A stretch of DNA of 64,000 nucleotides. It comes from Bacilli bacterium. Lineage in GTDB: Bacteria > Bacillota_I > Bacilli_A > ML615J-28 > CAG-698. This document shows, in pieces, positions 1-64,000 of this stretch. The position numbers and the translations under genes are program-made. The stretch spans positions 1,516 to 65,515 of the forward strand of contig JAZNJG010000142.1 of the NCBI GenBank assembly GCA_045577945.1. Reading direction: 5' to 3'. The notes below the pieces were generated by a model that saw only the letters and a program-made list of their open reading frames with translations, was not told the DNA's origin and did no database searches. Within the stretch, counting starts at the first letter, position 1. Every line of letters begins with the position of its first letter.

Positions 1-7
1 GAATATT

Positions 8-367
8 GTGTTAAAAGATTATAAATCTAAATTTCAAATTGACAAAGATCAGTTTAAAAATATTATCAAAGCAGCTAACGCTATTAAAAACATTTCAAGT
101 AATAAAGATTCAATTATTCGTTTCTATTGTAATAATAGTGATATTATTGTTGAAGCCAAACTATCTAAAGATGAGCCTATGAAGAATGTATTCAGAATTA
201 ACTTAGGTAGTGACTATGAAATTGTTAGCTCGTTTGATGTTTCAGTTAACTCAAGTAAATTTAATCTAATTGATGGTGACTATGAAATTGAAATATATGA
301 AAGATTTATTAAACTAAGACATTCACAATTAGATTTATTCTATGTATTAGCTTGTGAGATTTTATAA
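8..367 (+). CDS. 5'-truncated ORF, possibly C-terminal part of sliding clamp (gp45-like)
   Basis: ORF runs off the window start; sits just upstream of the clamp-loader gene as in the T4 45-44-62-regA order; no diagnostic motif seen. Confidence 0.3.
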   Translation: MLKDYKSKFQIDKDQFKNIIKAANAIKNISSNKDSIIRFYCNNSDIIVEAKLSKDEPMKNVFRINLGSDYEIVSSFDVSVNSSKFNLIDGDYEIEIYERFIKLRHSQLDLFYVLACEIL

Positions 368-623
368 AATGAGTATCAAAATTATATCTATATCAAATAA
401 TCTTTATATAGGTACTGTAGAAGATATAAACCCATCATTTGTTGTATTAAAAGATGTTTATACGATCAATAATACCATTAGAGATAACAAAACTATAGTA
501 CTTGGTAAGGTTAAGTATATTAAGAAAGGAATTGCTAGTTTCTCGCAATTTGATTATATTGCTGATGCAGATGATAGTTTAATAGAATTATATATGAAAG
601 TTATTAGTGATGAAAAAGCTTGA
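354..623 (+). CDS. hypothetical protein (89 aa)
   Basis: compact ORF with overlapping start/stop junctions with both neighbours. Confidence 0.4.
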   Translation: MRFYKMSIKIISISNNLYIGTVEDINPSFVVLKDVYTINNTIRDNKTIVLGKVKYIKKGIASFSQFDYIADADDSLIELYMKVISDEKA

Positions 624-1545
624 AATTAATAAAATATGGTCAGAGAAATATAGACCCGATACTATAGATAAATGTATACTACCAGATAGAATTAAACATA
701 TCTTTACAACCTATAAAGAAAAAGATAATATACCTAATATGATATTATCAGGCTCTTCAGGCTGTGGTAAAACAACTATAGCTCGCGCATTATGTAAAGA
801 ATTAAATGTTGAGTGTTTAGAAATTAACGGTTCAGATGAAAATGGTATTGATGTTTTAAGAACAAAAATTACTGATTATGTATCAGCATATTCACTTAAT
901 AATCAAAAACAGTATAAAGTGATTTTACTCGATGAAGCTGATGGTTTAACTACACAAATGCAAGATGGGTTAAGAAACTTTATTGAGAAATATTCTGATT
1001 ATTGTAGATTTATATTCACTTGCAACAACTTTCATAAACTTACTAGTGCAATAAAATCTAGAACAGTTCATATTCCTTTTGATTTTACAAATGAGGAAAA
1101 AAATAAATTAATATTTGAAATGAGTAAAAGAATTTCAAATATTTTAAATAATGAAAATAGAAAAACTGATATGACTATAATAGGTCGTGTTGTATTAGAA
1201 ACCTTTCCTGACTTTCGTAACGCTATTAATACATTGGAAAATATTGATAGTAATGATTATAAAGAGTTTAAAAAAACAATTGATTCTAATTCTTTTAAGG
1301 ATTTAATTGAAATTATGAAATCCAAAGATTTTCCAAAAATGGTTAGTTGGGTTGAAGAAAACTGTAAATCAAATGAAGAGATGTTGTTTACTAAAATATA
1401 CGATAGCGTATCAGATATATTTCAAGGAACAAAGAAATGTCAAGCTATACTTGATTTAGCAGATTATCAGCAAAAATTTTATTTTGCAAAAGATAAAAGA
1501 ATCACTTTATGTGCTTGTATAGTAAAATTATCGACGTTAATTTAA
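607..1545 (+). CDS. clamp loader large subunit (AAA+ ATPase, gp44/RFC-like)
   Basis: Walker A 'SGSSGCGKTT'; Walker B/DEAD-like 'ILLDEADGLT'; SRC-like 'FIFTCN'; 312 aa close to T4 gp44 length. Confidence 0.85.
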   Translation: MMKKLEINKIWSEKYRPDTIDKCILPDRIKHIFTTYKEKDNIPNMILSGSSGCGKTTIARALCKELNVECLEINGSDENGIDVLRTKITDYVSAYSLNNQKQYKVILLDEADGLTTQMQDGLRNFIEKYSDYCRFIFTCNNFHKLTSAIKSRTVHIPFDFTNEEKNKLIFEMSKRISNILNNENRKTDMTIIGRVVLETFPDFRNAINTLENIDSNDYKEFKKTIDSNSFKDLIEIMKSKDFPKMVSWVEENCKSNEEMLFTKIYDSVSDIFQGTKKCQAILDLADYQQKFYFAKDKRITLCACIVKLSTLI

Positions 1546-1563
1546 TTAAAAGGATTAAGTAAA

Positions 1564-1866
1564 ATGGCTAATGAAGAAAATTCTGTTGTATGTGTTCATT
1601 TATTAAATGGTGAGACTTTAATTAGTGGTATTTCAAATATGAAAGAAAATTGGATTACACTAAATCAACCATATGTATTTGCATTAAATCCATTAGATAA
1701 TAAAACAATTCAATTTATACCATATTTAAATGAATTTACATCTGATGATTTATTTGATATTAATGTGAATTCAGTAGTGAGTATATTTAAACCTCATGAG
1801 AAATATGCTTTAAAATATATTGAATTTGTTAAAAATGGTGATTCAAAAACATTATTGACTGAGTAG
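1564..1866 (+). CDS. possible clamp-loader small subunit (gp62-like), by position only
   Basis: 100-aa ORF immediately after the gp44-like gene; no sequence motif recognised. Confidence 0.3.
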   Translation: MANEENSVVCVHLLNGETLISGISNMKENWITLNQPYVFALNPLDNKTIQFIPYLNEFTSDDLFDINVNSVVSIFKPHEKYALKYIEFVKNGDSKTLLTE

Positions 1867-1870
1867 TGAT

Positions 1871-2362
1871 ATGAATATGATTAATGAGTTATTTGATATT
1901 AGCGAGTGTAGTGAAAAAATCACTACATCGCAATATCAATATAATAATATTACTGATAATTATAAAGAACCGACGTTAACTGAGTGGTTAAATTCAATTA
2001 ATTATGATAAAACATACTTATTAGATAATTTAAATATTAAAAAATACCCACAATACATTATTAATATGTGTCTTTATAAGAACCGTGATATATTATACTA
2101 TATTGATGTATTAAATTGTCTAGATGTTAATAATAAAATGCATTATGATTTTTTATTAAACAGTATTCCAGCTAAAAAAAGATGGGCACCTTTTAGTAAA
2201 AAGAATAAAAATATAGATGATGTCGACCTAGTGAAAAAATATTTTAATGTTAGTTACAATCGTGCATTAAAGTATTACATGCAATTAGATAAGGAAGATA
2301 TTGAAATTATTAAAAAAATTTTTGAAGTGGGTGGAATTAAGAATAATAATAGAAAGAAATAA
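1871..2362 (+). CDS. hypothetical protein (163 aa)
   Basis: ORF in operon context. Confidence 0.4.
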   Translation: MNMINELFDISECSEKITTSQYQYNNITDNYKEPTLTEWLNSINYDKTYLLDNLNIKKYPQYIINMCLYKNRDILYYIDVLNCLDVNNKMHYDFLLNSIPAKKRWAPFSKKNKNIDDVDLVKKYFNVSYNRALKYYMQLDKEDIEIIKKIFEVGGIKNNNRKK

Positions 2363-2403
2363 ATATCTATAAATAATTCATATAGAGTAATAAAGGATGG
2401 TAT

Positions 2404-2817
2404 TTGATGAAAGATTTTAATGTTGAAGATTACATTCTCACAAGAGAGGTAAAATTAACCTCACCTGAAAAATTTACTGTTATAATGGAAACACTTGAAA
2501 GAATTGGTATGGTGAGTTTACATAATAAAACCTTATTTCAATCTTGCCATATTTTACAGAAAAGAGGTAAATTCTATATTGTACATTTTAAAGAAATGTA
2601 TGCATTAGATAATAAAGAGTGTACTCTTTCAATTGAAGATGTTGCAATTAGAAATCTAATAACAACATTATTAGTTAAATGGGGTATGGTTGAACTTGTT
2701 AATACAATCGAACCAGAACCAATTGCAAATGCTTTATCAATTAACATTATACCATACAAAGAGAGACAAAATTGGAATTTGCAGCCAAAATATAGATTTA
2801 GATATAAAAATAAATAA
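2404..2817 (+). CDS. regA: translational repressor RegA
   Basis: 'FQSCHILQKRGKFYIVHFKEM' matches the T4 RegA core 'YQSCHILQKKGLYYIVHFKEM'; C-terminus 'PKYRF' similar; T4-like position after the clamp-loader genes. Confidence 0.8.
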   Translation: MMKDFNVEDYILTREVKLTSPEKFTVIMETLERIGMVSLHNKTLFQSCHILQKRGKFYIVHFKEMYALDNKECTLSIEDVAIRNLITTLLVKWGMVELVNTIEPEPIANALSINIIPYKERQNWNLQPKYRFRYKNK

Positions 2818-2839
2818 TCTATAACTCAGGCTGCTTCGT

Positions 2840-3358
2840 ATGAAAATAATTAATCACACAATATCATTTATTGACTATCCAAGTAATAGCGAATGGGCTA
2901 TTATATTATATTTTAGTGGATGTGAGCATAAGTGTCGTTTATGTCATAATCAATTATTACAAAATCCAAATTCTGGTAAAGATATTGATATTGAAGATTT
3001 GTATAAATTGATTAAAAATCAATGTGAAAAAAATCACACTAAGAATGTAGTGTTTTCTGGTGGTGACCCTCTATATAAAACAAACATTAATATACTACGT
3101 TTATTCCTTGAAAAATATGGAAATGAATTTAATATATGTATATACACGGGTTATGATATTGAGTATGTTAAGAGAAATAATATATCAAATTTTAAGTATA
3201 TAAAATGTGGTGTATATAATGAGAAACAAAAACAACCATCTGGAAATTTTGAAAATTATTTTCAACTCGCCTCAATAAATCAAAACTTTTATAATAATAA
3301 GTATGAACAAGTTAGTAAAGACGGGAGACTAGTTTATGAAAACAGCGTTAAAGATTAA
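2840..3358 (+). CDS. nrdG: anaerobic ribonucleotide reductase activating protein (radical SAM, NrdG-like)
   Basis: Cys cluster 'FSGCEHKCRLCHN'; 'VVFSGGDPL' glycine-rich SAM motif; directly upstream of and overlapping NrdD. Confidence 0.75.
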   Translation: MKIINHTISFIDYPSNSEWAIILYFSGCEHKCRLCHNQLLQNPNSGKDIDIEDLYKLIKNQCEKNHTKNVVFSGGDPLYKTNINILRLFLEKYGNEFNICIYTGYDIEYVKRNNISNFKYIKCGVYNEKQKQPSGNFENYFQLASINQNFYNNKYEQVSKDGRLVYENSVKD

Positions 3359-5447
3359 TTATCCTGAGTTTGATCTTGATAGTGTAATTGATGAAGATTT
3401 GAAAATTGATCTTGATAGGGTTACTTATGATAAAGTTACTACTTCTAGTACAACAAGAACAATTAAGAATATTCGTAAAAATCTTTCAGCTACTATTAAA
3501 GCTAAATATGGTGTTAGTGATAAAGATAAATTAAAACAACTAACAGATAGTATTTTAAAAATACACGGTCTTCATGAAGATAATTTTGATTTTGTTAAAA
3601 AGTTTGAAGATGGTCTGCTGGAAAGAATCAACGATATTTCAATTGATGACAATTCAAATAAAAACGATAAAGTAATGAGAGGTTATTTGAATGAAATTGA
3701 AAAACCTGTTGATAAATTAGTTGGCTATGACATGCTTTATAGAACTTTAAAAGATTTATATGGTGAGAAAGAGGCAAAAAAACTAACAGGTGAAATGTAT
3801 GATTATTCACTAGGTTTATCAGACTCAAGTAATATCTTAGTTCCTTATTGTTGGGCTTTAGATGCATCTAAAATAGTAACACAGGGTCGTAATTTTGGTG
3901 TATTACCTTCAGGTCCTTGTAAACATGTAAGTTCATATATTTCTTCATTATGCGAAACAGTTCATCAGATGTCGAATCATTTAGCAGGTGCTATTGCAAT
4001 TGGTTCATTCTTTCTTGATTTAGCACACGTTATGATTTACAAAGAAAGAATCACTTTAGAAGATATTAAAAGTAATAAGCGTACACGTAAGTTGATTGAA
4101 AACGAGATTCAACAATTTGTTCATTCTGTAAATCATCTATCAAGAAACGGGCAAGAAAGCCCATTTACTAACGTATCAGTATTTGATAGTGTTAAGTTAA
4201 TCAGTTTGCTAGATGAAAAAAATTATGATTGGTATTTTCCAAATATGAAAGCAATCTCAACTGATAATGATTTAAGCGATAAAATGTCAGATGAAGATTT
4301 TAAAAAGTATGTAATTGATTATATATTAGTAATCCAGAATCTATATATGGATTTCTTTGAAAAGGGTGATCCAAGAAATAATGGAATGCCTTATAGATTT
4401 CCTGTTACAACAGTTAATTTTTCAAAGAATGAAAATCTTGAAATTATTGATAATAAATTTTTAAAAGAGTTTTGTAAGAGAGATGTTTCTAGATTTAACC
4501 TATTTAATAGTATGGGTACTAAAGTATGTAGTTGCTGTCGTTTGATTAACAATACAGAAATGTTAGATTTTGCAGCTCAATCAAATTCATTTGGTGGTGG
4601 TGGTTCTATTTCATTAGGATCACATCGAGTTGTTACAGTTAATTTTGCACGAATTGCAATCGAAGCTGATTCGTTTGATGAATATTTAGAAATTCTTGAT
4701 GAAAGAGTTGAGGCTGCTGCTAAAATCTTACGCGCACATAAATTGATGTTGATGAAATTAACTGAAAAGGGTTATGAGCCATTTATTGCGAATGGCTATA
4801 TTCAAATGAAGAGAATGTTTTCGACATTTGGTATGCTAGGTATATATGAAGCTAATAAAATTTTAAGACAAAAATTAGAAGTGAATGAAGATGTTGATTT
4901 GATTAAGGATATTTTAATTCATTTTAATGAAAAAGTTCTTGAAATGAGTAAAGTTTACAAAATAACAGGAAATATTGAACAGATACCTGGTGAAAGCTTT
5001 GCAGTAAGATTAGCTGATACAGATAAAATAATTTTCGATTTTAATGATGATTATTATAAAATGTATGCAAATCAGTTTTGTCCATTATATGAAGATTTTA
5101 GCTTATTTGAGAAACTTGAAACAGATGGTCTTTATAATAGTATGCTTTCTGGTGGAGGAATTGTACATTGTCAAATTGCAAGTGAAACAACACCTCAACA
5201 AAATGAAAAATTAATTAAATACGCATGTAGTGTAGGGTGTGAACATTTTGCACTAAATCGTGTGTATTCTAGATGTAGAGAGTGTGGAAAGGTAGTTAAT
5301 TATAAGGAAGATAAATGTGAATGTGGAAGTGAAAGTATTGAATATTTAACAAGAGTTGTTGGATTCTTCACACCTGTTGATTCTTGGAATAAAACGAGAA
5401 GAGAATGGGAGTTTCCAAAACGCAGATTTACAAAAATCGATTTATAA
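3336..5447 (+). CDS. nrdD: anaerobic ribonucleoside-triphosphate reductase NrdD
   Basis: 703 aa; C-terminal glycyl-radical motif 'TRVVGFFTPV'; Zn ribbon 'CRECGKVVNYKEDKCECGS'. Confidence 0.9.
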   Translation: MKTALKINYPEFDLDSVIDEDLKIDLDRVTYDKVTTSSTTRTIKNIRKNLSATIKAKYGVSDKDKLKQLTDSILKIHGLHEDNFDFVKKFEDGLLERINDISIDDNSNKNDKVMRGYLNEIEKPVDKLVGYDMLYRTLKDLYGEKEAKKLTGEMYDYSLGLSDSSNILVPYCWALDASKIVTQGRNFGVLPSGPCKHVSSYISSLCETVHQMSNHLAGAIAIGSFFLDLAHVMIYKERITLEDIKSNKRTRKLIENEIQQFVHSVNHLSRNGQESPFTNVSVFDSVKLISLLDEKNYDWYFPNMKAISTDNDLSDKMSDEDFKKYVIDYILVIQNLYMDFFEKGDPRNNGMPYRFPVTTVNFSKNENLEIIDNKFLKEFCKRDVSRFNLFNSMGTKVCSCCRLINNTEMLDFAAQSNSFGGGGSISLGSHRVVTVNFARIAIEADSFDEYLEILDERVEAAAKILRAHKLMLMKLTEKGYEPFIANGYIQMKRMFSTFGMLGIYEANKILRQKLEVNEDVDLIKDILIHFNEKVLEMSKVYKITGNIEQIPGESFAVRLADTDKIIFDFNDDYYKMYANQFCPLYEDFSLFEKLETDGLYNSMLSGGGIVHCQIASETTPQQNEKLIKYACSVGCEHFALNRVYSRCRECGKVVNYKEDKCECGSESIEYLTRVVGFFTPVDSWNKTRREWEFPKRRFTKIDL

Positions 5448-5472
5448 TTGAAATTTATAAATTTTTAATATA

Positions 5473-5510
5473 AAATAGAGATAATAATAAGTTATCTCTA
5501 TTTTTATTTG
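5473..5510. terminator. bidirectional terminator after nrdD
   Basis: 12-bp stem 'aaatagagataa/ttatctctattt' + T-run. Confidence 0.6.
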
Positions 5511-5529
5511 ATAAGTATCAAAGGTAGAT

Positions 5530-5928
5530 CTAACTCCACAACCAATTAATTATTTTAAATGGAATTAATAAAATCCACTTTAACCCTTTTAGTATTTTAG
5601 CAAAAAAAGGTTCTCTGTACTCTTTCATATCATCAGGTATAAATTTTACTCTTTTATCCCTTAAAAGCTTTTGTTGGTATAATTTAATTTCAGTTTCATT
5701 TGGTAAGTGATCTTTACCAAATAAAGCGTATAAATCTATATATTTTCTTTTATCAAAGATTCGATTTGGTATGTATTTAATATATGATTCTGGTATTCTA
5801 CCTTCAACATCTATAACTAGCCCAATTGGTTCTTCATCTTGAATTGCTTTATTTCCTATATATCGATCTCTTAATTTATAAGCTTTAATAACTCGAATTT
5901 TACCATTCATACTATACCTCTCTTTCAT
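5530..5928 (-). CDS. hypothetical protein (132 aa)
   Basis: minus-strand ORF between two terminator/promoter regions. Confidence 0.4.
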   Translation of the reverse strand: MKERYSMNGKIRVIKAYKLRDRYIGNKAIQDEEPIGLVIDVEGRIPESYIKYIPNRIFDKRKYIDLYALFGKDHLPNETEIKLYQQKLLRDKRVKFIPDDMKEYREPFFAKILKGLKWILLIPFKIINWLWS

Positions 5929-5962
5929 AATTATTTATTTCTGTATAATTTTCATAAATTAG

Positions 5963-5991
5963 TTGATTATATTAAAAATTTATTATATATT
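5963..5991 (+). promoter_or_regulatory. early sigma70-like promoter
   Basis: TTGATT-17-TATATT; shared 27-nt motif 'ttgattatattaaaaatttattatata'. Confidence 0.55.
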
Positions 5992-6014
5992 AAATATAAA
6001 TTAAAGGAGATATA

Positions 6015-6359
6015 ATGACTGAATATTTAAATATTGATTATGATAGTTTCTTAGACGATCAACCATCAAACTATCCATTTCGTATAATACGCTATAATTA
6101 CAATAATAATTGTGGTATGTTAAAATTTTATAAGAAGCAAAAAGAATATAATTATAGTAGTAATGTAATTGAATCATATATTAGAAACAAGTTTTCTAAG
6201 TTAATAAAAAAGATTACTATCATATCTGATAAATTTATTGGTGATGAAAGAATCGTTAATTATACAGTAGGAGAACAGGTTTTAGAAATACACTTTGATC
6301 GAGAAGATAAAGAATATTATTTTACAGATACACAGATTATATCATATTTAAATAATTAA
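6015..6359 (+). CDS. hypothetical protein (114 aa)
   Basis: preceded by early promoter TTGATT-17-TATATT and RBS 'aaaggaga'. Confidence 0.45.
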   Translation: MTEYLNIDYDSFLDDQPSNYPFRIIRYNYNNNCGMLKFYKKQKEYNYSSNVIESYIRNKFSKLIKKITIISDKFIGDERIVNYTVGEQVLEIHFDREDKEYYFTDTQIISYLNN

Positions 6360-6421
6360 GTTGAATTTCTAATAATTGTATATAATATTATGTATAATGC
6401 GATAATAAGGTGTTAGAATAA

Positions 6422-7561
6422 ATGGTTGATATAACTTTAACAGATGAACAAAATCAAGCTATTAAAGAATTTTTTAATTGGTTTAATAATTTTAAATTAA
6501 AATATTCTAAAAGATTTTTCTTTATTTCTGGTCCTGCAGGAACAGGAAAGACAACCTTATGCCGATTTATTTTAGATGATCTTAATTCATCTGATAAAAC
6601 TGTTTGCTGTTGTGCGTTTACAGGTAAAGCATCTGTTAATTTTAAAGAAAAAACTGGTTATCCAAGTAATACAATACATTCATGTATTTATAAACCTGTT
6701 ATGAAAGATGGTAAGGTTGTTGATTGGAAATTAAATTTTTATGACAGTCCTTTTTTAGAATGCGATTTAATAATAATTGATGAAATATCAATGGTGTATA
6801 AAGAATTATGGTTAGATATATTAAAATATAACAAACCTATTCTTGTGTTTGGTGATTTAAACCAACTTCCACCTGTTAATAATGATATAATATTTAGTGA
6901 AATAAATGTAGATTTTAACCTTACACAGATACACAGACAAGCTTTAGAAAATCCAATCATTCGATTATCGATTGATGTTAGAAATGAAACAGATATTCCC
7001 TATGGTAATTTTGAAGATAAAGTGCTAAAAATACGTAGAGATGAATTTGATCTTAAAAATATTTTAAAATTTGATCAAGTACTATGTGGTCGTAACGTAA
7101 CAAGAGTTGAATTAAATAATTATACTCGACAATTATTAGGCTACACAACTCAATTACCATCTATTAATGAAAAATTAATATGTTTAAGAAATAATAGAGA
7201 TGCATATGTGTTTAATGGGCAAATATTAAATACTATAAGTAATCCAATTAAACAAGATAAGAAAAGAGGAACATTTGATATTAGACTTGACTATAACGAA
7301 GGTTATAGTAATGTATTTACTATATTTGATGATGAGTTTCTAAGAAAAGATATACGTGAGGAAAGATGGAGGATATTAAGAGATAATCCATGGTTTTGTC
7401 AATTTGATTTTTCATATACTATTTCTGTACATAAATCTCAAGGCTCAGAATGGAACACAGTGTGTTTATTTGATGAGAGTTATTGTTTTAGAGAGAGTAG
7501 GTGGAAATGGTTATATACTGGAATTACTAGATGTAAGGATAAATTACTTATAATAAAGTAA
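6422..7561 (+). CDS. dda: Dda-like SF1 DNA helicase (RecD/Dda family)
   Basis: Walker A 'GPAGTGKTT'; 'LIIIDEISM'; C-terminal motif 'VHKSQGSEW'. Confidence 0.8.
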   Translation: MVDITLTDEQNQAIKEFFNWFNNFKLKYSKRFFFISGPAGTGKTTLCRFILDDLNSSDKTVCCCAFTGKASVNFKEKTGYPSNTIHSCIYKPVMKDGKVVDWKLNFYDSPFLECDLIIIDEISMVYKELWLDILKYNKPILVFGDLNQLPPVNNDIIFSEINVDFNLTQIHRQALENPIIRLSIDVRNETDIPYGNFEDKVLKIRRDEFDLKNILKFDQVLCGRNVTRVELNNYTRQLLGYTTQLPSINEKLICLRNNRDAYVFNGQILNTISNPIKQDKKRGTFDIRLDYNEGYSNVFTIFDDEFLRKDIREERWRILRDNPWFCQFDFSYTISVHKSQGSEWNTVCLFDESYCFRESRWKWLYTGITRCKDKLLIIK

Positions 7562-7595
7562 GAGAAGAGATTAAATCTCTTCTCTTTTATTTTTT
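7561..7595 (+). terminator. terminator after dda
   Basis: 11-bp stem 'agagaagagat/atctcttctct' + 'tttatttttt'. Confidence 0.65.
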
Positions 7596-8001
7596 AACTT
7601 AGTTGCGCTTTTAATAAAGCTTTTACTTTTAACATATGTGATGATATCTCATCCAAAATTGCATTAACACCTCTATAAGTATTAATATCATCTATACCTA
7701 TTTTAATTTCATCAGCTAAATTTAATAAGAATCGAATCATTGATTCTGTGTTATTAAAATCTTCAACATAATATTTAGTAGATTCTATCTTAAATATATT
7801 CTCGATTGATTTTAAAGAATTAGTTTCTTCTGCCATAAAATATCTTTCCATCAAACTATCTATAAAATCATCAATTGGTTCAGCAACTTCATCCATAAAT
7901 TCATGTAATTCTAAAAATTGTGAACCTGTTAATTTCCAGTGTATTAATTTTGCAGATACCTTAAAAGCGTGTAATCTTGCCACCACATCTTTCATTTTCA
8001 T
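7594..8001 (-). CDS. Dps/ferritin-like protein
   Basis: 'VSAKLIHWKLTGSQFLELHEFMDE' resembles the Dps helix-A/B motif 'HW.V.G..F..LHE'. Confidence 0.45.
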   Translation of the reverse strand: MKMKDVVARLHAFKVSAKLIHWKLTGSQFLELHEFMDEVAEPIDDFIDSLMERYFMAEETNSLKSIENIFKIESTKYYVEDFNNTESMIRFLLNLADEIKIGIDDINTYRGVNAILDEISSHMLKVKALLKAQLS

Positions 8002-8099
8002 ATTTTTTACTCCTATAATAATATTTTTAATCCTAAGTATTTATGATTTTAAAATCTTATAAATAATTATAAATCTAATTTAATTTTTATAAGATTTTA

Positions 8100-8137
8100 T
8101 CAAACATTCAATATTAAATTTAATCTTGAATGTTTAT
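8100..8137 (-). other. imperfect 14-bp hairpin at the 3' end of the TnpB-like gene
   Basis: 'aaacattcaatatt aaattt aatcttgaatgttt' (one mismatch); overlaps the stop codon. Confidence 0.45.
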
Positions 8138-9322
8138 TTTTTGTACATTTAATAAGTTTTGATAATTAAATGTATGGTTAAACCATAACAACCCATATTG
8201 TTTTGCTATATTGACAGCTGAATTAATATCCCTATCAATAAAAACAGAAGGAAGAATTTCAACAATTCTATTATATAGATTTGACTTGAATTCAATTTTA
8301 TCAGTCATGCAATTTAACTGACTCGTATATGATTCATTTACTGGTATAAATTTGATATTGTTTAGTTCAGCTTTATACTGAATGAAACTCTTAAATCTAC
8401 TCAATAATCCTTCATTTTGAGTTGATTTATTTAATTTACATTTATAATTCTTTTTACATTTTTTAGTTTGAATGTCTCCTACAATAATGTTATCTATGTT
8501 TTTAGATCTACATTCATCAATAATAAATTTTGATGTTTTGTGTAAATAATCTTTTCTTTTATTTGTTAATTTTTGTTGTTTTCTTTGTTTTGTTTTAAAT
8601 AATTTTAAATATTTGTTTGAACCTTTAACTTTCTTTGATAATTTAGATTTAATACTATTAATTTGTTCTTCTAAACTTTTAAATCTTTTAGTTTGAATTT
8701 TGATACAGTCACCATTTGATTCATATATAGAAGCAATGGATGAAACACCTAAATCAATAGACATAAAATTATAATTATATTCTTTTTCTTTCTTTTGTTC
8801 AGAATAAACAAAAATTAAATAAATATCTCCATTTTCATATAGTTTGAAAACTAATTGTTTAATCGTATCAATATTGATTACATTTGTATCATAATAATCA
8901 CAATTAGATAAATCTATGTTGATTTTGGGTTTATTAATTTGTATTTGTTTGTTAATAAATTTAAAACCACCACCAATATAAATTTTATCACCTCTTTTTT
9001 GAATATTGGCATCTAATAAAATTGGAGAATAAACTCTTTCATTTTTAGGATATCTGGCTGTTTTATCTTTCTTTTTCTTAGTAAAGTATGATTTTACTGA
9101 ATTAATAACCTCTCTACTGACATTTTGAGTATGTTTAGAATGGAGTTTGTTTTCTTTGGCAAAATCTTTAGTTATTTGATGAATTTTATTAAAATCGTTA
9201 TTTTCTTTGAGATTTTGCAAACATAAATTATAAACAGTTGATAGTGATATTGAATACTGTTTTAATAATTCAATATCACTATCATTTAGAAAACTATTTA
9301 TTTTAATTCTTTTTACTAACAT
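8120..9322 (-). CDS. TnpB-like (IS200/IS605 OrfB family) RuvC-like nuclease without the canonical zinc finger
   Basis: RuvC-I 'FMSIDLGVSSIA'; RuvC-III 'YTSQ...DRDINSAVNIAKQ'; N-terminal helical region as in OrfB proteins; no adjacent TnpA; the CxxC...CxxC insert is absent. Confidence 0.55.
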   Translation of the reverse strand: MLVKRIKINSFLNDSDIELLKQYSISLSTVYNLCLQNLKENNDFNKIHQITKDFAKENKLHSKHTQNVSREVINSVKSYFTKKKKDKTARYPKNERVYSPILLDANIQKRGDKIYIGGGFKFINKQIQINKPKINIDLSNCDYYDTNVINIDTIKQLVFKLYENGDIYLIFVYSEQKKEKEYNYNFMSIDLGVSSIASIYESNGDCIKIQTKRFKSLEEQINSIKSKLSKKVKGSNKYLKLFKTKQRKQQKLTNKRKDYLHKTSKFIIDECRSKNIDNIIVGDIQTKKCKKNYKCKLNKSTQNEGLLSRFKSFIQYKAELNNIKFIPVNESYTSQLNCMTDKIEFKSNLYNRIVEILPSVFIDRDINSAVNIAKQYGLLWFNHTFNYQNLLNVQKINIQD

Positions 9323-9460
9323 AATTAAGTTATTTAAAAAAATTAACTTTATATAACTATTTATAAAAAATTACATAAGGAAATATAGATAAAAATATAT
9401 TGTAAAATAAAAATATATTATTTATAATTTTTTTATAAAAATTCATATCATTTTTGAAAG

Positions 9461-11491
9461 GTGTATCTAATAATGGATTTAATGAATGATTTATTTGGGA
9501 TTGATGAATCGGAAGATAAAATTATTTCTCTTCTTAAAAGATGTGATGATTGTTATAACAACTCTAATTGCTATTACATATTAAACGAACAAGATGTTAG
9601 TATACTATCAGATATGTCATTAAATTATAATTGTAATATAGAAGTTACTGATGATATTTATGATGAAATCTATTTTAATATTAAATCAAAATATCCTAAC
9701 AACACATACTTCAATAAAGTTGGTTCAAATGTTAAGTCAGGAAAAATAAAATTAGATATACCAATGGGCTCAGCAAGTGAATTAAAAAAAGGTGATTGGG
9801 ATAAATGGAAACTACCAATTGAGTATGTAATTAGTAATAAATTAGACGGAGTATCATGTAGGCTTTATTATGAATATGGTAAATTAGTTAAAGCTGTTTC
9901 ACGTGGAAATGGTTATGAAAGTCAAGATATCACTAAACACGTAATGAAGATTAAAAATGTTAAAAAGCAATTAAATCAAAATATTAATATTAAAATTAGA
10001 GGTGAAATTATCGTTCCAAAAACTAATATTAATTTAATGTTAGATGAAATTGAAAATGAAACTGGTGCGAGACCAAAAAATCAAAGAAACTCGGTTAGTG
10101 GTTTTATTAATAGTAAAAATGGTGTTGATTCAGTCGCAAGAAATGTTAATTTTATAGCTTATAAAATTGAAGAATGGGGTAAATCTGAATATGAGATGTT
10201 TAAGTATCTAGAGCATGAACTAGAATTTGATACAACCGAATATCATTTAATAGATGGTAATTATACTGAAGAGAAGCTAGTTAATATATTAAAAGATGTA
10301 AAAGATAACTATACATATGAATGTGATGGATTAATTATTACTCAAAATATAACTCAACCTGGTTATGAAGGTTATGAAACAAATTCTATCAAAAGAAAGT
10401 CAAGTCGAAAGTTTAAAGTTGGTTTAAGTGATAATATAACTACATCAGAAGTTATCAGTATTAATTGGAATATTTCAAAAGATGGTTTATTTAAACCAGT
10501 AGTTCAAATCAAACCTGTACAATTAGCAGGAGTAACAGTTACTCAAGCAACAGGTCATAACTATAAAAATATTATAGATAATAGAATTGGTAAAGGTGCA
10601 ATTATTACAATATCTCGCTCAGGTGAAGTTATCCCGTGGATTCAAAATGTTATTAAACCGTGTGAAGATAATATTGATAATTATGACTTACCGAATTCAC
10701 AATTATATAAAATATCTGGTGTTGATATTAAATTTACAAATATTATAACAGAAGATGATTATGATATAGATAGTGAAGTAAAATTTTACAGAAAAGAGCA
10801 AAATATTAAAAAATTAGTTTATTTTTGTAACTGTTTAGATGTGGAACAAGCTGGAGATGGTAACATTCGTAAATTAACCAATAATAAAGATCTAGTTGGT
10901 GAGAGTTTAATACCTAAAATATACAGTATTAAAGATTTAATATTAGAGCCAGTTGAAACATTTATATCAACTATAGGTGTTAACGGTCGATTATTTTATA
11001 ATTCATTACATCAAAAATTAAAAGAATGTACTGAATCTCGATTTTTTGATGCAGTTGGTTGTTTTGGAAGAGGTATTGGTGAAACAAAATTAGATAAAAT
11101 ATATAATAGATATCAAACATTAAATGTATCTTTAGAACAAGTTTTATCAACACCAGGTTTTGCTGAAAAAACATCTGAACAATATAATAATCATATGATG
11201 AATTATTTTAATTGGGTTGACTGGTTAAACAATAATAATATTCATTTAAAAACACCTGATTTATATAGCGGTGAGTGTAGTGATTTAAGTGTATGTTTTA
11301 CTGGTGTTCGTGATTCAAATATAGAGAATTTTATTAAATTAAATGGTGGTAGAATTGTATCAAGTGTAACGAAAGATTGCAATTTACTAATATGCGATTC
11401 ATTAAACAGTAATTCAGGTAAAATGAAAAAAGCTATAGAAAAACAAATTGAAATTATTAATTATGAAGAAGCGTGTAGGAGGTTTTGTTAA
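9461..11491 (+). CDS. ligA: NAD-dependent DNA ligase (LigA family)
   Basis: adenylation motif 'NKLDGVSCRLYY'; 'SRGNGYESQDIT'; 676 aa with a C-terminal BRCT-like region. Confidence 0.85.
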   Translation: MYLIMDLMNDLFGIDESEDKIISLLKRCDDCYNNSNCYYILNEQDVSILSDMSLNYNCNIEVTDDIYDEIYFNIKSKYPNNTYFNKVGSNVKSGKIKLDIPMGSASELKKGDWDKWKLPIEYVISNKLDGVSCRLYYEYGKLVKAVSRGNGYESQDITKHVMKIKNVKKQLNQNINIKIRGEIIVPKTNINLMLDEIENETGARPKNQRNSVSGFINSKNGVDSVARNVNFIAYKIEEWGKSEYEMFKYLEHELEFDTTEYHLIDGNYTEEKLVNILKDVKDNYTYECDGLIITQNITQPGYEGYETNSIKRKSSRKFKVGLSDNITTSEVISINWNISKDGLFKPVVQIKPVQLAGVTVTQATGHNYKNIIDNRIGKGAIITISRSGEVIPWIQNVIKPCEDNIDNYDLPNSQLYKISGVDIKFTNIITEDDYDIDSEVKFYRKEQNIKKLVYFCNCLDVEQAGDGNIRKLTNNKDLVGESLIPKIYSIKDLILEPVETFISTIGVNGRLFYNSLHQKLKECTESRFFDAVGCFGRGIGETKLDKIYNRYQTLNVSLEQVLSTPGFAEKTSEQYNNHMMNYFNWVDWLNNNNIHLKTPDLYSGECSDLSVCFTGVRDSNIENFIKLNGGRIVSSVTKDCNLLICDSLNSNSGKMKKAIEKQIEIINYEEACRRFC

Positions 11492-12045
11492 ATATGTCAA
11501 ATGAAAAAGAGATAGTATATAATTATATTAAAAACGATGATGTCTATATACTGGGTGAATTTGATAATACAGTTTCTCAAAATATAATTGCCCTACTACC
11601 ACAAATTATTGAAAGTAAGATAAATCAAAAGCATGCTGAAATTAATTTCTATATTAATTCTTGTGGTGGTCAAACAGATATATTATTTTCTCTATCATAT
11701 TTTATCGAAAAAGCTAAACAAGCTGGTATTACTGTTAATACCCATGTTATTGGTGATGCTTTTTCAGCTGGTAGTTATCTTGCAGTACAAGGTAATTATA
11801 GGTATATGAATAGATATAGTAACCAGTTAATGCATTTTGGTTGGGTTCCAACTGTAGCTGAGACACCAAAACAACTAGAAAGAAATCATAAAATGGTTAA
11901 TGATCATTTTAATAATTTAGTTGATATCTATTTAAAATATACTAAATTAACAAAAGCACAAATAAAACAGTTTATGAATGATGATAATTGTTACTTGAAT
12001 GCAGAAGAATGTTTAAAATATGGATTAATTGATGAAATTATTTAA
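11485..12045 (+). CDS. ClpP-like serine peptidase (S14 family)
   Basis: 'INSCGG' (cf. INSPGG); 'GDAFSAGSYLAVQG' with a Ser nucleophile; 'MHFGW' His. Confidence 0.6.
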   Translation: MLNMSNEKEIVYNYIKNDDVYILGEFDNTVSQNIIALLPQIIESKINQKHAEINFYINSCGGQTDILFSLSYFIEKAKQAGITVNTHVIGDAFSAGSYLAVQGNYRYMNRYSNQLMHFGWVPTVAETPKQLERNHKMVNDHFNNLVDIYLKYTKLTKAQIKQFMNDDNCYLNAEECLKYGLIDEII

Positions 12046-13003
12046 AGGAGTAGTTAATATGAGTGGTTTTACTGAAAAGACAATTAAAGCAATCTGTAGA
12101 AATAAAATTGACGATTTATGTAAGTATATTGCTAAAGATGATGAAGATCTAGCTAAAGAATTTAAAAAGCATTGCTTTATTTCAGGTGGTGCTATCACTT
12201 CATTATTACAAGGAGAACAACCAAACGATTTTGATATCTATATAGATAATATAGACACTTTATATAAGATTTGCGAATTTTATACAAATCAATGGAATAA
12301 CAATCATAAGACTAAAAGAGAATTTAATATTATTAAACATATTGAAGAAGATGAACATAAACACGTTGAAATTCAAGTTAAATCATCTGGTATTGTAAAA
12401 GATAGTGATGTTGAAGATCAAGATGAAATACCTTTACCAGCAAAAGAATTAGTTGACGATATTGATAATATAGAAGAAGTTCATAGCAAAAAGTATATTA
12501 TAAAATGCATTACATCTAACGCGTTAAGTTTATCTGATGATATCCAGATTATATGTAGATTCTGCGGCACACCAAATGAAATATTTAAAAATTATGACTT
12601 TATTCATACAATGCAAGCTTATTATAGGTTTACTGATGATTTAATATTAAATACTAAATCATTAACATCTATTATGGCTAAACGCTTAGAGTATAATGGC
12701 TCGTTATTTCCTATATGTTCATTATTTAGATTGAGAAAATTTCTACAGAGAGGTTGGACGATTAGTTCGATGGAAATTTTGAAAATTGCATATCAAATTT
12801 CAAAATTAGATTTAGATGATGTTAATATATTAAAAGAACAACTATGTGGCTGTGATTTTGCATATATGATGGCATTTTGTAATGCATTACATAATTGGAG
12901 AGAAGAAAATCCTGATATAGAATTTAATAGTGAGTACATGTTTGAGTTAATCGAAAAGGTATTCGATAAAGACTATTCATTAGGTGATGAAGATGGTGAA
13001 TAG
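12029..13003 (+). CDS. hypothetical protein with a Pol-beta-type nucleotidyltransferase motif
   Basis: 'FISGGAITSLLQGEQPNDFDIYIDN' fits hG[GS]x9-13DhDh. Confidence 0.3.
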   Translation: MMKLFKGVVNMSGFTEKTIKAICRNKIDDLCKYIAKDDEDLAKEFKKHCFISGGAITSLLQGEQPNDFDIYIDNIDTLYKICEFYTNQWNNNHKTKREFNIIKHIEEDEHKHVEIQVKSSGIVKDSDVEDQDEIPLPAKELVDDIDNIEEVHSKKYIIKCITSNALSLSDDIQIICRFCGTPNEIFKNYDFIHTMQAYYRFTDDLILNTKSLTSIMAKRLEYNGSLFPICSLFRLRKFLQRGWTISSMEILKIAYQISKLDLDDVNILKEQLCGCDFAYMMAFCNALHNWREENPDIEFNSEYMFELIEKVFDKDYSLGDEDGE

Positions 13004-13391
13004 AATAAAACAACTATTGAATTGGTTATTAATAAAATTATTCCATACAGATAAACAACCAATTCAATCTGTTGTCAATACAACTAAACATTATAATGAT
13101 CAAACCCTAGGTCAAAAGAAAAATAAATTTCATAAGCGACTCGATCGTTTATGGAAAAATAAACATACTACTAGAGGTAATGTTTATTATTTAATGACAA
13201 AAGAATATGGAGAACAATTTCATGTTTCAAAATTAAAAACTAATTTAGATTTTGTGAAAGCATATAACTGCCTACAAAAAGTTGAAAATCATATACGTAC
13301 AAATAAAATTATAAGTGATGCTTATAATGATCCTAGAATAATACATGTATTAAATAAGCCATTGAAAAGAAAGGTAAAAAAATTTAAATAA
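12984..13391 (+). CDS. hypothetical basic protein (135 aa)
   Basis: Lys/Arg-rich ORF overlapping the preceding gene. Confidence 0.4.
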   Translation: MMKMVNRIKQLLNWLLIKLFHTDKQPIQSVVNTTKHYNDQTLGQKKNKFHKRLDRLWKNKHTTRGNVYYLMTKEYGEQFHVSKLKTNLDFVKAYNCLQKVENHIRTNKIISDAYNDPRIIHVLNKPLKRKVKKFK

Positions 13392-13410
13392 AAAAAAATA
13401 AAAATTTTAG

Positions 13411-13439
13411 TTGATTATATTAAAAATTTATTATATATT
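13411..13439 (+). promoter_or_regulatory. early sigma70-like promoter upstream of the rIIA-like gene
   Basis: identical 27-nt motif as at 5963. Confidence 0.55.
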
Positions 13440-13465
13440 TTTAGTGTAATAATGGAGCAGTAGTT

Positions 13466-15631
13466 ATGAAAATAAGTGAAAATAATAATGAAATTGAAAC
13501 ATCTTTAAATAATTCTAAGAATTTTACAATTAAAGCATCACCAAAAGCTTTTAAAATTCTTTCAAGTGGGTTATATTCTAATAAAATTAGAGCAATTATA
13601 CGTGAATTATCTTGCAATGCATATGATGCACATATTGCAGCAAATAATCCTGAGCCATTTATAGTTCATCTACCTTCACGTCTAGATAATAGTTTTTATG
13701 TTAAAGATTTTGGTACAGGTTTATCTGAAGAAGATATCATGAGTCTGTATACAACATATTTTGATTCAAACAAGACAAATTCAAACGATTTTGTTGGTGC
13801 ATTAGGTTTAGGTTCTAAATCACCATTCTCATATACAGATTCTTTTATAGTAGAAAGTCGTTTTAATGGTAGAAAAACACTATATCTAATATATCTAGAT
13901 GAAAATGAATTTCCATCTATATCAAAAATTGAAGAAAGTGATACAGATGAACATTCTGGATTAACAGTTAAATTTTCAATTAAAGAAAATGATTTTAAAG
14001 ATTTTACAGATGAAGCAGTGTTTGTTTTGTCACCTTTTGAAATTAGACCAAAAATAGTTGGTAGTTATGATAATATTAAATTACATAGTAAGTTAGAATT
14101 TATAAATGACTACTGCCTTAATTCAAATGAATATCGCTATTTTGGTTTACATGCTTTTATGGGTAATATTTTATATCCAGTTAATCTTAAAGAATTAGAC
14201 TTACAAGAAAATATAATTCAATTTTTAAAAAAACGAAATATTATAATTAAATTTAATATAGGTGATCTTGATATAACACCATCAAGAGAGCAATTATCGT
14301 ATATTAAATCAACAAAAGAAGCACTAGTTAAAAAAATTAACAGTACAATTGACAATATCATTAATAAATACGCAATAGATATTAATAGTAGTGAAGATAC
14401 TTTTAGTATGATACAATCATTTAATTCACTATTCGATGATATACGAGCAATTATATATCATAAAATTGATCGTGATAAATTTCAATTTGATGATAAATTA
14501 TATAGTAAAGATCATAATCGCTTTTATTGTAATTTAGGTCATATTGTTAAAAGTGATATAAAGTTAGATGGTATAAAGAGTTTTAAAGTTGTCGAAACAG
14601 AAAGACGTACTAAGAGTAAACTACCATATTTAACTAAAGTAAATTGTAATCTATTTAATATACCCAAGAATAAAAGCTTTTATATTTCATTTAATAAAGA
14701 AGATGATAATAAGTTTAAATTGAGTGAAATTTTTTATTCTTATCTAATAAGTGTTTCAACATATAAGAATTCAAATATAACAGATGATGATATTATTCGT
14801 TATATTAAAGATAATTACTTTATCACTAATATATTGTATGCTAAAGATTTAGTACCTGAAGAGGAAGAAGTTGATCAAGATAGACCTTTAATGTATCTTA
14901 ACGATATGTCTTATGGCAATACACATGATTTAAATAGTTATTTACAACCATATACTCAAATTCAGTTTAGTGAATATAAGGGATTTGATAGTGTTGAAGA
15001 AATTAAAAATGATAATAGAACGTTTTTAATTGCTTGTGATAAATCTAATATCTTAAAAAAGGATGGTAGTAAGCTTATTAATAATGATGCTGAATCTAAA
15101 TATTATAAATTTATATATAGCATATTTACAAAATACTACCCATCATATAAACTTTTATTCTGTCGAAAAAAAGCAATTAAATATGTAGAAGAAAAATTTA
15201 AAATACCTTATTTTTTTGATTTTGCTGAAAGATTGTTAAGAAAGCAAAAACATATTAGAGATCAAATTATAGATATGTATAAAGATGTTGAAGAAGATAA
15301 TAGTCTTCTTGAAAAAGTATCTAAATCACTCGATGCAACAAAATTAGAAAATATAAATGATAATAAATTGAAGAATATTATACTAAAATATAGATCTTCT
15401 AATTATGATAAATTTAAAAATAGGTATGCAATAAATAGAGAAAATATATGTAGATTATATAAGAATGTTAAAATTACTAATGAAAATATATCTAATAATG
15501 ATTATATAAGAATGTATGATAGTGTTTTCCATCTTGCATGTAATTTATGGACTAGTGATATAAGACACCAATCTCAAAATATAATTGATCTGGCTAATTT
15601 AATATATGAAAGGAATCAAGCTAATGTATAA
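13466..15631 (+). CDS. rIIA: rIIA-like protein (GHKL ATPase-like N-terminus)
   Basis: 721 aa (T4 rIIA is 725 aa); N-box-like 'IRELSCNAYDAH'; followed by an overlapping ~318-aa gene, as in T4 rIIA-rIIB. Confidence 0.5.
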   Translation: MKISENNNEIETSLNNSKNFTIKASPKAFKILSSGLYSNKIRAIIRELSCNAYDAHIAANNPEPFIVHLPSRLDNSFYVKDFGTGLSEEDIMSLYTTYFDSNKTNSNDFVGALGLGSKSPFSYTDSFIVESRFNGRKTLYLIYLDENEFPSISKIEESDTDEHSGLTVKFSIKENDFKDFTDEAVFVLSPFEIRPKIVGSYDNIKLHSKLEFINDYCLNSNEYRYFGLHAFMGNILYPVNLKELDLQENIIQFLKKRNIIIKFNIGDLDITPSREQLSYIKSTKEALVKKINSTIDNIINKYAIDINSSEDTFSMIQSFNSLFDDIRAIIYHKIDRDKFQFDDKLYSKDHNRFYCNLGHIVKSDIKLDGIKSFKVVETERRTKSKLPYLTKVNCNLFNIPKNKSFYISFNKEDDNKFKLSEIFYSYLISVSTYKNSNITDDDIIRYIKDNYFITNILYAKDLVPEEEEVDQDRPLMYLNDMSYGNTHDLNSYLQPYTQIQFSEYKGFDSVEEIKNDNRTFLIACDKSNILKKDGSKLINNDAESKYYKFIYSIFTKYYPSYKLLFCRKKAIKYVEEKFKIPYFFDFAERLLRKQKHIRDQIIDMYKDVEEDNSLLEKVSKSLDATKLENINDNKLKNIILKYRSSNYDKFKNRYAINRENICRLYKNVKITNENISNNDYIRMYDSVFHLACNLWTSDIRHQSQNIIDLANLIYERNQANV

Positions 15632-16562
15632 CTATATTCTAACACCAAATAAATTGACTATTGTTGGGAATCAAAAACATATTCAAATTGAAAGTGACAA
15701 TCAACACTGGGAAGAATGTCGCCAGTTATTAAAAGAAAAAAAATTCGAAGAGATTATTCAATTAGTTGATAAAAAAGATATTATAATTGAGTATATGAAT
15801 GGTAATATTTCAATTATTGATGATTGTGTTTTAATCGATGGTAAACAGATTCATAATAGAATTGTAGATAGAATTATTCAATTTAAAAATGAAGGTTATG
15901 ATTTTGTTCCCTTAATCAATTTTATAAAAAATCAATTATTAAATCCTAGCAGCGAATCAATTGAAGATTTGTATGATTTTATTGAACACGGAAGTATGCC
16001 AATTACATCGGATGGGTGTTTTCTTGCATACAAAGTTGTAGATAGTGATTATTTAGATAAACATTCAAATACTTTTGATAATCATATTGGATGTGTTTGT
16101 GAAATGAATCGTGAAGATGTTGATAGTGATAGACTAAACACATGTTCAACTGGATTACATGTATGTACATATGATTATATATCTTCTTTTATATGCTGTA
16201 ATGATCATGTCATGATTGTCAAAGTTAATCCTAAAGATGTTGTCAGTGTTCCAGTTGATTATAATCAATCTAAGATGAGATGCTGTAAGTATGTAGTTGT
16301 TGATGAGTATATTAACTTTAATAAAGGTACTAGTGGTTACTTTAATAAACTCTATTATGATAATTATGAGGAAGATAGTACAGAAATTACTGAAGGTAAA
16401 ATTTTTACACTTAATAAGTATCTTAATAATAGCTTAAGAAAGAATAAACGGATAGAAATTATTAAAGTAAATGTAAATAATAATTCTGTGTGTGTTAAAA
16501 AAGTTAATGGTCATACTATATATAGTATTGAGTTGGAAAAATTATTAAAATGTATTGAATAA
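15606..16562 (+). CDS. rIIB: rIIB-like protein
   Basis: 318 aa (T4 rIIB is 312 aa); overlaps the rIIA-like gene. Confidence 0.4.
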   Translation: MKGIKLMYNYILTPNKLTIVGNQKHIQIESDNQHWEECRQLLKEKKFEEIIQLVDKKDIIIEYMNGNISIIDDCVLIDGKQIHNRIVDRIIQFKNEGYDFVPLINFIKNQLLNPSSESIEDLYDFIEHGSMPITSDGCFLAYKVVDSDYLDKHSNTFDNHIGCVCEMNREDVDSDRLNTCSTGLHVCTYDYISSFICCNDHVMIVKVNPKDVVSVPVDYNQSKMRCCKYVVVDEYINFNKGTSGYFNKLYYDNYEEDSTEITEGKIFTLNKYLNNSLRKNKRIEIIKVNVNNNSVCVKKVNGHTIYSIELEKLLKCIE

Positions 16563-16593
16563 ATAAAATTTTTAATTTACAATATTTTATATA

Positions 16594-16863
16594 ATGAAAG
16601 TGAATAAAATGATTAATTTATTAGAACCAGAAATTTTACATCTAGCTGATATTTATAATATAAGTGCCTCTTGTACTTATAATAAAGATAGTTGTGTTTT
16701 TAATCTTATTGGAGATAGTAAGAATATTGAAAAATTTAAAGATCGAGTTAGTAAACTTGATAGTTATAAAAAAATAAATAGTTATAATATAGCTAATGAT
16801 TTATATAGTATGTTGCAAACACAATATATTCAATCACAACAATCTAAATATATTATTGATTGA
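16594..16863 (+). CDS. hypothetical protein (89 aa)
   Basis: ORF. Confidence 0.35.
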   Translation: MKVNKMINLLEPEILHLADIYNISASCTYNKDSCVFNLIGDSKNIEKFKDRVSKLDSYKKINSYNIANDLYSMLQTQYIQSQQSKYIID

Positions 16864-16877
16864 TGAAAGGTAGATAT

Positions 16878-16926
16878 TTATGAAGATACGAAATGGTTGG
16901 GTAGGAAATAGTTCATCTAGTAGTTT
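16878..16926 (+). repeat. 49-bp perfect direct repeat, copy A1 (5' end of paralog 1)
   Basis: identical to 20506..20554. Confidence 0.85.
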
Positions 16927-17284
16927 TGTTTTATATGGCTACATGATAGATATAGAAGAAGACAGTAAATTAAAAGATAAGTATAAAGCAAATATTTTAA
17001 GTAATGATATAGAATTTGATAAGTATGATTTTGATAACTGGGTATGTGATCAAATTCAACCTAATAGTGATGATCTACAACTCGAAGTTTATCATGGACT
17101 CGATAATTATGGTAGTGATACTATTTTTATTGGATTGTATCCTGATAAAATGAAAGATCAAGAAACAAAAATTCATTTTAAACAGAAGGTTACTAATTTA
17201 ATTAATGATAACTTTAAATTATATGGTAACGAGATGATATGTGTTGAAGACATACAAATGTATAGTGATGAGGGTTACGATTAA
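16880..17284 (+). CDS. 'MKIRNGWVGNSSSSSF' family protein, paralog 1
   Basis: conserved 16-aa N-terminus shared with the ORFs at 20499, 22213 and 31293; 5' DNA identical to the 20506 copy. Confidence 0.6.
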   Translation: MKIRNGWVGNSSSSSFVLYGYMIDIEEDSKLKDKYKANILSNDIEFDKYDFDNWVCDQIQPNSDDLQLEVYHGLDNYGSDTIFIGLYPDKMKDQETKIHFKQKVTNLINDNFKLYGNEMICVEDIQMYSDEGYD

Positions 17285-17616
17285 TGGAGAATCTAAATCT
17301 AATAGAAGCAAACGAGTCAATTCTAATTGCTGATGATAATTTTCAAGTATATAATTTATATTCTGCTGAGGATTTTAATTTAAAGCAACTAGAAAGTAAA
17401 AAAAATGTATTGACAACTTTAGAGATAAATACTTATAAATCTCGTATAGGAATAATTTCAGGTTCAAATGAATCAAGTGATTTTATAAGTATAGTTTCAA
17501 TGCCAGTTTTACTAGAAGGTAAAACTCAAATTAAAGTAAATGTTTATAACAATAGTTATTTCAAGGGTATCAGTATAAAGAAAGGTGATATTCTTGGTAC
17601 AATAACAATAGGATAA
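17284..17616 (+). CDS. hypothetical protein (110 aa)
   Basis: ORF; start overlaps the previous stop (ATGA). Confidence 0.4.
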   Translation: MENLNLIEANESILIADDNFQVYNLYSAEDFNLKQLESKKNVLTTLEINTYKSRIGIISGSNESSDFISIVSMPVLLEGKTQIKVNVYNNSYFKGISIKKGDILGTITIG

Positions 17617-17634
17617 TATGAAAGTGTAATAGCA

Positions 17635-17826
17635 ATGTCTGTTCTCAAGCTCATATATTGGATACTTGTTGAAAATATATGGTGCCGTATAAACGGTCAT
17701 CGATTTATAGTTGTAAAAGATATTAAAATATCTGATCCAACTATACCATTTGATGGTGTGCAAATATTAAATTGTACTCATTGTAAAAAATCGAAAATGG
17801 CTTGGTATATTAATACGAAAGAATAA
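17635..17826 (+). CDS. small Cys/His-containing protein (63 aa)
   Basis: C..H...C..HC..SK pattern. Confidence 0.3.
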   Translation: MSVLKLIYWILVENIWCRINGHRFIVVKDIKISDPTIPFDGVQILNCTHCKKSKMAWYINTKE

Positions 17827-17853
17827 AAGTTTATTACAATTGACTAGTTTTTA

Positions 17854-17885
17854 GAAAATTCCAAAAGCAGAGGTTTTTGGAATTT
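17854..17885 (+). terminator. hairpin terminator
   Basis: 12-bp stem 'aaaattccaaaa/ttttggaatttt'. Confidence 0.45.
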
Positions 17886-18002
17886 TCGTTTATATGAATG
17901 TTTATTTTTCACATCATTCATTAGATCTGTATTGAAAAGAAAATAATATTGAATATAATTTTAGATAATACATTTTTTAATATGAATTGAAAGGCAATAA
18001 AA

Positions 18003-18845
18003 ATGAGTATTTTAATTTGTGAAGATTTCGCAAATACACTTCAAGGCGAAGGAATGAGATGTGGTTATCCATCACTTTTCATTCGTTCATTTGGTTGTAA
18101 TTTGTGCTGTGTTGGGTTCGGACAACCTGATCCTTCAAACCCAAAAACATATCATAAAGTTGACTACGATTTAGATATTTCACCAAAATATGGTTGTGAC
18201 TCACCAAAAAGCTGGCATCAAAAATTTAAAAACTTATGTAGAGAATATAAAACAGGTAGAGAATATTTAGATTATTTAATTAAAACATATGGTTATAGAT
18301 GGCTACAAGAGATTGTTATTACTGGTGGTGAACTATTAATATATGATGATTTTTATGTAGATTTCTTTACTGAATTAAAGAAAGAATATGATAATAGTAA
18401 TTTTAATGATTTTATAAATGTAACATTTGAGACTAATGGAATTATTCAACCTTCAGAACAATTAGTAAATGTTTTAAGTGAAATATGTTTTAAAGTCCTC
18501 TGGTCAATATCACCTAAACTAAATTGTGTTGCTGGTGTTGATGAAAACAAATCAATTAATATTGAAACATTAAGAAATTATGCGAGAATGAGAAATGAAG
18601 GTTTTTGCAAAATTCAATTTAAGTTTGTATATAATGGTGATGAAAGAGCTTTAAATAAAGTAAAAGATATCGAATGGCAATTAGGAAGTGATATACTTCC
18701 TACTGATATCATGCTAATGCCTGTAGGTGCGTGGGAAAATACTTTAGAATTAAAACAAAAAACATTTCAAGTATGTGTAGAAAATGGTTATGTAATGACG
18801 CAAAGATTACATGTTGAATTGTTTGGTGCTAGAAATGGAATTTAA
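18003..18845 (+). CDS. queE: QueE-like 7-carboxy-7-deazaguanine synthase (radical SAM), atypical Cys spacing
   Basis: N-terminus 'ICEDFANTLQGEGMRCGYPSLFIRSFGCN' matches the QueE signature E.F.T.QGEG...G....F.R..GC; cluster motif reads CNLCC...CDS rather than CX3CX2C. Confidence 0.55.
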   Translation: MSILICEDFANTLQGEGMRCGYPSLFIRSFGCNLCCVGFGQPDPSNPKTYHKVDYDLDISPKYGCDSPKSWHQKFKNLCREYKTGREYLDYLIKTYGYRWLQEIVITGGELLIYDDFYVDFFTELKKEYDNSNFNDFINVTFETNGIIQPSEQLVNVLSEICFKVLWSISPKLNCVAGVDENKSINIETLRNYARMRNEGFCKIQFKFVYNGDERALNKVKDIEWQLGSDILPTDIMLMPVGAWENTLELKQKTFQVCVENGYVMTQRLHVELFGARNGI

Positions 18846-18874
18846 TTATTAGATATGAAAGGTGTATTTAAAAT

Positions 18875-19381
18875 ATGAAAATTCGTAAATTATTTAAATT
18901 CGAAGCAAGTCATATAGTAAGAAATTGTTCCAGTGAAAGATGTAAATATTCTGTGCATGGTCATAGCTATCGTGTAGAAGTATTTTTAACATCTGATAAA
19001 TTAGATAACGGGCAGATGATATATGATTTTGGTTTAATGAAACCTTCTGTAGGTAAATTTTTAGATAAATTTGATCATTGCTGGCATTATTGGAATGTTG
19101 AAAGCGAAGAATTTAAACAGTTCGTTCAAAATACAAACCAAAGATGGATTGAATTACCATTTTCGCCATCAGCAGAAAACTATGCAATTTATTTTCTTAA
19201 AGCTATAAATTATATTTTAGATCACAATGAAATGAAGAATGGAGAGGGTAATGTAAAATGTGTAGGGGTGAGAGTACACGAAACTGACACTGGATACGCA
19301 GAATCCGAATTAAATGATCTAAAATGGCATGATTATTATAATTTAGAAGATATCAAATTTTCACAAGAATTATCAAATTAA
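18875..19381 (+). CDS. queD: QueD (6-carboxy-5,6,7,8-tetrahydropterin synthase)
   Basis: 'KFEASHIV...CKYSVHGHSYRVEV' is the QueD/PTPS Cx3HGH zinc motif. Confidence 0.7.
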   Translation: MKIRKLFKFEASHIVRNCSSERCKYSVHGHSYRVEVFLTSDKLDNGQMIYDFGLMKPSVGKFLDKFDHCWHYWNVESEEFKQFVQNTNQRWIELPFSPSAENYAIYFLKAINYILDHNEMKNGEGNVKCVGVRVHETDTGYAESELNDLKWHDYYNLEDIKFSQELSN

Positions 19382-19406
19382 AAACACAGTCAAAAAGGAA
19401 ATTAAT

Positions 19407-20381
19407 ATGGGAAAAATTACAACTGATAATTTACCAGATATGCAAAAAACACAAACAGGTTTTCATAAAAAAGGAATTGAAAAAGTTGGTGTAAGATGTA
19501 TCAATTCATACATTCCTATCCAAATGAAAGATGGTAGTGTTCAAAAACCGCTAGCTATTATTTCATCTTATTGTTCGTTAGATGAAAATACTAAAGGTAT
19601 TAATATGAGTCGTATTTCAAGAACTATTAATAAGGTTCTCTCTACAGAATCATCTGGGGATGGTTTTAGAGATTTAGAGAGATTTGTAAAAGAATTAAGA
19701 GACGCACATCAATCTCCTGATATTTATATTAAAGCTAAATTTCAATTATTATTAAATGATAATTCACCAATGTCTGAATTATACTCACAAGAACCAGTTA
19801 AAGTTGTTATTGAATCGCAGTATCGAAATAATGAGTATAAAACATTTTTAACAGTTGAAACAGTTGAAATGTCATTATGTCCTTGTTCAAAAACAATGTC
19901 GCTTTTGATTAATAACACTACAGAAGATGAGAGAAAAGAAATAGATAAATTACCAGAATTGCTAAAAAACAAAGTACTACAAAGTGGATATGGAGCTCAT
20001 AATCAAAAATCTTTTATTAAAGCTACTGTTGAACTTAATCCAGATACAAAAGAAGATTTATGGATTGAAGATATAAGATCAATGATTCAAAAAGCTTCTT
20101 CCTGTCCTTCTTACTCAGTATTAAAAAGAAATGATGAAAAATTTGTGACAGAAGTTTCCTATATGGGTGGTTATTTTGATGACGATAAAAACTTTAATAA
20201 AATTGAAGGTGCTGGACCTAAATTTGTAGAAGATATTATTAGAGATTTGTCGTTTGAATTAGATAATGAATTAGATAAAACAATTAAAGATTATGTCTTA
20301 GTTTGTAATAATCAAGAAAGTATCCACAGTGGAGATATTCAAGCAACTTCAATTTTATCTGCTGGTCGTAGTCTAAAATAG
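19407..20381 (+). CDS. putative GTP cyclohydrolase (FolE2/MptA-like) or another deazapurine-pathway enzyme
   Basis: co-operonic with QueE/QueD; 'EMSLCPCSK' Cys pair; family assignment not verifiable here. Confidence 0.35.
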   Translation: MGKITTDNLPDMQKTQTGFHKKGIEKVGVRCINSYIPIQMKDGSVQKPLAIISSYCSLDENTKGINMSRISRTINKVLSTESSGDGFRDLERFVKELRDAHQSPDIYIKAKFQLLLNDNSPMSELYSQEPVKVVIESQYRNNEYKTFLTVETVEMSLCPCSKTMSLLINNTTEDERKEIDKLPELLKNKVLQSGYGAHNQKSFIKATVELNPDTKEDLWIEDIRSMIQKASSCPSYSVLKRNDEKFVTEVSYMGGYFDDDKNFNKIEGAGPKFVEDIIRDLSFELDNELDKTIKDYVLVCNNQESIHSGDIQATSILSAGRSLK

Positions 20382-20408
20382 ATAACACACTACATATTAA
20401 AAGTTAAT

Positions 20409-20446
20409 AAAGAAGTATAAATTTTAGTATACTTCTTTATTTTTAT
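20409..20446 (+). terminator. terminator after the deazaguanine operon
   Basis: 11-bp stem 'aaagaagtata/tatacttcttt' + 'atttttat'. Confidence 0.6.
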
Positions 20447-20498
20447 GTTGATTTATTAACTTTTTAATATATAATATGATTAAAATATATAAAAGGAG

Positions 20499-21032
20499 TT
20501 GAATATTATGAAGATACGAAATGGTTGGGTAGGAAATAGTTCATCTAGTAGTTTCATTATAGTTGGTGGTAGTATTGATTATGATGGTCGATCCTTATCA
20601 TTTGATGAATTTGTAAAAAAATATCTAGAAGATTGTATATTTGGTAATTGGTTTGAATACGATCTACAAGAGTATGATACTCCTGTTTATTTTTGTGATG
20701 ATGATAAATTTGCAGAATATTTTATAGATGCGTATAAAGTAATATTACCTGAAAGTTGTCGAGGGAAGTATAAAAAACTCAAAGATATGATTTTAAATGT
20801 AAAGCATACTGATAAGAATTATCTTACTAAAATACAGGAGCGTGATAAAATTAAAGAAGAAATTACTAGGTATTGTAGTCAGTTACTAAAACCATTATTT
20901 CAAGATAAAGATATCAATATATATTGGGGTAGTGACGATACATATGTTGGTGATGTAAATGAAGAAAAATATGTTAGAGACTTGTATTATGATTCAAGTG
21001 CTTTTTATAAAAAAGAGTTTAATAATCATTAA
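20499..21032 (+). CDS. 'MKIRNGWVGNSSSSSF' family protein, paralog 2
   Basis: identical N-terminal 16 aa and identical 49-nt 5' DNA to paralog 1. Confidence 0.6.
   Translation: MNIMKIRNGWVGNSSSSSFIIVGGSIDYDGRSLSFDEFVKKYLEDCIFGNWFEYDLQEYDTPVYFCDDDKFAEYFIDAYKVILPESCRGKYKKLKDMILNVKHTDKNYLTKIQERDKIKEEITRYCSQLLKPLFQDKDINIYWGSDDTYVGDVNEEKYVRDLYYDSSAFYKKEFNNH
20506..20554 (+). repeat. 49-bp perfect direct repeat, copy A2 (5' end of paralog 2)
   Basis: identical to 16878..16926; the two copies bracket the QueE/QueD/FolE2-like genes. Confidence 0.85.
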
Positions 21033-21049
21033 ATTGAAAGATTGATATT

Positions 21050-22120
21050 ATGAATAAATGCGTTGTTTTTGATAATGGTAAGTTTAAGTTTCTAAGATCA
21101 CTAGTGTTTAATTATAATTTAAATAAAAGTAATGGTTATATGGAAACTTGGGGTAAAACAAGAGACGAAGATCCTGAATTTTGTCCTTTTGGACCTGTTA
21201 TTGCTGATATAGAGATAACAACAATTTGTGGTGGGGTCGATCCTAAATTTGGTCCATGTAAGTTTTGCTATAAAGCAAATACACTAAAGGGTAATAATAT
21301 GAGTTTTGAAAATTTCAAAACAATTTTCGATAAACTACCTAAAACATTAACCCAAATTGCATTTGGAACTGATGCTACTTTAACATCCAATCCAGATATT
21401 TGGAAAATTATGCAATATAGTAGAGATAATGGTGTTATGCCTAATGTGACAGTTGCTAATATTGATAAAGGTACTGCTGAAAAACTATCTAAGCTTTGTG
21501 GTGTTGTTGATGTTTCAAATTATGGTGAGATTTTTGGAAAACAATATTGTTTTGATTCTGTTAAGAATTTAACAGATACTGGAATGAAACAAGTAAATAT
21601 ACATCAATTATTATCAAGTGAGACATATCAACAATGTTTAGATCTATTGGATAGCAGAGTTAAAGATGAGCGGTTAGAGAAATTAAATGCAATTGTATTT
21701 TTATCACTAAAACAAAAGGGTAGAGGTATCAACTATCATCCTATGACTCAAGATCAATTTAACGTTATAGTTGATAAAGCATTTGAATTAGGTGTTAGTA
21801 TTGGTTTTGATTCTTGTAGTTCATTAAAAGTGTTTAATTATTTGAAGAATAAAAATGATAAGCAAGATTTAACTCAATTTATCGAGCCTTGTGAATCTTC
21901 TTTATTCTCAATGTATGTAAATGTTGAGGGTAAATATTTTCCTTGTTCATTTACAGAAGGAGAACAAGAATGGAAAGAAGGTTTAGATATTTTGAATTGT
22001 GATGATTTTATAAAAGATATTTGGTATCATGAAAAGACTAAAACTTTTAGAGCTAAATTATTAAACACACAAAAAACAAACTGTCATAATTGTAGACACT
22101 GTCCAATGTTTAAAATATAG
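21050..22120 (+). CDS. Cys-rich Fe-S (radical-SAM-like) protein candidate
   Basis: 'ITTICGGVDPKFGPCKFCY' Cys triad with extended spacing; C-terminal 'CHNCRHCPMF'. Confidence 0.3.
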   Translation: MNKCVVFDNGKFKFLRSLVFNYNLNKSNGYMETWGKTRDEDPEFCPFGPVIADIEITTICGGVDPKFGPCKFCYKANTLKGNNMSFENFKTIFDKLPKTLTQIAFGTDATLTSNPDIWKIMQYSRDNGVMPNVTVANIDKGTAEKLSKLCGVVDVSNYGEIFGKQYCFDSVKNLTDTGMKQVNIHQLLSSETYQQCLDLLDSRVKDERLEKLNAIVFLSLKQKGRGINYHPMTQDQFNVIVDKAFELGVSIGFDSCSSLKVFNYLKNKNDKQDLTQFIEPCESSLFSMYVNVEGKYFPCSFTEGEQEWKEGLDILNCDDFIKDIWYHEKTKTFRAKLLNTQKTNCHNCRHCPMFKI

Positions 22121-22188
22121 AAAGGCTATTATATGAAGAAATTTTGGAATATACATAGAGTTATGCTTGTTATATTAACAATGATTTT

Positions 22189-22260
22189 AGTATTTGCTTA
22201 GGAGAATATTATATGAAAATAAGAAACGGTTGGGTAGGAAATTCAAGCAGTAGTTCATTT
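22189..22260 (+). repeat. 72-bp perfect direct repeat, copy B1 (RBS + 5' end of paralog 3)
   Basis: identical to 31272..31343. Confidence 0.85.
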
Positions 22261-23046
22261 ATTCTATTACTAGATAATCCAGAAAATCGTGAAGAATTTG
22301 AAACATGGTTTGAAGATTGTGGTTATAGATCAAAAGATGAAAATGAAAAGATAGAAAAAATTAAATCTACAATTAATAGTGTAAAGACATTGTATAACAA
22401 TAATAGTATATCTTTTGATGATGCAAATACTATTATTGATAGTATGAGAGATACTATTAAAGATATTCCAGGAGTTTTTCTATTTAATAATTCAATAGAT
22501 AATTGTCTGCTGATAGAAAATAATATATATTATAGTGAATTTACATGTGAAAAGGTTATGGATCTTTTATGGGATGCCTGGAATAAACAAGGTATAGCTA
22601 ATTGTAGTGAATCTGAATTTTGTAAAGAAGATAATATTCGAGTATTTAATAAAATAGAAGATTGGAAAGAGCAATTAGATGATAAGAATTCATACTTATA
22701 TCAAACAATTCAAGAAGAAGTTGAAAGAGGATTACGGGATAATTTAGATTATAAGATTAATGGAGATAATATAAATCTAAAATATCGCGAATATCATTGT
22801 TTTGATGACACTATATCAGTGTATGATATAAGTGATAGTAAATCATATAGAGATTTTATCGATATGCTAACACAGCAAAAAATCGACTACATTCGTGGTG
22901 TGTTACTAGATGATTATAAGAATCTTAATTGTTATGTAATTACTTTCTGTTCAGATGATGGTGAATCAACAGATTTTGACTACATAGGAAGATCAGGATA
23001 TATATTCAGAGACACTCTTTTCTGTATTCGTAATGAAAATAGTTAA
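22213..23046 (+). CDS. 'MKIRNGWVGNSSSSSF' family protein, paralog 3
   Basis: 72-nt 5' region identical to the paralog at 31293. Confidence 0.6.
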   Translation: MKIRNGWVGNSSSSSFILLLDNPENREEFETWFEDCGYRSKDENEKIEKIKSTINSVKTLYNNNSISFDDANTIIDSMRDTIKDIPGVFLFNNSIDNCLLIENNIYYSEFTCEKVMDLLWDAWNKQGIANCSESEFCKEDNIRVFNKIEDWKEQLDDKNSYLYQTIQEEVERGLRDNLDYKINGDNINLKYREYHCFDDTISVYDISDSKSYRDFIDMLTQQKIDYIRGVLLDDYKNLNCYVITFCSDDGESTDFDYIGRSGYIFRDTLFCIRNENS

Positions 23047-23054
23047 TTTTTCTC

Positions 23055-23083
23055 TTGATTATATATGAAAATTATTATATAAT
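23055..23083 (+). promoter_or_regulatory. early sigma70-like promoter
   Basis: TTGATT-17-TATAAT. Confidence 0.55.
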
Positions 23084-23133
23084 AAATTTATAAAATGATG
23101 ATATTGTGTTAATTTAACTGAAAGGAAGCAAAT

Positions 23134-23628
23134 ATGAAAAAATGCACAAAATGTGGTCGAGTTTTAGATGAATCTCATTTTTCTAAACAAGCTAGAGGAA
23201 AAAATCATTTAAGACCGTGGTGTAAAGATTGTTGTAATGAATATGCTAAAGAGTATACACGTAAAAAGAAAATTGCAATGGGTGAAAGAAATATTAGCCG
23301 AGTTATTACTAATAATATGGTTGATGATATTTTTAACGTTAAAAATCTTAAAGATATCCCTACTAAAATTAAAAAATCTTTAAAATTACCTAAAAAACTT
23401 TTAGAAGATAATATAAGCAACCATACAATTAGATCAAATATCACTAATGTTTTAAGAAGATCACAGAGTGTAGTTCATATTAGTCAAATTCAAGTAGCAT
23501 ATTACAGAATGTTCGGCGAATTAATCAAGAGTAGAGCTCTTTCACTTCATCTAAATCATATGAAGAAAAAAGATTCAAATTTAATGAATGTATCGAAAGG
23601 GTACTACTCTTATAAAAGAGAGGAGTAA
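23134..23628 (+). CDS. zinc-ribbon protein (164 aa)
   Basis: 'CTKCGRVL...RPWCKDCCNEY'; preceded by an early promoter. Confidence 0.4.
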   Translation: MKKCTKCGRVLDESHFSKQARGKNHLRPWCKDCCNEYAKEYTRKKKIAMGERNISRVITNNMVDDIFNVKNLKDIPTKIKKSLKLPKKLLEDNISNHTIRSNITNVLRRSQSVVHISQIQVAYYRMFGELIKSRALSLHLNHMKKKDSNLMNVSKGYYSYKREE

Positions 23629-23631
23629 ATA

Positions 23632-23931
23632 ATGAAAAATAATATTATACAGTGTATTTCCCTTGATTATAGATTTAATATCATTAAATTTATAAATGAA
23701 AAAGGTGAAGTTGCAGTTAATGATATTATTAATGAGTTTTCTCATTTTAATATTAAACAATCTGTTGTTTCACAAACACTAAGAATATTTCGTGAGAATG
23801 GCTTAGTTGATTATAAAGGGGATAAGCAAAAGCATATCTATTATATTAAAAATAAATATGTTTCTGATCTTATTAAAATTGTTGAATTAGTAATGAATGG
23901 AGATAAATTAGAAAATGTGTCTGCTGAGTGA
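23632..23931 (+). CDS. small winged-helix-like DNA-binding protein
   Basis: 'VVSQTLRIFRENGLVDY' is wHTH-like. Confidence 0.35.
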   Translation: MKNNIIQCISLDYRFNIIKFINEKGEVAVNDIINEFSHFNIKQSVVSQTLRIFRENGLVDYKGDKQKHIYYIKNKYVSDLIKIVELVMNGDKLENVSAE

Positions 23932-24142
23932 AATCGGGAAAAATAGTACATGGGTAAAACCAGAAAGAATGTTAGTAATTCAAAGAAAGAACGTTTCATA
24001 TAATTCGTTTTGGAATGAAAGTAAACATAAATGGGGTGGTTTACTAGATGCAACAATTTATAGTGATGACACTACACTCCCAACTTTTCAAGATGTTGAG
24101 TATAGTGTTGTTGATTATCGCGAGCTAACAAATATAAAATAA
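23915..24142 (+). CDS. hypothetical protein (75 aa)
   Basis: ORF overlapping the previous gene's end. Confidence 0.3.
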   Translation: MCLLSEIGKNSTWVKPERMLVIQRKNVSYNSFWNESKHKWGGLLDATIYSDDTTLPTFQDVEYSVVDYRELTNIK

Positions 24143-24226
24143 AAACTACATTCTAACTTGAAAGATAAAAATAAACATTTATTATAAAAATAAATGTTTA
24201 TTTTTTTACAATAAAGGAATAAAATA

Positions 24227-24769
24227 TTGTCAGTATACTTTACTAGTGATTGCCATTTTTCTCACCGCAATGTAATTACATTTTGTAACAGACCATATGA
24301 AGATATCAATCATATGAATAAATGTTTAATAGAGAATTGGAATAGTGTTGTTACAAATAATGATGATATTTACTGTCTTGGTGATTTTGCGTGGAATTTT
24401 TCACCATCACAATTAAGTGAGATTATGAAGCAGTTGAATGGTCATAAACATTTAATATCTGGTAATCATGATAAACAGAAGATGCATATTAAATCGCAAT
24501 TATGGGAAAGTGTTGAATATTATAAACATCTTAAAATTGATAAAAAGAGAATTATTCTGTGTCATTATCCAATATTTGATTTCGATTGTGCTTATCATAA
24601 ATCAATTCATTTATACGGTCATATACATAAGCAACAGGATTTTGATGAAATAAGTAAAATACATCGAAATAAAGGATTTTATTCATATTGTGTTGGTGTT
24701 GATTTTAACAATTATACACCTATTAAATTTGAAGATATACTAGAAAAGATCGAATATAGTGAGGAGTAA
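24227..24769 (+). CDS. calcineurin-like metallophosphoesterase
   Basis: 'TSDCHFSH', 'GDFAWN', 'GNHD', 'GHIH' metallophosphatase motifs; TTG start. Confidence 0.7.
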   Translation: MSVYFTSDCHFSHRNVITFCNRPYEDINHMNKCLIENWNSVVTNNDDIYCLGDFAWNFSPSQLSEIMKQLNGHKHLISGNHDKQKMHIKSQLWESVEYYKHLKIDKKRIILCHYPIFDFDCAYHKSIHLYGHIHKQQDFDEISKIHRNKGFYSYCVGVDFNNYTPIKFEDILEKIEYSEE

Positions 24770-24774
24770 ATTTT

Positions 24775-25353
24775 ATGAAGAAGATACTACTTCTACAAAA
24801 AGATAAGTTAGAAAAATATAAAATAGATAACATATATAATGATATTTTATATATTGGTGAAGAAAAATATTCACTATATAAAATAAACAATAATAATTAT
24901 GATTTATATGTATTTACGTATGATAATGAAGATGATAAAAATTTATTATATAGCAATATAATTGATCATGTTACAAATCATAGTCTAGATAAAGATGTAA
25001 TAATATATGATAAACCAGAGGATGTAGTATTCGATAATGATTTTTATTTTGTTTTAAGTGTAGGTAGTGGTGAATATGAAGATTACTATGAAAGAGCAAT
25101 TGGTATTTTTAAAACAAGGTATAAAGCAGAACAATACTATAAAGAACATTGCGAGATAACATTAGAAAGTATTAAAAAACAAAATGAAGAGTATTATAAA
25201 TACGAAGAAAACGAACCTATTTTTGAAGATTATAATAGTGTAGAAGATTATAACAGCGCATATACTCAGTATTGGTCAGATAAAGTTTGTGAATATATAC
25301 CAGAAGATAGTGCAACTTGTTGTCGAATTAATAAGTTAAAAATTATTGACTAA
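24775..25353 (+). CDS. hypothetical protein (192 aa)
   Basis: ORF. Confidence 0.4.
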   Translation: MKKILLLQKDKLEKYKIDNIYNDILYIGEEKYSLYKINNNNYDLYVFTYDNEDDKNLLYSNIIDHVTNHSLDKDVIIYDKPEDVVFDNDFYFVLSVGSGEYEDYYERAIGIFKTRYKAEQYYKEHCEITLESIKKQNEEYYKYEENEPIFEDYNSVEDYNSAYTQYWSDKVCEYIPEDSATCCRINKLKIID

Positions 25354-25490
25354 CCATAAATGTTTCTGAAAAATTATAAAAATTTATAAAACAAATTCAA
25401 TTTTTATATAAATTTATATTAAATTGTAAGTTTTTATATAAGAAAACATAAATAATTACATATATTAATACTTTATAATATGGTAGTATA

Positions 25491-25778
25491 ATGAAAGCAA
25501 AATATAAAATAGGTGATGAGATCTTTATAAATAACCCAACAGGTGATAAAATTAGTAAATCTGTAGAAGGTATAGCATATACAAAAGACAAGATTTACTA
25601 CTTAACAGATGCTATTGATTTAGCAATTTTAGGTTATGAAGAAGATGAAATTTGTCTAAATGAAAGAGCTCAAGCTAAAAAGGATATACAGAATAATATA
25701 GAAAAATTAAGTGATATGATTTTTGATGAAAAAATCAAGTTATATATGCTTGAAACTCAAGATAATTTTACAATATAA
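25491..25778 (+). CDS. hypothetical protein (95 aa)
   Basis: ORF. Confidence 0.35.
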   Translation: MKAKYKIGDEIFINNPTGDKISKSVEGIAYTKDKIYYLTDAIDLAILGYEEDEICLNERAQAKKDIQNNIEKLSDMIFDEKIKLYMLETQDNFTI

Positions 25779-25877
25779 AAATAATTCTGAATAACTTCAT
25801 AAAATTAATTGTTTATTCATAATTTAATATTATATTTATTAATGTAAAGCAGTTAATTTTATTAAGGAGTTTATATT

Positions 25878-26117
25878 ATGAGTAGTATTGTAGATATTCG
25901 TTATTGTAAAGATAATGGTGGTTATTATATGGTTTTAGGTAGCGCTGAAAATGTCCAAAAAGGCGCATATAGAGTATTATGGGACTGTGGTTTAAGATCT
26001 CATGATTTTAAAGAAGATATAATTAAAGATCGTCTTGTTAAAAGATTAACAGTTAATATAGGTCGTGAAAAAAATCGTTGGGATAAATTAATATCAATTA
26101 TAAATGCATATAAATAA
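25878..26117 (+). CDS. hypothetical protein (79 aa)
   Basis: ORF with RBS 'aaggag'. Confidence 0.4.
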   Translation: MSSIVDIRYCKDNGGYYMVLGSAENVQKGAYRVLWDCGLRSHDFKEDIIKDRLVKRLTVNIGREKNRWDKLISIINAYK

Positions 26118-26145
26118 AGAAGTGATATAAAAACAATAGAGGAAT

Positions 26146-26925
26146 TTATAATTCCTCTATTGTTATATTTGTAATAACTTCATGGTCATCGTATTTTTCA
26201 GCTGTTTCTGGTTCGATATGGACACTGATTTTCTCGATAAAAGTATTTGCCTCATCATCAGTCATTTGAATATTCATATTCTTAATTGTTTTGCCTGAAT
26301 AAGATGGTCCGTATAAATAACCATACACTTTAAAAGAAAGATTTCTTGTTAATCTGCGACTTGTTTCATCATAAACACCTTCAAATTCATCAACCTTATC
26401 CATTCCTTCCCATGTTACTTTATATTCAGTATTATTAGATAAAAAATCGATATCATTTATATAGAATGAAAATGAAGGTGTAAAATAGGGTAAAATTTGC
26501 TCAATTAGTTGAAACAAATCGTTATTTCGAGTTGCGGTCATCCTAACATCAAAATTAAAAATTACTGGTATTCTATTTTTTATATACTTAACTTGTGAAT
26601 CTATACCCTGACATCTAATTGTATTTGATGAATTTAATAATCTTGATGAATCAGGTTCAATATTAGTTAAGTAATATGAAAGAATAGGAGATTCCATTTT
26701 AACCATAGCTTTATATAGATCAGGATTATCTTGCTGAACTACATTAGGATTTTTGATAATTGCATACCATTTTTCCTTATTAGAATATATTAAGGGTACA
26801 TTAATAATCTTTTTTGGTTTACCCTTAATATCTCTCGTAATTTTAAGCTCACTAAATATATAACCAAAAGAAGCAGTTACTTTTTTAATTATATCAGGAA
26901 AAAAATATTCTGTTGCGATAGGCAT
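26146..26925 (-). CDS. hypothetical protein (259 aa), isolated minus-strand gene
   Basis: long ORF. Confidence 0.45.
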   Translation of the reverse strand: MPIATEYFFPDIIKKVTASFGYIFSELKITRDIKGKPKKIINVPLIYSNKEKWYAIIKNPNVVQQDNPDLYKAMVKMESPILSYYLTNIEPDSSRLLNSSNTIRCQGIDSQVKYIKNRIPVIFNFDVRMTATRNNDLFQLIEQILPYFTPSFSFYINDIDFLSNNTEYKVTWEGMDKVDEFEGVYDETSRRLTRNLSFKVYGYLYGPSYSGKTIKNMNIQMTDDEANTFIEKISVHIEPETAEKYDDHEVITNITIEEL

Positions 26926-27037
26926 TCTGTATTGATTCTCGTTAAATAAAACTATATAAATATTTATAGGTAAAATGCTGCATAAAGGTTTTACCTATTA
27001 TAAAATAAACTAATTTGCTGAAAAGGAATTAAAAAAG

Positions 27038-27508
27038 ATGTCAAATTTAAATAGACTTTTAGATAATACTATGCTCGCTTTTTTAGGAGGTAATGGTATT
27101 TTTGATGAATTAAATTTTTCGAAAAATATTGAAAATAGATTTACAAGTGTAAACTACCCACCTTGCGATATTAAAAAAATAGAATATAAAAATGATATAT
27201 GTGGTTATATTATTGAGTTAGCACTAGCTGGGTTTAAAAAAGAAGATATTAATGTAAGTGAATTTGAAGAAAGAGGTATCAGATATCTTCATATTGATAA
27301 TAATATTTCAAAAGAATCTACACCAGAAGATAGTGAATATAATACCACATATATTAAAAAATCAATTTCAAGAAAACAATTTTCTTTAGATTTTCAAATT
27401 TCAAATGAATTAGAAATCGCAGATGCTAAAATGGAGAATGGATTACTATCTATTAAATTAGATGTGATGAACACATCTTCTTCATCAAAACGCATTGAAA
27501 TAAAATAA
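27038..27508 (+). CDS. small heat-shock protein (Hsp20/alpha-crystallin family)
   Basis: alpha-crystallin-domain-like 'IIELALAGFKKEDINVSEFEERGIRYLHID...FSLDFQISNELEIADAKMENGLLSIKL'. Confidence 0.6.
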   Translation: MSNLNRLLDNTMLAFLGGNGIFDELNFSKNIENRFTSVNYPPCDIKKIEYKNDICGYIIELALAGFKKEDINVSEFEERGIRYLHIDNNISKESTPEDSEYNTTYIKKSISRKQFSLDFQISNELEIADAKMENGLLSIKLDVMNTSSSSKRIEIK

Positions 27509-27519
27509 TCATTATAATA

Positions 27520-27566
27520 AAATAGAGTTATAGTTAAAATATACACTATAACTCTATTTTTAATTT
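27520..27566 (+). terminator. terminator after the Hsp20 gene
   Basis: 15-bp stem 'aaatagagttatagt/actataactctattt' + T-run. Confidence 0.6.
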
Positions 27567-27583
27567 ATATAAAGGAAATTATA

Positions 27584-27832
27584 ATGTTGTATCGTGTTAT
27601 TGGTAAAAGATTACTACTTGAACAGCAAGAAGATGATTCAAAAGGTTTAATTTATAATCAAGATTTACAAGCATATAAAGTATTAGATAAGGGAAAAGAA
27701 GTCGAAGAAATCAATATTGGTGATATTATTATTGCTAATAAACAAAACGTTATCACAACTAAATTTAAGCAAGATACAATTAAAGTTATTAGTGTTGATA
27801 ATGTTGTGTGTTATATATCGCAAGGAGAATAA
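27584..27832 (+). CDS. GroES-like co-chaperonin
   Basis: 82 aa immediately upstream of GroEL; 'YRVIGKRLLLEQQEDDSKGLIY' fits the GroES mobile-loop region pattern. Confidence 0.45.
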   Translation: MLYRVIGKRLLLEQQEDDSKGLIYNQDLQAYKVLDKGKEVEEINIGDIIIANKQNVITTKFKQDTIKVISVDNVVCYISQGE

Positions 27833-27835
27833 GTA

Positions 27836-29467
27836 ATGGTTGAATTAGTTGATATAGAGAAAGGAAAAGAAGCTAGAGAATTAATTCTTAATGGGGTTAA
27901 AAAACTAGTCGATTCAGTTTCTTGTACTATGGGAGCTGCTGGAAGAAACGTCTTAATTGAAAAACCATTTGCTAAACCTATTCTCACTAAAGATGGTGTT
28001 TCTGTTGCAAAACCTATATATTTAGAGAATAAATTTGAAAATATGGGTGCCCAGCTTGTAAAAGAGGTCGCTCAAAAAACAGTTGATGAAGTTGGTGACG
28101 GAACTACAACAGCAACAGTTTTAACAGGTGCTCTATATGAAAATTCTATTGAATATTGTAATAAAGGATTCAATCCTGTTAAAATTAAACGTGGTATTGA
28201 GAGTTATAAACATGAATTAATTTCTTATTTAGAAGAAAATAAAAAAACTATTAACAGTAGAGAAGATATTTTTAATGTTGCTAATATATCTGCAAATGGA
28301 GATAATGAAATTGCAGATGTAATTACAGAAGCAATCGATATTACAGGTGTTGATGGTGTTGTCACAGTTGAAAATTCATCTACTACTTTAACCAATATAG
28401 AATATACAGAAGGTTTGCAGTTTGATTGTGGGTATGTATCACCATACTTTATCAATAATCAAAAGAAACTTAATTTTGAAGCAGAAAATTGTTACTTGTT
28501 AATAATTTCTGGTCATGTATATACTTTTGATGAATTGGCGGACCCATTAACACTTGCACTACAAAATAATAAACCTATTGTAATCATTGCAAATGATTTT
28601 AGTCAAGATGTTATTAATACTTTAGTTAAGAATAGATTGCAACAAAATCTTAAAGTGTGCGCAGTAAGATTACCATATTATGGTGAAGAAAGAGAAGAAT
28701 TTGCTGAAGATTTATCAATTGCACTCAGTTGTCCATATTTAAATACTAATATGAAAGAAACTATTCGTGATAATAGTTTATCTAAGTTAACAGATGGAGA
28801 TAATAATTATATTTTAATTGATAAAATTACTGTTGATAAAAACACTATTACTTTCATTAATGAAAATAAAAATCAAGCTGATTTAGATAATCGAATTGAA
28901 TATATTAAATCAAAATTAAATAATTCTAAATCACCTGTTGAACAAAATACATTAAGAGATCGATTGTCTAAATTAACCGGATCAGTTGCTATTATTAAAG
29001 TCGGTGGTGCTTCTGAAATTGAAGTTCAAGAAAAGAAAGATCGAATTGATGATGCACTACATGCAACTAAAGCATCTATTAAAGAAGGTGTAGTTATTGG
29101 TGGTGGTATGGCTTTATTGAAAGCTGTAAATAGATTAGTTAAAAATCATAGAGATGAAACGGATAGAGAGAAAATAGTAGCAATGGATATTTTAAAGAAA
29201 TCTTTAATTAAACCAGCAACAACTATTTTATCAAATGCAGGTTATGATAGTGATTTATTATTTGATAATGAGATTATTGAAAATAATAATATTGGTTATG
29301 ATGTATCTAATAGCGTTATTCAGAAAGTTGATATGTTTGAGCAAGGTATTATAGATCCTATATTGGTTACAAAAACAGCTCTTTCTAATTCAATTTCTGT
29401 TGCTGGTTTATTAATGACAACAGAAACAGCTATTGCATTAAAAAATCAAGAAAACGATATTGTATAG
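27836..29467 (+). CDS. groEL: GroEL-type chaperonin (Hsp60)
   Basis: 'AAGRNVLIEKPFAKPILTKDGVSVAK', 'GDGTTTATVL', 'IIKVGGASEIEVQEKKDRIDDALHAT'. Confidence 0.9.
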   Translation: MVELVDIEKGKEARELILNGVKKLVDSVSCTMGAAGRNVLIEKPFAKPILTKDGVSVAKPIYLENKFENMGAQLVKEVAQKTVDEVGDGTTTATVLTGALYENSIEYCNKGFNPVKIKRGIESYKHELISYLEENKKTINSREDIFNVANISANGDNEIADVITEAIDITGVDGVVTVENSSTTLTNIEYTEGLQFDCGYVSPYFINNQKKLNFEAENCYLLIISGHVYTFDELADPLTLALQNNKPIVIIANDFSQDVINTLVKNRLQQNLKVCAVRLPYYGEEREEFAEDLSIALSCPYLNTNMKETIRDNSLSKLTDGDNNYILIDKITVDKNTITFINENKNQADLDNRIEYIKSKLNNSKSPVEQNTLRDRLSKLTGSVAIIKVGGASEIEVQEKKDRIDDALHATKASIKEGVVIGGGMALLKAVNRLVKNHRDETDREKIVAMDILKKSLIKPATTILSNAGYDSDLLFDNEIIENNNIGYDVSNSVIQKVDMFEQGIIDPILVTKTALSNSISVAGLLMTTETAIALKNQENDIV

Positions 29468-29494
29468 ATTTTTAATAGTAATGTAAATTATACT

Positions 29495-29532
29495 AAAACA
29501 CTGAAGTTTTTGTACTTCAGTGTTTTTTATGA
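29495..29532 (+). terminator. terminator after groEL
   Basis: 13-bp stem 'aaaacactgaagt/acttcagtgtttt' + 'ttat'. Confidence 0.65.
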
Positions 29533-29571
29533 ATAAATAATTATAAGATAGAATTATAAGTAGGTATAAGT

Positions 29572-30192
29572 ATGATTTACGATCCTTTTTTTAAGAGAGT
29601 TAGAGAGATTGCTTCAAGAGCCAATATTAAAGCTTTTCAACAAGGCTCAATTAATTGGTATCGTAAAAAAGTGGGTGAACTAACAAATAAACCATCTGCT
29701 CCGGAAATTATAAGAACAAATAGAACTAAAACTATAATCTATCCTGGAAACATGTATATGTTTGTTTATGATGCTAAATGGAAAGATCATCCTGAAATTT
29801 TACCTTATTGGGATCAATTTCCTTTAACTATATGTATTAAAAAGTTAAAAGATGGCTGGCTTGGGTTAAATTTACATTACCTATCTCCTAAACAAAGAGG
29901 TCAATTTCTTGGAGCATTATATGATTTAAGAAGTAATAGTAGATTAGATGAACAAACAAAATTAAGAATTACATATAATTTATTAAAAAACGCAGCAGAA
30001 TATAAATTATTTAAGCCGTGTATAAAAAGATATCTATATAATCACGTCAAAACAAATTATGCAAGAATCCAATCACAAGATTGGCTAACTGCTGTATTTT
30101 TACCAACACAAAGATTTATTGGAGCTTCTAATACTAAAGTGTGGTCCGATTCATCTTTAATCGCATCAGGTCAGAAAATTAAGAGAAAATAA
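29572..30192 (+). CDS. hypothetical protein (206 aa)
   Basis: ORF. Confidence 0.4.
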   Translation: MIYDPFFKRVREIASRANIKAFQQGSINWYRKKVGELTNKPSAPEIIRTNRTKTIIYPGNMYMFVYDAKWKDHPEILPYWDQFPLTICIKKLKDGWLGLNLHYLSPKQRGQFLGALYDLRSNSRLDEQTKLRITYNLLKNAAEYKLFKPCIKRYLYNHVKTNYARIQSQDWLTAVFLPTQRFIGASNTKVWSDSSLIASGQKIKRK

Positions 30193-30194
30193 AA

Positions 30195-30728
30195 ATGAAT
30201 ATTTCAGATATAGTTAAACAAGTTATCAAACGTGGTATATCAAAACTCAATAGATTTCAATTAGAGATAGTTGAGCCACCTAAATTATCAAAAAATGATA
30301 AATTTACTGAATATGGTGTAAGTAATTTTATCAATGAATTAAATTTTCAATGCGAATCCGTTAGTATACCAGGTATTAATATCGAGACAAATGAGAATAT
30401 GTTTATTACACCTGTACGTAAAACAAATAGTGAAATTAAAGTAACTATACGTGTTGGTAAGGATATGAAAGAAAAGAAATTTTTTGATGCGTGGTGTAAT
30501 AATATAATTGATGAAGAAACATACATTGTTCAATATCTTGATAATATTAAAACTACAATTAATATATATAAGATGAATGATGACTTGAGTAAAAAATTAT
30601 ATGGTATACAATTAATTGATGCTTACCCAAAGACAGTTGGGGAAATTACTTTAAGTCAAAATAGTAATGAATATATGATTATAGATGTTAGCTTTGTATG
30701 TAGAAAGCAAAAATATATAAAATTATAG
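30195..30728 (+). CDS. hypothetical protein (177 aa)
   Basis: ORF. Confidence 0.4.
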   Translation: MNISDIVKQVIKRGISKLNRFQLEIVEPPKLSKNDKFTEYGVSNFINELNFQCESVSIPGINIETNENMFITPVRKTNSEIKVTIRVGKDMKEKKFFDAWCNNIIDEETYIVQYLDNIKTTINIYKMNDDLSKKLYGIQLIDAYPKTVGEITLSQNSNEYMIIDVSFVCRKQKYIKL

Positions 30729-30788
30729 ATAATTTACATTGAAATTATAAATCTCCTTATTTAATATTATGAATAAGGAGATTTATTT

Positions 30789-31262
30789 ATGAAAAAAATG
30801 ATAATTTTATTATTTCTATCTCTTATATTTTCAAACAACTTATATGCGTTATCTAAAGTTGATGGTAAAAATATTATCTTATTAACAGCAGCTGAGAGAA
30901 AATTATATGATGATAAAATGACAGTCAATTATGAGGATATCACATTAGAGAGAGCTAGAAATTTTTGTAAAAATATAGGGCAAGTTTTAACTACATATGA
31001 ATTTGAAGAAGTATCTTGCGATTACGTACACCCAACACACGCGACATCTAATTGCTCGAAAAGATTAATAAATTCAGTTATTCCATTTAATGGAGGATTT
31101 AGAACTGCGTCTCCAAGTGAATTAGAAACTCACTATCACAGGGGCGGTGCAACAGTTGCTGTATTAACATTAGGTTTAGTTCCTATTATCATTCCATATA
31201 AAACAAGAATAGTAACTGAGATAAATTGTAGTGAAGGAAAACAAACATACAAGGTAGAATAG
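30789..31262 (+). CDS. secreted protein with an N-terminal signal peptide
   Basis: 'MKKMIILLFLSLIFSNNLYA' signal-peptide-like. Confidence 0.45.
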   Translation: MKKMIILLFLSLIFSNNLYALSKVDGKNIILLTAAERKLYDDKMTVNYEDITLERARNFCKNIGQVLTTYEFEEVSCDYVHPTHATSNCSKRLINSVIPFNGGFRTASPSELETHYHRGGATVAVLTLGLVPIIIPYKTRIVTEINCSEGKQTYKVE

Positions 31263-31271
31263 TATAATTGA

Positions 31272-31343
31272 ATTTGCTTAGGAGAATATTATATGAAAAT
31301 AAGAAACGGTTGGGTAGGAAATTCAAGCAGTAGTTCATTTATT
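31272..31343 (+). repeat. 72-bp perfect direct repeat, copy B2 (RBS + 5' end of paralog 4)
   Basis: identical to 22189..22260. Confidence 0.85.
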
Positions 31344-31745
31344 TTAGTTGGTGAATATCCACAAGAACTTGTCAATCAAAAAGGTAGTCGTTGGTTATAT
31401 AAATTAGAAGGTGAACAAAGAGAACGTGCACTTCGATTTGCAAAAGATGAAATTGAGAATGGTGATGAATACAGATGGTTTGATAACAATGACGAAAGAA
31501 AAGAATTATTAGATAGTAACAAAGATGTATACTTAACTTCATTTTTATCTGATAGTGGTGATTTATTTGATATAGTGTGTAATTTGCCAAACTCATTCCA
31601 TCTTGAAGAAGGTGGGCACGGCTATCCTTATGATGAAGAATGTTTTGATGAATTGGTTGAAGATGAGATTTGGTTAAGAAACGAAGAAAAAACTAAAACT
31701 TATTGGGAAGAAATCGATAGATTTAGTGAAGAAATTGAAATGTGA
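31293..31745 (+). CDS. 'MKIRNGWVGNSSSSSF' family protein, paralog 4
   Basis: 72-nt 5' region identical to 22189..22260. Confidence 0.6.
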   Translation: MKIRNGWVGNSSSSSFILVGEYPQELVNQKGSRWLYKLEGEQRERALRFAKDEIENGDEYRWFDNNDERKELLDSNKDVYLTSFLSDSGDLFDIVCNLPNSFHLEEGGHGYPYDEECFDELVEDEIWLRNEEKTKTYWEEIDRFSEEIEM

Positions 31746-31758
31746 ATATAATTTTTAA

Positions 31759-32007
31759 TTGAAAGGTAATAACATGTATATTAAATATGTATTTGGTATC
31801 TTAATTATTATATTATTAATTTTTATGTTAATTAGATTTTGGGTTAATATATTTAATTCTGAAAAGAAAACTCATATTAGCGATAGAATTAATCATATAG
31901 ATAAGATTAATAAATTAGCTAAGAAAGTTAGAGCTAGTAAGAAAAAATATAAAAACTATAAGTCAAGTAAAGATGTAATTGATGAATTTATGAAAGGTGA
32001 AAAATAA
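31759..32007 (+). CDS. small membrane protein
   Basis: hydrophobic helix 'VFGILIIILLIFMLI'. Confidence 0.4.
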   Translation: MKGNNMYIKYVFGILIIILLIFMLIRFWVNIFNSEKKTHISDRINHIDKINKLAKKVRASKKKYKNYKSSKDVIDEFMKGEK

Positions 32008-33182
32008 TGTTTGAAGATTTTTTTTATGACGAAGATGGTAATATTCGTATGAAACGTGTTATCGGTGTAATAGTAACATTAGCATTTATTATTGCCTCGT
32101 TCCTATTATTTGATGGGGTTTGGGAGAATAATAAGGCATCAAACTATCAAATTAAACAGGCTGCAGTTTCTGGTAATTTAAGTGTTAAAAATGATGCTGG
32201 TGTATATGTTAAGTGGTTTGGTGATATTACTACATATCGAAAAGTATCTAGTTTAGATTTTGAAGAAGAAAATATTAAAGTTAGATTTAATGATGGTTCT
32301 GAAGCAGGTATCAAAGGTAAAGTAACATTTAGATTACCTACAAATCCTGATTTACAGAAAAAACTACATATTGAATATCATGATTTTGATAACGTTGTTA
32401 AAAATTTAATTAAACCTAATGTAGAAGAATCATTAAAACAAGCAGCAACATTAATGACAGCTGAAGAATCCTATTCTTCTGGAAGAACCAATTTTATTAG
32501 TGCTGCCGAACAACAAGCTAAATTAGGTATTTTTAAAACAATTTCTAAAGAATCAGATTCTGAAGATGGAACAGTAAAGAGAACAATTCGTGTAGCTTTT
32601 GATAGTAACGGAAATCCAATTATTCAAAAACCTACAATGTTAAAAGAATATGGTATTGAAATCACACAATTTACAGTGTCTGATTTTGAATTTGATGATG
32701 TCGTTAAAAATTTAATTGCTGAAAAGAAGAAGAAAGAACAAGAACAAGTAGTATCACGTTCTGAAGCTGAAAAAGCAAAACAAGAAGCAATTACAGAGAA
32801 AGAAAGAGGTGAAGCTCGTATTGCTAAACAAAGAGCAGATTCTGAAGTAATTAAAACAGCTGCTGTTATTGAAGCTCAAAAGAAAGCAGAGGTTGCGAAG
32901 CTTGAAGCTGAGCAAGCAAAATATGAAGCACAAAAAATTAGAGAACAAGGTGCTGCAGAAGCGTATGCTAATGAATTAAAAGTAAAAGCTGGTTTAACAC
33001 CATTAGAAAAAGCTCAAATTGAAAAAGAAACAAAAATCGGTATTGCACAAGCACTATCCAAAGTACAATTCCCATCAAGTATGGTTATTTCAGGTGGATC
33101 TAATAGCGGTACAAATCCATTTGATGCTGTTGGATTACAATCATTATATGAATTATCTGAAAAAATGTCTATAAAGAAATAG
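32007..33182 (+). CDS. SPFH/band-7 (prohibitin/HflK-like) membrane protein
   Basis: N-terminal TM segment; long Ala/Glu/Lys coiled-coil region typical of SPFH proteins. Confidence 0.5.
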   Translation: MFEDFFYDEDGNIRMKRVIGVIVTLAFIIASFLLFDGVWENNKASNYQIKQAAVSGNLSVKNDAGVYVKWFGDITTYRKVSSLDFEEENIKVRFNDGSEAGIKGKVTFRLPTNPDLQKKLHIEYHDFDNVVKNLIKPNVEESLKQAATLMTAEESYSSGRTNFISAAEQQAKLGIFKTISKESDSEDGTVKRTIRVAFDSNGNPIIQKPTMLKEYGIEITQFTVSDFEFDDVVKNLIAEKKKKEQEQVVSRSEAEKAKQEAITEKERGEARIAKQRADSEVIKTAAVIEAQKKAEVAKLEAEQAKYEAQKIREQGAAEAYANELKVKAGLTPLEKAQIEKETKIGIAQALSKVQFPSSMVISGGSNSGTNPFDAVGLQSLYELSEKMSIKK

Positions 33183-33198
33183 ATTATAGAGGTATATA

Positions 33199-33786
33199 AT
33201 GAGCAAATATATTATATATAGTTTTTATTGTATGGCATTAGTGATTGCAAATGTAATTGCAAATAGAATTGGACAAATAGGTTGGTTTTCTGTTGCAGGT
33301 AACCCACTAGCATACGTAACCTGTTTTTTATTCTGTGATATTATGAATGAAAAATATGGTGAAGTAGAAGCCAGAAAATTAGTTAATACAGGGTTTTTAG
33401 TTTCGATTGGGTATATGGTTTTATTATACTCAACATATCTAATTCCAGCAGGTGATTTACAGTACGATGAATCATTTAAGTTAGTTTTTAATAATAGCTA
33501 TAGAGCGGTTTTAGCGTCACTATGTGCATATCTAATTTCTAATCATATTGATGTTAAAATATTTAGTTATCTCAGACGAAAGAAGAAAGGTAAAGTAACT
33601 AGAAAAGTTATATCAACAATTATAAGTCAATTTATTGATAGCTCAATATTTGCGTTAGTTGCTTTTTTAGGTGTATTTGATCTAACATCTTTAGTATCAA
33701 TTATTATAAGCGAGTATTTAATTAAAACAATTATTAACTTATCTGAAACTCCAATTTATTGTCTATTAACAAGAAAGGGAAAATAA
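33199..33786 (+). CDS. YhhQ/QueT-family (DUF165) 7-deazaguanine precursor transporter
   Basis: 'ALVIANVIANRIGQIGWFSVAGNPLAYVTCFLFCDIMNEKYGEVEARKLVNTGF' matches the YhhQ pattern SN....LP..G...G...FP..F...D...E..G...AR; six predicted TM helices. Confidence 0.55.
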   Translation: MSKYIIYSFYCMALVIANVIANRIGQIGWFSVAGNPLAYVTCFLFCDIMNEKYGEVEARKLVNTGFLVSIGYMVLLYSTYLIPAGDLQYDESFKLVFNNSYRAVLASLCAYLISNHIDVKIFSYLRRKKKGKVTRKVISTIISQFIDSSIFALVAFLGVFDLTSLVSIIISEYLIKTIINLSETPIYCLLTRKGK

Positions 33787-34074
33787 ATGAAAAAAATATT
33801 ATATACAGTTTGTATTTTAACATTATTATCTGGTTGTGCTTCTAATAGCATATTAAATCAAGAAGGTAGTAATTATGTAAGAACTGGTGTTTTTAAAGAT
33901 AGTTTTGATCATCAACAGTATAACTATATAGAAACAGGAAAAACTATATCATTTGATAAACATAACTCTATTAATGCTTTTGGTGGTGTTCAAAGTTCAG
34001 CATCTGAAAAAGTGTTTGATTTTGAAGATAGGTATGAAGATTACTGGGAAGTTAATTACGAATTTCGCTGGTAA
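33787..34074 (+). CDS. small lipoprotein
   Basis: lipobox 'LLSGCAS'. Confidence 0.5.
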   Translation: MKKILYTVCILTLLSGCASNSILNQEGSNYVRTGVFKDSFDHQQYNYIETGKTISFDKHNSINAFGGVQSSASEKVFDFEDRYEDYWEVNYEFRW

Positions 34075-34079
34075 TTAAG

Positions 34080-34108
34080 GGGAGGAAATAATTTCCTCCT
34101 TTTTTATT
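34080..34108 (+). terminator. terminator; same hairpin sequence as 44059
   Basis: 'ggaggaaataatttcctcc' + 'ttttttatttttttat'. Confidence 0.6.
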
Positions 34109-34126
34109 TTTTTATTGATTTTTTAG

Positions 34127-34154
34127 TTGATTTATTAAATTTTTTATATATAAT
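34127..34154 (+). promoter_or_regulatory. sigma70-like promoter
   Basis: TTGATT-16-TATAAT. Confidence 0.4.
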
Positions 34155-34185
34155 AAATTTATAATATTTAATAAAGGAGATTAAA

Positions 34186-34341
34186 ATGAAAGATATATTA
34201 AAAGGTATTGTATATGGATTTTGTGGTAGTGTTGCTGCTTACTTTGTATTCATGTTTTTTATCAACACTTTATTATGGTGGTGTACAGATGAATCAGAAA
34301 TGTTTTATCAACCTGTTTGGAATATAACAAAATTAATGTAG
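34186..34341 (+). CDS. small membrane protein (51 aa)
   Basis: ATG at 34186 after promoter TTGATT-16-TATAAT and RBS 'aaaggaga'; hydrophobic. Confidence 0.3.
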   Translation: MKDILKGIVYGFCGSVAAYFVFMFFINTLLWWCTDESEMFYQPVWNITKLM

Positions 34342-34469
34342 ATAAAACTATAATATTCACGGCACCCAAGGCCCGCAGTCACACTCGAACGACCATCATG
34401 ACCAGAACGAGCCCGCGAACCACAATGAGAACTATCGTTCCAACCACCACCAGAAAGCAAAACACCCAT
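34308..34469 (-). CDS. mini-ORF consisting of a decayed DGR variable-repeat copy (VR2)
   Basis: 54 codons, 'MGVLLSGGGWNDSSHCGSRARSGHDGRSSVTAGLGC...', in the same reading frame as the TR/VR1 codons. Confidence 0.3.
   Translation of the reverse strand: MGVLLSGGGWNDSSHCGSRARSGHDGRSSVTAGLGCREYYSFIYINFVIFQTG
34361..34466 (-). repeat. DGR variable-repeat-like copy 2 (degenerate)
   Basis: about 85 % identical to the TR; most differences are at TR adenines, a few are not. Confidence 0.6.
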
Positions 34470-34496
34470 ATAATTTTAAAAACTTTTATAAAAAAG

Positions 34497-34522
34497 AAAC
34501 AGCTCGTATCAACGAGCTGTTT
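34497..34522 (-). terminator. hairpin terminator downstream of the DGR target gene
   Basis: perfect 10-bp stem 'aaacagctcg/cgagctgttt', followed on the minus strand by 'cttttttat'. Confidence 0.5.
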
Positions 34523-34590
34523 AGGTTTATTTGAGACTGAGAGCTTTTAACTACTACGTAGTTGGGTCCCTGGACCTGAGGTCCCTCTCG

Positions 34591-35673
34591 CTACGCTTGG
34601 TTTATATTTGGACTACGCCCGCGGCACCCATCGCCCGCATTCACATGCGAACGACCAACAGCACCAGTACGAGCCCGCGAACCACAATCAGAACCATTGT
34701 CCCAATCACCACCAGCACGCAAAACATAACAAGCTCCGTAATATGCACCTTTTGATGTATCTTGTAATTGAGTCCATCCTGAGCCACCAGAAGCTGAAGG
34801 AGATTCTAGCCATTGCCAGAGATAGCCACACATTTCTTCACACCCGTAATTAGAAATCATTCTTCTACTCGCTGTATCTACGTGGCCACCAGAAGTTTTT
34901 GGATTTGGAGCAGCAGCACCATAAATTGAAGTTTTTTGATTAGATCCTTCAGCAGCGCATTGAAATTCTGTATCTCCTAGAGGTTGTTTCTTGACATACA
35001 TTAAATCTTCATAATGAAGAGGTGGGTTTCTTGAATCAGTTACTGTACCACCATAAACAGACATTGTATTGGTTCCAGTTCCAGATTGTAAATATATATC
35101 ACACCAGAAATTTAAGGGCTCAATATAAACCATACCTTCAGGCGAGCAGTGAGGGCGTCTATTCAAACACCAAACTGAAGCCGGTAAAATTTCTCCTGCA
35201 ATATAACCTGATAATGGGTGATCTGTAATTGTACCTACATTTACACATAATGTGTGAAATCCACCAATTTTTCTAGTATTATTAGCTGTGAATCCTGTCG
35301 GGTATGTTGAGTTTTTAGAACACTTAAATCCTATTTGACCATTATTATTATATATGTAAATATAATAATTTGCACCTGCATCTAATGTAGTCCCATTATC
35401 TAGTATATCTAATACATTTAATGTAGTATCTTCGGGTATTGAATAGAACATATCATTACCATCAACATTTAATCTAATAAATGTCCCAGCAGCTATTGTT
35501 AAAGTTTGTCTATCACTAGCTGACATAAAAGGTGTTGAGTATGCAGAAAAATCGACTTTAAAGTCTGCACTCGCTTTATTTTTAAGTGCATCAATGTCAG
35601 TATTCATTGTTGAGAGGGTATCTTTAAGAGTATCAACACGTTCAACAGGTATTTTACTTGTATTAACAACCAT
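34591..35673 (-). CDS. DGR target protein (putative receptor-binding/tail-fibre-like, C-type-lectin-type variable C-terminus)
   Basis: C-terminal 37 codons are the variable repeat; C-terminus '...AGGDWDNGSDCGSRARTGAVGRSHVNAGDGCRGRSPNINQA*' vs TR-encoded 'AGGNWNNSSNCGSRARNGNDGRSNVNANNGCRGR'. Confidence 0.8.
   Translation of the reverse strand: MVVNTSKIPVERVDTLKDTLSTMNTDIDALKNKASADFKVDFSAYSTPFMSASDRQTLTIAAGTFIRLNVDGNDMFYSIPEDTTLNVLDILDNGTTLDAGANYYIYIYNNNGQIGFKCSKNSTYPTGFTANNTRKIGGFHTLCVNVGTITDHPLSGYIAGEILPASVWCLNRRPHCSPEGMVYIEPLNFWCDIYLQSGTGTNTMSVYGGTVTDSRNPPLHYEDLMYVKKQPLGDTEFQCAAEGSNQKTSIYGAAAPNPKTSGGHVDTASRRMISNYGCEEMCGYLWQWLESPSASGGSGWTQLQDTSKGAYYGACYVLRAGGDWDNGSDCGSRARTGAVGRSHVNAGDGCRGRSPNINQA
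34615..34726 (-). repeat. DGR variable repeat (VR1)
   Basis: 112 nt; the 14 mismatches to the TR are all at TR adenines. Confidence 0.85.
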
Positions 35674-35683
35674 TATTTTTTTC

Positions 35684-36019
35684 CTATTTAATTAAAGTTT
35701 CAATTTCTTCTTTAGTAAACCCTATACGAAATATATATGCATTAGAGTCTTCAACGAATTCGTATTGATGACGAATAGGGCTTGTTAGTTTATTACCATC
35801 TTTATCTTCTTCCTCTATAATAATTTTATGAGTTTCATCTTCAACACCATCACCAACTAATTCTGTTTCTTGCCAAATAAAACGATTATCATAAGCTTCT
35901 TTTAATTTTTGTTTTCCATACATACCAAATAATTCAATACAGTTTAAGTAATCTTCTTTGGTATTAAAAAATTTAGGTAAACCTCTCATTAAACATTTCC
36001 TTTCTAATATTTTATACAT
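35684..36019 (-). CDS. hypothetical acidic protein (111 aa) upstream of the DGR target
   Basis: ORF; does not look like a basic Avd. Confidence 0.4.
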   Translation of the reverse strand: MYKILERKCLMRGLPKFFNTKEDYLNCIELFGMYGKQKLKEAYDNRFIWQETELVGDGVEDETHKIIIEEEDKDGNKLTSPIRHQYEFVEDSNAYIFRIGFTKEEIETLIK

Positions 36020-36073
36020 ATATTCAATAATATTTATACTAGAATCGGCTATGAATAATTGTTAAAAAAATAG

Positions 36074-36101
36074 TTGTTTTTTAATTTATTTATGTTATAA
36101 T
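36074..36101 (+). promoter_or_regulatory. sigma70-like promoter upstream of the DGR TR-RT unit
   Basis: TTGTTT-16-TATAAT. Confidence 0.4.
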
Positions 36102-36190
36102 CATAGATGTGATTATAAAAATCACAGGTTATAGGTTTACAATACACTGTAAGTTTTGCATAACGACGCATTACATACAAAGCAAAACCT

Positions 36191-36302
36191 TGTTTTGCAT
36201 GCTGGTGGTAATTGGAACAATAGTTCTAATTGTGGTTCACGAGCTCGTAATGGTAATGATGGTCGTTCGAATGTGAATGCGAACAATGGGTGCCGCGGGC
36301 GT
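36191..36302 (+). repeat. DGR template repeat (TR)
   Basis: AAY-codon-rich 112-nt segment 147 nt upstream of the RT; invariant template for VR1 and VR2. Confidence 0.85.
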
Positions 36303-36448
36303 GATATATTAACACCAATTTAGTTAATAGCCGAATCTATATTCCTTGGTATTAATTTACCAAAATAACACTAAGAAAGACTATCGAAGCTAGTAATAAT
36401 ATATGAACGTTTTGATAGTCTTAACCTTTATATAAAGAGAAGCATACT

Positions 36449-38119
36449 ATGAAGAGATATGGTAATTTTTGGGATAATATAGTTACAAAATCAAATATTT
36501 TATTATCATATTTAAATGCTAAAGTTGGTAAGAGAAAGAAAAGAAATGTAAGACGCTTTTATAAAAACTGGCGTGAAAATCTTGATAAAATACAACATTC
36601 TCTCAAATTTTTTACATTTAAAACTGGTCAATATAATAGCAAAGAATTATACGAACCAAAGAAAAGAGTTATATACATATTACCATTTAATCCAGATCGA
36701 ATCGTTCAACACGCAGTTATGAATGAAATTAAAAAGATCTGGAATAAAATTTTTATTAGCGATAGTTATGCTTGTCGTGACAAAAAAGGAATGCACCGAG
36801 GATCAAATAAAGTTAGAGGGTGGGTAAAGATTAATAAGTATTGTCTTAAAATGGATGTAAGAAAATTTTATCTTAATATTAATCATGAAATATTAAAGAC
36901 AATTATAAGAAAAAAGTTAAAAGATATATACCTTTTAAAAGTTTTTGATAATATCATTGATAGTTTTCCAGGTGAGATAAATGTTCCTATAGGAAATTTT
37001 ACATCTCAATGGTTTGGTAATCTATATATGAATGAACTAGATTATTATGTAAAACATACACTTCATTGTAAATATTATATTCGATATTGTGATGATTTTT
37101 GTTTATTTAGTAATAATAAACAACAATTACATGATTGGTCGGCTTTGATAAAGCAATTTTTAAAAGATAAATTACAATTAGAGTTAAGTAAAAATGATGT
37201 TTTTCCTGTAACAAGAGGTGTTGATTTTTTAGGTTATCGCCATTTTCCAAATAAAGTTTTAGTTCGAAAAAGAACTATTAAAAAATTTAAAAAAATTTTT
37301 AGAAAAATTGCAAAGAAAATTCAAGAAGATAACTACAATAATTACACATACATTCTTGGTTTTTTGAATTCATCTAAAGGTTGGTTAGATCATGCTAATA
37401 CTCATCGATTTAAAGAAAGGTGGAAAATTGAAGAACTAATTAAATTATTAAGAGTATGTGAATATAGTAAATTCAAAAAGCTATTCATATATGTTGCGAA
37501 TATACCTGCAAAAACATATATAATTAATGATGAGAGAATAAATGAGATTATTCAAGAAGCAAGAAGTATTAAAATTAACAAAACTCAGACAATGAAGAAA
37601 TCAATAAAAATAGATATTAGTAAATTAAAAAATTTTCAATACACACCATATGCTGAACCAGGTGATTGGATGAATTTGAGTGAACAATTTAAAATAAATA
37701 CTTTTAACGATATGGAATGTGAAAATTTATTTTTAAAAGAATTGGATATGAATAGTGAATTAAAGAAAGAAATCGTGTCATTATCAGATTTAATAGGTGC
37801 TAGTAAAATAAAATACCCAACTATTAAATTAGAAGAAATAATAGATATTGATGTACTAATACATAGTATGTATATAGCACCAAGTATTAAAAGTGAGGGT
37901 AAAGATTATGCACGATTTATAATTACAAAATTAGATAGTGATGAAAAGCTAACATTTACAACTGAAAGTGTATCTGTTGTTGATAGTGTAAAAAGAGTAT
38001 TAGCGAAATTTGATTCATTAAATATAAGTGAAGAATCTAGACCACTTATCAAATCTAGATTTGTATATGAATTTTCAAAAAAATCAGGTAGACGGTATAT
38101 AAAAATGATTTCTTTATGA
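36449..38119 (+). CDS. DGR reverse transcriptase with a ~200-aa C-terminal extension
   Basis: 'VPIGNFTSQWFGN' (DGR-type IGxxxSQ motif); 'YIRYCDDFCLF' (YxDD); 'VDFLGYRHF'. Confidence 0.85.
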   Translation: MKRYGNFWDNIVTKSNILLSYLNAKVGKRKKRNVRRFYKNWRENLDKIQHSLKFFTFKTGQYNSKELYEPKKRVIYILPFNPDRIVQHAVMNEIKKIWNKIFISDSYACRDKKGMHRGSNKVRGWVKINKYCLKMDVRKFYLNINHEILKTIIRKKLKDIYLLKVFDNIIDSFPGEINVPIGNFTSQWFGNLYMNELDYYVKHTLHCKYYIRYCDDFCLFSNNKQQLHDWSALIKQFLKDKLQLELSKNDVFPVTRGVDFLGYRHFPNKVLVRKRTIKKFKKIFRKIAKKIQEDNYNNYTYILGFLNSSKGWLDHANTHRFKERWKIEELIKLLRVCEYSKFKKLFIYVANIPAKTYIINDERINEIIQEARSIKINKTQTMKKSIKIDISKLKNFQYTPYAEPGDWMNLSEQFKINTFNDMECENLFLKELDMNSELKKEIVSLSDLIGASKIKYPTIKLEEIIDIDVLIHSMYIAPSIKSEGKDYARFIITKLDSDEKLTFTTESVSVVDSVKRVLAKFDSLNISEESRPLIKSRFVYEFSKKSGRRYIKMISL

Positions 38120-38210
38120 AATATATATTGATTTTTTATAATTTATATACTATATATTATATATATTATATAAAAGTTATAATACACTGTGAATATGAAT
38201 TTTATTTTTT

Positions 38211-38297
38211 GGAGGCGTGCTGTAAGTGGTAGCCAGATCAGACTTAAAATCTGAGGGAGATTTCTCCGTGTGGGTTCAAGTCCCTCCGCCTCTACCA
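38211..38297 (+). tRNA. tRNA-Leu(TAA), long variable arm
   Basis: cloverleaf; anticodon loop 'cuUAAaa'; 3' CCA encoded. Confidence 0.75.
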
Positions 38298-38323
38298 TTT
38301 TAATAAATAATTACATAACAAAC

Positions 38324-38399
38324 GCCGACATAGCTCAACTGGTAGAGCAACTCACTTGTAATGAGAAGGTTGGGAGTTCAAGTCTCTCTGTCGGCACCA
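38324..38399 (+). tRNA. tRNA-Thr(TGT)
   Basis: acceptor gccgaca/tgtcggc; anticodon loop 'cuUGUaa'. Confidence 0.65.
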
Positions 38400-38412
38400 T
38401 TATTTTTTTTTT

Positions 38413-38487
38413 GGTCCCATCGTCTAATGGTTAGGACATCACCCTTTCACGGTGGTAATATGGGTTCGAATCCCGTTGGGATCACCA
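38413..38487 (+). tRNA. tRNA-Glu(TTC)
   Basis: 'cccuuucacgg' anticodon arm as in bacterial tRNA-Glu; T-loop 'ggttcgaatcc'. Confidence 0.75.
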
Positions 38488-38495
38488 ATTTTTAT

Positions 38496-38570
38496 TCCGA
38501 CTTAGCTCAGCGGTAGAGCAATCGGCTGTTAACCGATCGGTCATCTGTTCGAATCAGATAGTCGGAGCCA
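38496..38570 (+). tRNA. tRNA-Asn(GTT)
   Basis: anticodon arm 'atcgg cuGUUaa ccgat'; acceptor tccgact/agtcgga. Confidence 0.75.
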
Positions 38571-38579
38571 ATTTTTATA

Positions 38580-38650
38580 GGGATGTAGCTCAGCTGGTAA
38601 GAGTAGTAGTCTGATAAACTATAGGTTGTTGGTTTAAGTTTAGTACGAGG
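38580..38650 (+). pseudogene. tRNA-Ile(GAT)-like 5' portion without a matching 3' acceptor strand
   Basis: good acceptor-5', D arm and anticodon arm 'gtagt cuGAUaa actat', but no T arm or acceptor complement follows. Confidence 0.35.
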
Positions 38651-38674
38651 AGAGCTATTTCTTATATATTATAT

Positions 38675-38760
38675 GGGTGGGTTGCATAGAGGCTTATTGC
38701 AGCGGACTGTAAATTCGCCGTCTTCGGACATCGGTGGTTCAAATCCATCCCCACCCACCA
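38675..38760 (+). tRNA. tRNA-Tyr(GTA), long variable arm
   Basis: acceptor gggtggg/cccaccc; anticodon loop 'cuGUAaa'; T-loop 'ggttcaaatcc'. Confidence 0.75.
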
Positions 38761-39147
38761 TTTTTCCGAATAAAAACGGAGATTTATACTATATAATATT
38801 TACAGTACACTGTTATATTATTAAAGTATAAACGTAGGGAGTTCTTCAATCGGTAGCTCCAAAGACAACGAAAATGTTTAATTAAGAACCGATTTTTATT
38901 TTATGAGAGGTAGAAGAAATAGATGTTTTTCTTCTATAAATTATTAAATATAGTAAGAATCTTCTAAAGTTTTAATTTTAATTTAGGTAAGATTAAAATT
39001 AATTTGATAGAGACTTAATTCTTATGGAACGCTCTATTACATAAAAGGTTATAAGATAGTTTACCTGAACTTTTAACATATATGTAGGAGTTTAATAATT
39101 TATATAACCTACTAACTATTCTTGTAGGAAACCTTTCACCATTTATA

Positions 39148-39552
39148 ATGAAAGGTAAAAAAAATATGGAATTAAAAAAGAGATATGGTATATTTCTCAT
39201 TAAAGAGAAAGTATTATATGGATATGTTGAAAATTCTTTTTCAATGAGCTGGGAACCAAATTGTGTAAGAGCTTGGAAATTAGAAGACTTACAATGGATT
39301 TGGAATAATGGCGTTAGACCTTATGGTTTAGATACTAAATATACAAAAGGAATTAAAGCCAAATATCCAAAAGCTTTTATCGTTCGTATTACTGATAATT
39401 TTCCCAAACAATTTCAAAATAAATTAAGAAAGAAAATAAAAATTCATTGGAAAGAAAGACAAGATATATTAAATAGAACAGAAGAAGAACAAAAGAAAAA
39501 ATATATTAGCAAAAAATATCACGCTAGAAATGTTCGGTTTAGTGAGGTGTGA
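39148..39552 (+). CDS. hypothetical basic protein (134 aa)
   Basis: ORF inside the tRNA region. Confidence 0.4.
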   Translation: MKGKKNMELKKRYGIFLIKEKVLYGYVENSFSMSWEPNCVRAWKLEDLQWIWNNGVRPYGLDTKYTKGIKAKYPKAFIVRITDNFPKQFQNKLRKKIKIHWKERQDILNRTEEEQKKKYISKKYHARNVRFSEV

Positions 39553-39992
39553 GTTTTACAGATAATATATTGGGATTATTTAGCTAATTTTCTTCAATAT
39601 ATTATTTGAGAATAACAAAGTAAGAAGTGATAAGCTTATGGAGTTATTTTATACGATGGGAAAGACCATTGACATATTGGAATCAGACAATAAGGTTACA
39701 CCAAGTATTATACAGACCTTATAAAGTGTGTTTGCACTGATCTCGTGCGGTGTTAAAATAAACAGGAGTTGGCTCTTTTAGATATGAGTAACACAGTGAT
39801 ATCTAATATAGTGAAAAATAAAATTAGACATTCTTATCAAATTGGAAATTATATTTATTTTTCACTGAATTTTTTTTATACCACGATCGTTCATTGGTTA
39901 GAGTGTGGTCTTATATACCTAGTATCGTAGTTTGAGTCTCACCATTCCAGCCATTTTATAATTATTAAAATAATTTCTAATTTATAAAACAA

Positions 39993-40066
39993 TAGAGTGT
40001 CGTCTAATGGTAGGACATCGCACTTTGACTGCGACAATAGTGGTTCGAATCCATTCACTCTAACCA
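39993..40066 (+). tRNA. tRNA-Gln(TTG)
   Basis: acceptor tagagtg/cactcta; anticodon arm 'tcgca cuUUGac tgcga'. Confidence 0.7.
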
Positions 40067-40100
40067 ATTCTAATTTACTCTTATCTTCATAAAATTTCTC

Positions 40101-40129
40101 TTGATTATATTAAAAATATATTATATAAT
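40101..40129 (+). promoter_or_regulatory. early sigma70-like promoter
   Basis: TTGATT-17-TATAAT, shared motif 'ttgattatattaaaaat.tattatata'. Confidence 0.6.
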
Positions 40130-40154
40130 ATTAATATACTTAAAGGAAAATAAA

Positions 40155-40523
40155 ATGAAAAGTTTTAAAGATTTTTTAACAGAAGCAAAAGAAAATATTA
40201 GTCATAAACTCGTTGATATGAAAATTATTAATGAGATGGCTACTCTTGCTGCTAAAAGCGATGGAGTTGGATTTATAGCTCGTATATATTCTAATGATCA
40301 CGAGCCCGCTCATATGCATATTTTAGATTATAATAATAAAAAATTAGCTAAAGTTTTATTATCGGGAAATACTCCATCGAAAATTAATGATTTTCAATTC
40401 TTAGATGGTGAATTGGATAGAGATATGTTAAAGAAATTATTAAAATGGGCTAAAGGAAATAATGAAGAAGGTTTTAATAATTGGATATATAGCTTCTCGG
40501 TATGGAAGTCAGAACATAAATAA
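40155..40523 (+). CDS. internal-protein-like small protein with a CTS-like N-terminus 'MKSFKDFLTEAKE'
   Basis: N-terminus resembles the T4 IPI/II/III capsid-targeting sequence 'MKTYQEFIAEA'; true start is the internal Met after RBS 'aaaggaaaataaaatg', not the track start at 40101. Confidence 0.5.
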   Translation: MKSFKDFLTEAKENISHKLVDMKIINEMATLAAKSDGVGFIARIYSNDHEPAHMHILDYNNKKLAKVLLSGNTPSKINDFQFLDGELDRDMLKKLLKWAKGNNEEGFNNWIYSFSVWKSEHK

Positions 40524-40535
40524 AAGGAAAATAAA

Positions 40536-40715
40536 ATGAAAAAGAAGAAACGAAAACGATTTATAAATGGTGATGAAAGAAATTTAAGATTTAATCTCTT
40601 TCATAATGGATTATTTAAACAAAAGATTATACCAAATAAAAAGAAGAAAGTTAAAAAGTTTGACTATAAAAAAGAAATCAGTTCTTATCTAAACATTTAT
40701 TCATTGAGTTTTTAG
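40536..40715 (+). CDS. small highly basic protein (59 aa)
   Basis: 'MKKKKRKRFINGDERNLRF...'; RBS 'aaaaggaaaataaaatg'. Confidence 0.3.
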   Translation: MKKKKRKRFINGDERNLRFNLFHNGLFKQKIIPNKKKKVKKFDYKKEISSYLNIYSLSF

Positions 40716-40776
40716 ACAAGAACTGATTTTTATAATAAATAATTTATATAAATGCATTTATAAAGGAAAACCAAAT

Positions 40777-41136
40777 ATGAAAACATTTAGGGAATTTTTA
40801 TTAGAAGCTAAAATAAATGAAGATACTATGACTCCAGACGAAATTAAAAACTTCATCGATGATCATAAAATTCGAAAAGATATAGGAACTGGAGTATTTA
40901 AATATACTAAAGTAGAGGAATCTGTGTCATTAGATGAAGAAAAAATATCAGACATTAGAACCTTAAAGAAAGGTCAAAAATTTAAATTCAAAAATTCTAA
41001 AGACAATAATACTTATATTATTACTCGTAAATTCAATTCTAATTCATTATCATATGATAATGTAAATACTAAAGAACATTATATATGGGATTGGAGTCAA
41101 GTCCATGAACGTGATGTTATAGTTGAATCAAAATAA
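40777..41136 (+). CDS. internal-protein-like small protein with CTS-like N-terminus 'MKTFREFLLEAKINE'
   Basis: same N-terminal family as 40155, 60427 and 63247. Confidence 0.5.
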   Translation: MKTFREFLLEAKINEDTMTPDEIKNFIDDHKIRKDIGTGVFKYTKVEESVSLDEEKISDIRTLKKGQKFKFKNSKDNNTYIITRKFNSNSLSYDNVNTKEHYIWDWSQVHERDVIVESK

Positions 41137-41463
41137 TTAACAGAAGCTAGCTTAAATCTTGATGATAGTTTTGAATTTGAAAGAACCAAATTTAATATTA
41201 AATAGTGGGATAATGGTGAAATTCAAATTACAAGTTCACATCCATATGATTTAGCTGAATATCATTGAGCTAAAAGTAGAAACGATGGCAAAACATTTGA
41301 TATTATATTAGATAATAAAAGAGTTAAAACTGTTGTTACTAGATCATGGGAAAGAATTGATGATGAAGATTTGGGTGATTATGCAACATTTTCATGGTCT
41401 GAAATCACAAAAGTTCTAAAAGATATGGATAAAAGAGTAAAACCTCATATTGACAGAACTTAA
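41137..41463 (+). pseudogene. stop-interrupted continuation of the 40777 reading frame
   Basis: same frame stays coding-like ('...ITKVLKDMDKRVKPHIDRT') but holds in-frame TAA, TAG and TGA. Confidence 0.3.
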
Positions 41464-41523
41464 TTGTTTAAAATGTTTTCAAAATAAACTCTTATAAATA
41501 ATAATATAAGAGTTTATTTTTTA

Positions 41524-41601
41524 CTCGTAGTTGCATAGTCTGGCTAATGCGCTTGGTTTGGGTCCAAGAGATCGGGAGTTCGAATCTCTCCTACGAGACC
41601 A
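41524..41601 (+). tRNA. tRNA-Pro(TGG)
   Basis: acceptor ctcgtag/ctacgag; anticodon arm 'cttgg uuUGGgu ccaag'. Confidence 0.7.
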
Positions 41602-41607
41602 TTTTAT

Positions 41608-41683
<76 letters not shown>

Positions 41684-41690
41684 TTTTAAA

Positions 41691-41765
41691 GGGAATGTAG
41701 CTCAGAGGAAGAGCGCTACACTGTCACTGTAGAGGTCGAGATATCGTAATTCTTCATTCCCGCCA
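41691..41765 (+). tRNA. tRNA-Asp(GTC)
   Basis: acceptor gggaatg/cattccc; anticodon arm 'ctaca cuGUCac tgtag'; atypical T-loop. Confidence 0.6.
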
Positions 41766-41774
41766 TATATTATT

Positions 41775-41848
41775 AGAGATTTAGTTTAGTGGTAAAACAT
41801 CGGTCTCCAAAACCGAAGTCAGCTGTTCAAATCAGTTAATCTCTGCCA
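41775..41848 (+). tRNA. tRNA-Trp(CCA)
   Basis: acceptor agagatt/aatctct; anticodon arm 'tcggt cuCCAaa accga'. Confidence 0.7.
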
Positions 41849-41855
41849 TTTATAT

Positions 41856-41929
41856 GGAGAGTTGACAGATCGGTTATGTGGAAGACTGCAAATCTTTTTA
41901 GAGGTGTTCGACTCACCTACTCTCCTCCA
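41856..41929 (+). tRNA. tRNA-Cys(GCA)
   Basis: acceptor ggagagt/actctcc; anticodon loop 'cuGCAaa'. Confidence 0.6.
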
Positions 41930-42060
41930 TAAAATATTATTATGTCAGGTGAGATAGAGATGTGTGATAAGGATATCTATATAATAAGTTCAATTATTAT
42001 TGGATTGAGCTGTATTTTATATAGTTTAATTTAAGGAAAGGTGGTAGAGTTATTCTGAAA

Positions 42061-42096
42061 ATATAATCATATAATTTATATGATTATATTTTCATA
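42061..42096. terminator. perfect 16-bp palindromic hairpin (bidirectional terminator)
   Basis: 'aaaatataatcatataa ttt atatgattatatttt'. Confidence 0.5.
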
Positions 42097-42767
42097 TAAT
42101 GTTTGAATTGTTTTATCATTAACATTATATGTTTTATAAATATATTCAAATTCTTCTTGTAAGTCTTCTTTATATAGAATCTTATATTTCATATTAGTAA
42201 TAGAATTTGCTTTAATATCAACTAAATCAGTATAGTAACCTTTAATTTCTATAATAGTATCATTATTAATTATAAAATCTGGATAGTATTTATGGTATTT
42301 TCCATTATAAAAATATTCATAAGATTTATTGCATCTTTTAATGTTAATATTGTGATCTAAGCAGTAAATTAAATAAACAAGTTCATAAGTAGAATCACAA
42401 TAAAAACTCTTATACCAACCGTGTTTAGATCTACCCGATCCTTTATGATAGCCACCTAATTTTCTTTCTTTAGCATATTTTGATAATTTTCTTTTAGTTT
42501 CTTCTGTATGAGGGTGACTTGAAGTTTTATGTAATCCTAGTTTTTGATTTCTTTTAAACGTTTCATGTGCTTTTTTTATCCGCTCATCTGTTTCTTTACT
42601 AAGCCTTTTATTCCAACCAACACTACCTTTTTTCTATGTGCTAGCGGACTTTTTATTTTTTGTACTCTATTTGGATTATATTTACAATGTTTTTGATGAA
42701 CGCTTAAACTACCAGGCTTTTTACATTCTCTACCACAATATTGACAAATAAATTTTTCTTTTGACAT
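42079..42767 (-). pseudogene. frameshifted homing-endonuclease-like gene (Zn-finger N-terminus + NUMOD3-like motif)
   Basis: 'MSKEKFICQYCGRECKKPGSLSVHQKHCKYNPN' continues in another frame after an A/T homopolymer near 42565-42575 as '...HTEETKRKLSKYAKERKLGGYHKGSGRSKHGWYKSFYCDSTYELVYLIYCLDHNINIK...'. Confidence 0.5.
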
Positions 42768-42960
42768 TAAAAATCTCCTTGAAAAAGGAGACAGAAACAA
42801 ATATAAATAATTATAGCAATTTTGATAATGTTTCTATCTCAATTGTTAGAAGATTTGTAAAACGGCTAATTTTACAAATCTTTGTTTTATATAATTATTT
42901 ATAAAAGTTTAGTTTTTAATGTGAAAATATAAATACTTTATATAATATTGTAGAAGTATG

Positions 42961-43011
42961 GTGAAATGATAACTGGCTTCCGTGAGTTCGAATCTCACCC
43001 TTTCCGCCATA
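42961..43011 (+). pseudogene. tRNA 3' fragment (T arm + acceptor 3' strand + CCA) with no 5' half
   Basis: 'gtgagttcgaatctcac cctttccg cca'. Confidence 0.35.
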
Positions 43012-43823
43012 AAATATTTAAAAAAAGCTTGAAAATTATTTTTATTTACATATAATAAAGGTGTAAATAATATTTAATTATATTGTTTACTTCCCCGAAT
43101 ATTAGATACTAGTTTCTAATGCTTTAAAACAACTAGTGTAGGTGCATGACTGAAAATGATTGTTGACTTTGTTAATTTGAATAGGAAATTAATAGTTTGG
43201 CTATCTAGATCAGCTCTAGGGTTTAATGGATTATCCTAGCAACCATTAAGGTATGCGCTTTGCCGATTTGAAAAAGTGCTCTTTTGATTAATTTATAGGT
43301 TAAAATTAATTAAGTTGAAATAGCTTGTAATTATTTCCGTTGGTGAAAGCGCTCATAAGAAAATACGTAAAGTTTTCTTTTTATTTATAAGAACTCTCTT
43401 TCTTATAAATAATATTAGAAGTAGCAATATTTCTAATAGTTCATTTTATTAATAGTGTTAAAGTAGAGCGATTCTCTCACCTATCTATCAAGGTAATGAC
43501 GGCATCCTTTATAGAAAGCCTAATCAGCATTTCTTGGAATTTAGAAGCTAAAATAAATTCGACAATATAAAGGAGAGAATAAGTATTCTCTTAAACTATA
43601 CGATAGATAATAGAATGAACAAACCCTCAAATAAGGTCGTGAATTAATGGTCGGAGAGATAGTGACCAGGATAAAATAAATAAATCTCAAATTCAATGTT
43701 ATTCTAGAAACTAACATTGACGTGCTGAAAGAGGTGAAAATCGTCTATAGAAATATAGACGATTTTTTTGTTGATTATCTAAAAATATATTATACAATAT
43801 AGTTATTAGAAATATAGGAGATT

Positions 43824-44057
43824 ATGAACATGGATGAACAAAATCAACAAATACAATCAGGTGATATTAGATTTGATCTTTACAGTCAAATACATTTTTA
43901 TATTACAAATAGTAGCGATAATTCATATAGTATAATTAACAGTAAAATGTATACATCAAGTGTTAATAAAAATGAATGCTATGAGACGAGATTAATTAAA
44001 CATTTTGATGATAATAAAGAAGGTTTAATTAAATTTGTAGAAAGCTTTTGTGAATAA
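43824..44057 (+). CDS. hypothetical protein (77 aa)
   Basis: ORF with RBS 'taggag'. Confidence 0.4.
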   Translation: MNMDEQNQQIQSGDIRFDLYSQIHFYITNSSDNSYSIINSKMYTSSVNKNECYETRLIKHFDDNKEGLIKFVESFCE

Positions 44058-44058
44058 A

Positions 44059-44094
44059 AAAGGAGGAAATAATTTCCTCCTTTTTTATTATTTT
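44059..44094. terminator. bidirectional terminator; same hairpin sequence as 34080..34108
   Basis: 'aggaggaaataatttcctcc' followed by 'ttttttattattttttat'. Confidence 0.6.
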
Positions 44095-44745
44095 TTATAC
44101 CCATAATAACATCCAAGCTAACCAAGCACCTTGATAGCCACCATATATCCATTCACCCCAATTCCATCCATTTTTACCAAATGGAATTTTCTTTTCAACT
44201 TTACTACCAATCCAGTAGCAAATACCCATACCTAAACCAGATAGCATAAACCATAAACTATTTAAATATAATCCCCATAAGAACGTCAGAATTAAGCCTG
44301 TTAAGCAAGTTCCACAGAAACCAAATATTCTAGGGAATTCATATAACCAATAAGTCTTTGCTTCAACTTGAACCCAGTGACCAAATAATTTATTGAATAT
44401 TTTAGCTGATTTTTCACTAAATGTTATTCTAATACTATATAATAAATCATCAATTAATTCACATTCTTCATCTTTTAGTGGATTAATTTTACCACCACCA
44501 ACTAATGATCCGATATATAATCCCCATCCATATAATTGGTAAGAGGTATAACAATCAATAAAGCCAACTAACCAGTTTTCTAAACCAAATCCATAAAAAA
44601 AGCAGCCATATAGACCGAAAGCAACAGCATACCAAATTTTATTCATTAGAGCTTTATAACCTTTAAATTCCAAACCACCTCTAACACGCCAAAGAAAAGC
44701 TGATAAGATTATAATTAAAATACTATATAAAATATTAATTATCAT
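44095..44745 (-). CDS. polytopic membrane protein, Trp/Gly-rich (possibly PnuC-like transporter)
   Basis: 6-7 hydrophobic segments; no motif verified. Confidence 0.4.
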   Translation of the reverse strand: MIINILYSILIIILSAFLWRVRGGLEFKGYKALMNKIWYAVAFGLYGCFFYGFGLENWLVGFIDCYTSYQLYGWGLYIGSLVGGGKINPLKDEECELIDDLLYSIRITFSEKSAKIFNKLFGHWVQVEAKTYWLYEFPRIFGFCGTCLTGLILTFLWGLYLNSLWFMLSGLGMGICYWIGSKVEKKIPFGKNGWNWGEWIYGGYQGAWLAWMLLWV

Positions 44746-44851
44746 AGAGATCTCCTCATAATAAACTTATACATAATTATTTATTTTTGTTGATTTTAAT
44801 TGAGAATTTATTATATAATTTATCTATAATAAAAATATTGAAAGGAGTGTT

Positions 44852-45172
44852 ATGATGAAAAATAGTATGTGGAAAACAAACAATGAAATACCTACAACAT
44901 ATGTAAATGTTGTTATGAAATTTGATGAGCCGTTCGGAGATCAACTACCAAAAGACGAACAAGATCCGGAATACGAATGTATTGAAATGAGAGATCCAGG
45001 TGATGGAAATGATTTATGTTGGCAATGGTTTGAGCAGTGTTCAACTTGGTGTTATCTAGATGATTTAATTAGATGTTCAAAAGATATATGTAGTATTGCT
45101 GAGAAGTTTTTAGAAAAGAATATTGAATTTGAAGATTGGGTTGGAATGAATTTTGAGTATTTAGAAAAATAA
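44852..45172 (+). CDS. hypothetical acidic protein (106 aa)
   Basis: ORF with RBS 'aaaggag'. Confidence 0.4.
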   Translation: MMKNSMWKTNNEIPTTYVNVVMKFDEPFGDQLPKDEQDPEYECIEMRDPGDGNDLCWQWFEQCSTWCYLDDLIRCSKDICSIAEKFLEKNIEFEDWVGMNFEYLEK

Positions 45173-45181
45173 TATAAAAAG

Positions 45182-45215
45182 AAAAAGACTAGTTTTATTA
45201 CTAGTCTTTTTCTCT
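45182..45215. terminator. bidirectional terminator
   Basis: 12-bp stem 'aaaaagactagt/actagtcttttt' + T-run. Confidence 0.6.
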
Positions 45216-45254
45216 ATCTCATATGTATGTTAACATATTCGATATAGGGAAATT

Positions 45255-45620
45255 TTATATATTTTCTTCTGGATAAGGATAACGAGCTTTGATTTCTTCA
45301 ACTTTTTGCTTACGTTCTTCAATAAGTAGGTTGATTTCAGCAATAATCTCAGTAGTTTGCTCTTCATCACCAAGTCTTTGAATATGACAAGTGATAGGAT
45401 CAACCTCATTTTTGTAGGCTTCTTGTCTTGCTTGTTGCTGCTCTTCTTTTGTCGGTTCAGGTTTCTCAGGAGCATAGCCTTGAACATACCAACGCTCATC
45501 ATAACCTAACTCAACTTCCATTTCAATCATGCCAATAGATTGATAGAAAGAAGAGTTTGTACCAGTTCCAATGGACACTTCTTTAGTTTCGTCATTTATT
45601 ACTTTTGCATATTTTTTCAT
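45255..45620 (-). CDS. tail fibre assembly chaperone (Tfa-like), copy 1
   Basis: 'DPITCHIQRLGDEEQTTEIIAEINLL...YPYPEENI'; paralog of 46764..47156. Confidence 0.6.
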   Translation of the reverse strand: MKKYAKVINDETKEVSIGTGTNSSFYQSIGMIEMEVELGYDERWYVQGYAPEKPEPTKEEQQQARQEAYKNEVDPITCHIQRLGDEEQTTEIIAEINLLIEERKQKVEEIKARYPYPEENI

Positions 45621-45621
45621 A

Positions 45622-46764
45622 TTAATTTACTCCTTTACAAGGATAAAATGTTAATTGTCCATAGTTATTGTCTCGCAATTCTACAACATCTCCTGCTTCA
45701 ACAGGAACGCAACAACTACCATTCCAATAAGTAGCTGTACTGAAGGATAATTGAATGTCATTTATATAAAAAGATGAACCTGTTCCACCTGTTCCACCTG
45801 ATTGATATAAAATCCAACCTTTTGTAAGGCAAGTATAAGTTCCTTGTACTCTATTTAATACTAAAATTCCTGCTGTATAATCAGGCATATTAAGCGCATC
45901 ATTGTAATCAACTACTCTAAATGGAAGTTTAGTAGAAAACGAAGCTATTTTACCGTTATCGCTACTTGATTTAATATTAAATCTACCTATTACTAATTTA
46001 TCAGCACCTAGATAAGTGTTACCATTATACAAATAGTTATCTGATTTAACTAATAGATTTGAATACCAAACAACTGTATTGTCGTTTTTCAAAGCTAAAT
46101 CAAATGTTCCATAAGTTTCGCTACCCCAAGTATGTGTTACAACTTTACTTGTAACAAACTCAATACTCCTCAAACTACCATCAGCATTTCTACCATCTGG
46201 TATCAAGCCTTTAACACCCGGTAAAGCAAATACAGTTGAGCCAATATAACTAAAGCCGTTGAAGACTTGGTCAATAGAAGTAATAGTACCATCTGAAACA
46301 GTTACGATAGCTAAAGATAAACTCCAAACATCACTTTCAAGTACCCCGTTTCTATAAAATGCTACAGTCATTGTAGATGTATTATAAAACATTCCTGAAC
46401 CAGTTGGTGGTGTTGTACCACTTGTGCAAGCTGATGGTGATTGATTTGCCCAAGCTTTATTATCTCTTATATTACAAAACACAACAAAAGTCCCACTACC
46501 ACTATGAGGTGAAACAACCAAATCATTATCTAAAATTATATGCGAACCGTCACCCTTATACAGCTTACTACCTGCCTTTAGTGTTAGCACACCATCATTA
46601 AGCTCTAGTTTAATATCTTGTGGTATTTCTGTTATGCAGTTGGTGACGTTTTTAGAATACTTAGCAAAATTAACAAAGTTAGAAGGAACATTACCGAAAT
46701 CTCTATCAACTTTATCATTGAGAGCTTCAAGCACTACTCCAGCATCATAATTCACTTCGGTCAT
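45622..46764 (-). CDS. tail fibre/receptor-binding protein A
   Basis: 380 aa, Gly/Thr/Ser/Asn-rich beta-type composition; immediately upstream of a Tfa gene; GC-richer than the window. Confidence 0.55.
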   Translation of the reverse strand: MTEVNYDAGVVLEALNDKVDRDFGNVPSNFVNFAKYSKNVTNCITEIPQDIKLELNDGVLTLKAGSKLYKGDGSHIILDNDLVVSPHSGSGTFVVFCNIRDNKAWANQSPSACTSGTTPPTGSGMFYNTSTMTVAFYRNGVLESDVWSLSLAIVTVSDGTITSIDQVFNGFSYIGSTVFALPGVKGLIPDGRNADGSLRSIEFVTSKVVTHTWGSETYGTFDLALKNDNTVVWYSNLLVKSDNYLYNGNTYLGADKLVIGRFNIKSSSDNGKIASFSTKLPFRVVDYNDALNMPDYTAGILVLNRVQGTYTCLTKGWILYQSGGTGGTGSSFYINDIQLSFSTATYWNGSCCVPVEAGDVVELRDNNYGQLTFYPCKGVN

Positions 46765-47156
46765 TATTCATTCTCCTCTGGATATGGATTTTCTTCTTTT
46801 ATTTTAGCAACTATTTCCGCTCTCTTAACTTTAAGAGCATCAATTTCTGCAATAATATCTTCTGTCTGTTCCTCATCTCGTAAAGATTGTATTTGACAAG
46901 TGATCGGGTCTTTTTGGTCTCGATAAAGAGCTTCACGAGTCTGACGAACTTCTTCATAGGTTAGAAGTGGTTTCTCAACAACAGGAGCTGGTTTAGGCTC
47001 TGGAATTTTATTAATCTGAAAATAACGCTTGCCGTTTTCACGACGTTCAATAATTTCAGTCAATATTGCTTTGTTAGCATTGCACCAAGCTTTAGCTTCG
47101 TTGAATTTCTCGTCAAAAGTTCCGTCAATATATTCAATTATCTGTCCGTATTCCAT
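46764..47156 (-). CDS. tail fibre assembly chaperone (Tfa-like), copy 2
   Basis: 'DPITCQIQSLRDEEQTEDIIAEIDAL...NPYPEENE'. Confidence 0.6.
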   Translation of the reverse strand: MEYGQIIEYIDGTFDEKFNEAKAWCNANKAILTEIIERRENGKRYFQINKIPEPKPAPVVEKPLLTYEEVRQTREALYRDQKDPITCQIQSLRDEEQTEDIIAEIDALKVKRAEIVAKIKEENPYPEENE

Positions 47157-47169
47157 TTAGTATACCCCC

Positions 47170-48363
47170 CTATTTAATAGCATCCATTTTAATTTCAGCA
47201 ATAACAGCACACGCTCCCAACCAAGGATTGTATGCGGTTTTAGTTATGTTCAATTGATGGTATTTATAGTATTTCTGTGAATTAACTACAATTTCCCAAG
47301 TTGCACCTTGAGCAGTTACATCATTTGTCCAATCGCAAATATGTTCCCAAGTGGCGTTATCATTTGAACCCAAAACAGTTCCAGCAGTAACGCCTTTATG
47401 TCCAGAAGAATTCGAAGTTGTAATTGTAAGTTTTTTTAACTTCAAAGCTTTTGGATTATACATTATCAACCACTGTGGCATACCACCACTTGAGTGCCAA
47501 ATTGTACTAGTGTTATTGTCAAAAGCATTCCAATAAGCACCACTATATACACTCTTACCAGTAACAGCAAAGCTGTCACCGCCTAAAGTTCCATTAGCGG
47601 TTAAAACTGGTTGTTTGAATATGTTGTCATAAACCAATGTACTTCCGTTATATATTTTCGATATTTCCGTTGAACCAAAATATATTCTACTCATCTCTTT
47701 AGGTGGAACTGTAACAATATAATCATAATCATCGGCAGTACTTTCAATTCCTTTAGTACCTCTCCACCATTCTTCACCATTTATTTTGATGTAGGATTTT
47801 CTAAGGTCGATTGAACCACTAGTAAAAGCAGCCGCATAGTATTTACCGCCCGCTTGAAAGTCAGCACCAATAGCTATGTTATATCCAGAAGTAATAGGAG
47901 TGGTAACACTTGATGAAGCTTCTGGTGTGTAGATAACTCCATCAGTAGACAAACTTAGCTCGTACCCTGTTTCAGGATTATAAGAAGCTTTTGCATAATA
48001 GTCTTTGTTTACTTCAAGAGTAGTAGTTCCAGTAATTCCAAATAATAGGGTACTTGTATTGTTGGCATAAGCACCAAAATATAAATTATTTTTACCAGTA
48101 ACAACAACGTCAACAGGTTGATAAGCAACGCTTGAGGAGTTAAATAAACTCCTGCTAACACCTAAAGCACTCAAATTGAACTTAGCAACTATATCCCAAC
48201 TGTTTGAGTTAGGGCTAAAGTTCTCAGGCAACACAAGCCAACTCGTTGAACTGAAACCACTAGCAATACCATTCTCAATAGTTGGAGAGCCTACAACTGT
48301 TACATTAGGCTCTGTTCCGTACTTGTAATATTTCTTCAACACTGGATTCAAATACACAGGCAT
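47170..48363 (-). CDS. tail fibre/receptor-binding protein B
   Basis: 397 aa, Ser/Thr/Gly/Asn-rich; upstream of Tfa copy 2. Confidence 0.55.
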   Translation of the reverse strand: MPVYLNPVLKKYYKYGTEPNVTVVGSPTIENGIASGFSSTSWLVLPENFSPNSNSWDIVAKFNLSALGVSRSLFNSSSVAYQPVDVVVTGKNNLYFGAYANNTSTLLFGITGTTTLEVNKDYYAKASYNPETGYELSLSTDGVIYTPEASSSVTTPITSGYNIAIGADFQAGGKYYAAAFTSGSIDLRKSYIKINGEEWWRGTKGIESTADDYDYIVTVPPKEMSRIYFGSTEISKIYNGSTLVYDNIFKQPVLTANGTLGGDSFAVTGKSVYSGAYWNAFDNNTSTIWHSSGGMPQWLIMYNPKALKLKKLTITTSNSSGHKGVTAGTVLGSNDNATWEHICDWTNDVTAQGATWEIVVNSQKYYKYHQLNITKTAYNPWLGACAVIAEIKMDAIK

Positions 48364-48366
48364 GGC

Positions 48367-49410
48367 TTAGACCTCCGGTATGCAATATAGCACACCTTCT
48401 TCTGGTTCGACTGGTAAAACAGATACAAGCTTAATTTTATTTGATTCAGAGCTAATTATTTCTTCTAACCCAGAACCTCTATAATTCCCACCGTCTATAT
48501 CAACCTTTCCATTTAAGGCTTCAGTGATTGCTCCAATATTAATTTCAGTCTCTTCGCGTTTAGTGTTACCAACGTAGAAATAAAGATACTTCTTATTCTG
48601 AACTTCTTTATATTTAGTAGAAGATAAATCAGCGACTATACCTGATTTTGTTGGGTCTGTGGTAATACCTGTTGCTAAATACCCTGATGTTTGAGTATTT
48701 TGACCAGTTGTAGTGCCAACATTTTCTCCGTATGATGTTGTTAATCCTGACAATAATTGTGTATTATTGTTAACCCAACTTGTTAAACCCCTATCATTAG
48801 TTCCATCGGTCAACCCCAAAGCCATTCCATTACCAACAACAGGATAAGTTTTTTGCAAATCAAGCTCATCACTTATCTTTCTCGGTAACTTAAATCTCTT
48901 ATTCTCTTCATCTAAGATATAATACCAAGCAGCTCCAGTTAAATTATAAATCTGTTCAACAAGATTTGATTGATCCGGTAATACAATCTTATAATTTTTA
49001 GACGTCATATAGTATGTAATGAGTAACCCATTAACTAATTCAGTAGTTGGCTCAACTACTAAAGCTTTCTCATTAACTAATTCATTATATGCAGTATAAT
49101 AGATATCTCCATCTTGCCAAGAAAATGTGTCTGCTCTAATAAAACTCGCGTCAGTTAGTTTATGATCCTGCCAAGTATGAAAAAATAAAGGTAAAGCAGC
49201 TCCACCACCTAAACTAATTTCTTTCCAAAACAAACTATCTGATAAATTATTTCCTAAATTATTATCAGTGAGAGATTGATATAGTTTAATTTCTTCAGAA
49301 TCAGCTGAAATAACTGTATTATTAATATTATATGATTTTTCTGGTGAGTAATTGAAAATACCAATTGTATTATCTAAATCTTTAACTAAATTTTGAGGTA
49401 ATTTTATCAT
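48367..49410 (-). CDS. tail fibre/baseplate-associated protein (347 aa)
   Basis: structural-type composition; RBS 'aaggagg'; poly-G leader and late promoter upstream. Confidence 0.5.
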   Translation of the reverse strand: MIKLPQNLVKDLDNTIGIFNYSPEKSYNINNTVISADSEEIKLYQSLTDNNLGNNLSDSLFWKEISLGGGAALPLFFHTWQDHKLTDASFIRADTFSWQDGDIYYTAYNELVNEKALVVEPTTELVNGLLITYYMTSKNYKIVLPDQSNLVEQIYNLTGAAWYYILDEENKRFKLPRKISDELDLQKTYPVVGNGMALGLTDGTNDRGLTSWVNNNTQLLSGLTTSYGENVGTTTGQNTQTSGYLATGITTDPTKSGIVADLSSTKYKEVQNKKYLYFYVGNTKREETEINIGAITEALNGKVDIDGGNYRGSGLEEIISSESNKIKLVSVLPVEPEEGVLYCIPEV

Positions 49411-49446
49411 TATTAAATTACCTCCTTAATTTTTAATAGAGAGGAA

Positions 49447-49456
49447 TTACCTAGCG
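49447..49456 (-). repeat. homopolymeric (C)10/(G)10 tract in the 5' leader of the tail fibre gene
   Basis: the only mononucleotide G/C run of 8 or more in this AT-rich window; 37-46 nt upstream of the ATG at 49410, downstream of the late motif. Confidence 0.8.
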
Positions 49457-49537
49457 CCCCCCCCCCAGTCTAACATTGAAAAAATATGTTTATTGAACAT
49501 TTTAATCCCTTTCTATTAAAACTTATCTTTATACAAT

Positions 49538-49545
49538 TATTTATA
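49538..49545 (-). promoter_or_regulatory. T4-type late promoter motif TATAAATA (minus strand)
   Basis: + strand 'caattatttatata'; motif recurs upstream of other minus-strand structural genes. Confidence 0.45.
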
Positions 49546-49549
49546 TAAA

Positions 49550-49585
49550 ATAAAAGTGTCTATTTTTGAAATAGACACTTTTATT
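49550..49585 (-). terminator. terminator after the repeat-containing fibre gene
   Basis: 13-bp stem 'aaaagtgtctattt/aaatagacactttt'. Confidence 0.55.
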
Positions 49586-49606
49586 ATCTTTTATTTAGAA
49601 TAAAAA

Positions 49607-51043
49607 TTAGCCTGTGATAACTGCTTTATAAGTATCAGCAGCAACACCAGAAGCAGCATTGATTTTAACTACAACGCTATTATTTGATTGAACGATAGTA
49701 GCAAAAACAACTTGACCTGTAGCAGCTTCTTTCAACTGAACTGTAGCATCTTCACCGAATGTATGTTCAATTGTCCATGTTGCAACACCAGAAGTAGCTG
49801 ATAATTCAGGGTTATTAACAACTAGCTTGTGAGAAGCAGCAGCTGCTGCAGCCAAAGCTTCTTCTTTTGCAGAATTAATTGAACCTTCTAATTCAGTTTT
49901 TTGAGCTGTTACATTTTCAATTGTTGCGTATGTTTTAGCAACATCTTCTGATGTGATATAAGCAGACAAATCAACAGTTTCTGATAATTTATCCCATCCA
50001 GCATCAGTCCAAGCATAATTAGCACCTGTTTCTGTAATATTATAAACATCACCAATTACTTGACCTTCTGAAGGCAAATCAGAGAAAGTAGCAACTGAAC
50101 CTTTGAATTTATAAACAGATGAAACTTTTGCATCAACTTCTGCTTTTGTATAAGCATCACCAATACCGTAACCTGCTAAAGTTGTTGCTTTATCAGCTTT
50201 TCCTTCCAAAGCAGCAGCAACACCACCTGATTTAACAGGGTTTGTAGATTCAGCGGTTGGAACATCATCAAAAGTTAATACATCTTGTTTTTTAGCTAAT
50301 TCAGTTGTTAATGATGTTTCATTAACGTATTTAGAATCGTTAGTCAAATCAGACAATTTAGTTGGAACATCAGCAGCATTTGCTTTAACTGATAAACCAC
50401 TTACTAATTGTTTAACATTAACAGCAGCTGTTTCAGAAGTACCTTCAGCAACTTCTAATGCAGTAGCAATCTTAACAATACCTTTTACAGAATCAGAAGC
50501 TTCAGGTAATGCACTCCAAGAAGCTGCTTCACCGTTAGTTGTTAAATATTTACCTTCATTTCCTGCTTGAGCTGGTAATGAATCTTTAGCATTGACTAAA
50601 TTATCAACTTCAGTTTTTGTATAAGCATCACTAATGTTGTATCCAGCTAAAGTTGTAGCTTTGTCAGCTTTAGCAGCAACTGCACCATCAACTTCAGTTT
50701 TTGTATAAGCATCAGCGATACCATAACCTGCCAATGAAGTAGCTTTATCAGCCTTAGCATTAACAGCAGTATCAACTTCAGTTTTTGTATAAGCGTTTTC
50801 GATTCCATAACCTGCTAAAGTTGTTGCTTTGTCAGCTTTAGCATCAAAAGAAGCTTGTAATTCTTCTAAAGTTGTATATGAAACCCATTTAGTATTCTCA
50901 TAGCAATAAAATTTATGAGAAGCTGTGTTATAATAAATTTGACCTTCAACAGGATTTGCAGGAGCTGTTGATAAATTCTGAACAACGGCATTTTGCAATT
51001 CATTCTTATTAAGATCAAGCGATGTTAAAAATTTATATGACAT
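49607..51043 (-). CDS. fibrous structural protein with 28-aa tandem repeats
   Basis: five copies of '(A/G)KADKAT(T/S)LAGYGI.(D/N)AYTK(T/A)EVD'. Confidence 0.6.
50603..50854 (-). repeat. 3 x 84-bp tandem DNA repeats (plus a dispersed copy at ~50132)
   Basis: repeat starts at 50603, 50687 and 50771, 'atcaacttcagtttttgtataagc...'. Confidence 0.7.
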
Positions 51044-51067
51044 ATATGTTCATCCTTTTAGTTTATG

Positions 51068-51952
51068 TTAATTTAAATAGGCTTTTCCTGAAAATGATAG
51101 TGAAAAACTTACTATTAATTTAGATTTATCAATATATTGAACATCACCAACAACAGCAGTCATTGCTGAATCAACAATTGTTACGCTTGGAAATTTATTT
51201 AAGTTGTGAACGATTTCCCATTTTTTACTGGCAACATCTTGCTCAAATACAAAAGTATTTGATGTAACTGTTGATGAAACTGATAAAATACCACCTTCAT
51301 CAATATTCAATCCAGCACCAACAACAACACCACCTAATTGTTCATTAGTAGCTTTTGGTAGTTCATAATCTTTTGGTTTATCTTTTAAATCATTATAACT
51401 ACCTGTTGTTGCAACCATTGCAAGTTTTGAGCGTTCTTCTGATATTAAATCATCAACTTCTTTTTTAGTATAGTAGTTGGATAAATCAATATCAGTTGAA
51501 CCAATCATTTCATACTTATTATCTATCCAAATATATTCTTCATATACATTACTCAATTTAGTATCTTTTTTAGGAATAAAGTATATTGTACTACCTTGTC
51601 CTTTTTCTGGTAAAACATCAAGTATTACAAATTTAACTGTTTCAATTTTACCAATAGCTACTTTAATTGAGTTTTCAACATAATCTGAATCAACATAATT
51701 TGAATCATTTTTAAGTTGACTTGTTTTAGTTGGCACAATAGCTGATATTACATCATTCTTAATAATAATATTTTCACCAGCTTCATAAACAATACCTTCT
51801 TTAATATTTAAATCTTTTGTTGAAAGATTGCCAACTAATTTTACATTATTAATTGCAGGTAAATTTAATAAGCTGTTATAATCTGTTCCAGGTGGTATAA
51901 CATTAAATTTAATCGAACTATTATTTGTTGTTGTATTAGTATTTCTTAACAT
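51068..51952 (-). CDS. tail fibre-like structural protein (294 aa)
   Basis: Asn/Thr/Ser-rich N-terminus; in the structural block. Confidence 0.45.
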   Translation of the reverse strand: MLRNTNTTTNNSSIKFNVIPPGTDYNSLLNLPAINNVKLVGNLSTKDLNIKEGIVYEAGENIIIKNDVISAIVPTKTSQLKNDSNYVDSDYVENSIKVAIGKIETVKFVILDVLPEKGQGSTIYFIPKKDTKLSNVYEEYIWIDNKYEMIGSTDIDLSNYYTKKEVDDLISEERSKLAMVATTGSYNDLKDKPKDYELPKATNEQLGGVVVGAGLNIDEGGILSVSSTVTSNTFVFEQDVASKKWEIVHNLNKFPSVTIVDSAMTAVVGDVQYIDKSKLIVSFSLSFSGKAYLN

Positions 51953-52266
51953 TTAACGAGCTCTGGTAAGATTTTAAAATATATATTAGTTAATGTAGTA
52001 TATTCTTTACCATATGAATCAACAACCTTCAAAGCTCCATAAATACCACCAACAGGTAATTGTTTTGTTTCTTCTTTAGTAAAAAACAATTCAATCTTTT
52101 GACCATTTAAATTTTCATAAGTTTTAGTAATTGGACCTAATGTGAAAATTATACGATAATCAGATAAATCTTCAACATCAGTTGTTGCTAAAACTATTTT
52201 TTGGTCCATGAAATCACTATCATCACCTTGTCTTATAACTATAGGTTTCATTAAATATAAATCCAT
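51946..52266 (-). CDS. hypothetical structural-module protein (106 aa)
   Basis: ORF with late motif TATAAATA about 30 nt upstream (52294..52301). Confidence 0.4.
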   Translation of the reverse strand: MDLYLMKPIVIRQGDDSDFMDQKIVLATTDVEDLSDYRIIFTLGPITKTYENLNGQKIELFFTKEETKQLPVGGIYGALKVVDSYGKEYTTLTNIYFKILPELVKC

Positions 52267-52293
52267 ATTTCAAGTTCTATACTATATAATTAT

Positions 52294-52301
52294 TTATACA
52301 A
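52294..52301 (-). promoter_or_regulatory. late promoter motif TATAAATA (minus strand)
   Basis: + strand 'aattatttata', ~30 nt upstream of the minus-strand ATG at 52266. Confidence 0.4.
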
Positions 52302-52363
52302 ACAAAAAATGTCTAATATTTATATATTAGACATTTGATAAATATATTTTCTATATTTTTATA

Positions 52364-52705
52364 TTATTTTCTAAGCAATTTCTTCCACCAAGGCTTCTTA
52401 GTACTTTTTTTAATTTCTTCTCTGTGTGAAGTAATAATATTATCATTTTCATTTAGTAATGATTCGATATCATTATATGTAACAGATGCTTTATAGTATT
52501 CTAATGATGGTTGAAATAAAATAATATTTTTAATTCTTTGAACAGTTTTTCCACCTTTAGTTTTACCTTGTTTAATATGGCTGATTGTTGATTGTGGTAT
52601 ATTAAATTTTTGTGAGAATTGACTTTGAGTCATTTTATTTGTTTTTAAGTAATCTTGTAACATTACACTTACATCAAATACATTCAATTTCATAACTAAC
52701 TCCAA
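52364..52705 (-). CDS. XRE-family helix-turn-helix DNA-binding protein
   Basis: 'KMTQSQFSQKFNIPQSTISHIKQGK'. Confidence 0.55.
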   Translation of the reverse strand: MELVMKLNVFDVSVMLQDYLKTNKMTQSQFSQKFNIPQSTISHIKQGKTKGGKTVQRIKNIILFQPSLEYYKASVTYNDIESLLNENDNIITSHREEIKKSTKKPWWKKLLRK

Positions 52706-52771
52706 ATAATGTTAAATTAAATACATTTTTAATATAATATAAATTTTATATATTTCAACTAAATTTTTTTG

Positions 52772-52800
52772 TTGATTATATTAAAAATTTATTATATAAT
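52772..52800 (+). promoter_or_regulatory. early sigma70-like promoter
   Basis: TTGATT-17-TATAAT. Confidence 0.6.
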
Positions 52801-52834
52801 ATCATTATATAGTTGATATTGAAAGGTTGTTAGT

Positions 52835-53215
52835 ATGGAATACAATTGGCAAGAAATTCAAGAAGAATGTACTGATATTGCTATCGTAGCTGAAGCAAAT
52901 GAAGTTAGTCTTATGATGAGTGAAGGTATTAAATACTCAATTCATGATATGATATCAAATAAAAGTGTTGGTTATATGTATGATATATGTGGTAATGCAC
53001 TTATTAAATTTAAAGATCAAAGAGGTTCATTTGCAAAAGCATATAAAAAGTTTATTCAAACAGTTGAAGAAATATATAGTACAGATATTTTTAATCTATA
53101 TATGCATTCATCAAGACAAGAATTAAGAGTTAACAAAGCTGTTGCATTCGCTGTTGCTAATCATATTAATAATAAGTATAAAGCAAATGTATATGTAAAG
53201 TGGTATGAAGATTAG
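52835..53215 (+). CDS. hypothetical protein (126 aa)
   Basis: ORF after the early promoter. Confidence 0.4.
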   Translation: MEYNWQEIQEECTDIAIVAEANEVSLMMSEGIKYSIHDMISNKSVGYMYDICGNALIKFKDQRGSFAKAYKKFIQTVEEIYSTDIFNLYMHSSRQELRVNKAVAFAVANHINNKYKANVYVKWYED

Positions 53216-53438
53216 AGAGGAAGATATGTTTACAATTAAAGATTTGGTTGATGATTTTGAATCAAAAATTGGTTTGATACAAGATTGTCGAGTCGATAGA
53301 ATTAAAAAAGAACTTATTAAAGCTGGTTTGAATAAGGAACAAGCTGAATTTTTTGCTATGTTATGTGATGATTTGGAATCAGCTGGATTTAATCGTGGAT
53401 ATCAGACAGCATTGGAAATTCTAGATGACTCGTATTAA
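53205..53438 (+). CDS. hypothetical protein (77 aa)
   Basis: ORF. Confidence 0.35.
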   Translation: MKIREEDMFTIKDLVDDFESKIGLIQDCRVDRIKKELIKAGLNKEQAEFFAMLCDDLESAGFNRGYQTALEILDDSY

Positions 53439-53847
53439 TCTGGTAAATGTCGAAGAATTATCTGATCAACATTTAATTGCTGAATATAGAGAATTGCCTA
53501 GATGTATCAAACAAAATATTAACATATCAGATGCACCTAAAAAGTACTGTCTCAATAAAGGTCATATGAAATGGGCAAAGCTTCATTCGAGATGGTTAAT
53601 GAGAAGGTATTTAGATATTACATGGGAAATGCAATATAGAGGAATTAAAACAAACTACCCATTTTACAAGTTATATGAGATTTATGAAACTCAATACTAT
53701 ACAAAAGAATGTGATAATTGGTATAATCCAACTGATAGCGACATTCAACTATCGAAAAATAGAATTATTGAAAAATTTAATCTCAAACCAAATTGGTATA
53801 AATGGACCAAAAGACAACCACCTACATATTTAACAATAGAAAGATAA
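53425..53847 (+). CDS. denV: endonuclease V, pyrimidine-dimer DNA glycosylase (DenV)
   Basis: '[26 protein letters not shown]' vs T4 DenV '[26 protein letters not shown]'; 140 aa vs 138 aa. Confidence 0.85.
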   Translation: [140 protein letters not shown]

Positions 53848-53882
53848 ACCATCACATTTAATATAATAAGAAGGAATAATAC

Positions 53883-54293
53883 ATGAGCAAGTATAAATTA
53901 AATCACTTATATCAAAATAAAACAGATAAAACAAGTCTCTATTATATAAGCGAATGGAGTAGTGGTGAAATTTTAGTTGAAGAATTTAAACAAGTCGAAA
54001 ATCCATACTATTCATATGTATATGAAGATACTGATTTTGTTGTCAGCCCTGATGATTTTGAAAATTTAATCATCGAACATGTAATTGATTTGGGTGAACT
54101 AGAATCAACAGACTATTCTTTCAAAACAGTATTTAACCAAATACAACAAAGACATTTTGGTTCAAATACAGATAAAGTATTAGTTAAAGATAGAACAAAC
54201 GATTTAATTTGGGAATTAGATCATTCAAATGATATAGCTAAAGTTGATGTGTTTTTATCACTAGCTAAAAAGTATCATGAATTAATAGAATAA
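53883..54293 (+). CDS. hypothetical protein (136 aa)
   Basis: ORF. Confidence 0.4.
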   Translation: MSKYKLNHLYQNKTDKTSLYYISEWSSGEILVEEFKQVENPYYSYVYEDTDFVVSPDDFENLIIEHVIDLGELESTDYSFKTVFNQIQQRHFGSNTDKVLVKDRTNDLIWELDHSNDIAKVDVFLSLAKKYHELIE

Positions 54294-54332
54294 AAAATAG
54301 CGAGATTTATTTCTCGCTATTTTTTTTTAATA
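54294..54332. terminator. bidirectional terminator
   Basis: 'aaatagcgaga tttattt ctcgctattt' + T9. Confidence 0.6.
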
Positions 54333-55505
54333 TTTACCAGTAAATATAATATAAAACATTGTAAGGTAGGGTTGCATATTATTATGTGGTTGATTTCCTC
54401 CAACTGGAGATGTATATGCCCACCAGTTATCAAAATCTCGACCACCATTTGAACCATAGTGACCTTTACTAACTAATCCCCATGGATCATTTCCATACGC
54501 TTCTGAAAAAGGTGCAATATGTTTATGTTCTGGAATTTCTGACACTGTTAATTTATGTGTTGCTTCACCACCTTTACTACCAACATTATAACCACCACCT
54601 TGACCGACAGGAACACGACCACTCATATTTGGTAAAGCAAATGTTGTTTTACCATCACCTGCACCATAAATTGTACCAATTTTAGAAAATAAATCTTTAT
54701 ATGTTGTTCTGTTTAATAATCGACCATCACATTTCATCCAACCAGTTGGTATAGAACTTTCTACACCTGCATATAATTTAACTTCACCAACAAAAGTATT
54801 AGATTGAATTTGAATTCGTTGATTATTTGATGATCCAGTTGTTGATACTCTTAAACCAACATCAGAAGTAAATTTTGAGCCTAAATAATTTGCAGTATCA
54901 GTTGGAGATATCTTAACAAGACTAGTATCACCAACATCATCACTTGTTAGTAATTTATAACCACCTTTCGTTGTGCCGTCAAAGTAATACATTTTTTTAT
55001 CATCTTGTGAATATACTACTTTACCAGCAACACCAGTTTGCGATTTAATAACATTAGAAGTTGATTTCTTTATGATAAGCTCAATATTATCATTATTTAA
55101 ATCTAAGGTTGAATTATTAGTTAGAATTTTATCTTGTTCACCTTTATCATTCTCAATGAATAGATACTTTTTATCTGCACTCCATCCAAAATTTTTATAT
55201 TTTAACTTATTTGTATCATATAGTTTAATAATTGCATCACCAACTAAATCTGATCCAACTCGTATATTATTTTTAACATCTAATTCACCATTAATTTGAA
55301 GTGAATCGGTTATAACACCACCTTGTTTATCAAGCTTTTCATCATTAACTTCGTTGATTGCAGCAACAAGTGTTGTTTTTGATACAGTTGTAAGTAAATT
55401 TAAAACATCAACTGATAATTGATTATTCAATAAATCAATAGCAGCATTTGTTTTATCACACCATTCAAGAAATGTATCATCTAAAATTAATCTATTTAAA
55501 GCCAT
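54327..55505 (-). CDS. tail fibre protein with a C-terminal phage-tail-collar domain
   Basis: 'GEATHKLTVSEIPEHKH...GGNQPHNNMQPYLTMFYIIF' is a collar-domain (PF07484-type) motif. Confidence 0.6.
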   Translation of the reverse strand: MALNRLILDDTFLEWCDKTNAAIDLLNNQLSVDVLNLLTTVSKTTLVAAINEVNDEKLDKQGGVITDSLQINGELDVKNNIRVGSDLVGDAIIKLYDTNKLKYKNFGWSADKKYLFIENDKGEQDKILTNNSTLDLNNDNIELIIKKSTSNVIKSQTGVAGKVVYSQDDKKMYYFDGTTKGGYKLLTSDDVGDTSLVKISPTDTANYLGSKFTSDVGLRVSTTGSSNNQRIQIQSNTFVGEVKLYAGVESSIPTGWMKCDGRLLNRTTYKDLFSKIGTIYGAGDGKTTFALPNMSGRVPVGQGGGYNVGSKGGEATHKLTVSEIPEHKHIAPFSEAYGNDPWGLVSKGHYGSNGGRDFDNWWAYTSPVGGNQPHNNMQPYLTMFYIIFTGKY

Positions 55506-55516
55506 TTGTATATACC

Positions 55517-55711
55517 TTAGATAAGTTTCTCAATTATTTTTTCTAAATCTTTAATTTTATTTTCTAATTCTTCAATTTTTGCTGCTTGATCTTTTTTTGC
55601 TTTTTTCTTTTGACGATAAGCTGATAAAGCTTCAACATTAGAATTTAGAATAGCGTTAGAATCTAAATCCTTAACATAATCTTTTTCATCAGTGATTTTA
55701 ACTTCTCTCAT
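55517..55711 (-). CDS. small coiled-coil protein (64 aa)
   Basis: ORF with late motif at 55731..55738. Confidence 0.35.
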   Translation of the reverse strand: MREVKITDEKDYVKDLDSNAILNSNVEALSAYRQKKKAKKDQAAKIEELENKIKDLEKIIEKLI

Positions 55712-55730
55712 ATAGAAAACCTCTTTATAA

Positions 55731-55738
55731 TTATTTAT
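55731..55738 (-). promoter_or_regulatory. late promoter motif TATAAATA (minus strand)
   Basis: + strand 'aattatttata', ~20 nt upstream of the ATG at 55711. Confidence 0.4.
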
Positions 55739-55762
55739 AGAGAGGGAGTTACCTCCCTCAAA

Positions 55763-58700
55763 CTATACAAGTGTTAATACCTTAAGATTTTGTATAAATG
55801 GTATATCATATGTATTTGCAGATTTAAATACAATTTTAATAACAAATGTCTTAAATCCTGTAAATCCATCATATGTGATAACTCCAGAATCAAATGAATA
55901 TTCTTTAATATCATTAACATTAACAGAATAATCATTATTATCAGCAGACATTTTTACAAAAGGTCTAAGATTGAATATACTTTCATCATCTTTATTTTGA
56001 ACTCTATAGTATACTTCAATATCTGTATTCATTGGTCTGTATGCTTCGAAATAAACCTTGATTGAATCTGCATCAAAACCTTCTTTCAACGTTACCTTTT
56101 TAGTGATATATTTTGCAAGAGCATTACCACCAACAGGATCTGTTTCATATAATGAATCATTATTAATAATATTTTTAATGAGTAATATATTGGATTTCTC
56201 TAAATCAATACAAGATGCACAATCTATATCATTAATGAATACTGCTTTAATAAGAAATGTATAATTTGTATTTACTAGAGCTTGAGTTGGTAAAGAAATA
56301 TCTTTATCATTTTCAAATTCAATCCAGTTATTATCAAATGTTGTTCCATCATATGTTTTTTTGTAATAAAAGCGAATATTATTAGTACCTTGAATAATAT
56401 TATGTAGATGAGCATAAAATACGTCATAATTAAATAACTCATTTGATTTAGCTCTCAATACTAATTCACTACCTACATTAAATTGTAGCTTATTAACATT
56501 AAATTTTAATACTTTATTATATTCAACTAACCATTCATTTTTAGAGTTATTAGTAAATACATCACCTGTTCCTATTGCTTTTGATACAATATTATTTGCT
56601 GATGAATTTATAATTGGTTGTCCGACAGTAGCTCTATATAACTCATATTTAGAGCTATTTGTATGAACAACAATTGCATATTCACCTTCAATTAAGAATA
56701 ATGGTCTCTTAAATATAAATCTTGTAGATAAACTGCCGTTATTTGAAATAATAACAGATGATGCTCTCATTGTTACTTGTGAGAATGGAATCAATTTACT
56801 TTTATGTGGTTTACCGTCTTGAACAGGTCTAATATCAATTGTAACTGGTAAACTATTATCTTTTGTTTTAAAGAACAAATCAACACTATCAATAAATATT
56901 CCATTTGGTTTATTTGACACTTGGAATGTTTGTGCAATCATTTTACGCGTCATTGTTTGATTTGATAAAGTGTAATCTTCTACTAATTCTTGGTGTTGAA
57001 TTAGTGGAGGTAATGTAGAAACTACATTATCTGTTCTATTGTTTAGTAAACCTAATGCATAGAAATTAATTTCAGCCATTGTAGAAGCTTTTTCAAGCTT
57101 ATTTTGTGATTGGTTAATAAATCTCAATAAATGCATACCAGAACGAATAAATCCGCTTGGCAAACTAATAGTATTAGAAATTTCACCATAATTATCAGAA
57201 ATTCGACCACCACCAACGTATTTATTGATATTTACATCATCAAGAAATACATCAAACATTGTGTTTGGCTTAACAGCTTTAACATTAAAGTTTAATTTAA
57301 CAGAATCAATATATGGAATAACATCAACATTGACTTTTCTATTATTAACAATCTTTTGAATTGATGTGCTTGACTCAAGATTTAATATAGAATCTTTATC
57401 TTTATTGATTTCATTACCATACCATAAATTTTTCCAATAGCCATAGTTAATATCGTATGGTGATTTTGTTTTGATTTTCCAACCAACATTAACATCATTT
57501 TCATTGATAACAACATCTGGATTTTTATTAATATTAATAAAGTTAGTTCCATTTGGAGTAATATCAATATTGCCGATCCAATTTATAAGATTAAATGGAT
57601 TAATTTGAACTGTTTCTGTAATTGTATCTTGTTTAATATAAGAAACAGATGTTGAAGTTGGGGTTATTAATCCATTATTATTAGCAATACCTGTTGAAGA
57701 ACTATCAATTTCTAAATTTAAGGATTGAGTATCAATAGGTGCTCTTAAATATCTATGCATGCTATCGATAGAACAATTATATGAAATATTAGTTAGATCT
57801 CCAACATTATGTCCAATAAATGAATCAACTAAAATACCAGATTTATACATATCATCACCAGATTCATCTAAAACTGTTTGATTTTTAGCGTTCTCTTCAA
57901 GTAATGATAATGATGCATAATATTCCAAGTTAGATATACGGTTATCTAATTTTCCAATGTCTCGCATTGTATATCTTTTATTATCAATGTATTTAATAGT
58001 AATATCATTAACATCAAATGTATAAGCAGGGATTGTTAAGATATATAATGACATTGAATCATCACGATCATTTGGGGTTGTTGGAACTAAATCTGATACA
58101 CCCTGTATATAATCAAATTGACGATCTTCTCTTAATATAATTTTATCAATGCGACCTAAATAGAATTCATAATTAGCGTTAATATTATCATCTGGTCTTG
58201 GTAAATCAATACCACCAGTAGGAACTATAACACTATTTGATCCATCTGCAACACGAGGTCTAAAATCGATTACATCACGTAGATTATAAGTTGTTCCATT
58301 ATTTGTAGTATATGTAGGAATTTGATCATAATCAATAATAGATGTATATGAATCAACTGAGAAATAACCTGAACCAGAATGTGAAAAGTATTCAAATTCA
58401 ACTGTTAGAGTATCATCAATTGAACCATTATTTAATGTAATAGAACCGTGATCATATAAATTATCTCTCTGTCCATTATCTAATGTAAATTGATCTGTGA
58501 TATCAGTATCTGAAGAATCTTTAACAGAAACTAGTTTATAAATATCTGAATATCCTAAATCTAATCTATTACCTGTTAACTTACCTGTTATTGTAGCAGT
58601 ATTAAGTGCTTTAGTTCTTTCAGCTTTTGAGTTTAGATTAACACTAGCTAAAATAGTAACTGATGCTTGGAAAGACGTATCATTTATATTAAATGTTGCG

Positions 58701-60325
58701 GTTTGGTTACCACCAGATAATGTAATACTACGACCTGAAGTAGTCATATTAATTATTTGACCAGAAACAATTCCTGTATCGCCAGCGTTTACAACATTAG
58801 TAGCAACTAAAATATATCTTCTCTTAAGAGTATCAGATAATGCACCTGAAGCACCAAAGAATGAATTATTTCCACCAATATTAATAGAAGCTACACCATT
58901 TGCAAAGCTTGCTTCAAAAGATCTTTGTGAAACATATTCTGTACTGATTGTGCTGTCTGGTTTTAATGTTTTTACTGATGTATGTGGTGTTGCAAATAAA
59001 AGTGTATTATAACTAGTACCAAGTAACTTTTCACCAGAAACGGCAGCAATAGTTGCGCTAGCGCCAGATGTGTTTGTAATATTTGTTACACTATTAAAAG
59101 ATTGGTTACTATTCATTTGAATATTGAATAAGTAAAATCTAAAACTACCATCACTTTCTTGTGTAATGAATCTTAAATACGCTGTACCAATTTTAGTTGA
59201 TGATTTTAAAAGATCAACCTGCTCTAAATTAACTGGTTTAAATAATCCTGTCATAGATGTTACTTTACAGTAGTTGCCATACTGTGCATTAATATCAAAA
59301 TTTGTGACTTGCTCAACATCACGAGCTTTTGGTAATGATAGCTTTGATGTTGAAATCGTCTCAAATTCATAACCGCGAACATATGCCTTACCTGCACCAA
59401 GTAAGACATTAAAATTATCTCCATTATTTTCAATTTTAATATCAAACGGTTCAACAGTGAAGTTGCCACTTTCATCAAATGTTCTTCTGGCAAAATTTTT
59501 CTCTAATTCAGAATACTGTGTATACTTATTCTCGAAAGTAATTTCACCTTCTTTAACTTCCATTAATTCAATAAAATTAATAGAATTTGCACTATCAATT
59601 GATTTCTTTTCTAAATATAATGTATATTGTAAACGATCTGCACCATGTGCACCATAATTAGGTGAGCCATTTGCAGGATCAAGCAAAGAATTGTCTGTTT
59701 CATAAGTTACTATATTATCATATACAGTGATACCAATCTTATATGAAGGTTTGTTTGAATATTTTTCAAGAATAATTTGTTGCTGACCAACTCTTAAAAA
59801 TAATCCATTATAAAAATAATAACCTTCGCTGATACCTACCATAGATGCAAAGCCAATTGAGCTTTCTTCATTTAAGATTGTTGCACTATATACAATATCT
59901 TCAGCAATAATATCTTCCCCATAATTAAAATCAATACCATTTAACGGTTTAACATAAATTGTATTTTCATCTGTTCCTTCAGCTTCAATATAATGAACTA
60001 CTCTTGCTAAAGCACCAGATTGTTGACCTTTAATTATTTGACCCATAAAATTAGCAACATTAATATTTGTTTCTTTAAATGTGCTTGCTAATAATATATA
60101 GGTAACTTCAGTATCTAAACTAACTTCACCACCTAATACTCTTGAGCCATTTTGAAATAAGTGTGAACCAAATTGATTAATTTGATTTTGTATGATTGTT
60201 TGCATTTGCGTCAGTTCACGAGCTTGAACTGCAACAGAAGGTTTAAAAAGAATACGATAAAAATCTTTCTCTTCTTTATAATCATCGTAATATGGATTTG
60301 TATTTGTTACTAAAAGATCAGCCAT
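55763..60325 (-). CDS. large virion structural protein (1520 aa; fibre/baseplate-type)
   Basis: very long Asn/Ser/Thr-rich ORF with late motif at 60365..60372 upstream. Confidence 0.55.
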   Translation of the reverse strand: MADLLVTNTNPYYDDYKEEKDFYRILFKPSVAVQARELTQMQTIIQNQINQFGSHLFQNGSRVLGGEVSLDTEVTYILLASTFKETNINVANFMGQIIKGQQSGALARVVHYIEAEGTDENTIYVKPLNGIDFNYGEDIIAEDIVYSATILNEESSIGFASMVGISEGYYFYNGLFLRVGQQQIILEKYSNKPSYKIGITVYDNIVTYETDNSLLDPANGSPNYGAHGADRLQYTLYLEKKSIDSANSINFIELMEVKEGEITFENKYTQYSELEKNFARRTFDESGNFTVEPFDIKIENNGDNFNVLLGAGKAYVRGYEFETISTSKLSLPKARDVEQVTNFDINAQYGNYCKVTSMTGLFKPVNLEQVDLLKSSTKIGTAYLRFITQESDGSFRFYLFNIQMNSNQSFNSVTNITNTSGASATIAAVSGEKLLGTSYNTLLFATPHTSVKTLKPDSTISTEYVSQRSFEASFANGVASINIGGNNSFFGASGALSDTLKRRYILVATNVVNAGDTGIVSGQIINMTTSGRSITLSGGNQTATFNINDTSFQASVTILASVNLNSKAERTKALNTATITGKLTGNRLDLGYSDIYKLVSVKDSSDTDITDQFTLDNGQRDNLYDHGSITLNNGSIDDTLTVEFEYFSHSGSGYFSVDSYTSIIDYDQIPTYTTNNGTTYNLRDVIDFRPRVADGSNSVIVPTGGIDLPRPDDNINANYEFYLGRIDKIILREDRQFDYIQGVSDLVPTTPNDRDDSMSLYILTIPAYTFDVNDITIKYIDNKRYTMRDIGKLDNRISNLEYYASLSLLEENAKNQTVLDESGDDMYKSGILVDSFIGHNVGDLTNISYNCSIDSMHRYLRAPIDTQSLNLEIDSSSTGIANNNGLITPTSTSVSYIKQDTITETVQINPFNLINWIGNIDITPNGTNFININKNPDVVINENDVNVGWKIKTKSPYDINYGYWKNLWYGNEINKDKDSILNLESSTSIQKIVNNRKVNVDVIPYIDSVKLNFNVKAVKPNTMFDVFLDDVNINKYVGGGRISDNYGEISNTISLPSGFIRSGMHLLRFINQSQNKLEKASTMAEINFYALGLLNNRTDNVVSTLPPLIQHQELVEDYTLSNQTMTRKMIAQTFQVSNKPNGIFIDSVDLFFKTKDNSLPVTIDIRPVQDGKPHKSKLIPFSQVTMRASSVIISNNGSLSTRFIFKRPLFLIEGEYAIVVHTNSSKYELYRATVGQPIINSSANNIVSKAIGTGDVFTNNSKNEWLVEYNKVLKFNVNKLQFNVGSELVLRAKSNELFNYDVFYAHLHNIIQGTNNIRFYYKKTYDGTTFDNNWIEFENDKDISLPTQALVNTNYTFLIKAVFINDIDCASCIDLEKSNILLIKNIINNDSLYETDPVGGNALAKYITKKVTLKEGFDADSIKVYFEAYRPMNTDIEVYYRVQNKDDESIFNLRPFVKMSADNNDYSVNVNDIKEYSFDSGVITYDGFTGFKTFVIKIVFKSANTYDIPFIQNLKVLTLV

Positions 60326-60364
60326 TATTTTCTCTCATATACAGACATTCTATTATTATACAAT

Positions 60365-60372
60365 TATTTATA
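60365..60372 (-). promoter_or_regulatory. late promoter motif TATAAATA (minus strand)
   Basis: + strand 'caattatttata', ~40 nt upstream of the ATG at 60325. Confidence 0.4.
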
Positions 60373-60426
60373 TTGAAATTATAGATATAAATACTTAAAG
60401 AAAAGTAATTTATGAAAGTTATAATA

Positions 60427-60930
60427 ATGAAAAGCTTTAGGGAATTTTTAAGCACTAACTACTTCAAACATGGTGCATTTATAGAATTAAAATTTACAAA
60501 AGAAACTTTAGAAAATTTACAAAAATATTTTAATAAAAATAATATTCAAAACCAACTCAATCTAGACGAAATTCACACTACATTACTATACTCTAGAAAA
60601 GGTATTGTTGATTATATTCCATCAAATGTATTGAAAGGTGAAATTCTAACACCGATTAAATTACATATATGGAAAACTCAAGAAGATACTAATTGTTTAG
60701 TTTGTGAATTACATAACAATAATGTTATTAGACATCACAATAATTTAATTAAAAATCATAACGCAAGCCATGATTATCCTGAATATATTCCTCATGTAAC
60801 ATTGAGCTATAATTGTGGTAATATTGATTTAGATCAATTAGAATTACCTGATTTTAATTTTATAGTTGAAAATGAATCATTAAGTTCACTTGATGAAGAT
60901 TGGCTAAAAAATAATATAAAGAAAAGATAA
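60427..60930 (+). CDS. 2H phosphoesterase (LigT/cyclic-phosphodiesterase-like) with an internal-protein-like N-terminus
   Basis: two H-x-T/S-x motifs, 'EIHTTLLYS' and 'IPHVTLSYN'; N-terminus 'MKSFREFL'; track start at 60412 is likely too early. Confidence 0.55.
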   Translation: MKSFREFLSTNYFKHGAFIELKFTKETLENLQKYFNKNNIQNQLNLDEIHTTLLYSRKGIVDYIPSNVLKGEILTPIKLHIWKTQEDTNCLVCELHNNNVIRHHNNLIKNHNASHDYPEYIPHVTLSYNCGNIDLDQLELPDFNFIVENESLSSLDEDWLKNNIKKR

Positions 60931-61000
60931 TAAGTATTGATTATATAGCTTACCATATTTAATATACAAAATGTAAAATCTATATAGAAAGGAATTAAAA

Positions 61001-62122
61001 GTGACACAAATAATCGATACAACTGAATTAGATTTTTCTGATGTTTTATTTAAACCAAAAAGAACAACATTAAATTCAAGAAGTGAAGCAGATATTATAA
61101 GAGAATATAAATTCAAGTACTATCCAAATACTATTAAATCTTGTGGTATAATGGCTGCTAATATGGCAACTACAGGAACATTTGAAATGAATGACGTTCT
61201 TCAAAAATATAAAGCAATTACTTGCTTACATAAGCATATTGATGTAAAAGATTTAGAAGAATATATGGTAAAAAATTATACTAAAAAAGAAAGTGAATAT
61301 AATTCATTTACATTTATTTCAATAGGTTTGAAAGATGATAAAGAAAAATTATTTGCTTTGATGGATAGAGGATCTCCATTTGATAAAATTTGTATCGATG
61401 TTGCAAATGGTTATATGCCAAAATTATTAGAATTTGTTAAAGAAGTTAGAGGAAAATACCCAAGAGCATTGATTATGGTTGGTAATGTTGTAACTGGAGA
61501 TATGACACAAGATCTTATCTTAAGTGGTGCAGATATTGTTAAGGTTGGTATTGGACCTGGTTCAGTTTGTACAACAAGAAAACTAACTGGTGTTGGAAGA
61601 CCTCAACTTTCAGCAATTCTTGAGTGTGCAGATGCAGCACATGGTGTTGGTGGTATGATTTGCGCTGATGGTGGTTGTACTTGTGCAGGTGATGTCGCAA
61701 AAGCATTTGGTGCTGGTGCAGATTTTGTAATGCTTGGTGGTATGCTCGCAGGAACAGATGAAGCAGCCGGAGATTTAATTGAAAAAGTTATCCAAACAAA
61801 TGAAATAATTTATGACATGTCAGATAATCGTGAAAGATTAGGTAAGTTAGAAGTTGTTAAAAAATTCAAACAATTTTACGGTATGTCATCTAAATTGGCA
61901 CAAGAAAAGCATTTTGGTGGAATGCAAAGATATAGAGCATCAGAAGGTAAAGTTGTTGAGATTCCATATAAAGGTTCAGTTATTAGTGTAATTGAAGAAA
62001 TACAAGGTGGAATCCGCTCAACAATGTCTTATATCGGTGCAAGAAGATTGAAAGATATTCCTAAATGCACAACATTTTATAAAGTTAACCGCCAGTTAAA
62101 TGAAGTCTTTGGTAAAAGTTAA
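61001..62122 (+). CDS. GMP reductase / IMP dehydrogenase family protein
   Basis: 'ICIDVANGY', '[18 protein letters not shown]', '[10 protein letters not shown]'; no CBS insert seen. Confidence 0.65.
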
Positions 62123-63213
62123 TGTATTTAAATGATACACAAATTAAAATTGAAGCAGGTAAATGTTTAAGGTGCAAAAATCCACAATGCGAAATGAATT
62201 GCCCTTTACATTTATCTGCTAAAACTTTTATTCAGTTATATAAGGAAACAAAATATAAAGAATTGATAGAATATATCTATTCAATCAATCCATTTGCTGA
62301 AGTATGTGGTTTTGTTTGTCCAAATAAATTTTGTATGCTAAACTGTACTAGAAATAAAATTGATAATTCAGTTAATATTAAATCATTACAATCAGTATTT
62401 ACTCATCAATATAAACACTTATTTAATATTCAATACACTAATAATCATAAAAATGTTGCAATTATTGGTGGTGGTGTTGCAGGCTTAACAGCTGCCTGGT
62501 TACTATCACTAAAAGGTTATAATATTGATTTATTTGAAAAGGATAGTAAGATTGGTGGTGAATTAAATTTAATACCTCAATTTCGTTTACCAAAATCTGT
62601 ACTAGAAAGTGATTTGCAGTTATTTAAGGATAATCCAAATATTAATATCATTTATAATACAAATGTTACTGATTATAATTCACTGTTAGAAAAATATGAA
62701 TTTGTTATTGTTGCAACTGGCAAGCAAATTGAAAATAAATTAAATATTGAAGGTGAGGAGTATTTAACAGGTTATAAAAGATTTTTATCTAACAATAACA
62801 ATAATTATAAAAATGTTGCAATTATTGGTGGTGGAAATGTAGCTGTTGATTGTGCATTGATTGCAAAAAATAGTAATAATAGTGTAACAATATTTGTAAG
62901 AAGAAATTTTTATGATATGAAGATTGATGAAGAACATTTACAAAAATTGTTTAGTAAGAAAATTAATATAGTTAGTAATTTTATACCAACAAATGTCTAT
63001 AAAGATGAAAAATTACATTTAGAAGGAAAATTGTTTGATAGAAGTTATATTGGCTTAAATAACTATGATGTAATAGTCAAAGCAATTGGTAGTATACAAG
63101 AAGATATAAAGATTAATAATGATAGTATAATTTATATACCTACTTCAAAGTATGTTGTAGATACTATTGTAAATACAATAAATACAATAAATAATTATAC
63201 ATATATATGTTAG
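62122..63213 (+). CDS. Fe-S + FAD/NAD(P)-binding oxidoreductase (GltD/PreT-like)
   Basis: N-terminal Cys clusters 'CLRCKNPQCEMNCP', 'CGFVCPNKFCMLNC'; two Rossmann motifs 'VAIIGGGVAGLTAA' and 'VAIIGGGNVAVD'. Confidence 0.55.
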   Translation: MYLNDTQIKIEAGKCLRCKNPQCEMNCPLHLSAKTFIQLYKETKYKELIEYIYSINPFAEVCGFVCPNKFCMLNCTRNKIDNSVNIKSLQSVFTHQYKHLFNIQYTNNHKNVAIIGGGVAGLTAAWLLSLKGYNIDLFEKDSKIGGELNLIPQFRLPKSVLESDLQLFKDNPNINIIYNTNVTDYNSLLEKYEFVIVATGKQIENKLNIEGEEYLTGYKRFLSNNNNNYKNVAIIGGGNVAVDCALIAKNSNNSVTIFVRRNFYDMKIDEEHLQKLFSKKINIVSNFIPTNVYKDEKLHLEGKLFDRSYIGLNNYDVIVKAIGSIQEDIKINNDSIIYIPTSKYVVDTIVNTINTINNYTYIC

Positions 63214-63246
63214 ATTGTTACTAGTAATTACAAAAAGGATATTAAA

Positions 63247-63672
63247 ATGAAATCATTTAAACAATTTTTAAGAGAGAGTGAAGAGGTTAAAGATCAGGTT
63301 TCTGAGAACGAAGAAGTAAAAGAACTTGATGAAGCTAAAATGGATTGGGGTAATGTTAGGAATGAAATAACAAACACCAATTTATTAGTTGATATTATTT
63401 ATACATATGGTCAACCTGAAATTCGTGTAGGAAGTAATAGTTATGCTATTAAAGATATGATGAATCCTGAATCTATTGAAGCTATTAGAAAAAAATACGG
63501 CTCAACAAAATTAACAGATGAACAAGAAGAAGAACTCAAACAAGATGAGATTGCTTTTTTGAAAAACCTTAAAAAGATGGAATCAGATATTCAAAAAGAT
63601 ATGATTAAAATTACTAAAAAGTATGAAGATGATATCAAAAAAGTTCTTAAGAAATATAACGCTGAAATTTAA
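63247..63672 (+). CDS. internal-protein-like acidic protein with CTS-like N-terminus 'MKSFKQFLRESEE'
   Basis: N-terminal family shared with 40155, 40777 and 60427. Confidence 0.45.
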   Translation: MKSFKQFLRESEEVKDQVSENEEVKELDEAKMDWGNVRNEITNTNLLVDIIYTYGQPEIRVGSNSYAIKDMMNPESIEAIRKKYGSTKLTDEQEEELKQDEIAFLKNLKKMESDIQKDMIKITKKYEDDIKKVLKKYNAEI

Positions 63673-63691
63673 TTATATATTTTAGAAAAAT

Positions 63692-63735
63692 AAAAAGCTT
63701 TCTTAAATTTATATTAAGAAAGCTTTTTATTTTCA
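63692..63735 (+). terminator. rho-independent terminator
   Basis: 15-bp stem 'aaaaagctttcttaa/taagaaagcttttt' + T-run. Confidence 0.6.
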
Positions 63736-63857
63736 CTACCGACGCATTTGAATAATCATCACTTTCAAATACAATAATTATCATATACTCAATTTAGATA
63801 TAAATCAAGTGGTTTTTATAATAAATAATTACATAGTAAAGCTTTATTTATTTGGAT

Positions 63858-64000
63858 AATATAAATTATGGTAAAAGATAATCCATACAGCACAAATATA
63901 TCATTTTTAATCTCAAATCAAATACCTGAACATATTCGTTCTGATAATGAATTATACGATTTATTTCTAACAGCATATTATGAGTGGATGGAAAAAGAAA
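63858..64000 (+). CDS. 3'-truncated ORF running off the window end
   Basis: 'MVKDNPYSTNISFLISNQIPEHIRSDNELYDLFLTAYYEWMEKE...'. Confidence 0.3.

Follow-up and report, generated by a model that had tools for sequence, protein, structure and literature searches.

A single gene for a TnpB-like nuclease lies between a DNA ligase gene and a ferritin-like gene in contig JAZNJG010000142.1 of the Bacilli bacterium assembly GCA_045577945.1, and it raises the question of what such a protein does in a phage genome where no transposase accompanies it. The stretch of DNA analysed here, called the window, comprises 64,000 nucleotides (positions 1,516 to 65,515 of the contig). An initial annotation, made from the letters of the window, suggested a domesticated or guide-RNA-dependent nuclease. 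We consider it likely that the gene belongs to an ISCaje1-type member of the IS607 family of insertion sequences, which has lost tnpA and resides in a very AT-rich T4-like phage, and that its TnpB would act by the mechanism proposed below. The features of the locus are collected in Table 1.

Table 1. Observed and predicted features of the TnpB locus (window coordinates)
Feature	Position	Strand	Basis or remark
Ferritin-like gene, 135 aa, right-end flank	7594..8001	-	Pfam Ferritin 2.7e-6
Predicted guide segment AAATACTTAGGATTAAAAAT	8023..8042	-	Analogy with TnpB/IS607 systems; phage flank, 5' leader of ferritin-like gene
IS607-family element, ~1.35 kb	8043..9388	-	Alignment of copies
Right-end terminus AAATCAT (element end = 8043)	8043..8049	-	Copy alignment
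Predicted omega (right-end) RNA scaffold, 182 nt, five stems	8043..8224	-	RNAalifold, covariance model
SL5, then tail AAATCAT (predicted)	8050-8099	-
SL4 (predicted), the hairpin of the initial annotation, spans TAA stop codon	8101..8136	-
SL3 (predicted)	8144-8174	-
SL2 (predicted)	8176-8193	-
SL1 (predicted)	8205-8218	-
tnpB ORF, 400 aa, ATG start	8120..9322	-	Profiles, alignment, AlphaFold2 model, Foldseek, dN/dS
tnpB stop codon TAA	8120-8122	-
D365, RuvC-III 'DRDINSAVNIA'	8228-8230	-	Read directly; invariant in 40 family members
C338, relic Cys, zinc-finger segment	8309-8311	-
E330, alternative Glu, 'VNESYTSQ'	8333-8335	-	Alignment
G282, canonical RuvC-II Glu position, 'IIVGDI'	8477-8479	-	Alignment
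D190, RuvC-I 'SIDLG'	8753-8755	-	Read directly; invariant in 40 family members
Left end (LE), CTATATTTCCTTATG..., fused to former tnpA-tnpB spacer	9323..9388	-	Alignment with L003, L001, L090
TATAAATA within left end	9358-9365	-	35 nt upstream of tnpB ATG
AT, last two bases of left-flank motif, probable crossover dinucleotide	9389-9390	-
Target motif TTTAT, left flank, predicted TAM	9389..9393	-	Insertion flanks, CP220/CPt10 comparison
NAD-dependent DNA ligase gene, left-end flank	9461..11491	+	Pfam DNA_ligase_aden, OB, BRCT domains; synteny L091-L095

The protein encoded by tnpB and its active site

The 400-residue protein matched the Pfam domains OrfB_IS605 (PF01385, 6e-18) and Cas12f1-like_TNB (PF07282, 7e-10), both above the gathering score, as well as PHROG 506 (1.5e-50). 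The TnpB profile search proposed in the initial annotation gave 135.3 bits with the NCBIfam model guided_TnpB (NF040570, cut-off 100) over residues 10-374. The AlphaFold2 model (mean pLDDT 88.6) shows a predicted WED/REC and split RuvC fold, and its best Foldseek matches were AsCas12f, ISFba1 TnpB (8iaz), Fanzor2 (9b0l) and ISDra2 TnpB, with E values from 1e-16 to 1e-11. On the basis of these profiles and of the model, the protein is by family a TnpB, i.e. an RNA-guided endonuclease of the OMEGA class, as the solitary TnpB-like RuvC protein first described had suggested. Reading of the open reading frames found a single tnpB and no tnpA gene in the window, which extends to its full length the earlier remark that no TnpA is adjacent.

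The RuvC-I (IDLG) and RuvC-III (DRDINSAVNIA) motifs were also read correctly, D190 and D365 being invariant in the 40 family members. What had escaped the annotation is that the canonical RuvC-II glutamate is replaced by glycine (G282). A missing catalytic triad had been named as an argument against a TnpB-like nuclease, and it nearly applied here because the canonical Glu is absent; the assignment is probably rescued by an alternative glutamate, E330, which is invariant among the aligned family members and probably is the catalytic Glu in place of G282. Among the top representatives, glycine at the RuvC-II site is always paired with glutamate at the alternative site, whereas representatives with the canonical Glu carry Pro, Ala or Ser there. 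As judged from the alignment, the active-site pattern is the known "rearranged" D-G-E-D arrangement.

Most characterised TnpBs possess a zinc finger. In the corresponding segment of the window protein a single Cys is found (C338), as previously noted, and the C4 zinc finger is absent. This loss is common to the closest relatives: no pair of CxxC motifs was found in the window TnpB or in the ~14 closest full-length representatives of 50%-identity clusters, and the next outgroups beyond them keep C4. Glutamate relocation and zinc-finger loss are thus, by alignment, conserved states across the family and not private lesions. Among the solved structures matched by sequence or Foldseek, no TnpB was seen that is zinc-finger-less and has the relocated Glu.

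Ends of the element, sibling copies and empty sites

Copies 87-95% identical to the window element were found at unrelated sites in other phage contigs, beside terminase, a tail-fibre-like gene, QueC genes and DNA polymerase, and the DNA they share runs only from the left end to ...ATCAT. A search for other copies of the end sequence had been suggested in the initial annotation; within the window, no second copy of the right end, guide or RNA was found (the only other match had 21 bits, E = 0.33). An IMG/VR scan with the TnpB profile returned mostly distant TnpBs (~33% aa), together with CP21 and three others; the scan with the ferritin-like protein found nothing. The window itself carries gp15 and gp10-like genes, and related contigs carry clamp-loader (gp44-like), rIIB, gp13 and gp23 genes, all of which mark the context as T4-like. 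Since megablast of positions 7000-11000 against deposited phages gave no match, the window phage is, at this level of comparison, without a close deposited relative.

A 206-residue protein with MerR-HTH and resolvase domains, the serine-recombinase TnpA of IS607, is encoded directly upstream of tnpB in contigs L003 (TnpB 90% identical in aa to that of the window) and L090 (TnpB 61%) and also in phage CP21. In L003, which contains the full element, tnpA lies between TATAAATAATTATA repeats, and the window sequence matches a deletion between these repeats. The window copy is, on this comparison, a tnpA-deleted derivative and not a complete IS607; several of its relatives are tnpA-less too.

The spacer between the ligase and ferritin-like genes is empty in five syntenic contigs (L091-L095), which have no TnpB between the two genes and a ligase-to-ferritin-like distance of 100-116 bp. 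Because the available empty alleles differ considerably from the window (the flanking gene is 64-70% identical in aa), the window junction was reconstructed rather than observed, and precise deletion would leave the joint ...ATATTTTTATAAATACTTAGG.... For the sister element, the occupied allele of CP220 and the empty allele of CPt10 could be compared: the former reads ...CATTTT(AT)/element...ATC(AT)/ATATTTTTG, where slashes mark the element boundaries, and the latter has a single AT. The sister element thus shows the hallmarks of IS607, namely no terminal inverted repeats, no target duplication, a matching core dinucleotide and a precise empty site; on the window copy these were obtained by reconstruction. 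Element copies sampled for P0042 and P0016 lay at one locus each across many samples, which fits vertical inheritance equally with homing.

The deletion of tnpA might mean that the element is a decaying remnant, in which tnpB and the RNA have been functionless passengers ever since and disabling mutations have yet to accumulate. The absence of the canonical RuvC-II Glu and of the zinc finger could be taken in the same sense, and the sister-element copy in CP21 has a frameshifted tnpB. However, both protein features are family-wide, and the full-length tnpB ORF is retained in copies diverged to a dS of 0.37-0.54. The dN/dS between copies is 0.10-0.18, in pairs that include two independently tnpA-less copies, and indicates purifying selection on the TnpB protein. 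Compensatory substitutions, moreover, keep the stems of the predicted RNA. We consider decay unlikely.

A predicted omega RNA overlapping the 3' end of tnpB

The predicted fold of the 3' region of the element is much more stable than that of shuffled sequences (z = -5.25). The RNA regions were aligned with a covariance model, since MAFFT alone, applied to 11 of them, placed the variable 3' part wrongly, so that stems 4 and 5 disappeared. RNAalifold predicted 41 pairs in the scaffold. In the model-fitted alignment, 92% of the cells pair, as compared to 37-45% in slid controls, and 25 pairs changed on both sides (3-9 in slid controls), the covariation being computed across 12 copies. The covariance search for an omega-RNA fold, which had been recommended at the outset, found a single high-scoring site in the window (127 bits) and also recognised copies on which the model had not been trained (L101, 108 bits; L109, 87 bits; L007, 31 bits). 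This is strong covariation evidence that positions 8043..8224 encode a guide-RNA scaffold, as modelled, overlapping the 3' end of tnpB. The second TnpB gene on contig L087 may belong to another family, as the RNA model gave no match to it.

The 14-bp imperfect hairpin annotated at 8100..8137 corresponds to helix 4, which is conserved with compensatory changes: both sides changed in 9 of 10 pairs, the stem sequences being AAACATTCAA/TTGAATGTTT in the window, AAACATCCAAG/CTTGGATGTTT in L003 and AAACACTATC/GATAGTGTTT in L090. The annotation had placed an omega RNA in the structured spacer of about 120 nt that follows the gene. A scaffold is indeed predicted at the 3' end, but it extends from position 8224, which lies ~100 nt within the ORF, to position 8043. 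The spacer between tnpB and the ferritin-like gene measures 118 nt, of which the first 77 (8119 to 8043) belong to the element and the remaining 41 (8042 to 8002) are phage flank.

Could the 3' structures simply terminate the transcription of tnpB or stabilise its mRNA? Stems 4 and 5 stand at or after the stop codon, where terminators occur, and an Rfam search at E <= 10 over positions 7000-10500 gave chance-level matches only, with no omega-RNA family among them. On the other hand, three more conserved covarying stems lie within the coding sequence, as far as 100 nt before the stop codon, no U-run comes after stem 4 or stem 5 (SL5 is followed by AAAAUCAU), and in every case the structured block stops precisely where the element does, like characterised omega RNAs (PMC10711439). 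Terminators or stability hairpins are, in our opinion, distinctly unlikely. Identity with an IStron was considered and dropped, as the same Rfam search gave no group I intron.

Target motif and predicted guide

The motif (T)TTAT was found directly 5' of the left end in 8 of 8 insertions with a defined left end, one of which has a high-identity empty allele; the motif varies, being ATTAT in CP21 and possibly AATAT in L101. L084, whose left end aligns poorly, was excluded from this count, and the left ends of L101 and L109 were placed tentatively. At the right end every copy terminates in ...ATCAT (AAATCAT in the window and in most copies, AGATCAT in L087, L101 and L109), and the sequences 3' of ATCAT diverge completely between loci. 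From these flanks and right ends we predict that the TAM is TTTAT, that crossover occurs at AT and that the guide is AAATACTTAGGATTAAAAAT, which is unique in the window. The guide position was taken from characterised TnpB/IS607 systems (PMC10711439; bioRxiv 10.1101/2023.11.20.567912). The self-avoidance proposed at position -3 is not clean, because of the flank variants and because the L090 flank has the same ATCAT ending as the right end.

We also considered TTTTTAT as the start of the left end and rejected it, as the comparison between occupied CP220 and empty CPt10 shows that it is target sequence. Insertion into a T4-type late promoter was also considered, but it stays a remark on position, because TATAAATA is not enriched in the AT-rich window (30 found, 30.3 expected). 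The reconstructed joint TTTAT/AAATAC contains TATAAATA, and relatives carry TATAAATA at the same position.

Domestication, by which tnpB would be a fixed phage gene with a constant guide RNA used for host or competitor targeting or for TldR-like repression, would suit the missing tnpA here and in several relatives, the purifying selection and a zinc-finger loss that could suggest a derived function, but it is very unlikely, because near-identical copies occupy varied loci with unrelated flanks, siblings carry tnpA, syntenic relatives lack the element, the sequence past the right end differs at each locus and so leaves no conserved guide, the putative guide has no other match in the window, and the catalytic D/E/D residues are kept, unlike in TldR; all this points to a mobile insertion sequence rather than a fixed host-adapted gene.

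Proposed mechanism and role of the element

For this mobile element we infer a cycle in which the tnpB transcript would run rightwards across the right end, its 3' part would form the five-stem scaffold bound by TnpB, and the ~20 nt past ...AUCAU (AAAUACUUAGGAUUAAAAAU) would be the guide. The TnpB-RNA complex would cut phage genomes with an uninterrupted 5'-TTTAT/AAATACTTAGG..., that is alleles without the element, and the break would be repaired from the element-bearing genome in a recombination-proficient T4-like phage. The cassette would thus be retained and could home in co-infection without TnpA; to transpose to new (T)TTAT sites, it would depend on TnpA from a full copy. The most likely role of TnpB is ωRNA-guided cutting of empty alleles leading to retention or homing, a logic shown experimentally for the IS607 TnpB of the C. 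botulinum IStron (bioRxiv 10.1101/2023.11.20.567912).

More tentatively, and as a possibility that we would not yet call probable, tnpA-less TnpB/omega-RNA cassettes of this clade may be self-sufficient RNA-guided homing endonucleases (gene drive) in virulent T4-like phages, copied in by phage recombination-dependent replication after cutting TTTAT-flanked empty alleles. If so, the clade would provide a small nuclease of 400 aa that lacks the zinc finger and has its Glu relocated, with a TAM made of A and T only and crossover at AT, in contrast to the G-rich IS607 systems characterised to date. If TnpB is active, an RNA-guided nuclease would have been kept in strictly lytic phages after transposase loss, which would point to homing between co-infecting phages, not transposition, as the force that maintains it.

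Comparison with known systems

ISDra2 TnpB (IS200/IS605; PDB 8EXA, 8H1J, 8BF8) resembles the window protein in overall fold and size, according to Foldseek, and its guide RNA, like the one predicted here, comes from the 3' end of the gene and reaches across the right end. Their sequence similarity is weak (E = 1.7e-4), and ISDra2 differs in its canonical D-E-D triad, C4 zinc finger, Y1 transposase, single-stranded DNA transposition and TAM (TTGAT). The window protein is not a Fanzor: it has DLG and a bacteriophage host, as compared to DPG at RuvC-I and a eukaryotic or eukaryotic-virus host. TldR proteins have lost the RuvC catalytic residues and have a fixed locus and a conserved guide, whereas the window TnpB keeps D190/E330/D365 and its locus and flank vary.

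Protein-only homing endonucleases of T4-like phages (Seg, Mob, I-Tev) cut element-free alleles, and recombinational repair copies the element in. The window TnpB has no homology to them; the same role is proposed for it, with a guide RNA and TAM recognition instead of recognition by protein.

The IS607 TnpB systems of the C. botulinum IStron (bioRxiv 10.1101/2023.11.20.567912) and ISXfa1 (PMC10711439) have a serine-recombinase partner, as do the siblings of the window element, a matching dinucleotide at the element ends with which the omega RNA also ends, and a TAM that overlaps the target motif of the transposase; the last three features are predicted for the window element as well. In both cases the right end resembles the TAM but differs at -3 (TGGG vs. 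TCGG in IStron/ISXfa1, TTTAT vs. ATCAT in the window). The core dinucleotide and TAM are GG and TGGG in IStron/ISXfa1 and, as predicted, AT and TTTAT in the window; their TnpBs keep the zinc finger that the window TnpB lacks, and positions 7000-10500 hold no group I intron in the Rfam search.

As for the active site, the RIIr groups (Altae-Tran et al., 2023, PMC10691335) and the 'Ealt' TnpBs and Fanzors (Yoon et al., 2023, PMC10711439) have, like the window protein, Gly for the canonical Glu and, as aligned, an alternative Glu shortly before the zinc-finger position (E330 precedes C338 by eight residues). Rearranged RuvC-II TnpBs are described as probably active, some of their branches are virus-specific, and certain large branches have lost their zinc fingers (PMC10691335, PMC10711439). 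The combination of a zinc-finger-less TnpB, a relocated Glu and a predicted TTTAT TAM is absent among the solved or characterised TnpBs compared.

Of the named relatives, ISCaje1 is nearest (57% aa over the full length of TnpB); it is known from the Campylobacter T4-like phages CP220, CPt10 and CP21 (Firehammervirus; Timms et al., 2010, PMC2853527), which are virulent myoviruses. In CP220 and CPt10 it is described as 'TnpB component only'; CP21 has a full IS607-type element (tnpA and tnpB). ISCaje1 shares with the window element the right-end terminus AAAAATCAT, the predicted five-stem RNA and the (T)TTAT flank, and differs from it in phage lineage, in insertion sites and in a 3' UTR of 45 nt as compared to 77 nt. 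The window element is a new member of this known kind, close relatives of which had already been noted in Campylobacter phages. The present analysis mainly extends the 2010 observation of TnpB-only ISCaje elements to a new and very AT-rich T4-like lineage that includes gut-metagenome contigs, and adds to it the element ends, the target motif and an RNA model.

The tnpB gene and its product

The only tnpB gene of the window (see table) encodes a 400-aa protein which matched OrfB_IS605 (6e-18) and Cas12f1-like_TNB (7e-10) in Pfam, the NCBIfam guided_TnpB subfamily model (residues 10-374, 135 bits, cut-off 100) and PHROG 506 'transposase' (1.5e-50). An AlphaFold2 model obtained with 40 homologues as input was confident (mean pLDDT 88.6), and its best PDB matches in Foldseek were AsCas12f, ISFba1 TnpB, mimivirus Fanzor2 and ISDra2 TnpB (E 1e-16 to 1e-11). 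Profile searches and structure comparison thus agree with the initial annotation, which had assigned the protein to the TnpB family.

As for the catalytic residues, D190 (SIDLG) and D365 (DRDINSA) do not vary across the family, but in pairwise alignments the canonical RuvC-II Glu of solved TnpBs ('VEDL') pairs with G282 ('IIVGDI'). Both G282 and E330 ('VNESYTSQ'), a Glu at an alternative position, are invariant across the family. From a library of 1.84 billion proteins, the best 150 representatives were compared. Whenever a full-length protein among them had Gly at the RuvC-II site and a residue aligned at the alternative one, this residue was Glu; canonical-Glu proteins carried Pro, Ala or Ser there. 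The same rearrangement was described for RIIr clades, with 'glutamate ... replaced with glycine' and an alternative Glu that compensates (PMC10691335), and for 'Ealt' IS607 TnpBs and Fanzors (PMC10711439).

The zinc finger, noted as missing from the sequence alone, is indeed absent: the segment holds a single Cys, C338, aligned to the first Cys of the ancestral CxxC. Paired CxxC motifs were found in none of the ~14 closest full-length cluster representatives, and the next outgroups retain C4; some large TnpB branches have lost the zinc finger (PMC10691335). The tnpB product is therefore a member of the TnpB family whose Glu has been relocated and which lacks the zinc finger.

Mobility of the element and loss of tnpA

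TnpB homologues 87-99% identical in protein sequence were found on other contigs. DNA similarity among the copies begins at the left end and stops at ...TTATAAGATTTTAAAATCAT (window 8043), and the outer flanks are unrelated. Directly upstream of tnpB, contigs L003 (90% aa) and L090 (61% aa) encode a 206-aa MerR-HTH plus resolvase protein, the IS607 serine-recombinase TnpA. In L003, TATAAATAATTATA repeats lie on either side of tnpA; the window (9323-9388) and contig L001 (~9920-10000) match deletions between these repeats, with different junctions. The Campylobacter phage CP220 still contains the first ~40 tnpA codons (L096 2765-3000). The differing junctions and the partial gene of CP220 indicate that tnpA was lost repeatedly and independently. 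Moreover, in five syntenic contigs, whose ferritin-like protein is 64-70% identical, a spacer of 100-116 bp without TnpB separates the ligase and ferritin-like genes.

These results show that this is a mobile, insertionally polymorphic IS607-type element that has lost tnpA, and not a fixed gene. A domesticated function, suggested at first for this solitary nuclease, is less likely given the copies at unrelated flanks, the siblings with tnpA and the five empty sites. The loss of tnpA might also point to a dead remnant. However, dN/dS was about 0.10-0.18 between copies at dS 0.37-0.54, in a comparison that takes in the window and L001, both tnpA-less. Such low values indicate that the TnpB protein is maintained by purifying selection, and a remnant is less likely.

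L087 and L089 share a right flank (gp13 side; gp13 called as two ORFs) and differ in their left flanks. L087 (3240-4477 and 9893-10439) also contains a second TnpB-like gene 5.4 kb off, with no match to the RNA model described below.

Features of the window and of contigs and phages carrying related sequences
Sequence	Feature	Position	Strand	Remark
Window	element	8043..9388	-	left flank ends ATATTTTTAT
Window	tnpB	8120..9322	-	400-aa ORF
Window	RNA stem 4	8101-8136
Window	predicted TAM	9389-9393		TTTAT
Window	predicted guide	8042->8023		AAATACTTAGGATTAAAAAT
Window	tRNA cluster	38211-41929		10 genes
Window	auxiliary genes	27836-29467, 33199-33786, 61001-63213
Window	DGR-like module	34360-38119		GC 0.345
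Window	Mtd-second-domain protein	34591..35673	-	part of DGR-like module
Window	reverse transcriptase	36449..38119	+	part of DGR-like module
Window	105-nt direct repeat pair	34360-34464 + 34622-34726		85% identical; part of DGR-like module
L001	element copy			235-kb T4-like contig; adjoins terminase and sheath genes; left flank ends AAATTTTAT
L003	element copy			adjoins QueC-like genes; left flank ends GCATTTTTAT
L084	element copy			adjoins DUF4376 gene
L087	element copy			left flank ends TTTTTTTAT
L089	element copy			left flank ends ACTTTAT
L090	element copy			left flank ends TCATTTTTAT
CP220	ISCaje1			left flank ends CATTTTAT
CP21	ISCaje1			left flank ends GATATTAT
L001	DUF7487 gene	18084-19208		near gp23
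L091	DUF7487 gene	6571-7806
L095	DUF7487 gene	6624-7856

A conserved RNA at the right end

The 3' hairpin of the initial annotation proved to be stem 4 of a five-stem RNA. The region 8043-8250(-) folds better than its shuffles (z = -5.25), and the same layout recurs in independent minimum-free-energy folds of nine copies. For these copies RNAalifold gave 41 pairs, 19 with compensatory changes, and in the MAFFT-based alignment 92.7% of cells were paired as compared to 39-45% with the partners slid. A covariance model built from them scored 127 bits at 8043-8224, its single strong match within the window, recovered copies outside the training set (L101, 108 bits; L109, 87 bits; L007, 31 bits) and had no match in the empty-site contigs. 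In a 12-sequence alignment, which was fitted to the model and so leans towards structure, a bias from which the MAFFT-based result is free, 92.1% of cells were paired vs. 37-45% when slid, pairs changing on both sides numbered 25 vs. 3-9, and none of 500 shuffles reached the observed values. Stems 1-3 lie within the RuvC-III-coding region, which places a double constraint on the coding sequence. The 3' position of these structures would also suit mere terminators, a less likely reading of an RNA conserved with covarying pairs.

Insertion sites and predicted guide

The left-flank motif is conserved as well: (T)TTAT lies directly 5' of the element in each of the eight insertions whose left end could be defined, a count that leaves aside two more, tentative sites. 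The right-end terminus is ...ATCAT in every copy. In a C. botulinum IS607 element the TAM (TGGG) is the TnpA target, and the omega RNA terminates in a look-alike UCGG, differing at position -3 (bioRxiv 10.1101/2023.11.20.567912). By analogy, the window copy is predicted to have TTTAT as TAM, an AT crossover, a scaffold ending at 8043 and the guide listed in the table, which has no second occurrence within the window. At the same position relatives have ...TTTATAAATAATT..., similar to the empty site reconstructed for the window, ...ATATTTTTAT|AAATACTTAGG....

The closest named relative among deposited phages (tblastn) is the Campylobacter Firehammervirus TnpB, 57% identical over the full length. 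Its element carries the annotation 'ISCaje1 (TnpB component only)' in CP220 and CPt10; in CP21, ISCaje1 is complete, an IS607-type element that includes tnpA. TnpB-only IS elements at differing locations in these virulent phages, and ATTTT as target of the related ISCaje2 and ISCaje3, were reported in 2010 (Timms et al. 2010, PMC2853527). CP220 and CPt10, a high-identity pair, provide an occupied (...ACATTCATTTTAT|ATTCTATGCC...AAAAATCAT|ATATTTTTG) and an empty (...ACATTCATTTTATATATTTTTG) ISCaje1 allele, and their comparison shows that the T-rich motif on the left of the element belongs to the target DNA. The lone AT of the empty site recurs at both junctions, which fits a serine-recombinase core dinucleotide.

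At the CP21 site (L097, about 2252 and 4291) 41 nt found in the empty allele of phage F379 (L100) are missing. In the CJLB-14 allele (L099), TTTTAT immediately precedes the sequence found beyond the CP21 right end (TTTTTAGATTTACTTG), a perfect predicted TAM and target; this suggests an adjacent deletion following insertion. In CPt10 (FN667789.1, about 147077-148388) the depositors annotated, under or beside ISCaje1, a 'possible CRISPR DR consensus AAAAAATTAATTGATTTTATAAAAGA with 1 spacer', which could be repeated end sequence and not a CRISPR array.

Phage setting

The window is a T4-like phage segment (~26% GC) encoding gp15 tail-sheath stabiliser, a gp10-like protein, NrdD, an NAD-dependent ligase, a Dda-like helicase and 10 tRNAs (Leu, Thr, Glu, Asn, Tyr, Gln, Pro, Met, Trp and Cys). 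It had no megablast match among deposited phages, and some related contigs derive from gut metagenomes. Auxiliary genes atypical of phage encode a GroEL-type chaperonin, a Vut_1 (queuosine-precursor-type) transporter, an IMPDH/GMP-reductase-like protein and a pyridine-nucleotide-disulphide oxidoreductase with a 4Fe-4S domain. A further module resembles a diversity-generating retroelement (DGR) and is richer in GC than the ~0.26 elsewhere; its repeat mismatches are not simply adenine-specific, so that the template repeat was not identified. A DUF7487 gene (~410 aa) lies between the ferritin-like and helicase genes in two syntenic relatives (L091 and L095), is absent from this position in the window and L093, and has a further counterpart in L001; these phages may thus have in DUF7487 a second gene of the presence/absence (mobile) kind.

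Proposed role and comparison with known systems

By analogy with characterised IS605/IS607 systems, the TnpB ribonucleoprotein would cut element-free alleles and recombinational repair would reinstate the element, which in a virulent T4-like phage would amount to homing during co-infection. In the literature, of which our coverage is incomplete, we came across no account of homing driven by TnpB in lytic phages. TnpB-only elements of the same family in T4-like phages were already known in 2010, and clade-level descriptions of the rearranged active site and of zinc-finger loss date from 2023. The RNA model and the AT crossover with its TTTAT motif appear to be undescribed for this TnpB clade, and the latter differ from the GG crossover and TGGG motif of characterised IS607 systems.

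Follow-up and report, generated by a model that had tools for sequence, protein, structure and literature searches.

Every phage found to bear 7-deazaguanine modifications has a DpdA, and in DpdA3 phages without QueC (phiST, Campylobacter) dG is fully replaced (PMC10516641). Phages with such DpdA3 systems are large and encode GTP cyclohydrolase I, QueD and a QueE-like enzyme (PMC10516641). The window, the 64-kb stretch of DNA analysed here and the frame for all coordinates, comes from an AT-rich (27% GC) T4-like myophage and covers about one third of its genome. It encodes the same three functions, with a QueE-like protein of the same PHROG, and the DpdA3 proteins of sister genomes are 35-38% identical to those of described systems and encoded beside a thymidylate-kinase-like gene, as in immuto_2-6A. 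Unlike these systems, the window carries FolE2 (GCYH-IB) rather than FolE, has a YhhQ transporter, and lacks DpdA3, DpdL, QueC*, DpdM and DpdN. Among the marker genes of phage 7-deazaguanine DNA modification, GTP cyclohydrolase I, QueD and QueE are present in the window, and DpdA, the signature enzyme, and any of QueC, Gat-QueC, QueC* or DpdL are not.

A second comparison is the pathway by which bacteria make preQ0/queuosine de novo (FolE/FolE2-QueD-QueE-QueC), with salvage by YhhQ (COG1738). It shares with the locus the enzymes of steps 1-3, the transporter family and the long bacterial type of QueD. The window differs from it in lacking QueC, QueF, TGT, QueA and QueG, and in that its genes belong to a phage, where they make up an early-type transcription unit of their own.

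The reading that best joins the evidence, to which we assign a probability of about 0.55, is that the locus holds an operon for 7-carboxy-7-deazaguanine (CDG) that probably serves DpdA3-type DNA modification, and that the exact repeats around it are gene-converted 5' ends of a tagged gene family.

A three-gene deazaguanine operon

The operon and its upstream flank contain the following features.

17284..17616, + strand: 110-aa ORF of unknown function, a companion upstream of QueE kept in all relatives
17635..17826, + strand: 63-aa Cys-containing ORF, kept in relatives between the 110-aa ORF and QueE
17854..17887, + strand: terminator-like hairpin upstream of the operon, 15-bp stem (-17.9 kcal/mol, z -5.4)
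17932..17959, + strand: sigma-70-type promoter-like site, TTGAAA-16-TATAAT, a consensus match only (11/12), 44 nt 5' of QueE
18003..18845, + strand: QueE-like radical-SAM CDG synthase, 280 aa (phrog_2076, motifs)
18875..19381, + strand: QueD, 6-carboxytetrahydropterin synthase, 168 aa, long bacterial type (PF01242, 7v0f)
19407..20381, + strand: FolE2, GTP cyclohydrolase IB, 324 aa, two insertions (PF02649, 5.7e-56)
20406..20441, + strand: terminator-like hairpin after FolE2, 14-bp stem followed by UUUUUAU (-17.4 kcal/mol, z -3.6)

Profile searches confirmed the original prediction of QueE-like, QueD and FolE2 ORFs at these positions. The QueE-like protein matches phrog_2076 ('QueE-like') over its full length (1.9e-38), its QGEG motif and the cysteines of its cluster line up with those of 5tgs and 6nhl, and it shares ~30% identity with QueE proteins from Vibrio, Campylobacter, Cellulophaga and halovirus phages. 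Because it scores far below the NCBIfam equivalog cut-offs, it was assigned to the phage QueE-like branch. QueD belongs to the PTPS/QueD family (Pfam PF01242, 6.6e-24), aligns over its full length with the solved CPH4 synthase 7v0f (4.7e-49), including the Cys...HGH segment, and is 47% identical to an Acinetobacter protein. Its best 'phage' match, in Acinetobacter phage MD-2021a, was rejected as a mislabelled bacterial chromosome contig. FolE2 keeps the catalytic and metal motifs SLCPCSK, GAHNQ, KRxDEKxVTE and ESIH when compared with 2r5r, 8g6c and 3d2o. This enzyme is nearly absent across 50,697 phage records and goes unmentioned in both of the main surveys of deazaguanine systems in phages. 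The 110-aa ORF had no match in Pfam or PHROG.

The enzyme assignments are thus made by homology, and the chemistry is predicted to follow the established preQ0 pathway. The operon should turn GTP into CDG: FolE2 would convert GTP to dihydroneopterin triphosphate, QueD would convert this to CPH4, and the radical-SAM enzyme QueE would convert CPH4 to CDG. Since the window has no QueC, the pathway would end at CDG or a CDG derivative. The family and motif matches also support the proposal that this is a GTP-to-CDG pathway of the kind known in dG-modifying phages. Genes 18003-20381 are predicted to form a discrete unit, with their own promoter-like site and a stable hairpin on either side; the intergenic gaps measure 25-29 nt and hold ribosome-binding sites. 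Promoter-like sites in this AT-rich region show no enrichment over shuffled sequence.

The region had no blastn match among phage records, and a FolE2-seeded search of viral contigs found no relatives. A syntenic relative (L001) has the same gene order, with orthologs only 44-81% identical.

Use of the deazaguanine

DNA modification appears the likeliest use of the operon in this genome, by analogy with sister phages, in which a DpdA3 homolog lies directly beside QueD-FolE2. Once the phage DNA has been replicated, a guanine transglycosylase of the DpdA3 type, with its gene beyond the window, would exchange the base into it, and a 7-deazaguanine base in the DNA would confer protection from restriction. 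The gene at L008:3559-4347 on one sister contig encodes DpdA3, a full-length member of phrog_19058 (5.6e-36); it shares 38% identity (2e-48) with the protein annotated as DpdA in Flavobacterium phage immuto_2-6A and about 35% with a homolog of the Campylobacter CP220 group. The order QueD-FolE2-(MTase)-DpdA3-AAA_28-NrdD is common to L008, L131, L133 and L134, and DpdA3 of the sister type was found in many relatives of 160-178 kb.

Within the window, Pfam and PHROG scans detected neither a DpdA, whatever its type, nor a TGT or QueC, as had been noted for QueC and DpdA, and no member of the PP-loop or QueC families was found among the ORFs. An HMM built from 76 DpdA3 sequences identified no DpdA3 in the window (best E 0.2). 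Single-sequence searches with DpdA3 and DpdL of phiST returned nothing there, at a low power that missed the Campylobacter locus too. Neither phiST DpdL nor the ORFs around QueE in Campylobacter F379 (L002) had a homolog in the window. DpdA3 and QueE lie >60 kb apart in Campylobacter F379, so that the missing DpdA3 in a 64-kb window is weak evidence. The 20 kb from L001 contained no DpdA/DpdA3 or QueC, and no DpdA3 homolog fell on the window's own 86,968-bp contig or on the 179,572-bp contig of L001 among the 120 matches and 20 clusters listed. The sub-lineage of the window and L001 may truly lack DpdA3.

The window also encodes a transporter.

33199..33786, + strand: YhhQ/COG1738 queuosine-precursor (preQ0/preQ1) transporter homolog, 195 aa (PF02592, 8.2e-39)

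Its TIGR00697 score of 113.7 bits lies above the curated equivalog cut-off of 50.95. DNA modification that starts from CDG does not need an importer of precursors, which is better suited to a role in queuosine supply.

Because of this transporter, the supply of queuosine precursors is a real rival, which we regard as possible but unlikely. It involves no DNA transglycosylase: CDG, together with preQ0/preQ1 imported by YhhQ, would feed host QueC, QueF and TGT and raise Q34 in GUN-anticodon tRNAs, including the phage tRNA-Asn(GTT) and tRNA-Tyr(GTA), whose genes lie in the window (38496-38570 and 38675-38760). The gain would be better decoding of NAU codons, which are dominant in a 27%-GC genome. 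Besides the transporter score and the tRNA genes, the searches above for DpdA and QueC in the window, the 20 kb of L001 and the matches listed for the two contigs agree with such a role, which has been proposed for phages with preQ0-pathway genes but no DpdA (PMC6884629). However, divergent DpdA3 or DpdA4 was later found in most of these DpdA-less phages (PMC10516641), and the same QueD-FolE2 genes adjoin DpdA3 in the closest clade members. Moreover, a pathway ending at CDG would aid the host only if the host's early steps were rate-limiting, and the window shows only part of the genome.

Exact repeats and gene conversion

The operon lies among repeats and paralogous genes.

16878..16926, + strand: 49-bp exact direct repeat, copy 1, made up of 2 nt 5' of paralog 1 and the initial 47 nt of that gene
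20506..20554, + strand: 49-bp exact direct repeat, copy 2, same sequence as copy 1
22192..22263, + strand: 72-bp exact repeat, copy 1, made up of 21 nt 5' of paralog 3 and 51 nt of that gene
31272..31343, + strand: 72-bp exact repeat, copy 2, identical to 22192-22263
16880..17284, + strand: MKIRNGWVGNSSSSSF-family paralog 1, 134 aa, typical of the roughly 120-aa core family
20508..21032, + strand: MKIRNGW-family paralog 2, 174 aa
22213..23046, + strand: MKIRNGW-family paralog 3, 277 aa
31293..31745, + strand: MKIRNGW-family paralog 4, 150 aa

The exact 49-bp direct repeat described in the original prediction was recovered. Its copies are 3,628 bp apart, in the same orientation and in frame, and their identity does not extend past 49 bp; by a rough estimate, 64 kb at 27% GC would yield so long a match by chance with a probability of ~1e-16. 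The copies are indeed the 5' ends of MKIRNGW paralogs, but there are four of these (starting at 16880, 20508, 22213 and 31293) and not two. Likewise, the cassette is flanked by the repeats but does not fill the space exactly, as the interval also holds the body of paralog 1 and the conserved ORFs 17284-17616 and 17635-17826. The FolE2-to-paralog-2 junction was seen again on the independent contigs L006 and L007, which, with the gene order kept in L001, excludes an assembly artefact. All four paralogs share the invariant N-terminus MKIRNGWVGNSSSSSF, with the first 16 residues invariant, and their bodies are unrelated to one another. The AF2 model of paralog 1 (pLDDT 84) has a disordered N-terminus and gave no fold match. 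An exact-pattern search with the 49-bp repeat found no occurrence in viral and genome contigs.

The 49-bp repeats are the 5' ends of a tagged four-copy family outside the deazaguanine pathway, and the operon is simply nested in an array of tagged genes. The nucleotide identity of the repeats indicates gene conversion among copies within a genome, because the identical copies form different pairs in the window genome and in the syntenic relative. Over the first 48 nt, paralogs of one genome differ by few mismatches (window w1-w2, 1; window w3-w4, 0; relative r1-r3, 1), whereas positional orthologs of window and relative differ by 15 (both w2-r2 and w3-r3). The probability that independent encodings of the peptide coincide is 1.8e-5.

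It had instead been suggested that the repeats could mark or mediate gain or loss of a mobile three-gene cassette by homologous recombination, which we consider very unlikely. Perfect, in-frame identity in the same orientation would suit such an exchange, which would delete the paralog 1 body, two small ORFs and the operon while leaving paralog 2 intact, and the tagged family does show ongoing 5'-end recombination. However, L001 keeps the arrangement gene for gene despite the protein divergence given above, and neither a relative without the genes at this junction nor an empty site was found. In L008, L131 and L133 the genes form two modules (QueD-FolE2 and QueE) ~7 kb apart that are not flanked by two paralogs. 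The comparison of relatives at the junction thus revealed no presence/absence polymorphism; a presence/absence test anchored on the adjacent radical-SAM gene returned one distant phage and nothing else. The pairing of repeats varies between genomes and the 72-bp pair brackets unrelated genes, so that repeat identity is a property of the family. The GC content of the cassette (28-29%) is the same as that of its neighbours.

It is scarcely credible that FolE2 and a PTPS-family enzyme make a tetrahydropterin or folate precursor rather than 7-deazaguanine: COG0720/PTPS enzymes are promiscuous in catalysis and hard to annotate by similarity (PMC5699537), and the closest homologs of QueD, which are bacterial, carry the annotation 6-pyruvoyl tetrahydrobiopterin synthase, but both genes share a transcript with a QueE-like CDG synthase, QueE functions specifically in deazapurine synthesis, the best solved QueD relative is named CPH4 synthase, and the clade ties the QueD-FolE2 genes to DpdA3.

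A radical-SAM enzyme and its tagged partners

One further gene of the array had been left unassigned and is neither QueC nor DpdA.

21050..22120, + strand: radical-SAM/SPASM enzyme (the 'Cys-rich ORF'), 356 aa (phrog_7293, 7e-103; PF13186)

The PF13186 score of 26.6 bits exceeds the cut-off of 21.5. In the cluster motif the cysteines are spaced as C60-x9-C70-x2-C73 (Cx9CxxC), and the C-terminal SPASM cysteines lie between 281 and 351. A profile of the enzyme matches SkfB (1.3e-4) and BtrN (3e-3), and a single-sequence search of the PDB gave no match. Matches of the profile to PPR proteins were rejected as repeat artefacts.

The tagged family (MK.R.GFVSNSSSSSF) comprises at least 2,778 cluster representatives at 50% identity. 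The radical-SAM/SPASM enzyme is its conserved partner. In IMG/VR, the two are co-located in 67/80 enzyme-seeded loci with the motif pattern relaxed at position 5 (31/80 with the strict pattern) and in 49/120 motif-seeded loci; all tagged-family genes (245/245) are on the strand of the enzyme, and control loci showed no such pairing. Citrobacter phage Miller has no tag motif near its radical-SAM gene. The tagged family shows no link to deazaguanine genes. It had no match in Pfam, NCBIfam or PHROGs, a tblastn search with two members found none in cultured phages, and no mention of the NSSSSSF motif was found in the literature. The enzyme-plus-tagged-protein module appears to be undescribed.

Two known arrangements resemble this module. 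As in radical-SAM/SPASM maturase clusters (RiPP-like; nearest solved enzymes SkfB, BtrN and PqqE), an enzyme gene is co-located with genes that share a segment: the SPASM enzyme is followed by 1-12 same-strand genes whose products have a common N-terminal segment and are otherwise hypervariable. In contrast to the short peptides of those clusters, the partners here are proteins of 56-300 aa that are predicted to contain a folded alpha/beta domain, and the conserved segment is only ~16 residues at the extreme N-terminus. The internal-protein genes of T4 encode variable proteins with a common N-terminal capsid-targeting sequence, whose coding DNA can serve inter-gene recombination. The tagged family likewise consists of variable phage proteins with a short conserved N-terminal tag, but its motif is different and its tag goes with a radical-SAM enzyme. 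In the family, no site for cleavage by a prohead protease was identified. We tentatively propose that one radical-SAM/SPASM enzyme may post-translationally modify the invariant, disordered, Ser-rich N-terminal tag on hypervariable small proteins, an undescribed phage system that would apply RiPP-like leader logic to folded proteins in thousands of large phages.

With DNA modification as the preferred reading, the cassette represents a known system in a FolE2 version. Through it, the phages that make 7-deazaguanines come to include an uncultured, AT-rich, T4-like clade in which zinc-independent FolE2 takes the place of FolE. One sub-lineage has a precursor transporter and the genes for synthesis, yet no DpdA3 was detected in it; set against its DpdA3-bearing sisters, it could help to separate roles in DNA modification from roles in tRNA queuosine. 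Following the repeats brought to light a large unannotated protein family, which undergoes concerted evolution within genomes and whose link to a radical-SAM/SPASM enzyme is tight and directional. If it is true that this enzyme modifies the tag, phages would possess a protein-maturation system of a new kind.

Phage lineage and gene content

The window, with a GC content of 27.4% over 64 kb, belongs to an uncultured T4-like lineage. It encodes a T4-type core (clamp loader gp44, RegA, NrdD/NrdG, an NAD-dependent ligase and a Dda-like helicase) along with rIIA/rIIB, gp15, a gp19-like tube protein, and baseplate and fibre proteins. No cultured phage has a clamp loader more than 38% identical to that of the window; the closest belong to Pelagibacter phage Mosig and cyanomyophages. 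Among 50,697 phage records, no nucleotide match to the window was found.

Several accessory genes were also identified. A protein-quality-control set comprises a ClpP-like protease, HSP20, GroEL and SPFH/Band-7 (11485-12045, 27038-29467, 32007-33182). An Acb1 (anti-CBASS) Pfam match falls among the ORFs of 33787-63672, and a DGR-like pair consists of an Mtd second-domain protein, the likely target, and a reverse transcriptase (34591-35673 (-), 36449-38119 (+)). A 28-bp exact repeat (34081-34108 = 44062-44089), just past the 3' ends of two minus-strand ORFs, may be related to DGR target/template repeats. Among the ten clustered tRNAs (38211-41929: Leu, Thr, Glu, Asn, Tyr, Gln, Pro, Met, Trp, Cys), Asn(GTT) and Tyr(GTA) are targets of queuosine modification. 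A 400-aa TnpB/OrfB_IS605-Cas12f-like ORF (8120-9322 (-)) lies between the Dda-like helicase and the ligase, with a homolog in a distant phage locus (L135). Both copies of a 33-bp exact direct repeat (5959-5991 = 13407-13439) are intergenic, one ahead of the ORF at 6015 and the other between 12984-13391 and rIIA. Finally, a GMP reductase (61001-62122 (+); NF003470, 483 bits against a cut-off of 397) is directly followed by a GltD-like NAD(P)-binding Fe-S flavoprotein (62122-63213 (+)). This pair represents phage-encoded guanine-nucleotide catabolism and could be tied to guanine turnover or to the AT-rich genome.

A FolE2-based deazaguanine operon and its probable purpose

The three biosynthetic ORFs of the original prediction were recovered at the same coordinates. 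The genes of the operon are separated by 29 and 25 nt, and a Shine-Dalgarno-like sequence is present in each gap.

Features of the deazaguanine operon
17854-17887: hairpin, 15-bp stem, upstream of QueE (-17.9 kcal/mol, z -5.4)
17932-17959: promoter-like TTGAAA-16-TATAAT, between the upstream hairpin and QueE; a consensus match only, since this AT-rich DNA shows no enrichment of such sites
18003-18845 (+): QueE-like ORF
18875-19381 (+): QueD
19407-20381 (+): FolE2
20406-20441: hairpin, 14-bp stem, then a U-run, after FolE2 (-17.4 kcal/mol, z -3.6)

QueD matches PF01242 (6.6e-24) and TIGR03367 (1.3e-17), and aligns over its full length with the solved CPH4 synthase 7v0f (4.7e-49). FolE2 matches PF02649 (5.7e-56) and, with two insertions, keeps the SLCPCSK, GAHNQ, KRxDEKxVTE and ESIH motifs of solved FolE2 structures. 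The QueE-like ORF gives only weak N-terminal matches to bacterial equivalogs; its full-length match is to the phage family phrog_2076, 'QueE-like' (1.9e-38). It retains the QGEG motif and the cluster cysteines, and is ∼30% identical to QueE of Vibrio, Campylobacter, Cellulophaga and halovirus phages. With family and motif matches for all three enzymes, the predicted precursor pathway from GTP to 7-carboxy-7-deazaguanine (CDG) is well supported, the conversion by FolE2, QueD and QueE following from established knowledge of the pathway (PMC5699537, PMC6884629).

The window FolE2 gave only three weak tblastn matches in the phage collection, and 'FolE2' is absent from the text of both main phage deazaguanine papers. 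FolE2 is used in all four sister phage loci (L008, L131, L133 and L134). Its rarity elsewhere and its presence throughout these loci identify the replacement of FolE by FolE2 as a clade-level variant; the deazaguanine system here is thus of a known kind, in a version built on FolE2. A QueD match in CAKLQF020000009.1 ('Acinetobacter phage MD-2021a') was rejected as bacterial, the record being a chromosome contig with lpxK, rpsA, pyrF and type II secretion genes.

A 110-aa ORF and a ∼63-75-aa Cys-containing ORF (window 17284-17826) always precede QueE in the clade (observed in the window, L001, L008, L009, L131 and L133), and stay with it even where QueE sits apart from QueD-FolE2. Neither has a family match; they could be QueE accessory proteins.

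As originally noted, no QueC or DpdA was found in the window: Pfam scans of ORFs of at least 90 aa returned no QueC, DpdA or TGT, and each ORF of at least 200 aa is otherwise assigned or lies within the tail-fibre block. DpdA3, one type within the DNA guanine transglycosylase family that is the signature of phage 7-deazaguanine DNA modification, was found by HHpred only (PMC10516641). It is too divergent for Pfam detection, and the phiST DpdA3 was therefore brought in as a reference. This protein gives a collinear match to phrog_19058, of which a 262-aa ORF adjoining FolE2 in L008 (93-kb contig) is a full-length member. The L008 ORF is 38% identical (2e-48) to an annotated 'DNA guanine transglycosylase' of Flavobacterium phage immuto_2-6A and ∼35% identical to a Campylobacter CP220-group protein. 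The order UvsW...QueD-FolE2-(N6/N4 MTase)-DpdA3-AAA_28-NrdD-...-110 aa-∼75 aa-QueE is common to L008, L131 (174-kb contig), L133 and L134, and the DpdA3/thymidylate-kinase-like pairing is the same as in immuto_2-6A. This type of DpdA3 is carried by nine or more relatives with sizes of 160-178 kb.

In the sister phages and in immuto_2-6A, the thymidylate-kinase/AAA_28-like gene consistently adjoins DpdA3 (L008:2826-4908, L131:10001-12116, L133:10001-11355, L136:8992-10996), and the two may be a conserved functional pair. An N6/N4 methyltransferase-like gene is sometimes also found beside DpdA3.

An HMM built from 75 homologs plus phiST recovers the L008 gene at 3e-114 and detects nothing in the window or its syntenic relative L001 (best E 0.2). 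Searching 5.8 billion proteins with a profile yielded 341 homologs; among the 120 matches listed and the members of 20 enumerated clusters, none lies on the window's 86,968-bp contig or on L001's 179,572-bp contig, ERZ27302292:k141_1675235. In Campylobacter F379 the distance between DpdA3 and QueE exceeds 60 kb, so little weight attaches to the absence of DpdA3 from a partial genome. The clade therefore uses QueD-FolE2-QueE genes alongside DpdA3, an arrangement seen in the sister genomes and not in the sequence covered for the window/L001 sub-lineage.

Since DpdA3 is present in the sister genomes, DNA modification is the best-supported candidate purpose of the operon in the window (probability roughly 0.55). 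Supply of queuosine precursor is a serious rival, if a less likely one. A YhhQ/COG1738 queuosine-precursor transporter homolog (33199-33786 (+); TIGR00697 above cut-off), missed in the original prediction, is encoded ∼13 kb from the operon.

Repeats and gene conversion among the paralogs

The 49-bp exact repeat bracketing the operon (16878-16926 = 20506-20554) is real. The FolE2-to-paralog-2 junction is seen again on independent short contigs and is thus not an assembly artefact. MKIRNGW paralogs are indeed the source of the repeat, although they number four (16880, 20508, 22213, 31293) rather than the two first proposed. Their first 16 residues are identical: MKIRNGWVGNSSSSSF. A second, longer exact direct repeat of 72 bp (22192-22263 = 31272-31343) joins paralogs 3 and 4 and takes in 21 nt of upstream sequence with the RBS.

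The gene order of L001 agrees with that of the window at every gene from ligase through GroEL (orthologs 44-81% identical). L001 carries three paralogs (r1-r3) at the same positions as those of the window (w1-w4). The N-terminal peptide is invariant in all seven copies; the codons vary. Over the first 48 nt, non-orthologous pairs within a genome differ at 0-1 positions (w1-w2 1, w3-w4 0, r1-r3 1) and positional orthologs at 5-15 (w1-r1 5, w2-r2 15, w3-r3 15). For independent encodings of the peptide, the probability of identity is 1.8e-5. Copies in IMG/VR show a median of 9 mismatches within a locus versus 13 between loci, and identical pairs account for 4/70 within loci versus 0.24% between them. 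The repeat identity reflects concerted evolution, with gene conversion acting on a peptide under strong constraint, and is not an insertion footprint.

In principle, an in-frame deletion of 3,628 bp could result from recombination between the 49-bp copies. Repeat-mediated gain or loss of the cassette, as originally proposed, is nevertheless not supported: comparison of related genomes at the repeat junction found no empty site, the genes are split in L008, L131 and L133 into two modules ∼7 kb apart (paralog-QueD-FolE2 and 110 aa-∼75 aa-QueE), and the identity fits gene conversion.

A radical-SAM enzyme linked to a tagged-protein family

The Cys-rich ORF at 21050-22120 (+), previously left unassigned, is a radical-SAM (rSAM)/SPASM protein. 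SPASM exceeds the Pfam gathering cut-off, and phrog_7293 gives a match of 7e-103. The cluster motif has the form Cx9CxxC, and a profile also matches SkfB (1.3e-4) and BtrN (3e-3). The protein is 44% identical to 'radical SAM' proteins in 173 enterobacterial T4-like phage records; these phages are not known to be 7-deazaguanine DNA modifiers.

A degenerate N-terminus pattern matched at least 120 loci in IMG/VR, most on contigs of 100-550 kb and often with several copies each. The 162 family ORFs recovered (56-300 aa, median 134) have bodies that fall into 52 mutually unrelated BLAST components. An exhaustive profile search retrieved at least 2,778 family representatives (50%-identity clusters, E ≤1e-3), mostly 100-140 aa with ∼100 positions aligned. 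The family has no match in Pfam, NCBIfam or PHROG, and no paper with the N-terminal motif was found. For 16880-17284, an AlphaFold2 model based on 103 sequences shows a confident alpha/beta domain (pLDDT 84, pTM 0.79) with tag residues 1-11 at low confidence; it has no significant structural neighbours.

Deazaguanine genes are essentially absent from the 120 motif-seeded loci (QueE 1, QueD 1, FolE2 0, DpdA3 0, YhhQ 0), with control genes in 0-1 loci. Of the 120, 49 have an rSAM-SPASM homolog, which in 48 of these 49 is on the strand of the nearest family gene (median gap 872 bp). Conversely, the core motif (consensus MK.R.GFVSNSSSSSF, position 5 variable) is found in 67/80 rSAM-seeded loci (84%), with 1-12 copies each. 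There, all 245 family copies share the rSAM strand (170 downstream, 27 upstream); the motif is absent from ∼160 kb of control loci. Exceptions to the pairing include enterobacterial T4-like genomes.

Given this linkage, the repeat-bearing paralogs and the Cys-rich ORF form a separate conserved module, found in the window at 16880-17284, 20508-23046 and 31293-31745, within which the deazaguanine operon is nested in the window/L001 lineage. The linkage, the leader-like conservation pattern and the disordered tag suggest that the rSAM enzyme modifies the N-terminal tag. Such arrays of an rSAM enzyme with tagged proteins, which were reached via the repeats, appear to be undescribed and offer the most interesting lead.

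Follow-up and report, generated by a model that had tools for sequence, protein, structure and literature searches.

A probably functional diversity-generating retroelement of the Avd-less type, with a candidate partner protein, in a T4-like phage

Does a reverse transcriptase (RT) gene with a short repeat beside it and a divergent gene nearby amount to a working diversity-generating retroelement (DGR), and if so, of which kind? The question is raised by a locus within a 64,000-nucleotide stretch of DNA, hereafter the window, from a phage whose gene content (gp15, gp19-like, RegA, rIIA, DenV, clamp and clamp loader) is T4-like and which is presumably lytic. On the evidence given below, the element is very probably a functional DGR of the Avd-less "target-TR-RT" type. 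With tens of thousands of DGRs on record, the core finding is an ordinary one and the kind is well known; what is unusual here is a partner protein, a long RT tail and an orphan second variable repeat. A preliminary description had read the locus as a complete, textbook DGR. The DGR reading is borne out by the adenine-specific asymmetry between template repeat (TR) and variable repeat (VR), the DGR-type RT, the Mtd-type target with its C-terminal VR and a spacer RNA; "complete" and "textbook" call for some qualification in an element without Avd that has a 230-aa RT tail, a partner gene and an orphan repeat.

Repeats and target gene

The TR (36191..36302, plus strand, 112 nt with 25 adenines) and the first variable repeat, VR1 (34615..34726, minus strand, 112 nt, within the 3' end of the target gene), were recovered by a repeat search and a recount as an inverted repeat with 112-nt arms and 1464 nt between them, the same arms, divergent target and distance (about 1.5 kb) as previously reported. 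The recount gives 15 mismatches (11 A>G, 3 A>C and 1 A>T) in place of the 14 counted earlier, the A>C and A>T classes being unchanged and the A>G class rising from ten. The central claim of that description, that the mismatches are confined to template adenines, is confirmed by the computed alignment, in which 15 of 15 fall on the 25 available TR adenines and all 87 C, G and T positions are unchanged (hypergeometric P = 2.1e-12). Read in frame, the TR encodes VLHAGGNWNNSSNCGSRARNGNDGRSNVNANNGCRGR, and its AAY-richness, also noted before, amounts to 10 of 37 codons; 23 of the 25 adenines occupy codon positions 1 and 2, the exceptions being in TCA and CGA, and no stop codon can arise in the TR frame by adenine mutagenesis. 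The TR ends in a GC-rich, IMH*-like block of 16 nt, TGGGTGCCGCGGGCGT, and VR1 closes with the same letters; as the two repeats are identical across this entire block in the window, the distinction between donor and recipient is not visible there. It had been stated that VR1 forms the last 112 nt of the coding region; strictly, the gene runs on for another 24 nt, made up of seven codons and the stop (34591-34614).

The target gene (34591..35673, minus strand) encodes a 360-aa Mtd-like receptor-binding tail protein, with profile matches to Pfam mtd_2nd (E 3.5e-23), a PHROG tail protein (E 2e-51) and the Mtd entry 1yu1 in the PDB (E 3.7e-17, target aa 54-353). When the TR peptide is aligned with that of BPP-1, 23 of 32 ungapped residues are identical and all 12 variable codons (12/12) are held in common. 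These matches point to a Mtd homologue with a predicted C-type-lectin (Mtd-like) fold, in agreement with the earlier suggestion of a putative receptor-binding protein diversified at its C-terminus. Just 3' of the target stop codon lies a weak hairpin, GGACC-TCA-GGTCC (34553-34565), of five base pairs, poorly conserved and partial in the relative L086; according to Wu et al. 2018 (PMC5758913), just 34% of DGRs have a GC-rich inverted repeat downstream of the VR. A bidirectional intrinsic terminator (34497..34522) follows, 3' of the target gene.

Beyond that terminator is a second TR-homologous segment, VR2 (34360..34464, minus strand, 105 nt), which is absent from the preliminary description. 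It differs from the TR at 17 positions, 16 of them TR adenines (P = 1e-11), and lies in a 53-aa ORF (34308-34469) without a ribosome-binding site; one non-A change and the loss of 7 nt at the 3' end are signs of decay. Its flanks show no similarity to those of TR or VR1 above shuffled sequences. Two derivations gained no support: an old TR with its spacer, given that the flanks are unlike those of the TR and that the covariance model of the spacer RNA (R1, below) has no second match in the window, and a segmental copy of VR1 with its flanks, given that flank similarity does not exceed that of shuffles. Exact look-ups with the three genes that lie to the left of VR2 returned no contig.

Reverse transcriptase, spacer RNA and partner proteins

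The RT is encoded by a 556-aa ORF on the plus strand (36449-38119), in which both of the DGR-type motifs read earlier, IGNFTSQ and YCDD, are present within the core (aa 1-326, 36449..37426). The core aligns with the Bordetella phage bRT structure 8ub7 (E 6.7e-42, aa 2-321 against 3-315), its best solved match, far ahead of group II RTs (E 1.8e-14), and with phrog_1423 (E 5e-99); identity to the RTs of crAss-like phages is 39-43%. Scores against the group II, Drt3a and retron models reach 102, 57 and 52 bits against cut-offs of 300, 200 and 235, respectively, so that the comparison of DGR with group II and retron profiles proposed in the preliminary description comes out in favour of a DGR enzyme. 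By motif and profile matches, the RT is assigned to the DGR clade. An exact look-up of the RT found no contigs.

The C-terminal extension (aa 327-556, 37427..38119, plus strand) is an open frame with 0 stops compared with 31 and 41 in the two other frames (chance 4e-10), and its conservation extends to other samples (P0127). According to Wu et al. 2018 (PMC5758913), about 20% of DGR RTs have a C-terminal extension; at 230 aa, the present one is longer than the reported length of approximately 150 aa. No homologue was detected among 1.84 billion representative proteins, by tblastn against the 77 relative loci and the window, or at significant level among Pfam, PHROGs and PDB profiles. A weak signal at aa 457-508 resembles famA, one of the protein families discussed below (hhalign probability 16%, shuffle p about 1e-3). 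A fold prediction for the 556-aa protein, made without an alignment, had a pLDDT of 35.

A set of 77 relative loci (L001-L077) was found with the RT, 62 of which have an A-biased TR/VR pair beside the RT. In all 62 closest relatives with a detected pair, VR, TR and RT lie in that order on one strand, a layout that is inverted in the window. Together with the 77 relatives, the window element defines an Avd-less group, marked by two partner proteins that lack annotation, by RT fusions that recur and by a spacer RNA with covariation.

That RNA occupies the interval between TR and RT (36303..36432, plus strand). The covariance model R1, which was built from 31 relatives with the window left out, has a single match in the 64 kb, at 36290-36432 (42 bits, E 1.8e-9). 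The model contains two covarying helices, with compensatory changes at 16 of 18 consensus pairs, and the single-stranded conserved motifs are CCAAAAUAACAC, CUAGUA and GAACG. The spacer RNA is thus structured and conserved across the clade. R1 matches neither BPP-1 nor crAssphage LMMB, and an Rfam scan recovered only tRNAs, with no family at the spacer region.

Of the two partner families, famA and famB, neither has a significant match among Pfam, PHROGs and PDB profiles. The window famB (35684..35989, minus strand) is a 101-aa acidic protein of pI 4.8, directly upstream of the target; an alternative longer reading starts at 36019 and gives 111 aa. It matches the family profile with E 1e-23, and the pI of the family is 4.4 +/- 0.15. 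The gene adjoins the RT in 57 of the 77 relative loci, and famB-RT fusions occur in five loci and two further database proteins; translational fusion to the RT argues for a physical partnership. On the basis of gene neighbourhood and fusions, famB is a candidate DGR accessory factor. A free-standing famA was not found at the window element, nor was Avd, a protein that is essential in BPP-1.

Variation between samples and competing explanations

A contig from another metagenome, L085, is the sole other sample that covers the VR. It differs from VR1 of the window at 12 of the 25 TR-adenine sites, at 1 of the 87 other VR sites and at 14 of 494 flanking sites, and the target protein is the same outside the VR. 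Genomes that are about 97% identical outside the VR thus differ at 48% of TR-adenine sites, a pattern that fits activity since the two genomes diverged. Eight identical substitutions are common to VR1 and L085, and G occupies both synonymous TR-adenine sites in VR1, VR2 and L085; neither observation is predicted by complete independent re-randomisation. In five other metagenome contigs the TR is identical save for a G>A change at position 107, a site at which the VR carries G. Five contigs besides L085 keep the RT, the TR and famB intact. At least three independent samples carry an uninterrupted 556-aa RT ORF, in which most of the changes are synonymous. A more distant relative (76-86% identical) has the same divergent layout, a TR identical at 104 of 105 positions though its flanks are only 76% identical, and 9 of 9 VR differences at TR adenines. 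Scans of viral, metagenome and genome collections with degenerate TR/VR patterns returned 0 matches each.

From these comparisons, the DGR is probably still active. If instead it were a fossil, in which VR1 and VR2 were diversified formerly by machinery now inoperative, the differences between samples would be inherited old variants. The missing Avd, the orphaned and partly decayed VR2, the weak hairpin downstream of VR1 and the eight substitutions shared with L085 would all suit such a history. It is nonetheless very unlikely, given the intact RT reading frame with its largely silent changes, a TR that stays nearly invariant amid flanks of as little as 76% identity, spacer helices kept by compensatory change, and the concentration of differences at TR adenines between otherwise near-identical genomes. 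A more radical alternative would take the RT from a retron, a group II intron or a DRT/Abi system and the repeat for an ordinary diverged duplication of a gene 3' end. There are weak matches to the group II, Drt3a and retron models, and such RTs often carry the label "retron-type" in PHROGs and public records; those matches, however, lie far under the curated cut-offs, bRT leads all other solved matches by 27 orders of magnitude, TR/VR pairs stand beside the relatives of this RT, and changes that fall on the adenines of a single copy in 15 of 15 and 16 of 17 cases are beyond what ordinary divergence can produce. This explanation is effectively refuted.

The role of famB is a matter of finer balance. 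Rather than serving the RT, which would then act alone or with its own C-terminal tail, famB might act on the Mtd-like target, as a chaperone or assembly protein of the tail fibre. In the window, in L083/L084 and in L086 it is immediately upstream of the target and in the same orientation, with no RT on the famB/target side in L086, and it is acidic, unlike the nucleic-acid-binding Avd. In canonical relatives, on the other hand, famB is placed 3' of the RT and not of the target, and the fusions join it to the RT, so that we regard the chaperone role as rather unlikely. Less likely than not, and offered tentatively, is a reading that joins these elements: the accessory set of the clade would comprise a basic famA and an acidic famB, each of about 100 aa, together with the clade-specific spacer RNA, and in the window a famA-like domain would have been absorbed into the 230-aa RT tail and famB moved beside the target. 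The result would be compact, Avd-independent retrohoming onto an opposite-strand target, with VR2 as the footprint of a cDNA that landed outside a gene.

Known systems and a proposed mechanism

Among the nearest known systems is the BPP-1 DGR (mtd-avd-TR-brt), to which the window element is similar in an RT homologous over the full bRT length, a target homologous to Mtd, a TR peptide with the same 12 variable codons (the 23 of 32 identities noted above), adenine-specific mutagenesis, a VR ending in a GC-rich block and a structured TR-RT spacer, about 140 nt long, that begins with one stem-loop at the 5' side and has a long second one at the 3' side, the arrangement described for the BPP-1 Sp RNA (10.1101/2023.10.23.563531). 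It differs in the absence of Avd, in a target that is encoded on the other strand and lies 1.46 kb away from the TR, in RT length (556 aa versus 328 aa), in a spacer RNA model of its clade without a BPP-1 match, in an additional orphan VR and in its carrier, an AT-rich, T4-like and presumably lytic phage compared with a temperate podovirus. Components on different strands are known from some DGRs (Wu et al. 2018, PMC5758913). In architecture, the element resembles the Avd-less "Architecture A / lineage 3" DGRs (Wu et al. 2018, PMC5758913), such as that of crAssphage LMMB (PMC7290462), which share the TR-RT core without avd and a C-type-lectin-type target. Neither of the two LMMB proteins compared matched the famA or famB profiles significantly, and the hypothetical protein that follows the LMMB RT is marginally similar to famB (E 3e-5 in a two-sequence search, 11 bits). 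The CH1 proteins, which are confined to avd-less DGRs, are small (160-169 aa), motif-free and have a pI of 4.7 (Wu et al. 2018, PMC5758913); compared by description, famB is likewise acidic and found in avd-less DGRs, and is shorter at about 100 aa.

By analogy with the BPP-1 paradigm, a plus-strand transcript would cover the TR together with the structured spacer, probably extending into the RT gene; a sigma-70 promoter scan gave 27 sites against 28 expected and is uninformative in this AT-rich DNA. The spacer RNA would be bound by the RT, probably with the acidic famB and perhaps with the C-terminal tail of the RT. Priming may occur in cis, and the RT would copy the TR into cDNA with misincorporation opposite adenines. 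The cDNA may then replace VR1 at the 3' end of the opposite-strand mtd-like gene, guided by the GC-rich 3' block and by 5' homology, with the route of integration presumably as in BPP-1. Some 12-13 codons, or about 4e13 peptides, would thereby be re-randomised on the face with which the receptor-binding protein binds its ligand, and we propose that host specificity can change as a consequence.

The Avd-less group offers a handle on how Avd-independent DGRs prime and process cDNA, and it could supply compact parts for DGR-based mutagenesis tools. VR2 and the inverted target are cases from nature on which the requirements of a retrohoming recipient site can be tested. Host range in T4-like phages is usually discussed in terms of the gp37/gp38 fibres; the occurrence of a BPP-1-type Mtd tip, variable at the same 12 positions, in a presumably lytic T4-like lineage shows how widely the target module has travelled.

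The repeat pair, the reverse transcriptase and the target gene

The repeat finder reported an inverted pair at 34615–34726 and 36191–36302, in which the 112-nt copies show 87% complementarity and are separated by 1464 nt. [quoted passage not shown] What merits attention beyond the known DGR type is the partner proteins, the spacer RNA, an orphan variable repeat and the T4-like carrier. Tabulated by template base in a base-by-base recount, the mismatches between TR and VR1 number 15 rather than the 14 initially given (11 A>G, 3 A>C and 1 A>T), and each of them coincides with one of the 25 adenines in the plus-strand repeat, with the other 87 positions identical in every case (P = 2e-12 for all 15 falling on adenines by chance). 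VR1 does not end the coding region, as had been stated, since 24 nt, counting the stop codon, separate its 3' end from the gene end. When the TR is translated in the frame that the minus-strand gene uses, it reads VLHAGGNWNNSSNCGSRARNGNDGRSNVNANNGCRGR, with 10 AAY codons; its adenines occupy codon positions 1 and 2, with the exceptions of TCA and CGA, no stop codon can arise by adenine mutation, and up to 4^25 DNA sequences, encoding about 4e13 peptides, could in principle be generated.

The 556-aa product of the plus-strand ORF 36449–38119 contains RVT_1 at residues 71–264 and matches phrog_1423 over residues 1–326 (E = 5e-99). Among solved structures, the BPP-1 DGR RT (8ub7; E = 6.7e-42, residues 2–321 against 3–315 of 328) is its closest match, followed by group II intron RTs (E = 1.8e-14). 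Its scores against the curated group II, Drt3a and retron RT models of NCBIfam fall far below their cut-offs. A search of 1.84 billion representative proteins returned no homologue for residues 327–556. This tail is clearly coding: its frame is free of stops, whereas the two alternative frames contain 31 and 41 (chance 4e-10), and the region is retained in other samples.

The target (34591–35673, minus strand; 360 aa) matches the Pfam 'Mtd second domain' (E = 3.5e-23), and crystallised Mtd aligns with its residues 54–353 (E = 3.7e-17). The TR peptide aligns without gaps to that of BPP-1 over 32 residues, 23 of them identical, and the 12 adenine-bearing TR codons match those of BPP-1 one-for-one, a correspondence which indicates that the positions predicted to be diversified here are the known ligand-contact positions of Mtd.

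Variable repeats within the window and between samples

A second TR homologue of 105 nt, VR2 (34360–34464, minus strand), which does not appear in the preliminary description, lies in a 53-aa ORF (34308–34469) that has no Shine-Dalgarno sequence. It differs from the TR at 17 positions, 16 of which are TR adenines (P = 1e-11). VR2 is located 151 nt 3' of VR1, beyond the bidirectional terminator of the target gene (34497–34522); its homology starts at the same base as that of TR and VR1 and ends 7 nt earlier on the 3' side, and its flanks resemble neither the TR flanks nor those of VR1. The slot that it holds is that of the TR in canonical relatives. VR2 is regarded as an orphan recipient copy, probably an inactive one.

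The same phage was recovered at about 99% identity in five short metagenome contigs from ENA and Logan, with famB, an acidic protein of about 100 aa, intact and the 556-aa RT likewise intact, with 4 amino-acid changes. Their TR is that of the window except for a G>A change at position 107, which corresponds to window 36297 and falls within the IMH-like terminal block rich in GC, so that TR and VR differ there in those populations. All five contigs stop at or within the target gene, short of the VR, which could reflect assembly breakage at the repeat or variable region. A 607-bp contig from a further sample spans the 3' half of the target. Between this contig and the window, 12 of the 25 TR-adenine sites differ, compared with 1 of the 87 remaining VR positions and 14 of 494 positions in the flanks (Fisher P = 1e-8 and 5e-11); outside the VR, the target protein of the contig is that of the window. 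A more distant relative, with 76–86% identity, keeps the divergent layout, in which RT and TR share a strand while famB and the target lie on the opposite one; its TR is identical at 104 of 105 positions, and all 9 differences in its partial VR are at TR adenines. The between-sample data are consistent with retrohoming that took place once the lineages had diverged, save for 8 substitutions common to the VR1 alleles of the window and the 607-bp contig, and for two synonymous TR-A sites that carry G in every VR copy. In a further relative (Logan SRR14160746), whose target shows 74% identity, a T4 neck-protein gene and a gene for 324 aa precede the famB-target pair, which does not face TR-RT, indicating that the target module has moved within these genomes.

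Related loci, putative partner proteins and the spacer RNA

Searching IMG/VR with the RT yielded 77 loci (41–54% identity), the matches being limited to residues 1 to about 340. A self-alignment screen detected an adenine-biased repeat pair adjoining the RT in 62 of them, all with the same order on one strand: VR, a gap of 24–184 nt (834 nt in one locus), TR, a spacer of 102–204 nt, and RT. Set against these 62 relatives, the inverted layout and the presence of two VRs are found in the window only.

Avd was found neither by Pfam on the cassette neighbours nor by phmmer with BPP-1 Avd, and no Avd-like family is among the 25 Pfam families listed, of 37 in all, for the window's 54 small ORFs. Unannotated proteins of about 100 aa, the basic famA (pI 8.3; 45 loci) and/or the acidic famB (pI 4.4; 57 loci), accompany the RT in 76 of the 77 Avd-less relatives, almost always directly 3' of it, and 26 loci have both in the order RT-A-B. 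In the window, the ORF immediately 5' of the target (35684–35989, minus strand) clearly belongs to famB (E = 1e-23). Translational fusions of famB with the RT occur in five loci (L007, L053, L059, L072, L077) and two database proteins (P0005, P0111), providing a Rosetta-stone argument for famB as a putative partner of the RT. When the famA profile was compared with all window ORFs, the RT ranked first, through residues 457–508; given a hhalign probability of 16%, and with 13 to 49 of 20,000 shuffles scoring equally well, a fused, degenerate famA-like domain in the RT tail is possible but unproven.

The TR-RT spacers of the relatives have in common the motifs GAUAC-stem-GGCUGGA, GCAAAAUACACAACGGAG and stem-CUAGUAG...CGAAAG-stem, and RNAalifold predicts 18 pairs in them, 16 with compensatory changes. 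A covariance model trained on 31 relatives, with the window left out, has a single match in the 64 kb (36290–36432, plus strand; 42 bits, E = 1.8e-9), where the helices are preserved via AT-rich replacements. The model also has hits in a 76%-identical relative and in this phage as recovered from another sample, and none in BPP-1 or crAssphage LMMB. Immediately 3' of the TR comes a stem-loop, followed by a conserved stretch that is single-stranded and then by a long stem-loop on the 3' side, which contains internal loops. By analogy, this layout resembles the three-part BPP-1 spacer, which consists of an Avd-binding stem-loop, a primer/stop region and a bRT-binding stem-loop (10.1101/2023.10.23.563531).

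None of the unusual features of the element lacks a precedent in kind, since avd-less, RT-extended, split-strand and lytic-phage DGRs have all been published. Accessory genes are absent from 29% of DGRs, the core being TR-RT, lineage 3 has no avd, C-terminal extensions of up to about 150 aa occur in about 20% of RTs, components are sometimes on different strands, and just 34% of DGRs have GC-rich inverted repeats 3' of the VR (Wu et al. 2018, PMC5758913). CrAssphage LMMB is a lineage 3 example without avd (PMC7290462), and DGRs of lytic phages have been reported (PMC7981956).

The phage carrier and neighbouring genes

The window has a GC content of 25–30% and encodes T4 hallmarks, including the gp15 tail sheath stabiliser (26146–26925, minus strand), a gp19-like tube protein (30195–30728), RegA (2404–2817), a clamp loader (1871–2362), a gp45-like clamp (8–367), rIIA (13466–15631), DenV (53425–53847) and NrdD/NrdG. 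Judged by this gene content, the carrier is a very AT-rich, distant member of the T4-like phages. At the DNA level it has no close match among phage records, and a limited literature search returned no account of a DGR in a phage of this kind.

Ten tRNA genes (Leu, Thr, Glu, Asn, Tyr, Gln, Pro, Met, Trp and Cys; 38211–38760, 39993–40066 and 41524–41929) form a cluster that begins immediately 3' of the RT gene. A weaker, eleventh tRNA match at 38586–38644, which ARAGORN misses, scores 29.4 bits against the Rfam gathering threshold of 29 and covers model positions 8–63 of 71. Just left of the cassette are genes for an SPFH/Band 7 protein (32007–33182) and Vut_1, a YhhQ-like transporter (33199–33786), with a PTPS/QueD-like gene (18875–19381) further left; together they may hint at a role linked to 7-deazaguanine or queuosine. 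Among the 54 small ORFs, one has an Acb1 anti-CBASS Pfam match (E = 8.6e-30). The proteostasis gene set of the phage is unusually rich, with GroEL (27836–29467), HSP20 (27038–27508), a ClpP-like protease (11485–12045) and a ferritin-like protein (7594–8001).

Follow-up and report, generated by a model that had tools for sequence, protein, structure and literature searches.

A gene-less, VR-type copy of the template repeat beside an inverted diversity-generating retroelement in a large phage

We found that a 64-kb stretch of phage DNA (the window) holds, besides the template repeat (TR) and the working variable repeat (VR1) of its single diversity-generating retroelement (DGR), a genuine third member of the repeat family. 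This copy, VR2 (34360..34464, minus strand), is a VR-type, adenine-mutagenised copy of 105 nt of the TR (36191..36295) and belongs to no gene. The explanation that we find best, and put forward tentatively, is that VR2 is an orphan: a non-coding copy that stayed behind in the ancestral TR slot after the cassette was rearranged and was later rewritten with VR-type sequence. An initial annotation made from the sequence alone had placed a third copy, in the orientation of VR1, at 34361..34466; the copy and its orientation are confirmed here, with slightly different ends.

The retroelement and its third repeat

The window is very AT-rich (~26% GC) and encodes RIIA, GroEL, NrdD, an NAD-dependent ligase, tail proteins and ten tRNAs, a gene content from which we conclude that it represents a large lytic-type phage. 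Its DGR comprises a reverse transcriptase (RT) of the DGR clade, an adenine-biased TR/VR1 pair and an Mtd-like target with a C-terminal VR. The target gene (34591..35673, minus strand) encodes a tail protein of 360 aa (Pfam mtd_2nd, 3.5e-23; PHROG tail protein; 27% identity to BPP-1 Mtd), and VR1 lies at its 3′ end (34615..34726, minus strand), differing from the TR by 15 mismatches, 15/15 of them at adenines. The TR (36191..36302, plus strand) is inverted relative to both VR1 and VR2. It is followed on the same strand by a 146-nt spacer (36303..36448), which shares the motifs GCYGAATCT..CCTTG..CAAAATA with the spacers of related cassettes, and by the RT gene (36449..38119, 556 aa). The RT matches RVT_1, resembles annotated RTs of crAss-like phages and carries the motif IGNFTSQ, which we take to be a mark of DGR RTs.

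Upstream of the target, and co-inherited with it, is an acidic ORF (35684..35989, minus strand) that matches no Pfam or PHROG family and is not recognisable as Avd; avd is absent from 26% of DGRs (PMC5758913). The ORF list gives this product as 111 aa (35684..36019); the relatives L167-L169, in which 101 aa are conserved, and the position of a Shine-Dalgarno (SD) motif at the 35989 start point to a product of 101 aa. Between VR1 and VR2 lies a bidirectional, intrinsic-terminator-like hairpin with an 11-bp stem (34497..34522), at which the target transcript would end 32 nt before VR2. From the other side, a convergent gene for a predicted membrane protein of 51 aa (34186..34341, plus strand), preceded by a strong SD motif, ends 18 nt past the VR2 tract, and its transcript would be expected to cross VR2 in antisense up to the shared terminator.

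A search of the window with a pattern made of the non-adenine positions of the TR returned exactly three copies (TR, VR1 and VR2), with a chance expectation of 0. VR2 aligns to the TR without gaps over its 105 nt and shows 17 mismatches. The 25 TR adenines account for 16 of these and the 80 non-adenine positions for one, a G→T change (Fisher p = 1e-11). The alignment of TR, VR1 and VR2 thus upholds the earlier observation that the differences fall mostly at TR adenines (16/17), and reduces the "few" changes reported at other positions to a single one inside the tract. As a reference for the signature of a VR we used 82 non-redundant working TR/VR pairs from related cassettes. The fraction of TR adenines substituted was 0.64 in VR2 against a median of 0.64 in these pairs (quartiles 0.57-0.70), and the mismatch rate at non-adenine positions was 1/80 = 0.0125 against a median of 0.012. 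A→G, A→T and A→C changes made up 50, 19 and 31% of the adenine substitutions in VR2, and 56, 22 and 22% in the related pairs. The internal signature of VR2 is indistinguishable from that of a working VR, and the description of the copy as decayed does not fit its rates, both of which match the clade medians. VR2 is likewise no adenine-rich master copy in the manner of a TR, with 9 of 25 adenines left.

As direct repeats, VR1 and VR2 are 85% identical and share an unbroken run of 20 nt; the differences between them show no adenine bias. Of the 10 sites substituted in both, 6 carry the same change, where ~4.4 would be expected. Since the shared substitutions are close to chance, the two repeats look like independent outputs of one template, and their patterns are compatible with independent writing. 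We considered whether VR2 is a recent duplicate of the present VR1 and rejected this, given the near-chance number of shared substitutions and flanks that lack homology.

Boundaries and flanks of VR2

TR, VR1 and VR2 begin at an identical first base (TGTTTTGC), upstream of which no similarity was found in any pair of the three copies. The boundary precedes a GGNGGN..TGG motif by 13 nt here and by 7-18 nt in 44 of 45 relatives; on this comparison the 5′ boundary is a conserved property of the clade.

At the other end, the identity of VR2 to the TR stops within the GC-rich element, after GGGTGCCG. The next 7 nt (34353..34359, minus strand) read TGAATAT in VR2 and CGGGCGT in TR and VR1, and VR2 is thus without a complete GC-rich element/IMH. 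Of the shared end gccgcgggcgt, which had been described as lost from the copy, GCCG is therefore kept and only the last 7 nt are absent. TGAATAT is possibly the decayed distal half of the GC-rich 3′ element. Its five differences from CGGGCGT are all GC→AT transitions, with 0 transversions, and only 0.7% of the 7-mers in the window are free of transversions against CGGGCGT (P about 0.007), a weak test partly chosen post hoc. G/C was lost at 5/6 positions in this stretch compared with 1/46 in the VR2 tract (p = 1.4e-5, for a test picked post hoc). Farther out, an anchored, ungapped comparison of the 3′ flank of VR2 with that of the TR found 15 positions that match and 10 that differ by a transition over 37 nt (P about 0.02), again in a weak test partly chosen post hoc; the same flank did not match that of VR1 (P 0.16-0.63). 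Unanchored alignment of the VR2 flank to the whole TR spacer, and local alignment of the VR2 flanks to the VR1 flanks, were both at chance level. We also discarded a simple tandem duplication that took in both VR and flank, the downstream flanks being unlike.

It has been reported that homing in BPP-1 requires a (GC)14 element, a 21-bp IMH and a downstream hairpin, that sequence upstream of the VR is dispensable, and that a weak hairpin-independent pathway exists (PMC3240598). The boundary of information transfer in that system maps inside the GC-rich element, analogous to the end of the VR2 tract (PMC3240598). Here, VR1 is followed by a stretch of 44 nt (AGTCCAAATATAAACCAAGCGTAGCGA..GGACCTCAGGTCC; 34571..34614, minus strand) that includes a small hairpin, GGACC-TCA-GGTCC, and is ~90% conserved in the relative L169, which makes it a candidate IMH-like element. 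VR2 lacks this conserved post-VR stretch; past it, no GC-rich hairpin is predicted and neither a spacer nor an RT has left a remnant.

Two further observations concern the TR. A perfect 7-bp hairpin, GCAAAAC-CTT-GTTTTGC (36182..36198, plus strand), spans the point at which the TR starts, and the first 7 nt of the repeat form its 3′ arm; the hairpin could be an end mark for reverse transcription or a scar of rearrangement. At 36297 the TR reads GCCGCGGGCGT, and two fragments 99% identical to the window, L167 (689-869) and L168 (545-725), read GCCGCAGGCGT. The TRs of other relatives have A where their VRs carry G in the GC-rich element, and thus the TR of the window took the VR-type base. The position may belong to the IMH/IMH* distinction.

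The TR slot and a proposed rearrangement of the cassette

We gathered 166 related loci via the target and the RT and detected 128 TR/VR pairs in them, of which 86 are non-redundant. In 128/128 pairs the TR follows the VR on its downstream side, in direct orientation and at a start-to-start spacing of 143-946 nt (median 199), and none of these pairs shows an inverted TR or a second VR. In the window, VR2 follows VR1 in direct orientation at 262 nt and therefore sits in the canonical TR slot; a random copy would land in the 143-946 nt range with a chance of ~0.6% (804/128,000 positions). VR2 has the position of a TR of this clade but not the spacer and RT that go with it, and the working TR-RT is inverted, 1.46 kb off on the other side of the target. 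The canonical target-VR-TR-RT cassettes (L010-L166 and L171, from crAss-like and other gut or environmental phages) have RTs of the same clade (45-56% identity), TRs of the same length (about 112-121 nt) and the same 5′ boundary. In these cassettes the repeat in the slot is an adenine-rich TR followed by a spacer and the RT, whereas the slot of the window holds an adenine-depleted copy, past which the sequence is unrelated. Terminators in the spacer between VR and TR were considered as a further clade feature and rejected; only 7 of 86 relatives carry one, and they are therefore not counted as evidence.

The layout of the window differs from that of its relatives in several ways that point to a rearrangement in this lineage. 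The inverted TR-RT recurs in the metagenomic fragments L167 and L168, both 99% identical. A colinear order (target-VR-TR-RT) is seen in L171 (target 59%, RT 51%), which is the closest relative to have the two genes on a single contig. The minus-strand segment from VR2 to the 101-aa ORF forms a 1.7-kb island within a long plus-strand block. In L169, a Logan contig (target 74%), the 101-aa ORF and the target are colinear with the genes upstream of them, and there is no divergent TR-RT. Window 34571..36005, which takes in the 101-aa ORF, the target, the VR and the 44-nt flank, corresponds to L169:2043-3474 at 77% nucleotide identity, and the upstream genes of L169 (a T4-type neck protein and a 324-aa ORF) have no homologue in the window. 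The module is thus common to both despite an unrelated context, and the unit therefore behaves as an exchangeable module. Furthermore, the RT carries a C-terminal extension of 220 aa (residues 337-556, window 37457..38119). Among ~1900 listed matches, RT homologues (typically 330-350 aa) cover residues 1-336 only, the exceptions being the 99%-identical P0001 and P0121.

We propose that the ancestral cassette was colinear (target-VR-spacer-TR-RT) and was rearranged, which turned the TR-RT away from the target. One copy would have stayed behind in the former TR slot, lost its spacer and RT and then been overwritten with VR-type sequence, either by rare cDNA homing or by DNA gene conversion from an earlier variant of VR1. 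By either route, VR2 would have been last written from the TR, directly or indirectly, through adenine-mutagenic reverse transcription. VR1, as a direct repeat 262 nt away, could have served as the conversion donor, and active recombination is known for this phage type. Under recurrent rewriting the VR2 tract would stay fresh and in step with the other repeats; the 3′ flank, being unprotected, would decay under AT pressure. Rearrangement and rewriting together would account for where VR2 lies, for its having the 5′ boundary of the other copies, for the absence of a gene body, for the VR-type signature and for the pattern in the flank. TRs are normally protected from homing, and turning an old TR into a VR-type copy therefore needs rare homing or conversion from VR1; a TR turned recipient is an unusual step, which counts against this explanation. 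For a fresh tract to stand beside a strongly diverged flank, moreover, rewriting must have been repeated or the breakpoint must coincide exactly with the end of the tract.

We infer the order of events and the route by which VR2 was rewritten, because no close relative spanning the VR2 site was retrieved. Exact look-ups of the RT and of the 111-aa, 51-aa and 95-aa proteins returned nothing; the TR/VR pattern with N at adenines had no match in viral contigs, nor had the conserved post-VR 23-mer in viral or genome contigs. RT searches of viral and metagenome contigs for relatives covering VR2 returned only relatives of <=54%. The 99%-identical relatives stop short of VR1 and VR2: L167 and L168 break off within the target, and L170, also 99% identical, breaks off just ahead of the 51-aa gene. 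The L169 contig ends 47 nt past its own terminator. Such contig breaks in or near the DGR suggest assembly fragmentation around repeats or strain heterogeneity.

Other possible origins of VR2 and known systems

The first alternative, which we consider unlikely, is that two targets once stood in tandem and that the body of the second was deleted, leaving its VR downstream of the first. Multi-target DGRs, including those of phages, are well known (PMC5758913; PMC10743442), VR2 is of VR type and in frame, and its distal GC element may be a decayed IMH. The deletion, however, would have had to stop within 32 nt of the 5′ boundary of the VR and spare the terminator of VR1, which lies 32 nt upstream of VR2. 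VR1 and VR2 are also without homology upstream of their common boundary, no target-like remnant is found within the window, a second VR occurs in none of ~130 related cassettes, and the flank of VR2 is nearer to that of the TR than to that of VR1. The initial annotation had read the copy as a relic of a former or duplicated target and proposed a search for second targets in related genomes. The part of this reading that stands is a VR-type copy without a gene body or complete 3′ elements, and a relic is conceivable; with VR2 in the TR slot of the relatives, and none turning up with a second VR, it is not the best fit.

Ranked after this, and again unlikely, is a single ectopic event in which a free, mutagenised TR cDNA was inserted non-homologously ~150 nt downstream of VR1. 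This would agree well with a fresh tract between unrelated flanks and with homology limited to the stretch that a cDNA or an information-transfer tract would span (PMC3240598; PMC12875486), from the clade-conserved TR boundary at the 5′ end to a 3′ end inside the GC element. In addition, cDNA synthesis in BPP-1 is target-independent (PMC5703328). Against it, insertion leaves unexplained why VR2 lies in the canonical TR slot and in direct orientation near VR1 (~0.6% by chance), and it makes coincidences of both the weak likeness to the TR flank and the transition-only 7-mer. Non-homologous integration of DGR cDNA is also not described in the literature examined.

A present non-coding function seems improbable, be it as a silent reservoir for recombination with VR1 or, with VR2 transcribed in antisense within the 3′ UTR of the 51-aa gene, as a regulator of TR RNA or target mRNA. 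VR2 is as well kept as working VRs, its 85% identity and 20-nt identical run with VR1 would suit recombination, and the plus-strand transcript of the 51-aa gene should cross it before the shared terminator. Nevertheless, such a copy is found in no other related cassette, and an exchange with VR2 would leave the target with a foreign C-terminus and without its post-VR elements. We likewise think it hardly likely that VR2 is still rewritten by the DGR despite having no gene body, distal GC element, conserved post-VR sequence or hairpin. If it were, homing in this clade would need far less target information than in BPP-1, and VR2 would be a silent, ever-refreshed cassette that could be swapped into VR1 by recombination or modulate TR RNA in antisense.

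VR2 lies, in the frame of VR1, within a minus-strand ORF of 53 aa plus stop (34308..34469), as had been noted earlier. We judge this ORF to be incidental, probably a by-product of a stop-proof TR. It is established for DGRs that TR adenines sit in AAY codons and cannot become stops (PMC5758913), and the frame is open because any copy of such a TR stays open without selection. No SD motif precedes the ORF, where the sequence reads TTTTTAAAATTAT, compared with an AGGA/GGAG-type motif 5-12 nt before the start codon in all 11 neighbouring genes checked. Its ATG lies 27 nt past the terminator hairpin with no promoter-like site found between the two, an in-frame TAA stands three codons upstream, its final 34 nt overlap the convergent 51-aa gene, and it has no Pfam match. 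The ORF thus has neither the translation nor the transcription signals of a small gene, VR2 does not lie at the 3′ end of a protein-coding target gene as a VR does, and no target-like sequence occurs elsewhere in the window. That it is nonetheless a real gene for a minimal DGR-diversified peptide, the other reading offered at the outset, is very improbable: an ATG directly at the start of the repeat, the open VR1-register frame and a hydrophobic tail would speak for it, but the signals are missing, the tail is read-through into the convergent gene, the peptide covers only the last third of the C-type-lectin-like fold, and an open frame is to be expected of every copy of this TR. The ORF should stay unannotated as a gene.

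Compared with the BPP-1 DGR (mtd-VR-avd-TR-brt), the system described here is alike in its Mtd-like tail-protein target (mtd_2nd, 27% identity), in TR and VR of about 110-130 nt with adenine-specific differences and a GC-rich 3′ element, and in TR-derived information that ends inside this element (PMC3240598). It is unlike BPP-1 in the inversion of the TR-RT relative to the target, in having no recognisable Avd, in the 220-aa RT extension and in the third, gene-less VR-type copy without IMH or hairpin. Multi-target phage DGRs, such as those of the nd4/nd12 tentaclin phages (PMC10743442) and cases with three targets (PMC5758913), resemble it in that one TR serves two VRs that are unlike each other and show coincident substitutions only occasionally. 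In those systems, however, every VR is part of a complete target gene and has 3′ elements of its own, whereas VR2 has no gene body, ribosome-binding site or post-VR element. Literature searches on orphan, remnant or intergenic VRs found no description of such a copy. The kind of system is known; the literature searched does not describe a fresh VR that belongs to no gene and occupies the TR slot of an inverted cassette.

DGR surveys count VRs within genes, and orphan copies such as VR2 are open to mis-annotation as tiny variable proteins or second targets. A gene-less yet fresh VR means that adenine-mutagenised information was written to, or kept at, a site without the accepted requirements of a target. 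If VR2 does occupy the former TR slot, it would be a natural record of a cassette rearrangement and of a template turned recipient, and would bear on how TR/VR directionality is enforced and on the evolution of DGR cassettes. Its value would rise sharply if read-level data showed ongoing diversification.

Several features of the wider neighbourhood were also recorded. Just upstream of the DGR region (32007..33786) are genes for an SPFH/Band-7 protein (391 aa) and a homologue of Vut_1-family transporters (195 aa), both of which are kept in L170. An Rfam scan returned nothing relevant. A cluster of ten tRNA genes (Leu, Thr, Glu, Asn, Tyr, Gln, Pro, Met, Trp and Cys; 38211..41929) lies directly 3′ of the RT gene. 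A 33-nt terminator-like palindrome (GGAGGAAATAATTTCCTCC followed by a T-run) occurs twice at 97% identity (34081..34113 and 44062..44094), and its two copies flank a block of ~10 kb that contains the 51-aa gene, VR2, the target, the TR-RT and the tRNA cluster.
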